NCBI GenBank assembly: GCA_002269645.1
Contig: NIVC01000109.1
Span: forward strand, 908,780-972,779
DNA: 64,000 nucleotides
DNA from: Macrostomum lignano
Taxonomy: Eukaryota
Reading direction: 5' to 3'
The first letter of the stretch is position 1, and every line of letters begins with the position of its first letter. Shown piece by piece: positions 1 to 64,000 of this stretch. The translations under genes and the position numbers were made by a program. The notes under the pieces were generated by a model. It did not search any database. It saw only the letters and a program-made list of their open reading frames with translations, and was not told where the DNA came from.

Positions 1-905
1 AGAGAGCAGAGACAGGTAGATGGGATTGGAGAGACAGATAGATGAGAGAGCAGAGACAGGTAGATGGAATTGGAGAGACAGATAGATGAGAGAGCAGAGA
101 CAGGTAGATTGGATTGGAAAGACAGGTAGATGAGAGAGCAGAGACAGGTAGATGGGAGAGCAGAGACAGGTAGATGGGAGAGCAGAGACAGGTAGATGGG
201 AGAGCAGAGACAGGTAGATGGGATTGGAGAGACAGATAGATGAGAGAGCAGAGACAGGTAGATGGGATTGGAGAGACAGGTAGATAGGAGAGCAGAGACA
301 GGTAGATGAGAGAGCAGAGACAGGTAGATAGGAGAGCAGAGACAGGTAGATGGGAGAGCAGAGACAGGTAGATGAGAGAGCAGAGACGGGTAGATAGGAG
401 AGCAGAGACAGGTAGATGGGAGAGCAGAGACAGGTAGATGGGATTGGAGAGACAGGTAGATGAGATAGAAGAGACAGGTAGATGGGATTGGAGAGACAGG
501 TAGATGAGATAGAAGAGACAGGTAGATGAGAGAGCAGAGACAGGTAGATGGGATTGGAGAGACAGGTAGATGAGATAGAAGAGACAGGTAGATGGGATTG
601 GAGAGACAGATAGATGGGAGAGGAGAGACAGGTAGATGGGAGAGGAGAGACAGGTAGATGGGAGAGGAGAGACAGGTAGATGGGAGAGGAGAGACAGGTA
701 GATAGGAGAGCAGAGACAGGTAGATGGGAGAGCAGAGACAGGTAGATGGGAGAGCAGAGACAGGTAGATGGGAGAGGAGAGACAGGTAGACGGGAGAGGA
801 GAGACAGGTAGACGGGAGAGGAGAGACAGGTAGATGGGAGAGGAGAGACAGGTAGATGGGAGAGGAGAGACAGGTAGACGGGAGAGGAGAGACAGGTAGA
901 TAGCA
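1..905. repeat. Purine-rich minisatellite (about 21-27 bp units), truncated by window edge
   Basis: Core GAGAGCAGAGACAGGTAGATG(G) repeated with GGATTG and GAGGA variants until unique sequence begins at about 905. Confidence 0.95.
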
Positions 906-981
906 GACAGATACTGTCATATTCAGAGTTGAAGATCAGCGAAAACCCAATATGAAGGGCACCCGGCACAAGCACTCGCAC

Positions 982-1119
982 CTAATAGCAAGGAATGAAG
1001 ATTCTTGATTCCTTGAAGGTCATTTGGCAGGTCCGCGTAATTCCTGCGTGAGAGAATCTCTTTGGATAAGAAGTACTTGTCGCGGTTTGCCTTGGAATTT
1101 CTTATTGCAGTCCAATATT
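982..1119 (-). CDS. Possible isolated exon with a leucine-rich-repeat-like motif
   Basis: Acceptor ccattAG, 138 nt, donor GTgcga, phase 1 at both ends. Reads (E)YWTAIRNSKANRDKYFLSKEILSRRNYADLPNDLQGIKNLHSLLL(G); the end matches LPxxLxxLxxLxxLxL. No partner exons could be joined. Confidence 0.3.
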
Positions 1120-1407
1120 CTAATGGCGATTACAGAATATAGAAGTTCTTTACCCTGACAACCTTGTTTTAGATTCTAATCTTGTGTAAACTGTCCTCGA
1201 GTACACCAGAACGCACAACGAATTTAAACAGAATGATGTACACTCGTCTATCTGGGGCGCGGAGTGAATATGAGCAAATTTTTAGTGCGTTGTCTGAGAT
1301 TTTAAACCACGCAAATTCATTCATGCACAGCGAATCCTTCTTCGATGAAAGGAAAGATGGAGCAAACAGTGAAGTTCTCTTTTATATTCTCAATATGGAG
1401 AAATACC

Positions 1408-2506
<1,099 letters not shown>

Positions 2507-2774
2507 TATCTATAGCTGGATTTATTGATTGACGGCTTCAGCTCAACTAGTCATGGAACCCCAACTGTTTCAGGTCTGCAAGCCTATTTTAAGCAGTCAG
2601 ATATTCACTGGATTATTATTTCAGTTAAAAATAATCTTAAAGAATAAAAAGCAACTGCATTTTTCTCGGTCTTTTCGGCTCGAGTTTTTTTGCAAATCGC
2701 TTATTTAGAATTTTAGGCTAAGGCGACTTTCTAAATTGTTGCTAATTTCATCACCCAGGGCGAGGCTGGCGCAA

Positions 2775-2800
2775 CCGGAAGTGCGACGATGAATTATAAA
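2775..2800 (+). promoter_or_regulatory. ETS-type site and TATA box of TNF-like gene 1
   Basis: CCGGAAGT at 2775-2782 and TATAAA at 2795-2800, 116 bp upstream of the ATG at 2911. Confidence 0.5.
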
Positions 2801-2910
2801 TAACAGCCGCGAAATGGTTTCAACTGTGACATGAATATCCGTTTTGTGGTATTCTCTACTCCTAAAGAAAAATATTTCAGCTAGACAATTTGATTGATCA
2901 AACAGTCAAA

Positions 2911-4447
2911 ATGCCCAGCATTCTGCTCGACACAATCAGGACCGTTCTGGTGATGACTGCGGTCCTCAGTCTGGTGGCTGCGGCTCCGGCTACATCGAAA
3001 ATGGTGACCAGCCTCTTGCCTTCTTACATAGGAAATTTGGAATTCAGGCACTTTAAGCGACATTGTCAGACAACCGGCGAGAGGCATTGCTGCCCATTCC
3101 GCCGACTCCCCTGAGCAAGCGCGCGGACACGTACGCTGTCATAAGCACAGGCTCACACTCACACAGGGCCCCTGACTTATTTATCGTTAGGCATGGGTTG
3201 GCCCCCAGGGGCGTTAATTGCACGAGCAGAGCCAAGCCAAGATTACAATTTAGCCCCAAATTAATGTGACATCAGACCACTGGGCTGCGGCCCTCGGAGA
3301 TTAGGGGGATGCTTTTGCTGTGTCAGATTTCAACAAATATAATAGAAAGTCATTTTATTCGCTTCTTCCGCAGATTTCGCTCGAGCTGAACTACGCCAGC
3401 CTGCCTTCGTGCTCGGAGACCCCGAATGGAAGTCTTTGCGAGCCGAACTGCACTCAGAGAAACAACTTCTGCCCCTTCATCATCGGCAGAGGTTAGCGAC
3501 CAATTGACGTCTCTTTTGCCACTCTGATCCCTTATCAATTTTGGACTTTCAAATAATCTAGAAAGTGGACTTTTTGAAATTAAGGTACATGCTTACTACT
3601 AGGGGGTTGAAGCCTAGTGGTCAGAGCTTCGGACTCCCGAATTGAAGGTCGGGGGTTCGATTCCCGATCCCACTGGAACGATTTGTGTCCTTGAGCAAGA
3701 CACTTAACTCTGCATTGCTTCAGTTCACCCAGCTGTAAAATGGGTACCAGCATTAGCTGGGGTAATTGAGGATGTGTGTGGCGACCCCCCAGCCCTTGGA
3801 CTGAACAGCCGTACGCAGCCTTCAGATGCGCCGCGCAATAGCTGCAGCTGAGCTGTCGGTTGCACATCTGGCCCAATTGGGGCAGGTGTAATCAATAATT
3901 ATTATTATCAATATTATTATTACTATTATTAGTAAGCTGCAGCATGTCATTCTCATTGTTTGAAAACTTAGAAAAATCCATTTAGCACAGACAAACTAAC
4001 AGAATCAATGATTCTTCAATTGCAGAGACAGAATGGAATCCGAGCACTCGTATTGTCGTGGGCCCCTGGGCGCCGACGCCAACCTCTGTTAAGAAATGGC
4101 CAGGCGACACATTCGAGCTGGCCGACAACAGCTCGGCGCTGAAGGTGCTGCAGTCCGGGCTCTATCACGTGACCGCCCAGCTGCTGGTGCGGCTGCCGGG
4201 CAAGTTCGCCGCCAGGACAATGGAATGCGCCCTGAGAGTCCAAGACAAGGTGGTCACCGCTGGCCGAGTGCTGAGCGCGGAGCACCCGCTCACCTGTCTG
4301 ACGGTGGGCGTGCTGCGACTCACGGCAGGGGAGCAGATCCAGGTGGCCCTGCTCCGTCTGGACAGCGTCCAGTACAGCGACGACTTCCAGATCTACGTGT
4401 ACCGCAAACGACTCAACTTCTTCCAGGTGACCCGAATCGGGTCTTGA
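2911..4447 (+). CDS. TNF-superfamily ligand-like gene 1, predicted secreted, 210 aa, 3 exons
   Basis: Exons 2911-3003, 3374-3491, 4026-4447 (phases 0 and 1, total 633 nt). N-terminus MPSILLDTIRTVLVMTAVLSLVAAA is signal-peptide-like. Exon 2 is ISLELNYASLPSCSETPNGSLCEPNCTQRNNFCPFIIGR. Exon 3 has TNF-homology motifs LKVLQSGLYHVTAQL, GVLRLTAGEQIQV, LNFFQVTRI. AATAAA at about 4558. First donor GTGACC is weak. Confidence 0.8.
3602..3932 (+). mobile_element. tRNA-derived SINE, full length, in intron 2 of TNF-like gene 1
   Basis: Pol III A-box-like TAGTGGTCAGAGC and B box GGTTCGATTCCC. Central block GTGTCCTTGAGCAAGACACTTAAC...CAGCTGTAAAATGGGTACC resembles CORE/Meta-type SINE domains. (ATT)n tail. 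3' half recurs at 53500-53654. Confidence 0.85.
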
Positions 4448-4819
4448 CAAAAAAGCCGAATTAACAAATCACTCACGCTGGCTGCCTTGTTGCAATTCTT
4501 AGAGATTATCCAAGCATAATACGTTGCTAGATATTCCTCATGACGTTTCTACATGCAGAATAAATATTTGTTTCAAATAGCCCGCAAATTTGTTTTATTT
4601 AAATTGGCCCCAAAAATATAACAAAACTTTATGTGAGATAACGATACAGAATCTTTTACTACAGTCAAATCTCTCTGCTTCATGCATGCTACTCGAGGAT
4701 TGCCCGAGAGCACCGACGAACGCACATTGCTGAGCGTACAAGAATTGCATTGGCAAGAGGGTTGCACAAGTTGGTTATTTTTATCATTCTTATTGCTGAT
4801 CTTGCACACTCACGAGTAC

Positions 4820-6025
4820 AGAATTGAATGATTCCCGCACTCGTGAACGTAAAGGAATCCCATTGTCGGATGATTCATCGTGCAGGAATGCACAAAACCG
4901 TGCAGGAATGCATTTCTGCGCCTAATGCTTTTTCAGTGAGATTTTACCATAGACATCCATTCCTGCACGCAAAAGAGTGCAAGAATGCCATTCTTGCATG
5001 GAAAATCAGCCGACAATGATTTTGTCTATGGCAAAATCATCTTTATGTCTAATGCATCATAGGTATTTTCAGAAATAGTATTTTCAGAAATTGAAAAGAC
5101 AACAAAAAAGAAAGTGCAGGATTGATTTTTTCTTGTTTGATTCTACGTGCAGGAATGTATTTAAGCGTGCGGAAATGCTTTCGTCTATGGTAAATCTTCA
5201 TTTAAAATGTTACTGCTTACAGTGCAGAATGCATTTTCATTCCTGCACGGTAATAGACTGAATTGTATTTCAATAAGAACAAACAAGTGACAAAAAATGA
5301 GTAACAACATTAACGTATTAAAGCAATGGAATTCTCATCTTCTTTGTTGACGCCGACGTAGTCGGCTCACTTGTTAACAGCACTTCAGACTGTGCCGCAC
5401 TCCGAATGCCGACCGATGAAGTCTCAGAGCCAGTTCCGTCAAGAGCAATAGTCAACTGTCCACTCATGCCCACCATTATAGTGTCTCTTCGTTTTCGTTC
5501 ACTTCGATAGAAATTTTCACATAAACGTAAGAATAATTCTATCAGATACAATGTGCAAGCTTTGCTACGTTGTGTACACACAGTGTAACGGTTTTCAGCT
5601 TACCTTGTGCCCCGTCACTTACACAGACACGTAGCGCAGGTCTATCAATGGACCAACCAAATTTTTGTCACTCAGAGTGGCCATGTTTGATTTCAATTTT
5701 CTAAATAACAAACACTATTATCACTACGTAACTAACTCCAGCCATTCTTCTTCTTTTTTTATTCGGCGTGCAGGATTGAATGATTCCCGTGAAGGAATCC
5801 CATTGTCGAATGATTCATCGTGCAGGAATGCACAAAAACCGTGCAGGAATGCATTTCTGCGCCTAATGCTTTTTCAGTGAGATTTTACCATAGACATCCA
5901 TTCCTGCACGCAAAAGAGTGCAAGAATGCCATTCTTGCATGGAAAATCAGCCGACAATGCTTTCGTCTGTGGTAAAAATCCTCGTGAATTCTGTTGAAAC
6001 AGTTTTTGTCTATGGTAAATGTTTT
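4820..6025. repeat. Unclassified repeat: about 190-bp direct duplication (4822-5019 and 5776-5959) with GTGCAGGAATGCA modules in both orientations
   Basis: Near-identical blocks ...GTGCAGGAATGCATTTCTGCGCCTAATGC...CAGCCGACAATG; further modules at 5140-5260. Confidence 0.75.
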
Positions 6026-7167
6026 TTTTTCATGTGGGACCCCCCCCCCCAGCAAGGGGACTGCGTCCCCTTACCCCGCTTCCCGCTGCACCTCCCTTCC
6101 ACTCTAATTGATCCAACAAGAATAATATTCCAGCACGAAAACGAGTGCGACTGTGGCAAAGGCACGAGTGTTAAGCCGATTCTGAGCGCATTAAACGCCA
6201 ATCGAGTGATTAAATGAGGGGTTCAATAGCATTGCAGCAGCATTGCATTCATGATATATATTTCTCGTGAATTAAGTGACTCTAGAAATACGCGATCACG
6301 AGATGCAGATGCAGAGTGGAGGCGGAGGAGACCACCCATTCCGCTAGCCTCTGGTGACCAATAACGAAGTGATGTCGCTCAGGAGAACCCGGCGGTTCGC
6401 GGTCCTCCTCACCGGCGTTGGGGAAGAACTCAGCTCTCCCCTCGTCCCTGAGGTACCGGTGTTAGGCTTTGCAATCTCCGTGCGTTTGCAGTCTCCGCCC
6501 AGAGATTGCAAGACAAATGTGACTCTGCCTTGCGCTCTCCAGTCCCGGGTGAACTGTAATTGTAATTGCGCAATTTATACTTCATTCTCTCTGATGCTCA
6601 TTGTATTTTAAAAGCTATTTATTAAGAATTTAGAAAGCTGCAAATGTGACTCAGGTATTTGTAGTGTCAAGTAAAGACCGACATGGCAAAGGCGACTTCG
6701 AAATGATCAGGGCTCTCTTCAAGCGAGCAAGACACTGAGTTGAAACTGTCAATAGATAATCAATAACGAAGTGTAATAAAAATGTAAAATCAAAGCGAGA
6801 TTTACTGAAACCGAGAAATAAATAATAAGTTTTAAACAGCTGGTGCTTTTAGTCCTGCCTCATTATGTAACAATCATTTCTATAAACTTCTTTCCGTTTC
6901 AAGTGCATTCGTGAAAATGGTCACCTGTTGCAGAACTCCGTTGCAGAACTATGATACAAAAATGAGTACCGTAAATAGATCAATGATGTAATCTTTATGA
7001 CACCTGAAGAGCCTCAAAACGGCAATGACTGGTGTGACGTAAAACTTCAATCGCGAATGACGTTCCCCATCACGCTAACGTTCCACTTTCAAAAGCGGTC
7101 ATCTCAGCAAGTGTGCATCGGAAGACTTGCTCTATTGTCTGTGCTGTACTCAACTCTCGCTCTCGCA

Positions 7168-7248
7168 GGGAAATTCCGTGGCAACCTTAGAACGAAAAAA
7201 TTACTTTGATGCTTACGTTTTTATTACCTCGTTGTAGAATTATATAAG
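7168..7248 (+). promoter_or_regulatory. kappaB consensus site and TATA box of TNF-like gene 2
   Basis: GGGAAATTCC at 7168-7177 matches GGGRNNYYCC; TATATAAG at 7241-7248, about 110 bp upstream of the ATG at 7352. Confidence 0.55.
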
Positions 7249-7351
7249 AAATTCGAGGCAAGCTGTAAATTTGCTCAGACATCTCAAGTCATCTTCTGAT
7301 CTTTCGCCATCTTGCAAGAAAAACAGCAAACAGCGCCACTAAAGCTGCAGA

Positions 7352-8251
7352 ATGTCTTCTCCAAGCGAGTCGTTGATTGCAGTCGAAGCTGGCAGCACAT
7401 CGGTGCCAACTGAGCCACCGACTGCAGCTCGCAGAGTCGCCAAGTCCCAGCAAAGTCTCTCGAAAATTGGCGTGATGGCGGCCTGCTTCATCTTCTGCTC
7501 GGTGGCTGCGGTTGCTGGCCTGACCAAACTGCAGCAGCCGCCACAGCCTGCGGACTGCTCTGGCTTGAGCTGTGAGCCTGCGGTTCCAATGGTGAGCAAA
7601 GAGCATAGTGGCATTCTCATTTTCAGGATGCCTCGCAGACTGTCCAACACTCAGCAACCCCCGGACTTTCATTGCAGGTGTCGCTTCGAATCGCCTACGA
7701 GCGGCTGCCTCCATGTCTCCGGGGCGGCTTCAATGGAAGCCTCTGCAACCAGAAAGGCATTGTCCATAGCAGAGGTAAGCAGCACTGCCACTCACTCAGG
7801 TATGCGGATGTTGGACTGACGGGCTCTGTTGGTTCTTGCAGATGAAGACAACGACATCACCGTGGGCCCGTGGGCGCCCGTCAGTAGAGGCGATTCTTTT
7901 GCGAGGAGCGCCTTCGCTCTGATCGATGACGACTCCGCCCTGGAGGTGCTGCTGGGAGGGCTGTACCACGTGACCTCTCAGCTGCTGGCTCAACTGCCGG
8001 CCGCCGACAACGCGCACAGAATTGTCGAGTGCGCGCTCAGAGTCAATGGCACCGCCATGTCAGTGGTGAAATCACCGAGTACGGGCGCTCCTCTCACCTG
8101 CACCACAGTCGGTGTGTTCAGGCTGGAAGCCGGCGACAGGATCTGGGTGTCGCTGAGGTACGATGAGAGCGTCAATGGGCAGAACCGGCTTTCCATCGGT
8201 GCCAGACGGCCGGCAATGAACCATTTTCAGGTGACCCGACTCGGCCGGTGA
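7352..8251 (+). CDS. TNF-superfamily ligand-like gene 2, type II membrane, 248 aa, 3 exons
   Basis: Exons 7352-7591, 7678-7774, 7842-8251 (747 nt; donors GTGAGC, GTAAGC). Internal hydrophobic anchor IGVMAACFIFCSVAAVAGL. Exon 2 is VSLRIAYERLPPCLRGGFNGSLCNQKGIVHSR. TNF domain motifs LEVLLGGLYHVTSQL, GVFRLEAGDRIWV, NHFQVTRL. Confidence 0.88.
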
Positions 8252-8616
8252 CCGCATCCCGCCTTGCCAATTAGGCTACAGAACCTACCTCACCTTTCTG
8301 ATCGCAAACTTGTTTTCTTAGAACAGAAACTTCTCATTTATTCTGGCATGCAAAGTTTTTGTCTGCTGCATTTCAGACGGAGTGTTCGGAGAATTCCAGT
8401 ATTCAGAGTTTCTGTTACAGAACTGCAATGCCTCATGATATTCTGCAGTTGAAAATAAAATTGACTTTAAGTACACCTTAAATTGACTTGATTTTATTTA
8501 AGTTTCAACTTTTTTAAACGTGTTAAAATAGTAGAAAACTGACTAGCAACCAGCGCCCCCCGTTGGCGAGCCAACAAAGAATGTAATACAAATTTTTGAA
8601 TAAACTACATGTAGCC

Positions 8617-8970
8617 TCAGCCTTGACATCTCAGCAATTCTCCCCGTAAGCATTGACATCTCAGAAATTCCCCCCGTAAGCCTTGGCATCTCAGCAATCC
8701 CCCCATAAGCCTTGACATCTCAGCAATTCTCCCCCCATAAGCCTTGACATCTCAGCAATTTCCCCCATAAGCCTTGACATCTCAGCAATCCCCCCATAAG
8801 CCTTGACATCTCAGAAATTCCCCCCGTAAGCCTTGGCATCTCAGCAATCCCCCCATAAGCCTTGACATCTCAGCAATTCTCCCCCATAAGCCTTGACATC
8901 TCAGCAATTCTCCCCCCATAAGCCTTGACATCTCAGCAATTTCCCCCATAAGCCTTGACATCTCAGAAAT
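8617..8970. repeat. 31-33 bp minisatellite
   Basis: About 11 copies of TAAGCCTTGACATCTCAGCAATTC(T)CCCCC(C)A with variable C-run length. Confidence 0.93.
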
Positions 8971-10032
8971 TCTTTCTAAAACTACCTGACACTTCTTTTT
9001 TGACATGACGCTTCTTTCATGTCTGACATGACGCTTCTTTCATATTTGACGACGCTTTTTTATGTTTTGGCTATTCTCGATCCTGTGAGCCTTGACCTTT
9101 CAACAATTCCCACCTGTAAGCCTTGAACTCTTCGCGAATTCCCCCTAACCCTAAAGCCTGGACATTTCAGAAATTCTCCCCAAGTGTTACAGCATTAGCG
9201 ATCCCCCCAAGTCTTGACATTGTAGCAATTCCCAAATGAATCTTCTATGTTCGACATGACGCTTCTTTTATGTTTTATGTTTTCTTGACTCTTCTTTTTT
9301 GTGACTTGACGCTTCTTTTATTGAATTTATCAATAAAACAACTATTAATCATTCAGTTTATCAATATATCAACTATAGTAATCACTCAGTTTATCAATAT
9401 ACTCAGCAACATTGGAAAAGTCGTGAGCAATTTCTTTTGGACTTGATAAATTCTTTTGGATCTTTCGTATTCTGAAATAAAAGATACGAGAAAAAACTGA
9501 GGGGTTGCTTTAATCCGTCCAACCCTCGCACATGATCTATGTATCAAATATCAATTTATCAGTTTATTAGCATAACGGAATACCAATCCACAAGCTATTA
9601 ATAGACGATATACAATACGATAGCAACATATCAATATATTATCAGCAACTATCCGATCTTCGCGAGTTCATTTCTTTCTAAAGTAAACTATTTTCAAGTC
9701 CATCGATGCCAGAAACCTTCGCCTTCATTCCGTCAGATGTGGCGCAATCATATTTCTAAAAGCGTTGAAAAGAACTATTAGAAATTTCGAAAACTGCCAA
9801 CTGCTAAAGATAATAACGACTGTTTCTAAAAATAGAATCAGTGGCTGTCCGCAGGCTGCCGCTGTGCAGAATCTCGCCAACAGACAGCTGCTAAATTTAA
9901 CCATCGGCGCACAATTGGACTCGCGAACTTGCCTCGAGCCTGGCTATTCTTCTGCAGCCTGGCCCGGCACAGACTTCCCAGTTTAGCTCGAGCTGGATTC
10001 TATTTTTGTTGCAACAAGATTTGGCACACAAT

Positions 10033-10098
10033 GGAACGTCCCCTCGGCATCCGTTGGCTGTTGAGGGAAGCAAAGCAGTTCGCCAAACTCTATAAAAG
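10033..10098 (+). promoter_or_regulatory. kappaB consensus site (reverse orientation) and TATA box of TNF-like gene 3
   Basis: GGAACGTCCC at 10033-10042 reads GGGACGTTCC on the minus strand (GGGRNNYYCC); TATAAAAG at 10091-10098, 110 bp upstream of the ATG at 10201. Confidence 0.55.
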
Positions 10099-10200
10099 AG
10101 GCGACAGCTTCGACTAAAAAAAATTCAACCAAAAATTGCTTGCAAAGCAGAAGCAGACTTGCAAAGACAGCGGAATAAACATCTTCTCTTCAAAGCAACA

Positions 10201-11091
10201 ATGTCCCACCAGGCTCAATCGCTTCTTCTGGAGGCTGGACACGCTGAGCGTCAGCAGCCGTCGGAGCCGTCCGCGGTGCCCGCCGCCGGTCCTAAACCGG
10301 CCGCCGAGACGCGCCGTCATCCGCGGCTGCTGCTAGCGGCGGTCGCCGTGGCAGCCTGCGTCCTGGGCGCTCTGGCCATCGCTGGCGGAGCCACTCAGGC
10401 GGCCACAGCTGAAGCCAGCAGCAGCGGTCATGACTCGGCCAATGTGAGTCATTTTGTGAGTTATTCTTTCTCTTCGAGAAGTCCTTGGCCGCAGAGGCTC
10501 CCCCGTCCGCTTTTCAGTGGATTCTGCTCCGACTGACGCACAAGGGTCTGCCCCCGTGCTCATCAAACTACAGCGGAACTCTCTGCTGGGGAGCTGGGGA
10601 GATCAATAGCAGAGGTGAGCTTGCTGAATATTCGCAGTCAACCGAGTGCAAGCCCCAACGACATTTACCTTTCGTCTCCGATTCCAGAGGGCACCAACAA
10701 TGTCTTGGTGGGGCCATGGACCTCAGACGGTGGGCCTGCAGCACCCAATTTTGTCCTGCTAAATGACAGCTCGTTCGGGCTACGGGTCCTGAGCCCCGGA
10801 CTCTACCAGGCAGTGCTCCAGCTGACGGCTCAGAACCACAACGGCAGCTCTCCGGTCAATCTTGAGTGCCGAGTCAACCTCGACGGCAGAGTCGCCATCG
10901 CTGGCAGGGCGATGAACTCCGAGTCGCCGCTAACCTGCTTGGCTGTGGGCTTCCTGCGCCTGTCGCCAGGAGACCGCCGGGTCAGCGTGTCGCTGAATCG
11001 ACAGAGGGGCCTGCACGGCCAGAACCAGTTCAGGATCAGGCTGGGGGCAAATGGCCTCAACTACATGCAGTTGATGAAAGTAGGAAATTGA
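10201..11091 (+). CDS. TNF-superfamily ligand-like gene 3, type II membrane, 247 aa, 3 exons
   Basis: Exons 10201-10443, 10518-10614, 10688-11091 (744 nt; donors GTGAGT, GTGAGC). Anchor LLLAAVAVAACVLGALAIAGG. Exon 2 is WILLRLTHKGLPPCSSNYSGTLCWGAGEINSR, 97 nt as in gene 2. TNF motifs LRVLSPGLYQAVLQL, GFLRLSPGDRRVSV, NYMQLMKV. Confidence 0.88.
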
Positions 11092-11614
11092 CAAGTCTGA
11101 CTGATTGACATTGTGCTACTCTCTATAGCTGACTCAAAATAATTTTTATGAATTAGACAAGTAAGCCGGCACTAGTTAGCACGCTTTGTTATTGAAAGCT
11201 TATCAGGTATCTTTTGCTTGAAAATATTTTTACGCTCGAGTATTCACGCCCACGATATTTTCAGGTAAAGAACTATTCAAATTAAACAATTTTTAAGACC
11301 AAAAATAGAGAATTCTTGCCCTATTTTTATCCGGAAGTATTTTGTTCAATACGAATGTGATGTACTAGTAAGACCAGTTTTAATAGCCTTCTAATTCGTT
11401 TTCGTTCTGCTTACTCCCGCACTGCTGTACAAATCCAATACAATGAAACTGCACGAGCCAGCTGCACTGTAGGCGTTCATTTTGTTATAGAATACATTTT
11501 TCATAATGTCACCATAACTCCGGCAGTCTATCGTTTCACTGCAACCAAACAATTGACTCAGTTTTTTTGCAAGTACCCAGGGTACTTTAGAGTGTTTGCT
11601 GAGTCAATCAGCGA

Positions 11615-13100
<1,486 letters not shown>

Positions 13101-13101
13101 A

Positions 13102-13864
13102 TCGCTTTTGACGCTCTAGATAAGACTTTAGACATTCAAAATAAGACTGCATAGGATCGCAAGCAAGTTCAGGCTAGCCACGGCCAGAGCATGCCCAGTC
13201 TTGGCTGCAGGAATGGCTTGGCCATAGACTAAAAAATGGAATATCAAATTGAGAATAAGACGCTCAATATGAGACTGAGTGTGAAAGCCTTCAGATATCG
13301 CTCTAACCCTCTGACCCTCAGCCAGCTCTCCTTCTTCACCCCTTGGGTTGCATCTGACCCCTTGGATTTCACTGTGATGGCACCATCGATTCCTGCAGCA
13401 GACCGTCAGCGTCTGATCGACACAGTAAACAATGGATCAACCATCCTAGCTGCCGCTCAAATTCTCAAGATCAAGAGAGCGTCCGCCTTTAGGATCGCTG
13501 CGGAGTTCCGCCTCCATGGCAGAGTTGAATCCCTACCTCGTGGCGGTCGGAGAGAAGAAAATTGCAAGGCTGACTTCAGTGATGGAATAAACATTTCGAT
13601 ATGCTATTCTGCTTCTTGTTTATTGCCTAATTTCTCCTTAGCTGTTTGTATGGTGACTGCCAAAAAGCAAATAAATTACGTTCACTCCCGGTCTCATATT
13701 GAGCGTCCTATTCTCATTTTGATATTCCATTTTTTAGTCTATGGCCAAGCCATCCCTGCAGCCAAGACTGGGCTTGCTCTGGCCGTGGCTAGCCTGACCT
13801 TGCTTGCGTTCCTATGTAGTCTTATTTTGAATGTCTAAAGTCTTTTCTAGAGCGTCAAAAGCGA
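13102..13864 (+). mobile_element. Internally deleted Tc1/mariner (IS630-Tc1-mariner) element
   Basis: About 185-bp imperfect TIRs (TCGCTTTTGACGCTCTAGA.../...TCTAGAGCGTCAAAAGCGA) flanked by TA at 13100-13101 and 13865-13866. From ATG 13377 a transposase HTH remnant reads MAPSIPAADRQRLIDTVNNGSTILAAAQILKIKRASAFRIAAEFRLHGRVESLPRGGRR. No DDE domain remains. Confidence 0.88.
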
Positions 13865-30209: not shown

Positions 30210-33200
30210 TACTGCAATAACCTACACAGATTTTCTTGCATCCTGAAATATATTATAACCTAGATAAGGATTAGAAAAAATACGCGAGCAAGACAAAAAC
30301 GAAATAATCAATAAATCAATAATTTATGTTGTTTGACAAAAACTAAAACACTTACACCGAATATAACAATAAATGCAGCAAGCAAAGATTAAGCAAAGAT
30401 GACTTCTTAAACTATAAAAAATATTTTTTAAGCTAATCACAAGCTTAGGGATAACTTTTCCTTTTTACATTGCATTGAGTAAGCCACCTGAGTAAAGAAT
30501 GATTCACAGTAAGAATCAATCCATAAAAAGTAGTAGACTTGTTGATTTATCAATAAGAATGTCAATAAGCTGCATTGCAGTCAGTCTCACACTCTCGTAT
30601 TATCAAATTCAAGTATTCTTAAACTCAAGAGCATCCGAATACCGATAGAAAGTGGAGGTAGCGCGCGGTTTAAGGCGAAAAAGAGTGGAATTAAATATTT
30701 TCACAATAGCAGTAGTACGGATAAGACGAACAACAATTGACTTGTTCTTTCTTCAGGATGTCCCATGTGCACTTAAAGCGCGTTTTCCAGTCGTATAGTT
30801 GCGGCTTCAATTGAAATATTGGCGCGTTCGAATAGACAAAATTGCAAGCAGTCAGGGTTGATACAAGCAAAATTTAATTCGGATTTAGTCAAATAAGATT
30901 TTGCAGTTCAAAGTTATGAAGCTATAGTATAAAGTATAGCAAATATAACGAATAACAAACTCTGTACTCGCAGAAAATAGTGAATTCTTACGTGCTATTA
31001 CAACACCAAATTGGAAAACAGCCGCTAATGTTCAAATGATTCGGGTCTCGAGGTGAATCAGAATGCGGGTTGTTTAACTTTGGGGGAGGGGAGAATGAGG
31101 GGTTTCGGTACAGGGGGGAAGGACCCCAAAGCACGAATCAACAATATGGAGGTGAGTGGTATACGAACAAGCAATGCACATTTGTCATGATCCTTCAACC
31201 AACCATAACTCGACAAGCATGTAGTGTCCTGTCTAGACTTCATTGTTTGGACAGACTATGCCAAAATCACTTCTTTTAACTTCTACCAGACCAGAATTTT
31301 ATAATACAAAAAGCCTGGTGGGGAAAGAACGGAAATTCAACGAGTTTGACTAGCGAGTAGTGATGACTCATTCTTTCTCTGGACAGATGCGTGTAGGGTA
31401 TAAAATAAGCCCGAACGCAGACCCTACGGTCCCATTGGCACTGATAAGGGTGGATAACCCAAGGTTCCAAGGATATAGACTGACCCTCGAGGGTTAATGC
31501 AAGGTGAAGAAGGTCCTGTGGGACTTGCCCCAATTTTATCTTCTTAAATTCCTAGCTGTTCCTTTCTATCCACGTTAAGTTAAAAACGGACATCAAAGGG
31601 GAAATCCTACGAAATATAGATAGGCTGCGCCATAGACAACGCTTAAATTACTGAAACTCGACCGAGAAACAAGCAAACCTGACATTAGACACAAAGCATT
31701 TTGCACTGCCGCTGCAGCCGAATATTGCGCACTTTGTGGCTTTGAAAGTGCAGCATGATGAACGTATCTTATCAATAAGCTTACTGACTGAACTGTGTGC
31801 AGAAACTGACAAGTCTGGGCCACAGACAGATGGTTTGGACTTCGAAGTAACAACTCGGCGCCAGCGCTTTGGCCTTATTGTCGTTCTGGCTCAATAATGC
31901 GATCTCATTTCAACACTGTTTGTTCAAGTGGTTCTTTGTGTGGTTTAATACCTGGTCTGATGTCCTGCGCGGTTTTCTGACCTGAGCGAGTCGGGGAGTG
32001 GAAAGGGAGAATTGGAATTCGTACATGGCAATCATCTTATCAGCTCAGCAGTAAACAAAAAAGCGCTAAGTTCCGAAATCCCTGACCAAGACACAGATCC
32101 AGATTTCGGTTTGAGGCTTGTTCAGTAATCAAATACTTTTAATAAGAACCTCCGAAACCGGCGCAGGAGAAGCCGCCCAGGCGTGCCGTACAATCCAGCT
32201 GGACCTGTGGAAGCATCCTAAAAAAGAAAAAAGTATCCGCTTTAACCATTAGTGGAGTCAATTTCAGCAAATATTAGTTTTACTTACCATTAAATTTGTT
32301 TAGTTGCATTACAAATTAGGGCAAGACCAGAAGTCGGGCTAAGAGTTCAGACACGGTTGTGAAATCCTGCCACGTTGGAGCACTCGATTGCAGTTGCATC
32401 GCGAAATTTTCAGCGAAGAGTCCACTCGTTTCTCGTTAGCTCAGTTGTTATAGTTACCTCAGTTGAGGCAGATTCCTCGCAAATATTTTATTATTACAAT
32501 ACTAATCTTCATGCCAATCTCTTCTAGTTGAGCTAGCTTGATGCATCCGTTTTATGCTTTCCAATGTCAACATCGAAATGAGATGAAATCACTCTTGTAA
32601 GTGGTGGACTTTTCGGTTTAGGCCAAAAACTAAAAACCAATGCTAGCCAGTCGAACCTGTTTTGAAGCTAGAAATATATATTTTTCATTTACGCTGGAGG
32701 TCTTGGCTTTTATTCTTAGACAAAATTACAGTCAAGATTTTTATTTCATTTAAAGCCGTGGTGTCTGCTGAATACGAAGGCTTTATGGGAAGGTTACACG
32801 ATACATGTATAGTCAATGGGAGGAGAATCAGAACAATCTCTCGCAGGAAGAAATAAAATAGAAGCCGTGTTTCTATATAGAGACACTGCGAAATCCGCAG
32901 GTTACATCATTCGTGATTGAAACTTGAGAAGTTATCCCTTTTCGAGGCAAGAGGACTCTACTTAACTGTCCGGAGCGGAGTCTACTCTAATCTATATTGG
33001 ATACTAGCTCTCCTGCCGTACTTTATACCGATTTGTAAATGCTTCATATATAGTACACACTATGTAGGGATGTTGGACATCACAACGATTGCAGTAGCAG
33101 CATCGAACCTTTTATTTCAATTTTGCTGCGTACATAATATCTTTATATAATTTTATAATGATCTGCTAGAGTAGAATTGGTTGTTTTGCAGTAGCATTGT

Positions 33201-34815
33201 TTAAAGAATCGTATTCCAAAAGGCTGAAATAGGTAAAAAACGGTGTACATGAATTAGAATATCCCATTTTGGCAAACGACATATGAGACACTTGCCTTAA
33301 AATATTAACCTAGACGTTGATTCGAAAACTAAGGAGACACACATTGTAATACACTCAGCAACAGCTCTCCCCCTATTCACGCTGTCACGCGGCACTCAAG
33401 TTAAGCAATGTCTTTAATGCTAGTTGCAGTAACGTATGTAGGAACTACGAGCACGCCAAAGTGCCGTTACCCGTCGTGGCATCTTGATCAGCAGCGAGTT
33501 TGCTTAAAAGTTTTTCAAAAACATGGGTAATACAGTAATACACGTACCGGAGCAAGTCCTGAATGTTAATACTAATAACTAATATCAATTTCTGTATGCA
33601 ATTTGCATGTTGTGTCGGCCGCGCCGTAAGGGATTTGGGCAAATATTAATGGTTTCATCTGACACTGTCACAACTCACAAGCTTCCATATACTTTTCTCT
33701 CTAAAAGTCGAAGCAAAAATGCTCAGTCATTGAGACGATGCCTTCTTTAAATAAATAAAACTAAGGGAGGTGGGGTGGTTGGGTCGTTGACTGTTTGTGG
33801 CACGAGAGCGATAAAAAATAGGGGTTAGGCAAAAGCCTTGAGTGGATCGATAAATTGGACAAACGCCCTACCCCCAGCCAACCAAACCCTTAGATGTACT
33901 TAGTCAATGTACATTCTTAGATAATACATTTTTAGCTTTAGGGCGGCTTCATTCAGAAACGTGGGGTTAACCCTCCGTACACTCAATTCAATAGCCTGGT
34001 CTGTTTCTCTCTCCCATCCAGATTTCTATTGGTTCATACCCTCTCGTAAATGACTGCTGCTATTTCGTACGAACTGTCTGCCTCCCTTCATTTTATTGCA
34101 AGTTTTTGCAAGAGCCTGTTAAGCTTATGTCTTGTACATTATATGCCGTCCCGATAAATGTGCATCGCTTAGATACGCAAAAAGTTCCTATAGCTAAGGT
34201 CCCCTAGGGTCTTCTCAAATTAAATTCATTCGATCTATCCGAAATAGTGAGGTAACACATCATGCAGATAAACTAGCTGTACTATCTAATTAAATGAAAG
34301 TGCCCTGCAAACGATATTAAATAAATAAATTTAAAAAGCTTCAGGTAGAACTTGCTACAAGTAAAAACAAAAAAATATTGCAGAATTTTGCAGTTTTTTT
34401 GAGAAAAACTCAAAGTTCATAACTAATACAGTAATACAAATAATAATGATAATACAATAAGACAGTACAAAAGCAAACACGCAATAATAAAAAAATTACT
34501 ATAAACATTTTGTCGATACATGCAAACAAAACAATATAGATTTTGAGACAATTTCGGGCCCCTGAAAGGTAAAAAAATAAATTGTGCGTAATGCAGATCA
34601 GTGCCCGAGCGGGTGCTCATACTGTGTGAGAGTGAGACCTCCGAGCAGGACCGACTCGTGGCTCAAGAAACTTGATTGATTAGTTGATCCACGTTTATCG
34701 AAACCAACAACAATATTAAAACTATGTCGGATGAATGTGCTAACAAACAATATACAAACCAAAGAGTATTGAAGTCGCCTTGTATAAAGTACCAATAAAG
34801 ACGAAAAGTTGAAAC

Positions 34816-35877
34816 CAAAGAGTATTGATGTCGCCTAGTATAGAGTGCCAATAAAGATGAAAATCTGAAGCCGATTTTTTAAATCCACCCCATGGAGGAA
34901 AGAATAGAATGGAGTGCCAATCTGAGCAAGTTATTTTCGTCTCACTCGATCTTCACTTTTAACATCCCTTCCCCCCCCCCGTTCTTTCCTATTGGCTCGT
35001 GACTGCCATAGACAAAGTATTTTTCGTCTCGTTTTCGTTTTCGTTCCCCTCTGAAAGGTCTGTCCCAGCATAGTACGAGCTCGCATCAGAATATGCTTTC
35101 AGCCAATAGGAAGGAACGGGGGGGAGGGATGTTAAAAACGAAAATCGAGCGAGACAAAAATAACTGGCTCAGACCAGCACTCCATTCTATTCTTTCCTCC
35201 ATGATCCACCCACCCTCTCCGGTCACCAAGCTTTTTAGTCTATGGCACAAGTTGTGGCTAGAATGGTGTACAAAGCCGATGCTAAGAAATATACATAGAG
35301 TGCATGAGAAAAATACAAGTAGCTAATGTAGCTGGACGAATACCATGTATGCTTAAAACGTCCTCAAGACTTTATTTCTGTATCTATACTGTAACCGTAC
35401 GTACATTGATTGTATTGTGTAAGGAGAAAAGAAGTTGAGCAGGATTCTTGCAGTAGAGTCGGAAAGACAAAAACATAAGTGATAAACAGGCAGAGTGAAG
35501 GTCCTTGAAAGGCAGACGAAAGAAGGATACAGATGCATCAGAAACGCAGTTATTGCAATTAGCTACCGCGCACTTTAGTGGCATGGCTGTTGTTGTTCAG
35601 ACGTAAGGGCTATATGGCATGGCTGTTCCGGAGTTGTGTATCGACGATGGCAACTGAGTCTGGTGACTGAGCGATGTTGTCTTGCTTATTTAATACATGA
35701 ATTTTTCAAGTGTGAAATGTCTTATATTTCTGAGCATCGGCTTTGCACACCACTCCAGCCACAACTTGTGCCATAGACTAAAAAGCTTGGTGACCGGAGA
35801 GGGTGGGTGGATTCTAAAAATCGGCTTCAGATTTTCATCCTTATTGGAACTATACTAGGCGACCTCAATACTCTTTG
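34816..35877 (-). mobile_element. Non-autonomous P-superfamily DNA transposon with THAP remnant
   Basis: Termini CAAAGAGTATTGA.../...TCAATACTCTTTG; about 150-bp TIRs; exact 8-bp TSD GTTGAAAC (34808-34815, 35878-35885). Internal minus-strand ORF from 35584, MPLKCAVANCNNCVSDASVSFFRLPFKD, is the N-terminal half of a THAP zinc finger. Confidence 0.88.
34891..35203. mobile_element. 313-bp MITE (P- or hAT-type) nested in the left TIR of the P element
   Basis: About 110-bp TIRs CATGGAGGAAAGAATAGAATGGAGTGC.../...GCACTCCATTCTATTCTTTCCTCCATG; exact 8-bp TSD ATCCACCC (34883-34890, 35204-35211). Confidence 0.92.
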
Positions 35878-36381
35878 GTTGAAACCTATTTTTTATCCAC
35901 ATAGCTGACCCTTCGGTTACCACGTTTTTCGTCAATGGCACAAGCTGTGGCTAGATTGGTGTACAAAGCCGGTGCTCAGAGATTTAAATTTTGGGACAGT
36001 TCGCACTTAGAACATAAAAAATAATGCATCAAAATAAGCAAGACCACTTTGCCCAGCCACCGGGCTCAGTCATGCCACTGTCGATTACACTATTCCACAT
36101 GCACCATGCCACTAAAGTGCGCGGCAACCTATTGCAATAGCTGCGTTTCTGAACACAAGTTAAGGGTGGATCACATGTATGACTATAAGATTTGCAAAAC
36201 AAGCAAGCAGAATGTACGATGATCAAAAGCAATTGCTGGGTCTGGGTTCACATCTGACGCGTATATAAAGCCACTAAATAAATCAAGCAATAATTATTGA
36301 GGTAATGATAGATTGAAATTAACCAGAATAAAATATAACTAAGTATTTCATAAAAATTACTTGAGACGGCTTCCTAAGAAA

Positions 36382-39060
36382 TCAATCAGATACAATTTCG
36401 CCCTCTTCTAGTTCGATTTCATCATCAAAGTATAAAAGTTCACCGTTTAAATGCGAGGAAGCACAGTTTCTATCTGCTGTGGCCATATTTATAACAGCCT
36501 TGTTAATCTTTGATGAAGATGATTGGCTAGATGAGCCTTCATTTCGACGCTTTCTATGTTGATGTAGATCTGAAGTTGACGAGTGTTTAGACTTGGATTT
36601 GTCTGATACAGAAGTAGGTGCGCTGGACTTTCTGTGCACTGAAGTACCTGAGACGAATGTACGTGCGCTGGACTTCCTGTGCACTGCAGTACCTGAGACG
36701 GATGTATGTGCGCTGTACTTTCTTTTCAGCAAGGCAGTTGAAGCAGACGTAGATGATTTGTGCTTACTTTTAACCGACGCGGTTTTGGCTAACCTTTGAG
36801 TATTAACGATAGATTCCTTTTGTTTAGAGGCAGACTTCATGGGTTTATATGACTTTTTCCGTGCTAACGCATCCGAGGCAGCGATCAGCTCGGGTTTGTT
36901 TTTTGTCGCGTCAATTTTGACAGAAGTCGGTGTGGTCGATTCGCTACCAAGGGTAGAGGTACTTGCAATCGATTTTTTAACCGACGCGGATGTGACAGGA
37001 ACAGAGCTGTTAGAAGTTGAAATTCTAAAAGAGCCAAACAAAGAAGCAGCAGTACCGGAAGCAGAGTTTCTGAAAGCGTCTAGCAACGAAGTAGAAGCTT
37101 TGGAAGCTGTTGTTACAACAGGGGTAGAGCAGCGGGTAGAGCTCAACGATGAAGCAGCAGCTGTGACAGAAGAAGCAACAGTGGTGGAGCTGCAGGTACC
37201 GGTAGAGCTAAGCAATGAAGAAGCTGTGGCATTAACGGAATATTTTAAGTTTGGTGCAGCCTGTAGCAAATTATCCGAACCGGTTGCAGAGGAAGTGGTG
37301 GTCACAGCTGACGCAACTGTTACTTCATTAATAGACGGTGCAGCTGTTCCAGAGTCAACTACTGAAGTCGAAGTCGTGACACGTGAGCTGGGTATCGCAG
37401 GATTTATTACAGAAGCTTTACATGTAGAAGTTCCAGAAGCTAAGTCAGCAGACATTGTTTCCGACAGACGGATTTGCATAGGACAGGAAGCCTTAGCAGG
37501 AAGAGGCGGCAAAGGCTGTGCGAATAAGTCCATAGGAGGGAAAATGTTTAAATGAGGCGGCACAGGCAATGATGGGGCTACTCCTAGATTTCCTGAAAAG
37601 CAAGCCGCCATTACTGGGCAAGTCGGAAGTGGTGACGACTGAGGCGGCGGTTGGAGAAATACAACTTGAGCAGAAGAACCGCAGTTAGAGGAGGTTGAGA
37701 CAGAAAATGGCATCGACATGAGAGGCGGTATCGCCATCGGACTTGATTGCTGAACGTGACCGTACGGTGCAGCGCCCGATGGTTGCGTTGATTTCAAGAC
37801 TGTCGAATAGTTTAGCAGGCCGGAGTCGCTGCTGCTGAAGCCTACCTGGCAAGACGACGCTGCTGATTCCGATGAAGGGCGCACTAATGAGGACATCATC
37901 GGCGGCACCTGCAGACGATCGCTAGCAGCTTCTATAGAAGACTGCATGATTGGAGCTACGGCAGGTGGGACGGACGCTGTAGTAGATTCAGAGACAGTAA
38001 CAGCAGCGGTTGATGTAGCAGGGGTCGATCGGCGTCCGATGAACTCCAGCGCCTGCAGCTTAGACCAGCGGCTTCTCAGCTGGGTAACAATAATATCCTC
38101 AATGCCTTGAATAACGTTAAGCAAATCGCATATATTCGGAAGCGGCGAACTGAAACCACTGAGCTCTGTTAACTCGTGCAACGCTTCAACGCATAGGCTG
38201 CACCAGACTGGCCAAGACTTCCGCACGCTGACAACGTCCGGCTGCCGATGCTCACCGGCGGCCAAGAGCGGTAGAAGCGCCGGCTCCAAAGCGATGGAGG
38301 AGAATGCGCGAACCAACTCGACGCGCAGTAGGTGGCGCAGCTCAGAGTCTGGCAGCCGGATCTGAGGAGCAAACATGATGAGGGCGAATCATTATTAAGT
38401 AAACGTGCAATTCTTAAATTCTTAATTCAATTTTAGCCTTACGGTCTGCAACTAGTGCTACATAGACGCAGGTGGGGCTTCAGGCACTGTCGCAAATCAA
38501 GGCGAAAGTCTATACACAGCCAGCGAGTAGGAAAGCACTGTAGTTAAATGCTCATACCACTGACCCCTGAATGCGTAAATGCGCACCTTACAATACGCAA
38601 ACGCAAGCACACAGCGTAAAGTGGCCGGACTTTTCAACGTTAGGCAGTGTGCATGTGCACAAAGCCCAAGGAGCCGACCCATATCGTACATTCCCCGGAC
38701 CCATTTCAGCTCACGAGAAGCAGATTTCCATGCACGGTCGAGCGGAATCAAAGCCAGTGGCTTTGGCGCGAGAGTGGACATGCTACCGATTTCTTTGCTA
38801 CTTTCCGTGATGTCGGATAACGACTTTCAACTATTGTAATGCGTCAAATAAATGCCAAAACTGCTCACCTGTAACTCGCGGAACTCAAGTGCAGCCGCCT
38901 GTTTCAACTGTTCTGCGGCCTCCTTGCTGGCGACGTTGCGCAGACTCCAGCGTACAGTCAGCAGCATGCGTAGAAAACGCGTGTCTGATCTAAATGAGGC
39001 GGATTTCTTGTTATAGGCTGCCGAGGCCATGTCCAAGTCACGCTGCAATATGTAAACCAT
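36382..39060 (-). CDS. Unknown protein, about 723 aa: helical N-terminal domain, long S/T/P-rich region, basic region, C-terminal EEGEI motif
   Basis: Exon 39060-38869 (donor CAG|GTGAGC) joins in phase 0 to 38361-36382 (acceptor CTCCTCAG|ATC). Basic K/S/R-rich segment near the end; terminal DDEIELEEGEIVSD. An acceptor just before the ATG means upstream exons may exist. Confidence 0.7.
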
Positions 39061-39583
39061 GCTAATAATAATAGAGCATATTTTTAAAGCAGAATATAAT
39101 GACGAAAAATGTTTTAAGTCAATAGAGTAAAGGAATAAAGAGGATTTGAAGTATGACTGTTATTTTGCGCAATGTAGCGCTTTGCTTCTCTACCTCCCCC
39201 GTAGACGAAATAGCAATGTTCTGACTCAGAGTATTGAGATAGCAAAATACAGAGAGTTAACTCGCTTCTAAAATCCAACCGTCTCTCCAGTCACCAGAGA
39301 CTTCTATTCATATCTATTTATACCTGAGTATTGCATTTCTCAATCAGTCCAAGTCCATGAGCATCTATAATTTCAGCCACGCGTGGAGATCAACTTGGAA
39401 CAAAGATGGCGTGTTTTTCCATGGACAGTGCAGGGAATACTCCCTGGACAGAGAGAGTATTCCCTGGACAGTGTTTTGTGACACAATATTGCTGCTATGT
39501 GAGCTGGGGGTTTTGGCCCATAGAATGACTCACTGTGACACATCCGAAGCATCCGAATTCCGGCTTATGCATGCAATGCAATA

Positions 39584-39799
39584 CACCTTTTCACGTTCGA
39601 TTTTGATCAAAGTCCAGTTCTAAAAAAACTTGCGGAAATTCAATTCAGACAATTTAGACTGGGACCCAGTCTAACCCCAGCTCAAAACATTCTAACCGAA
39701 GTAAGGTTCAGCCATAGACAAAATTATCCTGAGTCTGAATTGAATTTCCGCTAGTTTTTTTAGAACTGGACTTTGATCAAAATTGAACGTGAAAAGGTG
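39584..39799. mobile_element. 216-bp MITE with TA target duplication (Tc1/mariner-type)
   Basis: About 65-bp TIRs CACCTTTTCACGTTCGATTTTGATCAAAGTCCAGTTCTAAAAAAA.../...TTTTTTTAGAACTGGACTTTGATCAAAATTGAACGTGAAAAGGTG, with TA on both sides. Confidence 0.85.
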
Positions 39800-39879
39800 T
39801 AGCATAGAAACAGGTGAAAGAAAAGATATGAACTAGAGCCCACCTATTCTGTGTATTCCTTGATGAATGCTTGAGCCTC

Positions 39880-40021
39880 GACACTTCGTACGATATTTTA
39901 GTCTGAGGTTGCAACCATGGACGAAAATGTGGGTCACCGGAGGGGGTGGGTGAACCCGCTTTAACTTTACAGCCTCATCGGTACTATATATAAGGCGATA
40001 AGGCGATGTTAATACTCTTTA
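39880..40021. mobile_element. Diverged right end of the same P-superfamily family
   Basis: Reverse complement TAAAGAGTATTAACATCGCC...CACCCACCCCCTCCGGTGACC...TTTTCGTCCATGG aligns with the TIR at 34816. Confidence 0.7.
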
Positions 40022-41079
40022 GTCTGACTCTAAGCCACAGACATTAGAATAACTAGATGTGGGCCACTCAGCACATTTGCGTGTAAGCTACTTTCAGTTC
40101 AGTAGTAAGTTAAACAGAAGCATTTTGAATGTATTTTTAAAGACAAGGCTTTATTATTGGCCCTTACCCCTCTCCACCACCCCTACAAAACCTGTACCCT
40201 CGTCCCGTCGCCCAATTTTTATTGCCGTTCTCGGTGTTTCCAGTCAGTTGCCGCCATTTACATCGTCAGTGGCGTTGGCTAATGTATCAATTGGCAAGTT
40301 GTTTACGTCTGCAAGCTTGGGCTTCTAAACTTAATCAAAGTCTTTTTAGTTGCCTTTATTTTTATAAAATTGCTTATGTATTCTTTCTTGCTACTGAACT
40401 GGCAGTAGAAAGGCTGCTTTACTAAGAACTCTATGCCTAAGTGGCTTATCAAGTTATTGGGAGAATAACTTGAGAGAAAACTGATGAGAGCAAATCCAAA
40501 CTATATGGATTAGTCTTAAGCAGAGAGTAGACAGACAGACAGGAAAGTGAAATAAAAAGTGACAGAAGAGTCTAATAAAAAATCTACGAAATATAAAATG
40601 ACTAACACAAAGATGGCTGACTTCAACAGAAACTCAACAGTACTGAACTAGTTAGCTGTGGAATTGCATCAAGTTTAATACAAAAAGCACAAGTCCAAGT
40701 GAATAAAGTGTGTGCGTTTGAACCATCACCGATTGATTAAAAAGAATTACAAAAATAATAAATTACTTAGCCGACAAAAGCAGACCAGCTGTCATCAGAG
40801 CAGGTTCAGATGGTGTCAATGAAGACGAACGAAAAAGCATCGAATGAGTGGGTTATTCATATTTTGTTAATTAAATTTGAGTTTCAAATTGAACGCGAGT
40901 GACACAAAAAACGTGCCGCTGAGAATCGAATGACATCTTCTAGCAAGAATTGAAATTATAAGTTATAACAAATATTTCAATAAAAAATCATATTACATAT
41001 TCTAAGAAAATAACTTTCAGGGCTACGGTTCAAAAGGCCTAATAAACGCAAACTAATTAAAACTAGGAAACTCAAAACT

Positions 41080-44000
41080 TTAGGAGAGCCTGGCGAGCTT
41101 AGCTCCATGGTGATGGCGTGATTGATAGGGCTCGTCTGCGGCTGCGGCCAACGGCGATATTGAATCTTCTGAGTCTGACTGACGGCCCGATCGCCGGGGT
41201 GGCCGCTGGTTTGGCCTCCGATCAGGTCGATGAATATTTGGTCGCTGGTTTGGTCGCTGCAGTGGTTTCCTACGCAGATGGACAGAAATACGATGATTAC
41301 GGGTGATTTTCTACTAAAATAGTCAAGCGCACAGAGAATGCTAATAGAGGACAGGGTATAGGCTAGGATAAAAGAGCTGAAACCAGGACAGAACCTCAGT
41401 AGTTTCGGGTGGTGGCAACCAGGATAGAACCCCAGTAGTTTCGGGTGGTGGCAACCAGGATAGAACCCCAGTAGTTTCGGGTGGTGGCAACCAGGATAGA
41501 ACCCCAGTAGTTTCGGGTGGTGGCAACCAGGATAGAACCCCAGTAGTTTCGGGCGGTGGCAACCAGGACAGAACCCCAGTAGTTTCGGGTGGTGGCAACC
41601 AGGATAGAACCCCAGTAGTTTCGGGTGGTGGCAACCAGGATAGAAACCCAGTAGTTTCGGGTGGTGGCAACCAGGACAGAACCTCAGTAGTTTCGGGTGG
41701 TGGCAACCAGGACAGAACCCCAGTAGTTTCGGGTGGTGGCAACCAGGACAGAACCCCAGTAGTTTCGGGTGGTGGCAACCAGGACAGAACCTCAGTAGTT
41801 TCGGGTGGTGGCAACCAGGACAGAACCTCAGTAGTTTCGGGTGGTGGCAACCAGGATAGAACCCCAGTAGTTTCGGGTGGTGGCAACCAGGACAGAACCA
41901 CAGTAGTTTCGGGTGGTGGCAACCAGGACAGAACCCCTGTAGTTTCGGGCGGTGGCAACCAGGACAGAACCCCAGTAGTTTCGGGTGGTGGCAACCAGGA
42001 CAGAACCACAGTAGTTTCGGGTGGTGGCAACCAGGATAGAACCCCAGTAGTTTCGGGTGGTGGCAACCAGGACAGAACCACAGTAGTTTCGGGTGGTGGC
42101 AACCAGGACAGAACCCCAGTAGTTTCGGGTGGTGGCAACCAGGACAGAACCCCAGTAGTTTCGGGTGGTGGCAACCAGGACAGAACCCCTGTAGTTTCGG
42201 GCGGTGGCAACCAGGACAGAACCCCAGTAGTTTCGGGTGGTGGCAACCAGGACAGAACCCCAGTAGTTTCGGGTGGTGGCAACCAGGACAGAACCCCAGT
42301 AGTTTCGGGTGGTGGCAACCAGGACAGAACCCCAGTAGTTTCGGGTGGTGGCAACCAGGACAGAACCCCAGTAGTTTCGGGTGGTGGCAACCAGGACAGA
42401 ACCCCAGTAGTTTCGGGTGGTGGCAACCAGGACAGAACCCCAGTAGTTTCGGGTGGTGGCAACCAGGACAGAACCCCAGTAGTTTCGGGTGGTGGCAACC
42501 AGGACAGAACCCCTGTAGTTTCGGGCGGTGGCAACCAGGACAGAACCCCAGTAGTTTCGGGTGGTGGCAACCAGGATAGAAACCCAGTAGTTTCGGGTGG
42601 TGGCAACCAGGACAGAACCCCAGTAGTTTCGGGTGGTGGCAACCAGGACAGAACCTCAGTAGTTTCGGGTGGTGGCAACCAGGACAGAACCCCAGTAGTT
42701 TCGGGTGGTGGCAACCAGGACAGAACCCCAGTAGTTTCGGGTGGTGGCAACCAGGACAGAACCCCAGTAGTTTTGGGTGGTGGCAACCAGGATAGAAACC
42801 CAGTAGTTTCGGGTGGTGGCAACCAGGACAGAAACCCAGTAGTTTCGGGTGGTGGCAACCAGGACAGAACCCCAGTAGTTTCGGGTGGCAACCAGGACAG
42901 AACCCCAGTAGTTTCGGGTGGTGGCAACCAGGACAGAACCCCTGTAGTTTCGGGTGGTGGCAACCAGGACAGAACCCCAGTAGTTTCGGGTGGTGGCAAC
43001 CAGGACAGAACCCCAGTAGTTTCGGGTGGTGGCAACCAGGACAAAACCCCAGTAGTTTCGGGTGGTGGCAACCAGGACAGAACCACAGTAGTTTCGGGTG
43101 GTGGCAACCAGGACAGAACCTCAGTAGTTTCGGGTGGTGGCAACCAGGATAGAACCCCAGTAGTTTCGGGTGGTGGCAACCAGGATAGAACCCCAGTAGT
43201 TTCGGGTGGTGGCAACCAGGATAGAACCCCAGTAGTTTCGGGTGGTGGCAACCAGGATAGAACCCCAGTAGTTTCGGGTGGTGGCAACCAGGATAGAACC
43301 CCAGTAGTTTCGGGTGGTGGCAACCAGGATAGAACCCCAGTAGTTTCGGGTGGTGGCAACCAGGATAGAACCCCAGTAGTTTCGGGTGGTGGCAACCAGG
43401 ATAGAACCCCAGTAGTTTCGGGTGGTGGCAACCAGGATAGAACCCCAGTAGTTTCGGGTGGTGGCAACCAGGATAGAACCCCAGTAGTTTCGGGTGGTGG
43501 CAACCAGGATAGAACCCCAGTAGTTTCGGGTGGTGGCAACCAGGATAGAACCCCAGTAGTTTCGGGTGGTGGCAACCAGGATAGAACCCCAGTAGTTTCG
43601 GGTGGTGGCAACCAGGATAGAACCCCAGTAGTTTCGGGTGGTGGCAACCAGGATAGAACCCCAGTAGTTTCGGGTGGTGGCAACCAGGATAGAACCCCAG
43701 TAGTTTCGGGTGGTGGCAACCAGGATAGAACCCCAGTAGTTTCGGGTGGTGGCAACCAGGACAGAACCCCAGTAGTTTCGGGTGGTGGCAACCAGCAGCG
43801 CAATAAATCTGTAGAGATCCTACCTTTCACTGAACCATCGCTGATTCTGCGCACTTCTTGTTGGCGAGCGAGGCGTCTGCTCACGGAGGACTTCGTCTCG
43901 ATTACTCATAGTTCGACTTTTGACGCCGCTGTACCAGCCCAGCCGCGTCTTGGCCTCCGCAACCATGGAATCAACGTCGACACTTTCCAGACGCTTGTTC

Positions 44001-46166
44001 AGCTGGACGCTGGCCCAGTTGGCGACGTGCTCAGCAACCAGCCTGAGCAGCAGGCGGCGGTACCGAGGCCACAGAGTGCTAGCCAGGTAGCGATTGGTGC
44101 ACAGCTGCACCTGGTCAGGTCTGGCTGGCGTCCCAGCGAGCAGAGCAAAGCCGGACACGGCCATGCTGGCCAGACAGTCCACCAGCTGCACGGGAAACTG
44201 CGCTACCGCGCGCCGAGCGGAACTGGCAGCGAATGAGACGAATTGGCCAATAACGCTGAGCTGATGGATTGCCTGAGCATCGAGAGTCCACTGCAGAGTT
44301 ACCAGCTCGTTAAACGGACGAAGCAGATTAAATAGTTCTGGCATTCGAACCGCATAACTAACCCACCGTTTCTTAGACAATTGGTTCGAATAGGCAGTAA
44401 ACGAAGGCAGCTGCATGCTGACCTGAGCGCTGCCGGCTGGCAAGCCAAGGTCGGCCAAAATTGGCGAAATCTGCGGGTTCATAAGCGGGATAATTGTGAA
44501 AAATGATCCCGCAGACAAGTTCTGATCCTGCGACTGACAGTCCCGATCCCTTAGATCCCGATCCCGTAAGATATGAGTCCCGATCCTGTAGCTAAGAGTC
44601 CCGATCCCGTTAGATATGAGTCCCGATCCCGTAGCTAAGAGTCCCGATCGCGTTAGATATGAGTCCCGATCCCGTTAGATATGAGTCCCGATCCCGTTAG
44701 ATATGAGGCCCGATCCTGTAGCTAAGAGTCCCGATCCCGTTAGATATGAGGCCCGATCCTGTAGCTAAGAGTCCCGATCCCGTTAAATATGAGTCCCGAT
44801 CCCTTAGATCCCGATCCCGTTAGATATGAGTCCCGATCCTGTAGCTAAGAGTCCCGATCCCGTTAGATATGAGGCCCGATCCTGTAGCTAAGAGTCCCGA
44901 TCCCGTTAGATATGAGGCCCGATCCTGTAGCTAAGAGTCCCGATCCCGTTAGATATGAGTCCCGATCCCTTAGATCCCGATCCCGTAAGATATGAGTCCC
45001 GATCCCGTAAGATATGAGTCCCGATCCTGTAGCTAAGAGTCCCGATCCCGTTAGATATGAGTCCCGATCCCGTAGCTAAGAGTCCCGATCGCGTTAGATA
45101 TGAGTCCCGATCCCGTTAGATATGAGTCCCGATCGCGTTAGATATGAGTCCCGATCCCGTTAGATATGAGTCCCGATGATGTACGAGCTAGCTAAGTGTC
45201 CCGATCCCGTAGCTAAGAGTCCGATCCCGTTAGATATGAGTCCCGATCCCATAGCTAAAAGTCCTGATCCCATAGCTAAGAGTCCCGATCCCGAAGCTAA
45301 TTGTCCCGATCAGGAAGCTAAGTGTCCCGATCCCGAAGCTAAGTGTCCCGAAAACGAAGCTAAGAGTCCCGATTCTGTAGCTAAGAGTCCGGATCTCGTA
45401 GCTAAGAGTCCCGATCCCATAGCTGAGAGTCCCGATCCCGAAGCTAATTGTCCCGATCCCGAAGCTAAGTGTCCTGAAAACGAAGCTAAGAGTCCCGATT
45501 CTGTAGCTAAGAGTCCGGATCTCGTAGCTAAGAGTCCCAATTCCGTAGCTAAGGGTCCCAATCCCGTAGATAAGAGTCCCGATCCCGTAGCTGAAAATCC
45601 AAATTCTCCAACTTATTTTTTTGACCAAAGACCTGAGAAAAGCTTCCCCGAAAACGCCAAAATGCTAATGTAATACACTGGCTACAAGTCATAAATCATG
45701 GCCCAAACCTTACCATCTGGTTAAGCGCCTGTGACACCCTCTCGGAGGTCCAGCCTCGGCCGCCAAGCCGGTCGGCGATTTCGGCGGTGGACCTGGCGCA
45801 GGCCATGCCGAACGCCCGAGCAACAGCCTCGGCGCTCAAGTCCGGTCGCTGTCCGATTAGGCGATAAATCCGACGCTCAATTCGATTTCGAATCTGCCTG
45901 CGCCACCTGAGGCTCTTGCCAGATTTGATAACGAAGCCATGGCTGTTGCAACAGCCTAAGCAGTACTGCATTAGCGAGGTGTTGACGCAATTGTAGAATT
46001 CCGATAAGCACGCCTCCGAATCCAGCGTATCCAGTTCATCCTGAGCCGAGCTCGATGCCAGCGAACTGTCACCGCTTGTTGACGCACTCGAAGAAGCCGC
46101 CGCAGGCGTCTGTGATCGTTGAACTCCTGCTCTCGGCTGCAGCGCAGTTGGCAGCGAGGAAGACAT
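41080..46166 (-). CDS. Unknown protein, about 429 aa, 3 exons, introns filled by minisatellites
   Basis: Exons 46166-45714 (donor ATG|GTAAGG), 44470-43824 (CCGCAG|ATT ... AG|GTAGGA) and 41269-41080 (CGTAG|G) join in frame (1290 nt). No family recognised. Confidence 0.62.
41382..43797. repeat. 36-bp minisatellite, about 67 copies, intronic
   Basis: Unit GGTGGTGGCAACCAGGA(T/C)AGAACCCCAGTAGTTTCG; one 33-bp unit near 42880; a run of identical copies at about 43140-43740. Confidence 0.98.
44537..45595. repeat. About 21-bp compound minisatellite, intronic
   Basis: Alternating GAGTCCCGATCCCGTTAGATAT and GAGTCCCGATCCTGTAGCTAA units, more degenerate after about 45180. Confidence 0.95.
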
Positions 46167-47069
46167 TGCAGAAATATTACAGATGCTATTTCATTGTCTG
46201 CAGTCTATGAGAATCATGCAATAATATACGACTTCAATCAAGATATAGATTATTATGGAAGTACACATGCCTAGAACACGCAAACCTATTTATTAGCAAT
46301 GAAGCTGGAACTAATTCAAAATGTGATATTATTGCTAGCCATACCAGTAGAACCAAAAAAATCGGTTAATCTCCAACAGAGATAAAAATCAAACTACGAG
46401 CCGTACAGCTGTACTCAACAACATTAGAAAGTCACCACCTTTGAGAGTGCGCAGTAAATTATAGTTTATTATTGACTTTTGAGTGAAGCAACTTGCGCCA
46501 CGCGACGCAGAGTTGAGCTGGGTGAGGAGGGATTGGGAAGAGCGGAGGGCGAAGATTGGATAGATTGAAGCTTCCGCCCGGTTTTCATTGTTTTTTCAAG
46601 CATTTTTTAATATCAAAATGGTTGGCAAGGAGATAGACGCTGGTCGAAAGACACTGCTCACTGGGGTAAAGGGTGGCGACTTTTTAATGTTGCTGAGTAT
46701 ATGATGACTGCCAGCATAGAGAGTAATGAATGAAGCACATAAACAGATTTGCGTAAAATAATACTTTATTTAGCTGTCTAGAGCACAACCTCAAATTCTT
46801 CTTACAGATGTACTACTTTTAAGTTGAATTCATGCAAAATATGCTGCCTAATCGTATCAGCGATAACTAGATCTTGCACTAGCAAGACTTTATTGCCACC
46901 GATCCGAAAAAAGCTAAAGACGAATAAAACAAACTTTCTCGGCCAGATAAGTCCAGATAAGACAACAGACAAGCGAGGGGTGTGTTAAACATTGGCCACA
47001 CAAAAATTAAAGTATAAAACTGTCGACTGGATTGTCCAAATCGAAAGCATTGCAAGCCCAACAAGAGCC

Positions 47070-48791
47070 ATGACGGAAAACGATTCAAACATAGAGAAGA
47101 AATCCGAAGATTCGGAATGCCGACCCAGAACTTTTGAAGACCTGCTGGGCCTACTGGGGCCCAGAGGTCCCTACCAGATACTGCTGCTGGCATGTCTCTG
47201 CTTTGTCCAAGCCTTCCCTGGTATGGTTACGCTGTCAAACGCATTCGCCAAGTCCTCGCTGATGAAGCACCAGTGCGACATCAACTTAACGGTTGGCAAC
47301 GAACTTATAAGCAGCTGTTGGTCGGCAGAAGCTACAGAGGATGAGTGCCGCGTGCTGGTTAACTGCACTAATGTGCCTGGCGGCAATGTAGCTACATTGC
47401 AATGCATCGACTGGACATTCGACAGGTCAGTCTTTAGGGAAACAATAGCAAGTAGGTTTCGCTTGGTCTGCGGCAACAGTTACCTTGCCGACCTGGCTGC
47501 TACCGGCTATTTTGCCGGATTCCTTCTAGGAGCAAGCCTATACGGTCTATTTGGCGACAGGTTCGGCCGACTACCAGCCTCTCTGGTAAGCATGGCCAAT
47601 CTGACACTTGCAACTGCTCTGGCGGCACTGTCTCCAGTGTACTGGCTATACGCTGTAGCGATGGTGCTAGCTGGCTTTGGCACAGGCGGCATGCTTAGTG
47701 TGCTTTACTCGGCTACCATCGAGTGTACGGACTCTGAGCACAGACTGGTGTGGGGCTTTACCGTCAACCAGGGCTGGTCACTTGGCGTATTCACGGTAAC
47801 TCTGGTTGCCTATTTGGAGCGAAACTATCAGGCCCAGCTGCTGTGGCTGTGCGCAACAAGTTTGCCGCTCTATTTGCTCCTGCTGCTATCTGGCGAATCG
47901 GCCCGCTGGTTGATCTCAGCTGGCAGAGTAGAACGAGCCGATTCTGTCATTGCGCGGGTTGCCCGTCTAAATAGAACAGCCGACAAATTGCCAGAAGACT
48001 TCAGCGCCGAGGAGATCTACCTGCACGAGCAGCGGGCAGTCGCGGTAATGAATACCGGATCCGAAATTCGCACGGGCGGCAACCTCTTAAATCTGTTTCG
48101 AACGCCGGGACTGCGCAGAGCGACTCTGCTAAGTTGGCTGCACTGGTTCGCGGCCTCCATGACCTACTTTGGCATCAGCTTGGCTGGGGACTCAATCGGC
48201 GGAGACGTATTCCTAAATGTGGTTCTCGTATCGGCAGTTGAATTGCCAGCCAGATTCCTCGGCATGCTACTGTCAATCTGCCGCATTGGACGCAAGCCTG
48301 TACTCTATGTTTCATTCGCCTTATCGGCCGTATTCTTGGCAGTCATGGTGGCGGTGTTTGATCAGTCAGTGTCTGGCAGTGCGGCAGCAAACGTGGCACT
48401 GGCAGTTCTAAGCAAGTTAAGCATCACAGTCGCCTTTGACTGCGTGTGGCTCTACTACAGCGAAATGTTTCCAACTGTGATTCGCAGCGTCGGTGTTGGC
48501 TCAGGCTCAACTATGGCCAGGGTTGGCGCCATCCTGAGCACCCAGATGCTGCCGCTGCGCTCAGTATGGGGGCCATTGCCATTTGTGATATTTGGCATTG
48601 GACCGCTGCTTGCCTGTCTAGTGATCTACTTCCTGCCAGAGACTGTGGGCCAGGATCTGCCCGAGACAATCGCCGATGGCGAGAAATTTATTCTGAGCAA
48701 TAGTGGCCAATTGTGCTGTGGCAAAAAGAGTACCAAGGTTGTCCATTCTAATGTAGTTGCTATGGAAACTGGTGCAGCAAAATCGGCTTAA
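47070..48791 (+). CDS. SLC22-like: SLC22 / organic cation transporter-like MFS protein, intronless, 573 aa
   Basis: TFEDLLGLLGPRGPYQ, Cys-rich first loop, WTFDRSVFRETIASRFRLVC, GDRFGR, ESARWL, YYSEMFPTVIRSVGVG, FLPETVGQDLPETIADGE; about 12 hydrophobic segments. The ATG at 47070 is in frame with the tracked ORF. Confidence 0.95.
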   Translation: MTENDSNIEKKSEDSECRPRTFEDLLGLLGPRGPYQILLLACLCFVQAFPGMVTLSNAFAKSSLMKHQCDINLTVGNELISSCWSAEATEDECRVLVNCTNVPGGNVATLQCIDWTFDRSVFRETIASRFRLVCGNSYLADLAATGYFAGFLLGASLYGLFGDRFGRLPASLVSMANLTLATALAALSPVYWLYAVAMVLAGFGTGGMLSVLYSATIECTDSEHRLVWGFTVNQGWSLGVFTVTLVAYLERNYQAQLLWLCATSLPLYLLLLLSGESARWLISAGRVERADSVIARVARLNRTADKLPEDFSAEEIYLHEQRAVAVMNTGSEIRTGGNLLNLFRTPGLRRATLLSWLHWFAASMTYFGISLAGDSIGGDVFLNVVLVSAVELPARFLGMLLSICRIGRKPVLYVSFALSAVFLAVMVAVFDQSVSGSAAANVALAVLSKLSITVAFDCVWLYYSEMFPTVIRSVGVGSGSTMARVGAILSTQMLPLRSVWGPLPFVIFGIGPLLACLVIYFLPETVGQDLPETIADGEKFILSNSGQLCCGKKSTKVVHSNVVAMETGAAKSA

Positions 48792-49049
48792 GCAAACACA
48801 TTTTTTAAGCACTGTTATCTCTAAACAATTTCTGGAATACTTATTGATTTCCATACTACTGAGGGTAAAAATTATATTGTAAATTTAAACCCCAAAATTT
48901 GGTGGCCCTTTATTGGTATCTGCTTGATTCTTACAAGCAGACAGCTTTGGTGTGACAATTATGCAATATCAATGCTTTTCTATAGCTTAAAAATTTGCCT
49001 TATCATTTTTATGCATTTTTTGCACTTTTTTGTTTTAAATGTATAGCAG

Positions 49050-49570
49050 TCCATGAGAATTGCCCGTAGATGAATTGCCTGCCAATATTTTCCCACAAAG
49101 CTTTTCCTGCCAAGATTTGCCTGCAATGCATTTTCCCTTGAGTAAATTGCCTATTGAGATTTGCCCATAAGTGAATTTGCCTGCTGAGGTTTGTCCGCAA
49201 TGCTTTTTTCTTATAGCGCATTTGGCCTTGCAGCAGATTTTGTCTGCATGCATTGCCTCCCCAATGTAATAAGTTTTAATAAAAAGATTTATCTAATCAA
49301 AATGTTTTGATAGTAACTACATATTTTTTTTGGGGAGGGGAGCATTGTAGACAGAATCCAGCTGCCAAATGTGTTGCAGGAAAAAGCATTGTGGACAAAC
49401 CTTGGTGGGAAAAAAACTCAACAGACAATTCACTTGTGGGCAAATTGCACTATGGGTAAATCTTGGTGGAAAAAGCTTGGCAAACAAATCTTGATGAGCA
49501 AATCTCCTGCGGGCAAATCTCAGTGGGCAATTTGTCTGCAGGTAATTCGCGTGCTCCCAATGTATTGGGG
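49050..49570. repeat. Degenerate foldback-like repeat (ATTTGCCC/TG modules on the left, GGCAAAT modules on the right)
   Basis: Short modules are arrayed in opposite orientations either side of about 49300; no clear termini or TSD found. Confidence 0.35.
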
Positions 49571-49959
49571 GAAATGACTATATATAGGAACAATTTTGCT
49601 GCAAATAAAACCAACTTGCCATTGACTAAATTGCTAATTAAGTTAAGTCCTAAGCAGTTTAAACTACAATCCTTCTTAGAATTGAATGTTGAAAATAAAG
49701 TTATACATTTTCAAGAACCTTTTTAAAGGCAGTTCAGAGAAGTCTACTAAGAAAGAAAGTTAGGATCTATTCAAAGAGATACAAAGCATTGCGCTGTGAC
49801 AATCTGATGCTATTAACACCCAGATTGGGAAAATATATGTAGCAATAAAATAAGCTATTCTGGAGTCATTTTATGCCACCATGCACTTGTAGCAACAGCA
49901 GGGAGGGCAGTTTTGTGAGCCAAGCTGGTATGGATGCTGCTTCCTGTGGGTAGCAAAGC

Positions 49960-51570
49960 CTGTGAGCATTTTCTCCAAAAAACAGCATGCATCTACCATG
50001 CTGAAGATCAGGCCCATGGAATCCCAGCACATTGGGTTCCACTCTTCTTTGATTTGAGGGCATACACAAACAAAAAGTATATAGTCAGCAAGGTTATTGA
50101 CAAGCAGAGAAACTTGTTTGCCTACCATTGCCCATTCATTAGATAACTAAGAACTTTAAATTGACTAATGACTAGACTATGATTAGCTTTGACATCAAAT
50201 CGCTATTTACAAATGTTCCCATTGATTTTGCAATCAACCTAGCCTATAGATATGTTTACTGTGAAGACTCTCCTATACATATTCCTTTTAGTGAGGATAT
50301 TTTCTGTAAGTTGCTTAGGTTTAGTACCAATGGCCTGTTCATATATTGTGAGCACCTCTACAGGCAGATAGATGGCTGTGCTATGGGTAGTCCCCTTGCA
50401 CCAATGCTTGCCAACCTCTGCCTTGCCCATTAAGAAGCTAAATGGCTGAAGTGCCCCTGTGCCCCCTGGTGTACCACTGTTATATAGATGACACATTTGC
50501 TATCTTCAACACCAAAGCAAGCCCATATACTGAATTCCTGAATGTCATTAACAATACCTATCCTAACAAAATTCACTGCTAAGATTCTAGGATGGAATCT
50601 TTGCATGACAAGTTTGGAACAAAAAGTTGCATGCAATTTTTTCGTGCAAGTTTTTTACCCATGAATGCACAATTTTTTGCCACTTGAATTTCTTAGCAAC
50701 TTTTTTACAATGTTTTATTAAAGCTTAAATAAATCTTTAATAATAAACAATATTATTCTTTTTTGTTTAATGTAGTTCCCAGTAGCTTTGTTTTTTAATT
50801 TGCAATAACTTTGTTTTACTGTAACAAGTGCAATATTCAAAATTTAAATGAAACTATGCAAGATTTCTTAGAATATTAAGCTGCACGCAGGTAAGCTTTT
50901 TAAAGTTGCGCAATTTTGCTAGAAATGTGCGCACAAGTGCGCAAGTTTTTGTTAGCGCGCACGAAATGTGTCCAGGATTTTGTATAAAAATTCCATCTTG
51001 GCTAAGATTAGTGACAAATTTTTAAACTTTCTTGATGTCACTTCTTACCACAATGGCAGCAACCTTGAAATGTCTGTCAAGAACCACAAGAAAATGTTTA
51101 CTGAGCCTATGCTCAACTAACATGCCATTTGCCCCAACTCTTAGAAGGTTGGTTTGATTTGTGGTTTGCTGCACTGGGCTTACTGTGTATAGCTTGTGCT
51201 ACATAAGGAGCTGACTCAGATCAAACAGATCTTTAGATTGAACAACTATCCCGACTAGCATTAGATTTGTGCAAACTTTGGTCTCCACTTTGACTAAAAG
51301 TTATTATTATTTTTCTATTCAATTATTGTTATAATTGAAATTAAGGAATTCTTGAACAGGAAAATGAACAAGAAAATAGACACCAAGGAAAATGTTTAGC
51401 ACTGTGTATGACTGACTACCTTCTAATGTGCAACCAATGCACTAAAGTTAGATATACTACGAAATTTGAAATTATTGATTGTAACTGCCAGAGTATAAAG
51501 TTGTCTATTCTTGAGGCATTGTACATTAAATAGCTAAAGCCCACCATAAATATCCAACTTGGTAGTAGAG
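49960..51570 (+). mobile_element. Decayed Penelope-like retroelement (RT and GIY-YIG remnants)
   Basis: SFDIKSLFTNVP, YRQIDGCAMGSPLAPMLAN, a YIDDTF-like segment (TATATAGATGACACATTT), KFTAKI...LNFLDV after removing the MITE, and LEALYIK*LKPTINIQL near 51510-51560. Many stops and frameshifts. A 64-bp segment 51256-51319 recurs at 52215-52278. Confidence 0.85.
50587..51001. mobile_element. hAT-like MITE inserted in the Penelope RT
   Basis: Termini CTAGGATGGAAT.../...ATTCCATCTTGG (10/12 match); 8-bp TSD CTAAGATT (50579-50586, 51002-51009); removal rejoins RT motifs. Confidence 0.75.
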
Positions 51571-53499
51571 GGGTGAGTGTCTATAGGGTGTTCTGACCCC
51601 ACGTGCTTGTCTCTTATTTAGAGCCATCTAACTTTGCTATCCATACTTGCATCATTTTGGCTTACTAGACTTTAAAAAATTACTATCTTTCTGCATCTAT
51701 ATTATTGCCTAAAGATGCCAATTGTTTGGCAAAACATGTCATGCAAAGATTAGGCCTAATAAATTGTAATTTGGTATTATTAAAGAAAAAATGTGAATAT
51801 TTGTTTTTGCTTTCGTTTCTTGGCTTTTCTCAAACAATATACCTTACATTGAAAATTACTATTAATTGTTATTGATAATAATAATAATTTATTTTTAGAG
51901 AATAATATGCAAAAGTAGTTCCAAGGTCAAGGATAGGAATTTAGTAGGTTTAAAATGTTTGGGTTTTAATAGCTTGTTTTGTTATAATGATTATATTGAT
52001 AAAAATAGAAACTATATTAAATTGATATGTTCTTTATTTTGACTGAGGGCCACACTCTATTTGTATAATCAGATACATTATTAATAGGTCTATTAAATAT
52101 AATTGTCTAGAATCTAGATTGCCTGTCACTAGATCATCTTGTCACTAGATTGATTGGAAGCAATTACCTAAATGCAATAGCTCCTTTTACCCTCCCTCTC
52201 TACCACTGAGAAGATAGCATTAGATTTGTGCAAACTTTGGTCTCCACTTTGACTAAAAGTTATTATTATTTTTCTATTATACAAAGAAACAAATGTGTTA
52301 GGCCTATATTCCTAATAACTAAATGTAATAAATTATTAGGCCTATATAAATATAAAATACTTCATAACAAGATTTTTTGCTGAGCCTTTTTCTTAGGTTA
52401 GAATTTGCTAATATTATTCCTTTTTAATGATATTATAATTATCCCCATTATAAGTTTTTAGACAATCAAGGCCTAGGCACTACTTTATAAATTATTTTAT
52501 TTATGAAAATTAAGATCCAATAAAATTAGACTAAAAATCATATTTAAACCTTTTAATATATCTTTATTAATTATATCCTAATTGTCTTTATTAAAAATCT
52601 CATACCTGCTAAGAATAAGATAGGTCTAGTCTACTAGCTTTGGCTAGCTAGCTATGCAACTTATAGAGATAAAGTTAGAGTATATTATTGGTATTTAACC
52701 AACTAAATCAACCAACTAACCAATTAAAAACACAACACTTGACCTGCTCTTGCCATATTATAAATGCTAAGAATCTGGCCTATAATACCTAGGCCTATTT
52801 AAAACCAGGGCCTGTGGAACAATTCATAGTTATTTTGTATTTAATTAGATTAGATTCAAACATTAGCTAGCTTAGTTAGAATTGAATTCAAGAGTTCATC
52901 TCATAGGACCATTATTTTAAATTGTAATCGACGATCAATGGGCTTACTATAATGATTATAGTTACATTAGAACAATTTCGAGTAAACGTCCAACTGTTGT
53001 CTGGAGCTCTCCGGTTAAAACAGTCAACTAAGGCAACTTAAAAATTCGCTTCGACGAATTTACCCAGTTCAAATGCCAGGTAAAGTTGATTTCTATATTA
53101 ACAAATTCGCTAAATCAAAGAGCTAAGAAGCTAAGATCCAAAAAACTTATCAAGTGGGCTTAACTAAAGGCATATTATCCATTAAAAGTGGATAAACGTT
53201 CATTCAGTTCTTAAGCTCTTTATAGTTTATACGCACATAAACTATACATGAAATATCGGTCTTCTTGAAAGAGAAAAGTGGGGGACTAACGCATGCAAAA
53301 ATTCAATCTCATTTCACTAGTGCCTCACGCAGAAAAAAAACTTTTATGAGCTTATCAAGGACGACTTAAGTAGAAGGACGGTACCTATTCAGACAGGCCG
53401 ATCCTCAGCACCTACATGTAGTCCAGTAACAGCAGAAATAGAAGAGGCGCCAGCGTGTTAACCCTGAAGCACGCCCATCTAGAGATTGTATAATCTAAG

Positions 53500-53654
53500 A
53501 TTGAGGATGTGTGTGACGATCCACCAGTCCTTTGGTGGAGTGAACAGCCGTACGCAGCCTTCAGATGCAGCGCGGAATTAGGTAAGGCTGAGCTGTCGGT
53601 TGCACGACTGCCCATAGGCTGGTGTAATCAATTTATTGTTATTATTATTATTAC
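53500..53654 (+). mobile_element. 5'-truncated copy of the tRNA-derived SINE
   Basis: TTGAGGATGTGTGTG...TGAACAGCCGTACGCAGCCTTCAGATGC...GCTGAGCTGTCGGTTGCAC...GGTGTAATCAAT plus ATT tail, matching 3775-3930. Confidence 0.85.
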
Positions 53655-55646
53655 AATGCATAAATAATATACAAGGTAAAGATCAACAAGCAGATCGCTT
53701 TTCATGGTCAAAAAGTAAATGCCTGGGAAGCTGCATTCTTGGCTTTTTACTGCAGCTGCGAAATTTGTATTGTCTTACTTGCTGGATCGGCATTCTTTGG
53801 AATGGCCAAACCGAAACACGGAAATTAAAAATCTAACAATGATGATAATTGTGGGCTAATTGAACGAATAATTAGACGCGTGGCAATATTGTGGTTGCCA
53901 TTGTCAGTCAATATATTTTTGGTGGCTTTTTTGATAGATTTCCACTTTAAAGACGTTAATTAAATAAAAAATAGCACACAAATAAAGTGAACCTTGTGAT
54001 ATAAAAAAGGACCGTTACAGTGTTAACGCAACTTTAGGTAGAAATTAGTTGAAAATATTTGAATATGTACTAATAGTTTTAGTCAAAAAAATAGATATTT
54101 TAAAAGAATGAGTTGAAACAGATTCAGTAGACACCCGCTGCTATTGTGGTAGTGCAGTTCACGGAAAATCAATCAATCAATATATAGCCAGCAATATGTA
54201 TAGACATCAAAAGTGCATAAAATTGAGTTTATCTGCTAAATTAGCCAATCAGAGCTCTTCGCGATATTACCCCACTGTTGCGAATATAGCCAAACCGAAT
54301 AGAAAAATGGCTGCCGCAAGAGCCATAATATCCGCTGGGGACATTATGACAAGCAGGCGCATTTGAGCGAGGAGACTTGCTTGCACTTGGCATAAGAGAA
54401 ATTATACAGCAGAAAACGAATGAGTCTGCTGCTTGAAATGACTAAGATGCACTTGACTTGGTCGTTTGTATGGTAACTCTGGATTGAAAATTTGCAACTT
54501 GATTTGATTTTGTCGCACTGGAACTCAGTTATTTGCACTTTAGTTGGCTATGTTGCTACTTGACTGGGGAAAGAACCTACAAAACTGCAGGTACGCCGTG
54601 GAGTGATTTAAGCCACTCTTATTGGTGATTTAATTGTTATTATCCAGATTCAGCCCATTATTCGAATCAAAATCGTTTTTGTTTAGAAATATTTAGAAAC
54701 CGCGAAAAAGCCACTGAGCATCGCGAAAATATGTAACCCAAACTGGCATGGATTGACAATAGGTCGATAAAACTTCAGACACCTGCGCATAAATGTACCG
54801 TGCGATGAAAAAAATATAATAAACCGAATTTCAAAGCATAACCATTCTATACATGTACAGGCGTCTAATATCAGCAACACTAGTTTTGGAGATGAGGTCT
54901 TTTGGAGAATGTGTGACAGTCGATTGGCACTGAAACTACACCTTTTCAGCAATTGTTTTTATTCCTAAAATCCGTCTATTCTCGAGAAATCTCACTAACT
55001 TTAAGAATTACAATCATAACCTGAGAGACTTGGTCGAAATCGATAGAATTTCGAAAACAAACTCACATCTGACATTGGATAATGAGAGCTTTTAAAAGTA
55101 GCTTTTAAAATAGAAAGCATTAGCTTCGACTCTTTAGCAGAGCTTTTACCGCTACACCCCATGCAAGACTACAATTGAAACTTTGATAAAAATTCACTCA
55201 CACGAGCTAAAATTTAAATTTAAATTAAACGGAAATAACAAATAGTGATATAGCGAATGATATTACTGATAGGCAGTAGCGTGACGAACAATTGAAAGTT
55301 ATATGTTATGCAAAGTCGAATTGACAATGCATTCGGTACCAGATGCGACGGAGCATGTAAATGAAAGTAAAATAGCAATCGATGTGAAAATGGTCAGCAA
55401 TTTAGCTGCGTCTTAGAGATAAAAATTGCCTTTATTGATGAAGAAAAAATATCAATATGATTATTGTAAAGAATATCCTTTCGAAAAGCTGAGGCTGAGA
55501 AAAATTTTGATTAAAAAAATTAAAGAGAAAATTTAGGAAAAGTTTATGAATGAAAACATATGAATGAATTTTACACCCATTCTACGCTGGTATGCTATGT
55601 ACGATGGTAATAAAAATGTTTAAAACCCGCATCAGTTAAACCACAG

Positions 55647-58600
55647 TTAGTTCAGCTCAGCATCACTGAAGCCCAACTCGAGAAGAAAAGTGCGAACTTC
55701 TTCTAAAATATTTTCGGACGCCTCAAGCGCAGACTTCGCATCCTTGCGACTCAGCGCCGACGGGTCGCTGGATCCGCCCGGGTAGCGACAGTCAACGGAG
55801 CCCTGCGATCGGGTCAAAGCGCCAGCAAAAGTCAAAAGACGACGCTGCATGTCCTGTTGGACAATCAAGCCAAGATTGTCTTGCAGCCTGTGGCTCTTTA
55901 CTGCCGGCTTGCCGGACGCCAAAACCGCCGCCTTGAGCGCTTTTTCAGCCGCCTGATGCGCTTTGTAGACAGCCCAGTTCGCTGCTAGGCGCTGATCTCT
56001 GTGTATGTCATTACCGCCGGCGCGGTGGTCGTCGCGAGCAACGCGCCAATAGTGCAGGGCGATATCGCGACCTGGCGAGACAGTGGCAGAGCTGATGCAG
56101 GATGTACTGCAAGAAGAGCGGAAAATTTTGGCCGGAAAACTGAACTCTCCACCTGATGTAGCGGCTGTTGGAGCGCGTCGTTTCCTAGTTGACAACGTCG
56201 TAGTAGAATCAGGTGAGTCCAACTCTAATAGCAAATGACCGGCAGTTCCTACGTCATCAGCATCACTTTGCCATTTTGAGAGCATCTCGCGCACAAAATT
56301 GGATCCAATGCGCGCAACTTGTGTATTTACATAATTGTGCAAGGCTTGCACAAACGATAGACTGCTGGTGCTTTCTGTTCTGTGATCAAAGGTTGCTGAA
56401 TGTCGGCCAGGACTGCAGTGCTGAACCACTCTTCTAACAGCGAGTCTGCAATCGCTTGAGGCTGGCAGCGACTGACCTTGCAGCAGCAGACGCGAAAGTT
56501 CCTCCTGAAGCGCAGCATCTTCTTCACTGGAGTCGCTTATGTCCGCCAAGCTTTCTCTCTGCTGTCTGATGTTAAAAAGTTCTAGTGCTGTACTGCACAC
56601 AGTACCATTGACTCCAACCTCAACCGTGTACTCCTGCAGCCACGAGTTACTACTGCTCCTGTCACTCCTAGCAACTACTCTAGCAAGCACGAAAGTATCA
56701 GTGTCATCATTCTCAGTCCGTTGGTGCAGAGCTACTAACTCACCGGGCTCAAACTGCAGTAGACGGTCATGCTGGAAGCTGGTAAGTTCTTGGAGTTGAC
56801 TGCGAAGCATGGCCGGAACCAAACTGCCAAGTGCAACGTCACAGCGCTCTTGCTCTGCACCTTCATGGCCAAAAGAACAAGTGGCTACATTGTCTTTGTC
56901 AAGCTCCGTTGCTATCAAGGTTAAGTCTTCAAAACGCAGCCACGTTTGCATATTGCCGCAAATATCCGTCTTAAATCCAAGCACACTAGAAACAAAGGAA
57001 TTAACAACAACTGTGAGCTCCTTGTACCATAACGTAATATAGTCATTGCCACAGTCACTGTCTGTGTGCCTCACGTAGATAGTTTTCTCAACTAAAAAAC
57101 TTTTCTTTTCCTGCTGCGAGTCAACGAATACTTTGTCATCTACTGATAATACGGACATTAAGTCATTCATGCACTGTACTTTCAGCTCGACCAGAGCAGC
57201 TTTCAGCTTGTCATGACAAGTCTCAAGGGTTAACCGACCACGACCATCCGCATGTTGAATAATTCGGACCAGTCCGTTCAACATATCAGGATGAATCAGC
57301 TTCTTCTTCACAGTCTGAGCAACTGAGCAGCCATCTATTTTACAGTGCTGACTGTTGTCTGCCAGGCGCTCGTTGACAAGTTGACTCAGTGTCCGGACAC
57401 CCAGATTGTCGCGCAGATATTTGTTTAACATATTCTGTTTGTCCGAGTTAAGGTTTGCAAATTCGATATCTATAAGCTGTACATGTAACTCGCAGTGACC
57501 TCCAATTCGCTTGTAATAGTCCGGTGCATCGTTGATAGCCAGGTTCAGCACATTCTCCATACAGAGAACCTGCTTGTCCTTATGTTTAGAGCTAGTTGTG
57601 AGATACAGCGGTGTTGTTTTCTGACTGAAATTTTGCTCATCGCGATCTAGCAGATTAGTCATAACAGATAAGCATTCGGAAACTACATTCATTTCTTCTT
57701 CTCCAAGAGCATAACTTGCGTCTGATTTTTCCTTCAAGCACTGCAGCGCATAGTATACTTGACTCATCGTAATTTCTCTGGTCGCGCCAAAAGTTTCGAA
57801 TACTTCTGAAAACTGCATCAGTTCTCGCGGACAAGAAATAATATAAGGCGGTATTTCTTTTGAACTAACAAGGCAGATGCACTTGGCGGGTAGAAGATAC
57901 TTTCCATTATCAACGATGACGAACGGACCGCGCCTTAATATTTCAAGACTTGCAAATTCACTTGATTGTAAATTTTTTTTGATATGCAGATAAATTTTAT
58001 TCATAATCTTTTTCCTAAGTTCCACATTTTCTTCTGATAGACGCACAGACAGAAAAGAACTGCTCGAAAGCAAATTATTCAAGTGCTTCTTGAAGTCATC
58101 GGCAGTGGGAACCTGGCGTACTGCAAGCTTGCCAAAATGCTGACTGATCTGCTTCACGTACTCTGGACAGATTGTGCTTGCCGTCCAGCACAGAAATCTA
58201 TTAGAGAACCGAACTGAGTCTCTAAGCTTAAGCATTTTTGATTGCTTGACTTCAAAAAGAGACTGTAGCTCATTGAGCTCATCAGAGACAACGAATGAAA
58301 TGTTTGCCAGGCGGCCCAAGCAACTATCACTTAGAGCGGAACCTGGTTGTTTTAAGTACGATATTATGGCTTCAGATTTTTTTGTTACGTCGGCCGTAAA
58401 TTTTCTCTGCCCCTCTTCTTCGAGATTTTTAGCAAACGAAAGGAGTAGGTCTTCTGAGCATTCGGAAATCAGTCCAGCATGATTTAATAGCTTTCGCATA
58501 CTTTGCTGTCGATAGTGTGAAGGCAAAAGCTCATCCTCCGGAACAATATGCTTGAAGAGTTCAACGCTGTCATCATAGAACGCACTGGCTAAACGCCATC

Positions 58601-61600
58601 TGCCATGAGCGAACACAATCTCTGTGGATTTTAGAAGAGCCAAAACATTCTTCTGTTCAGCTCTCAGCTTTTGTTCCGGCAACAACTGGGAAACTTTCTT
58701 CTGAAGCATATCGATATGTTGAAACTTCGTACTGTTAGAAAATTCAGAAAACACTGGCAAAATGAAAGCAGCATACGCACCCCATTGGTCCAAATTGGAA
58801 AAGCTCAGGCAAGTAAACAGGTTCTTTAGCTGGTTTTCTTGTTTAAGTAAAACCGTAGATTGATCCAATTTCCATAAGTGCATGTCAGAGGTGGCTATCT
58901 TAGCTGACAAGACGTAGACAGTTTTGTCGCTTACGCTGACGCATTGACCATCGAGTGTGACGAATATCGGCAACTTCTTTACAATTGTACACAGCTGCTC
59001 AACTTTGTAAGCCGACAACAAAGACTGCCAGTTTTCTTGGATGTATTGTAAAACAACGAAAGCTTGCCTGCTGCTAGGTGACTTGCTCATTAGAATACAA
59101 TTAAAAACACGGAGCATTTTAGCCGGTCGATCTACCGAGCCGCAGTGGCTCCGCAAGAAATAATTGTCCGAGTTGATTTTCGGACAATGCAGCTCATCAA
59201 GAGCAGCGAGAAGATCGATGTTTAGATTGCTGAGCGATGCACGTCCATCTACGCATAGAACACACGGCAAAAGAGAAACTGTTGCAAGTTTCGATTGAGA
59301 AGAGTCATTTGAGCCCGATTCAATAGGAAGCAAAGCTGCATTAGATAAACAAGAGAGTTTTTTTAACTCATGCGATTCAGAATGTATTTTCGATGAAAGG
59401 AATTCCCAAACATTTTTCAACCAGTCGTCAGAAACCAAAACATCACCTGTCGAGTTTATGTTAGGAATCAAGCGTCTACTTGAGCAGATTAAATTAGGGA
59501 AAAACTTGGCAAGGAGCTCACTGAAATCAGCAATTTCAAACTCTTTAAAAAGTCTTGATTCGATTGCATTGTTGTACAACTCGAAATTTTTTAGAAAAAC
59601 ATCTAGAACGAGTTTATGAGCAAACATTTTTCGAGCATTTGGATCGGAGAAAATTCGTTCTGACCATGAGGTCAGGAATGCCGCTTTCTCTGTTGAAAAT
59701 AATTCAAGGACATTGTCAGCTGCCAAGTTGAGTGGAGTTCCAGTAAGCAGTTGCACTTCATTATGCGCATCTGAGGCCGTCGTGTATGATCGCGTAATGA
59801 ATTCGATCACACAAGCGACATTTTCTGCATTCTGGAAAGCGGTTTCCTCCACTGACATTGGGAGCCCTCTGCGAAGTCTTGCACACAGTGGCCCATTTAG
59901 ATAGTTTGACAAAACTGCTGGACTCAAAACGGGAATGTAGCTCTTTGTTTCTCGACTGCAGTTAAACATGCAAAAGCGCGATATTAAATGTTCCAACTTT
60001 TTAACGATCAATGGAATACCCAACTGCATCAGCACTGGTCGCTGATTATGTATGCTCGCGCTTCCCACTAAAAAGCATGTCTTGCCGTCAACTGATTCCT
60101 CCGATGTGGCAAGTGGAAGCCAAGAAACGGTTCTATTCGCTCCAGACTGGCATGGCAGCAGAGCCCATCGGCCTGTCAGAAGCTCTCCATACAACCTATT
60201 TGCCATTTTGGTCCACAATGAACTACTTTCTCCTAGTTTTGGTAGCAAAGAGCAGTAGCAATCAAGTGAAAGGTCAGGCTGCTGTTTGATTGCGTTTAGC
60301 ATCGTTGCATAGCAGTGGGGAAGAAGTTCACATGTGAGCATATCGTTCCACTGCGTCTCTGCGTCCACTGAATGACCGCACCACAGAGCGCGCCTTGACG
60401 GGTCAAGTACAAAGCAACCGTTAATATGAACCGGTAGTTCCGTGCTTATTGGCAGTGGCAAAAGCGAGAACACGCGATAAATCTCCGTATCTCTGTGAGT
60501 ACTCTGATTAGACAGCCTGGCCGCGACGCCTACTTTTGGAAGGATTGGCCAGCCTCCAGCGGCAACTCTCTTCTCAAGCTCCTTCAGTTGAGCAGCAGGC
60601 CCATTCCGCGGCAGGCTCACACACTGAGCTATCATCCATTTTTCAGTAGCGACAGAGCCTTGTTTTTTACTGCCCAATTTGTCCGCTTTCTCGCTAATCT
60701 CCAGAGTGTAAGCAATGTGTCGCATGTCAAACTGGTCAGTGCAGCACCCGGCTGCTTCAGCGACATGCCAACGCTGCGACAAGATGCATTGAATGCAGAA
60801 AAATCACCTATTGATGTCGAGGCTCGAGCATTCGCTACACAAATCTCTGTGATCGTTCCGTCCAGGTGCACCTCCATCAAGGTAATGCGTCGGACATTTG
60901 TAAGAAAGAGCATTGTGCTGGCAATTTCACTTCGGAATTCTTCGAAGAGTTCTTCGATCATAGCGCTACTGACTGAAGAGCTGCAGATCTTGGACTTTTC
61001 CGCTTGATCAGGAGTTCTCAAGGGTAATCGAAAAATTGTGCATCCAGCCTGTTGCAGACGTCCTGGTAGGAAGCCCTCCAACGCGTCCTTGAACATTTTT
61101 TTGTGTCTCTGGGTCAGTGAATATTTAGCACCTGGAGTAGTTGTTCCGGCGAGATGTGTGTACCTGCAGTGAGGATCCAGAACACAGAAAGTATCGCCAT
61201 TGCTAATGAACTGTGGTACGTCTGTAACGTTGTACACACAGTTGAATCCAACACCAAAACGGCCAGTCTTCCACGCTTCAGACTGCTTTGATCCAACGCC
61301 CAAGCTCTGAATGCCCTTCAAGTCCGACTCGGTGAAGACAGAGTTGCTGAACGCCAAAAGTGCAGGCCCCTGCAACTCATGCCAGGAATCACTCAGCACT
61401 TGCTTTCCAGGTAGCTTGCGCTTGTCATTTACAAACATGACTTCTGTTGCTTCCGCATCGTCAGCATTTTGAATAAGTTCTTTGAAGAGCTCAATGCCAA
61501 GAGGGTAACCCCTTAGGATTCCTTCTAGACGAGTGGTAAGATTCTCGCTTTGGCCAAAAGGCTCACAAATCTGTCGGAGGGTCTGTTCTCGTTGAGTTGG

Positions 61601-63960
61601 CACTCCAAGGCGCTCGCAGATCTCATAGGACAGACACTTGTGCGTAAAATATAGACCAGGCATAGGGTCTAGTTGGCTTAACCATGGCAGATTGTTGTAG
61701 CACAGTTCTGAGCAGGGTCTCAGTGCTCCAGATCTGTCAGGTGCAAAAATCTCCTCTAAGTAAGGTACATCTTCGTCAGTATCCAGGTGACTGATTAAGC
61801 AGTTAAGTAGTTCAACGCAGCTTCGTAGAACTGTCGGTGATACCGGAGCGCTGCTGCTTTGCTGATGGATGCGCGCAAGAGCTTGACAATAACTTCTGGC
61901 ATCAAACCTTGTGGCAACGCCGAGAGCAAGTAGAAATGGTGCACACTTTTTAGGTTTTCGAAGGTATCGCAACCTGAAAAGATGAGGCGGCAGCTCTGTA
62001 TCAGTGGGTTCAAACGAGACCTGCTGTGGAAGCAAGAAGCCTCCGGTTTCGTGAAATACTAATCGTTTCCGGCTGTTCGACGTTTGAGCCTTTTTCATGC
62101 GTTTAATTTCTTCAGCAAACTGATCGCCAGAGAGGTGCCGGTAAACAGCTTCACATATATCTGCGTAGCAAAGATCTGAATCTGATGAATGACTACTGGC
62201 CAGCGACTGCAGCTGCTGCCAAGCCAGATCCCAGCTAACAGAGTCGCGCACGCCCAGTTCAACTAGCACATCATCCACATCATTAATTTTTAGACCGGTT
62301 TCGTCAAGCACATCGTAGTTTAGACCGACAAGATCTGCGAGGTGCTCGCGGAACAGATTCTGTGGATATTTCAGACAGTTGTCTCCCTTAACAGGCAGGA
62401 AAGCAATCCTAGACAACTGAGACAAAGCGTAATTTTTTTCCGAACTTTTCATTCCCCGAAGGTAGTAGAGCAGACTGCGAATACGATTGTACTGAAGCTG
62501 AGAGTTCAGCAACTTGGAAACACTTTTTGCTCGCTCCTCGAGTTCCAGTCCAGTGATGTCCGTGCGCAAGCCAAGGTTGTTCAGAGCTTTCAGTATACAA
62601 TCATCGGAGCACAGGTCATTTCGAGGAAACATCGCTGCATCTGCGGAGTCTGGTGTGCGGCAGAACAGGCTGGCAGCTCGGCACTTGGGACTAAGCAGGT
62701 CTGCTGGCCTTTTTAGGCTTCCACGACCGTCGGGTATGCAGCATGTGGTGCGCATTTTATCGCGCACCTTCTGCGTAACCAGTGCGCTGCAGGAGTCAAA
62801 CTGAAAGCCGGGCCGTCCAATCAGTTTTAAAAGAAACGAAATAAATTCTTCAAAGTGCGATCGATTACCGCGCGCAAATATCATATTCAAGGGTTCGCTC
62901 CGCCACAGCTTTTCAGTAGAATTCAGTATACGCAGGACGGCGTCTTCTACAGACAGAATGCGGCATTGAAACTCTCGACCGGCGTACTTGATCGCGGCTG
63001 CATGCACTTCAGCGGTTAACCAGACGATTCCATCAGAGACTTGGTCGATCAGACTCTCCAAGTGTTTGGCAACGTTGGTGAAGCTGCGCAGAGTTGGTTC
63101 GGCGAATTCGCTCCTGGCAAAACTAAGCCAGCTGTCGGAACAGGGGAACACGGCTGGACCATCTAATTTAAATGCCGACTTGTACAACTGGCGGGCAAGC
63201 GGCTCCCACAGTCGGCCGATCTAAAGTACATGAGAAATGGTGCGTTGGTGAGCTGACACAAATTTTAGGACTCGTCCACAGCTTAAACTACACAAAAGTC
63301 GTGATGAAGCATTTGTTAAGCACAAAATAGGTTAAGCACAAGATAGACTCAAGCATCATGAATAGCAATTACTCGTTCGGATATTTTTGAAAATATTTCC
63401 AAACGGTTCTCAAAACTCGCTATTCGAAAGTTTAGAAAAAACTCTTCCATACTAGAAAATCGAATAGCAACTCACCATTCCCTGCGGCCAGAGACGGAGA
63501 AACTTCTCGGCCGGGGCTCCATCCTTTGCCAGCAGTTCCAGGCAGCGCAAATAGGCGGGCGCCACAACGCCTGATAACAGGCAGGCGTTCCACTGGCCGG
63601 GGCTCCATTCGCCCCGCCTGTCGTCGCCTGTCGCCTCGAGCAGGTGGCGCCGGCTCGAGTCGAGCGCAAACGCGCCGTCAAAAGCACGGAACGGTGGAGC
63701 CTCAGCGCCAGATGGCAGCGGCAGGAAGCAGAAGGCGGCCGACTCGGAAGGTGCAGCTGAGCTGGCGTCATCCGGGATGCCCCCTCGAGACGGACGGCGA
63801 CCGAGCCCGCCGGTGACAGTGCCAGGCTGGGGTTGCTCGTGGCCATTTTGACGCCTCGGAGCCTCCCAGGCTGAAGTCACCAGGCCAGCGACGCTTCGCG
63901 TATGCCCAATTGTTGAAACAGTTGGCTGACACAGTTCTGACGGGCCTGCGGAGAGATTCG
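55647..63960 (-). CDS. SACS-like: Sacsin-like protein, 3' part (SRR/HSP90-like ATPase repeats, J-like domain, HEPN); frameshifted as assembled; 5' end outside the window
   Basis: Exon ending at 63476 (donor ATG|GTGAGT; FCFLPLP, FALDSSRR, WNACLLSGVVAPAY) joins in phase 0 to a giant exon 63220-55647. Motifs FGQSENLTTRLEGILRGYP...LFKELIQNADDAEA, LQGPAL, KTGRFGVGFNCVYNVTDVP, LPLPISTELPVHING, LAINDAPDY, and HEPN WAVYKAHQAAEKALKA...KSHRL...CRYPG. One-base frame change near 60740. Confidence 0.92.
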
Positions 63961-64000
63961 CCTAGGCTGACTTCACTTGCATTGTGAAGCTGCTCAGCAC

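What the first reader, a model, noticed from the sequence alone, without database searches (positions are those of the whole stretch)
2911..11091. Tandem cluster of three divergent TNF-like ligands sharing one exon plan
Seen: three same-strand genes share intron phases (0 then 1) and the identical junction AGA G|GT. Exon 2 is 97 nt in two of them. All have VGPW at the start of the domain, GLY..(V)..QL, invariant EC and LTC cysteines, G.(L/F)RL..G(D/E) and a terminal N.(F/M)Q, yet overall identity looks low, so the duplications are old. Established: these motifs fit the TNF homology jelly-roll domain, with C1q as the alternative. Inference: a lineage-specific cytokine cluster with diversified receptor-binding loops.
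Basis: partly seen in the sequence, partly recalled or inferred. Interest (0 to 1): 0.72.

Follow-up and report, generated by a model that had tools for sequence, protein, structure and literature searches.

The report
Three tandem divergent TNF-ligand genes
The region holds three neighbouring, complete-looking animal genes for very divergent TNF-family signalling proteins, two membrane-anchored and one apparently secreted; this is a real but fairly ordinary lineage-specific gene cluster.

Summary
Three same-strand, three-exon genes lie at 2911-4447, 7352-8251 and 10201-11091. All use GT-AG introns in phases 0 then 1, and the exon-2 donor is AGAG|GT in all three. Each has a TATA box 110-116 nt before its ATG, its own stop codon and a poly(A) signal.

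The products (210, 248 and 247 aa) share 33-47% identity in a roughly 135-aa C-terminal beta-sandwich. Two are type II membrane proteins. The first has lost the cytoplasmic tail and looks secreted.

The TNF reading is supported but rests on remote homology:
- Pfam TNF scores are below threshold (13.5 and 11.7 bits, and nothing for the third; cut-off 23). C1q gives no hit.
- A profile of the three matches only TNF ligands in the PDB, with EDA best.
- hhalign against hymenopteran TNF-domain proteins gives 94% probability over 129 columns.
- AlphaFold models match EDA, 4-1BBL, Eiger and CD40L best.

An exhaustive search of 1.84 billion representative proteins found no relative below E=1e-10, and the host species was not identified. 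kappaB-like sites lie 58-73 nt upstream of the TATA boxes of genes 2 and 3.

Tandem, lineage-specific TNF-ligand expansions are well documented in oysters, amphioxus and tunicates. These are new, very divergent members of a known kind.

The parts
2795..2802 (+). g1 TATA box (TATAAATA), 116 nt upstream of the ATG. An ETS-like ACCGGAAGTG lies about 20 nt before it.
   Evidence: sequence read
2911..3003 (+). g1 exon 1 (93 nt). Encodes a short hydrophobic N-terminus, MPSILLDTIRTVLVMTAVLSLVAAAPATSKM, which looks like a signal peptide or anchor. There is no cytoplasmic tail.
3374..3491 (+). g1 exon 2 (118 nt, ends in phase 1 at AGAG|gt). Encodes the Cys-containing pre-domain module LPSC...GSLC plus two extra Cys.
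4026..4447 (+). g1 exon 3. Encodes the TNF-homology-like beta-sandwich from VGPW to NFFQVTRIGS, then the stop codon.
   Evidence: (PF00229 13.5 bits)
4559..4564 (+). g1 AATAAA poly(A) signal, 112 nt after the stop codon.
7168..7177 (+). kappaB-like site GGGAAATTCC, 73 nt upstream of the g2 TATA box.
   Evidence: only 8 distinct GGGRNNYYCC sites in 64 kb
7241..7248 (+). g2 TATA box (TATATAAG), 111 nt upstream of the ATG.
7352..7591 (+). g2 exon 1 (240 nt). Encodes the cytoplasmic tail (net +4 next to the membrane), the signal-anchor/TM segment at residues 39-57, and the stalk.
7678..7774 (+). g2 exon 2 (97 nt, phase 1 donor AGAG|gt). Encodes the LPPC...GSLC module.
7842..8251 (+). g2 exon 3. 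Encodes the TNF-homology-like domain, then the stop codon.
   Evidence: (PF00229 11.7 bits)
8454..8459 (+). g2 AATAAA poly(A) signal, 203 nt after the stop codon.
10033..10042 (-). kappaB-like site GGGACGTTCC, 58 nt upstream of the g3 TATA box.
10091..10098 (+). g3 TATA box (TATAAAAG), 110 nt upstream of the ATG.
10201..10443 (+). g3 exon 1 (243 nt). Encodes the cytoplasmic tail (net +3 next to the membrane), the TM segment at about residues 43-64, and the stalk.
10518..10614 (+). g3 exon 2 (97 nt, phase 1 donor AGAG|gt). Encodes the LPPC...GTLC module.
10688..11091 (+). g3 exon 3. Encodes the most divergent TNF-homology-like domain of the three, then the stop codon.
   Evidence: no Pfam hit on its own
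11281..11286 (+). g3 ATTAAA candidate poly(A) signal, 190 nt after the stop codon.

Best explanation
The region is a tandem array of three separately transcribed paralogous genes. They encode very divergent ligands of the TNF superfamily, and their closest detectable relatives are in the EDA/Eiger branch.

g2 and g3 are type II membrane proteins: an N-terminal cytoplasmic tail, a signal-anchor, a short stalk, and a C-terminal TNF-homology jelly-roll. g1 has lost the tail, so its hydrophobic segment sits at the extreme N-terminus. It is probably secreted.

Inferred mechanism: the conserved beta-strand core assembles into trimers. The variable loops after the GPW motif, between predicted strands C and D, and between G and H give each paralogue its own specificity for cysteine-rich TNFR-type receptors (Wengen, Grindelwald or TNFR-like) encoded elsewhere in the genome. 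These receptors would signal through the NF-kB, JNK or cell-death pathways.

The kappaB-like sites just upstream of the TATA boxes of g2 and g3 suggest Rel/NF-kB-inducible, immune or stress-responsive transcription.

Shown here: the gene structure, the paralogy, membership of the C1q/TNF fold superfamily, the topology signals and the promoter elements. Inferred: trimerisation, receptor binding, inducibility and cytokine function.
For: Gene structure and transcription signals:
- Complete three-exon models with canonical splice sites at homologous positions.
- Each gene has its own TATA box 110-116 nt before the ATG, its own stop codon and a poly(A) signal.
- The exons carry a coding-type composition and substitution pattern.

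Homology to TNF ligands:
- Pfam: TNF PF00229 is the only family hit (13.5 and 11.7 bits). C1q does not appear even at E<=10.
- A profile of the three proteins against PDB sequences gives four hits at E<=10, all TNF ligands: three EDA entries (E=0.025-0.053) and GITRL at E=1.3.
- The exhaustive HMM search finds hymenopteran type II proteins P0005 and P0006 at E about 5e-4. These score 22.9 and 18.6 bits on Pfam TNF and share the GPW, F.L, GLY..Q, C and GD columns.
- hhalign of the three-sequence profile gives 90.9% probability against the Habropoda THD protein and 94.2%, E=1.1e-7, over 129 columns against nine hymenopteran THD proteins.
- The joint profile hits APRIL/BAFF, Eiger (E=2.7e-9), EDA, CD40L, TNF and TRAIL in the PDB, and no C1q.

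Structure:
- The AlphaFold model built from window sequences only (pLDDT 56.7) matches EDA-A1, 4-1BBL, CD40L and Eiger best.
- The model built with 10 sequences (pLDDT 72.1, pTM 0.70) matches EDA-A1 at E=5e-8 and Eiger 6i50 at TM 0.60, rmsd 3.7 A. No C1q entry is in the top 50.

Topology and other features:
- Hydrophobic 19-mers lie at residues 39-57 (g2) and 43-61 (g3), with net +4 and +3 charge on the N-terminal side.
- There are no Gly-X-Y repeats.
- Invariant residues are concentrated in predicted strands.
- Two of only 8 distinct kappaB-consensus sites in 64 kb fall within 100 nt upstream of the g2 and g3 TATA boxes.

Literature: tandem lineage-specific TNFSF expansions are documented (PMC12843592).
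Against: - No protein reaches Pfam's gathering score for TNF (cut-off 23 bits), and g3 has no Pfam hit at all.
- g1 and g3 on their own find nothing meaningful in the PDB by sequence.
- The core (strands B-G) is as similar to two uncharacterised BclA_C/C1q-like proteins: hhalign 95.4% over 77 columns and 87.8% over 79 columns. Sequence alone therefore places the domain in the C1q/TNF/BclA superfamily more firmly than in the TNF branch.
- The better structural model was built on an alignment dominated by hymenopteran THD proteins, which may pull it towards TNF.
- No TNFR-type cysteine-rich domain is in the window.
- No furin-type shedding site is present.
- There is no transcript evidence.
- The kappaB-site argument is post hoc.
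- The exon plan is not shared with the Cotesia THD gene.
Confidence: 0.78

Rival explanations
1. The three proteins belong to the C1q/BclA-like branch of the same fold superfamily. They would act as secreted or surface-bound recognition (lectin-like) molecules rather than as receptor-activating TNF ligands.
For: - hhalign of the three-sequence profile against P0004 gives 95.4%, E=1.7e-8. P0004 has a weak BclA_C match and comes from a Logan assembly contig.
- hhalign against P0002 gives 87.8%. P0002 has weak BclA_C and C1q matches and comes from a JGI metagenome.
- In the exhaustive search P0002 scored higher (42 bits, 2 domains) than the THD proteins (36 bits).
- C1q-domain proteins are hugely expanded as pattern-recognition molecules in some invertebrates (PMC10672478).
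Against: - Those alignments cover only strands B-G (77-79 columns). The alignment to THD proteins covers 129 columns, including the GPW region and the C-terminal strand.
- Pfam C1q and BclA_C give no hit at E<=10.
- PDB sequence-profile hits are TNF ligands only.
- There is no collagen-like Gly-X-Y stalk.
- g2 and g3 have a type II signal-anchor with the positive-inside pattern, which is the TNF-ligand architecture.
- The improved model has no C1q entry in its top 50.
Confidence: 0.13
2. The gene models are wrong or the genes are not functional. The loci would be pseudogenes, unexpressed duplicates, or parts of one longer fused transcription unit.
For: No transcript data could be consulted. 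None of the window's proteins tried is on record in the public protein collections. A three-THD, three-TM 'single gene' has been annotated in the ostracod Darwinula stevensoni (bioRxiv 10.1101/2024.07.27.603686), so automatic annotation does produce fused readings of such arrays.
Against: - All three reading frames are intact across three exons, with canonical splice sites at homologous positions.
- Each unit ends in its own stop codon and has its own TATA box at a conserved distance from its ATG, plus a poly(A) signal.
- The units are 2-3 kb apart, separated by repeats.
- Protein-level conservation with saturated synonymous change and GC3 enrichment indicates long-term purifying selection.
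Confidence: 0.06

Closest known systems
Ectodysplasin (EDA) / arthropod Eiger branch of the TNF ligand superfamily, including uncharacterised hymenopteran THD proteins (Habropoda, Cotesia, Neodiprion, Prorops)
   Same: - Type II membrane topology with a C-terminal THD.
- Best sequence-profile and fold matches.
- Shared columns: G-P-W before strand B', F.L, G-L-Y...Q in strand C, a Cys at the start of strand F (LTC here, NTC in EDA, VSC in Hymenoptera), and G-D after strand F.
   Different: - Only 20-26% identity.
- Pfam TNF is below threshold.
- No furin site in the stalk, whereas the hymenopteran proteins carry RSRRR.
- The partner cysteine is 23 residues upstream (EC) instead of about 14.
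- A separate exon encodes an extra Cys-containing module, LP.C...G[ST]LC.
- The exon plan differs. The Cotesia gene has four introns (phases 1, 1, 0, 2), two of them inside the THD. Its phase-1 intron is 2 residues before IGPW, against 8 residues before VGPW here.
Vertebrate TNF-LTA-LTB tandem cluster (established knowledge, not tested here)
   Same: Both are arrays of three closely linked TNF-ligand paralogues. In each, one member (LTA there, g1 here) has an N-terminal signal-like sequence and no cytoplasmic tail, while the others are type II membrane proteins.
   Different: This is independent duplication, not orthology. The lymphotoxin heterotrimer (LTalpha1beta2) is experimentally established, whereas heterotrimer formation here is pure speculation.
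Lineage-specific tandem TNFSF expansions: 23 genes in Crassostrea gigas, at least 24 in Branchiostoma floridae, up to 14 in tunicates (PMC12843592); and the three-THD 'dsEiger' of Darwinula stevensoni (bioRxiv 10.1101/2024.07.27.603686)
   Same: Tandem duplication of TM-plus-THD units and rapid divergence between paralogues. The Darwinula case has exactly three TM-THD units in a row.
   Different: Here each unit clearly has its own promoter elements, start codon, stop codon and poly(A) signal, so these are three genes and not one multi-THD protein. No sequence relative closer than E about 5e-4 was found in the protein libraries.
gC1q / BclA C-terminal domain proteins
   Same: Same jelly-roll superfamily. 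The core strands B-G align with comparable hhalign probability.
   Different: No collagen-like stalk, no Pfam C1q or BclA_C hit, type II anchor, and a shorter alignment span.

Membership tests
TNF ligand superfamily (TNFSF; THD, Pfam PF00229) | Sequence match to the curated THD profile at Pfam's gathering score (23 bits) | tested here: not met
   g1 scores 13.5 bits, g2 scores 11.7 bits and g3 has no hit. TNF is nevertheless the only Pfam family that appears.
TNF ligand superfamily (TNFSF; THD, Pfam PF00229) | Remote homology to accepted THD proteins by profile methods | tested here: met
   hhalign gives 94.2%, E=1.1e-7, over 129 columns against hymenopteran THD proteins. One of those proteins carries a PF00229 annotation. 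PDB profile hits are TNFSF only.
TNF ligand superfamily (TNFSF; THD, Pfam PF00229) | Ten-strand jelly-roll THD fold | tested here: met
   The AlphaFold model has pLDDT 72.1 and pTM 0.70. Foldseek's top hits are EDA-A1 (5e-8), 4-1BBL, Eiger (TM 0.60), CD40L and TNF. The same ranking came from the model built from window sequences alone. These are medium-confidence models.
TNF ligand superfamily (TNFSF; THD, Pfam PF00229) | Type II membrane topology (N-terminal cytoplasmic tail, signal-anchor, C-terminal ectodomain) | tested here: met
   g2 has a TM segment at 39-57 and g3 at 43-61, with net +4 and +3 charge on the N-terminal flank and 0 and -2 on the C-terminal flank. In g1 the hydrophobic segment is at the N-terminus, which suggests a secreted form. 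This rests on hydropathy only; no dedicated predictor was available.
TNF ligand superfamily (TNFSF; THD, Pfam PF00229) | PROSITE-type TNF signature around G-[LIVMF]-Y in strand C (pattern PS00251 recalled from memory) | tested here: not met
   The strict pattern fails in all three, because H or Q follows the Tyr. A version relaxed at the two positions after the Tyr matches g1 only. The G-L-Y...Q-L core is invariant.
TNF ligand superfamily (TNFSF; THD, Pfam PF00229) | Assembly into compact homo- or heterotrimers | not testable with these tools
   No multimer prediction was available. Conservation of the strand C, F and H residues is compatible with trimer formation.
TNF ligand superfamily (TNFSF; THD, Pfam PF00229) | Binding to TNFR-type cysteine-rich-domain receptors | not testable with these tools
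   No TNFR CRD pattern occurs in the window. The rest of the genome is not available.
C1q domain family (Pfam PF00386) | Match to the gC1q profile | tested here: not met
   No C1q hit at E<=10 for any of the three. No C1q chain appears in the PDB profile searches.
C1q domain family (Pfam PF00386) | N-terminal signal peptide followed by a collagen-like Gly-X-Y or coiled-coil stalk | tested here: not met
   No run of four or more G-x-x repeats. g2 and g3 have internal signal-anchors instead.
BclA C-terminal domain (Pfam PF18573) | Match to the BclA_C profile or to BclA-like proteins | tested here: inconclusive
   No Pfam hit. However, hhalign gives 95.4% and 87.8% against two proteins with weak BclA_C matches, over strands B-G only.

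The most novel reading that the evidence does not exclude
The three genes could represent a previously unrecognised, deeply divergent TNF-ligand subfamily of a poorly sampled animal lineage. Its mark would be a disulfide-tethered N-terminal extension encoded by its own exon (LP.C...G[ST]LC).

The cluster might work as a lymphotoxin-like system. The tail-less, secreted g1 would be held at the cell surface, or change receptor specificity, by forming heterotrimers with the membrane-anchored g2 and g3. That would be a convergent parallel to LTalpha/LTbeta, and a separate-gene counterpart of the proposed heterotrimeric three-THD Eiger of Darwinula.
Probability: 0.15. Interest if true: 0.55.

Novelty: new member of a known kind. 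Interest (0 to 1): 0.35.

Why it matters
TNF ligand and receptor systems control cell death, immunity and tissue patterning in animals, and their repertoire changes quickly between lineages. This cluster adds three intact ligands that are divergent enough to fall below Pfam's TNF score cut-off. It therefore shows how such genes are missed in genome surveys and in paralogue counts.

The arrangement offers a natural set for studying how ligand topology and receptor specificity diversify after tandem duplication. It has one tail-less, probably secreted member next to two membrane-anchored members, each with its own promoter, and two of those promoters carry kappaB-like sites. The clear gene boundaries here also argue for caution with annotated 'multi-THD single genes' in other invertebrates.

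The finding is not conceptually new. Tandem TNFSF expansions are already well documented.

Tried and rejected
**Searches that found nothing**
- A word-seeded homologue search with g2 found nothing at E<=0.01.
- A back-translated pattern scan of JGI metagenome contigs with the domain profile found no confirmed relative. An exact 33-mer from g2 also found nothing.
It returned no hit at E<=1e-10 although the ORF has a 243-bit SACS Pfam match.
- Exact-sequence look-ups of three window ORFs found no record. The source species remains unidentified.
- Rfam and tRNA scans of the window were empty.

**Hits set aside**
- P0001 and P0003 from the exhaustive search are long repeat proteins and were set aside as spurious.

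**Tests with a negative or inconclusive result**
- A shared exon plan with the Cotesia congregata THD gene (L001) is not shared, apart from a same-phase intron a few codons away.
- No k-mer of 7-9 nt is shared by all three promoters.
- No fourth copy or pseudogene is in the window.
- No TNFR-type CRD is in the window.
- The SINE-like insert in g1 intron 2 resembled, from memory, a conserved SINE central domain. The MetaSINE paper holds no sequence in its text, so no family was assigned.
- Model coordinates could not be read, so the disulfide geometry (EC-LTC and LP.C-G.LC) could not be checked.

Full report
**Observation**

- g1: 2911-3003, 3374-3491, 4026-4447 (210 aa).
- g2: 7352-7591, 7678-7774, 7842-8251 (248 aa).
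- g3: 10201-10443, 10518-10614, 10688-11091 (247 aa).

All three are on the + strand and all six introns are GT...AG. Exon 1 is 93, 240 and 243 nt, giving phase 0. Exon 2 is 118, 97 and 97 nt, giving phase 1. The exon-2 donor is GCAGAG|gt in every copy.

The motifs are also present: VGPW, GLY....QL, EC, LTC, G.[LF]RL..G[DE] and N.[FM]Q. VGPW, GLY....QL, LTC..VG..RL..G[DE] and an additional exon-2 motif LP.C(4-6)G[ST]LC each occur exactly three times in the six-frame translation of the whole window, against roughly zero in shuffles.

Within-window tblastn gives E=1e-29 for g1-g2 (47% identity in the domain), 6e-20 for g1-g3 (33%) and 2e-15 for g2-g3 (33%). It finds no fourth copy.

**Are these real, separate genes?**

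- Each unit has a TATA box 110-116 nt upstream of its ATG: TATAAATA at 2795, TATATAAG at 7241 and TATAAAAG at 10091.
- Each has its own stop codon and an AATAAA or ATTAAA 112-203 nt downstream.
- Exonic GC3 is 0.69-0.78, while intron GC is about 0.5 and the surrounding DNA is 0.40-0.49.
- Between paralogues, third codon positions differ most. Synonymous change is saturated and dN/dS is 0.44-0.74. This indicates old duplications kept under purifying selection.
- The units are 2-3 kb apart, separated by repeats.
- The g1 introns are longer (370 and 534 nt, against 67-86 nt in g2 and g3). Intron 2 of g1 carries a SINE-like insertion.
- No transcript data could be consulted, so the junctions rest on paralogue conservation and canonical signals only.

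**Protein anatomy**

g2 and g3 have an N-terminal tail of about 40 residues, then a strongly hydrophobic segment (g2 39-57, g3 43-61). The N-terminal flank carries net +4 and +3 charge and the C-terminal flank 0 and -2. That is the positive-inside pattern of a type II signal-anchor.

g1 lacks the tail. Its hydrophobic segment starts at residue 4 and is followed by AAAPATS, which looks like a cleavable signal peptide. g1 is therefore probably secreted.

No stalk has a furin-type R-x-[KR]-R site, and there are no collagen-like Gly-X-Y repeats.

Exon 2 encodes a small module conserved in all three, [IVL]xLx[LI]...LP.C...G[ST]LC, with two extra Cys in g1. Exon 3 encodes the beta-sandwich from VGPW to the C-terminus, with two invariant cysteines (EC and LTC) 23 residues apart.

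**What the domain is**

Pfam shows only TNF (PF00229), below the 23-bit cut-off: 13.5 bits for g1, 11.7 for g2 and nothing for g3. C1q (PF00386) does not appear even at E<=10.

A profile of the three proteins against all PDB sequences returns four hits at E<=10, all TNF ligands: EDA-A2 at E=0.025, two EDA-A1 entries, and GITRL. g1 and g3 alone find nothing meaningful.

The exhaustive HMM search of 1.84 billion representative proteins found only six hits at E<=1e-3 and none at E<=1e-10.
- Two are repeat proteins and spurious.
- Two are type II proteins of Hymenoptera: Prorops nasuta and Neodiprion. They score 22.9 and 18.6 bits on Pfam TNF.
- Two are uncharacterised proteins with weak BclA_C or C1q matches, from a metagenome contig and a Logan assembly contig.

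Seeding a search with the window proteins plus the two hymenopteran ones returned eight more hymenopteran proteins. One of them, from Habropoda, carries a PF00229 annotation and is named 'THD domain-containing' by UniRef.

hhalign of the three-sequence profile gives 90.9% probability against the Habropoda protein. Against nine hymenopteran proteins it gives 94.2%, E=1.1e-7, over 129 columns. The shared columns are G...GPW, F.L, GLY..Q, E, C, GD and Q.

The joint profile then hits APRIL/BAFF (7.5e-11), Drosophila and Spodoptera Eiger (2.7e-9 and 4.6e-9), EDA, CD40L, TNF and TRAIL in the PDB, and no C1q.

**Structure**

An AlphaFold model from the three window sequences alone has low confidence (pLDDT 56.7). 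It already matches EDA-A1 best (1.6e-5), then 4-1BBL, CD40L and Eiger. Cerebellin-1 appears at rank 13 and C1QL3 at rank 39.

With ten sequences the model reaches pLDDT 72.1 and pTM 0.70. It matches EDA-A1 at 5e-8, then 4-1BBL, Eiger (6i50; TM 0.60, rmsd 3.7 A over 155 columns), CD40L, TNF, GITRL and TRAIL. No C1q entry is in the top 50. That alignment is dominated by THD proteins, so the second result is not fully independent.

**Limits of the TNF assignment**

The same three-sequence profile aligns to the two BclA_C/C1q-like proteins at 95.4% and 87.8% probability, but only over 77-79 columns covering strands B-G. Membership of the C1q/TNF/BclA jelly-roll superfamily is therefore firm.

Placement in the TNF-ligand branch rests on these points:
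- the longer alignment, which includes the GPW region and the last strand;
- the exclusively TNF hits in Pfam and the PDB;
- the type II architecture;
- the lack of a collagen stalk;
- the animal genomic context: a DUF3715/TASOR-like exon, an SLC22-like transporter and a sacsin-like gene in the same window.

I put this placement at about 0.8.

The exon plan does not add support. The Cotesia congregata THD gene has introns in phases 1, 1, 0 and 2, two of them inside the THD. Its second phase-1 intron lies 2 residues before IGPW, whereas the window genes' phase-1 intron lies 8 residues before VGPW. The position is near and the phase is the same, but the two are not demonstrably homologous.

**Mechanism (inferred)**

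Invariant residues are enriched in predicted strands: 24 of 74 positions, against 8 of 59 in loops, Fisher p=0.014. The stretch after GPW has 3 invariant positions out of 16, all within the GPW motif itself. Strand E, the C-D loop and the long G-H region have no invariant positions. The indels fall in non-strand positions. This fits a conserved trimer-forming core with diversified outward loops, as in TNF ligands, although any beta-sandwich family tends to look this way.

The most likely function is a set of trimeric ligands for TNFR-, Wengen- or Grindelwald-type receptors encoded elsewhere. No CRD pattern is in the window.

The consensus GGGRNNYYCC has only eight distinct sites in the 64 kb. 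Two of them lie 73 and 58 nt upstream of the TATA boxes of g2 (GGGAAATTCC at 7168) and g3 (GGGACGTTCC at 10033, minus strand). By a rough post-hoc estimate the chance of this is below 1e-3. It suggests Rel/NF-kB-responsive transcription. g1 has no such site but has an ETS-like ACCGGAAGTG next to its TATA box.

**Comparison with what is known, and novelty**

Tandem, lineage-specific TNFSF expansions are well documented: 23 genes in the Pacific oyster, at least 24 in amphioxus, and up to 14 in tunicates through independent tandem duplications (PMC12843592).

A preprint surveying 148 invertebrate proteomes reports 290 TNFSF homologues. It also reports an ostracod 'single gene' with three TM-plus-THD units, proposed to form a heterotrimer (bioRxiv 10.1101/2024.07.27.603686). 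The present array has the same three-unit layout but unambiguous gene boundaries.

From established knowledge, the vertebrate TNF-LTA-LTB cluster is a functional parallel. LTA is secreted through a signal peptide and is held on membranes only as a heterotrimer with LTB.

What is unusual here is the degree of divergence (below Pfam's cut-off, with no close relative in 15 billion proteins), the exon-2 Cys module, and the tail-less first copy. I classify the finding as new members of a known kind, of moderate interest.

**Organism**

The source species was not identified. The window's proteins are absent from the searched collections, and metagenome scans were empty. The gene content indicates an animal. 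TNFSF is restricted to metazoans according to PMC12843592. The short 67-86-nt introns and the hymenopteran best hits are only weak pointers.

Noticed in passing
window 3580-3900 (g1 intron 2); partial copy at 53500-53632: A SINE-like insertion accounts for much of the larger size of g1 intron 2 (534 nt, against 67-73 nt in g2 and g3). It has a tRNA-like head that ARAGORN does not call as a tRNA. A second, partial copy in the window is 81% identical over 137 nt. From memory it resembles a conserved metazoan SINE central domain, but no family could be assigned.
   Followed up: partly
window 4816-5036 and 5768-5977: A direct repeat, 90.5% identical over 222 bp, flanks about 730 bp between g1 and g2. 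This could be the terminal repeats of a small mobile element, or a local duplication.
   Followed up: partly
window 8619-8972: A 30-bp minisatellite (about 12 copies, higher-order period 150) sits between g2 and g3. Degenerate copies continue to about 9230.
   Followed up: no
window 2-901, 1410-2512, 11615-13101, 17849-18289, 19641-20028: The cluster is embedded in unusually dense simple repeats: a 22-mer array, (CTAA)x276, (TAC)n of about 1.5 kb directly after g3, (AGT)n and (GACA)x97. These create long artefactual ORFs on both strands.
   Followed up: partly
window 16068-17417 and 24115-24864: The same 42-bp satellite unit (TTGGCTAGATTAGCAATCCATTCTATTCCTTCATCAGTGATG) forms two separate arrays about 7 kb apart, at 95-96% unit identity.
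   Followed up: no
window 41381-43795 (ORF 41341-43884, minus): A 36-bp tandem array (67 copies, 97% identical) stays open as an 847-aa ORF. The ORF gives strong Pfam scores to MgtE_N and FliG_M (E=8e-58 and 3.5e-30). These look like artefacts of a repeated 12-residue peptide rather than real domains.
   Followed up: no
window 55647-63187 (minus): A sacsin-like gene: an 851-aa ORF with a SACS domain (243 bits) and a 1711-aa ORF ending in a HEPN domain. The two ORFs overlap by about 150 nt in different frames, which points to a short intron or a frameshift. The word-seeded protein search returned nothing for it despite the strong Pfam match.
   Followed up: partly
window 46992-48791 (+): An apparently intronless SLC22-like major-facilitator transporter gene (Pfam Sugar_tr 96 bits). 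The likely start is at Met27 of the ORF.
   Followed up: partly
window 28818-29537 (minus): An exon-like ORF with a DUF3715 domain (32.7 bits, above the cut-off) and GC3 of 0.66. Nearby Q-rich and low-complexity ORFs at 26908-28548 may belong to the same gene.
   Followed up: no
window 36382-38376 (minus): A 664-aa ATG-to-stop ORF with no Pfam match and no record in the protein collection. GC3 is only 0.44, so its coding status is uncertain.
   Followed up: partly
window 14499-14927 (minus): A GC3-rich (0.72) ORF just downstream of the cluster. It encodes a signal-peptide-like start (MPIDRRIALICSLLLLMASAAFAAP) followed by a Q-rich segment, possibly the first exon of a secreted protein. It has no family match.
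   Followed up: no
L001 3001-6585 (Cotesia congregata, CAJNRD030001118.1): The hymenopteran THD gene has five exons with intron phases 1, 1, 0 and 2. The protein is labelled 'Protein of unknown function' or 'uncharacterized' in the sources, although it belongs to the Eiger/EDA-like TNF family.
   Followed up: yes
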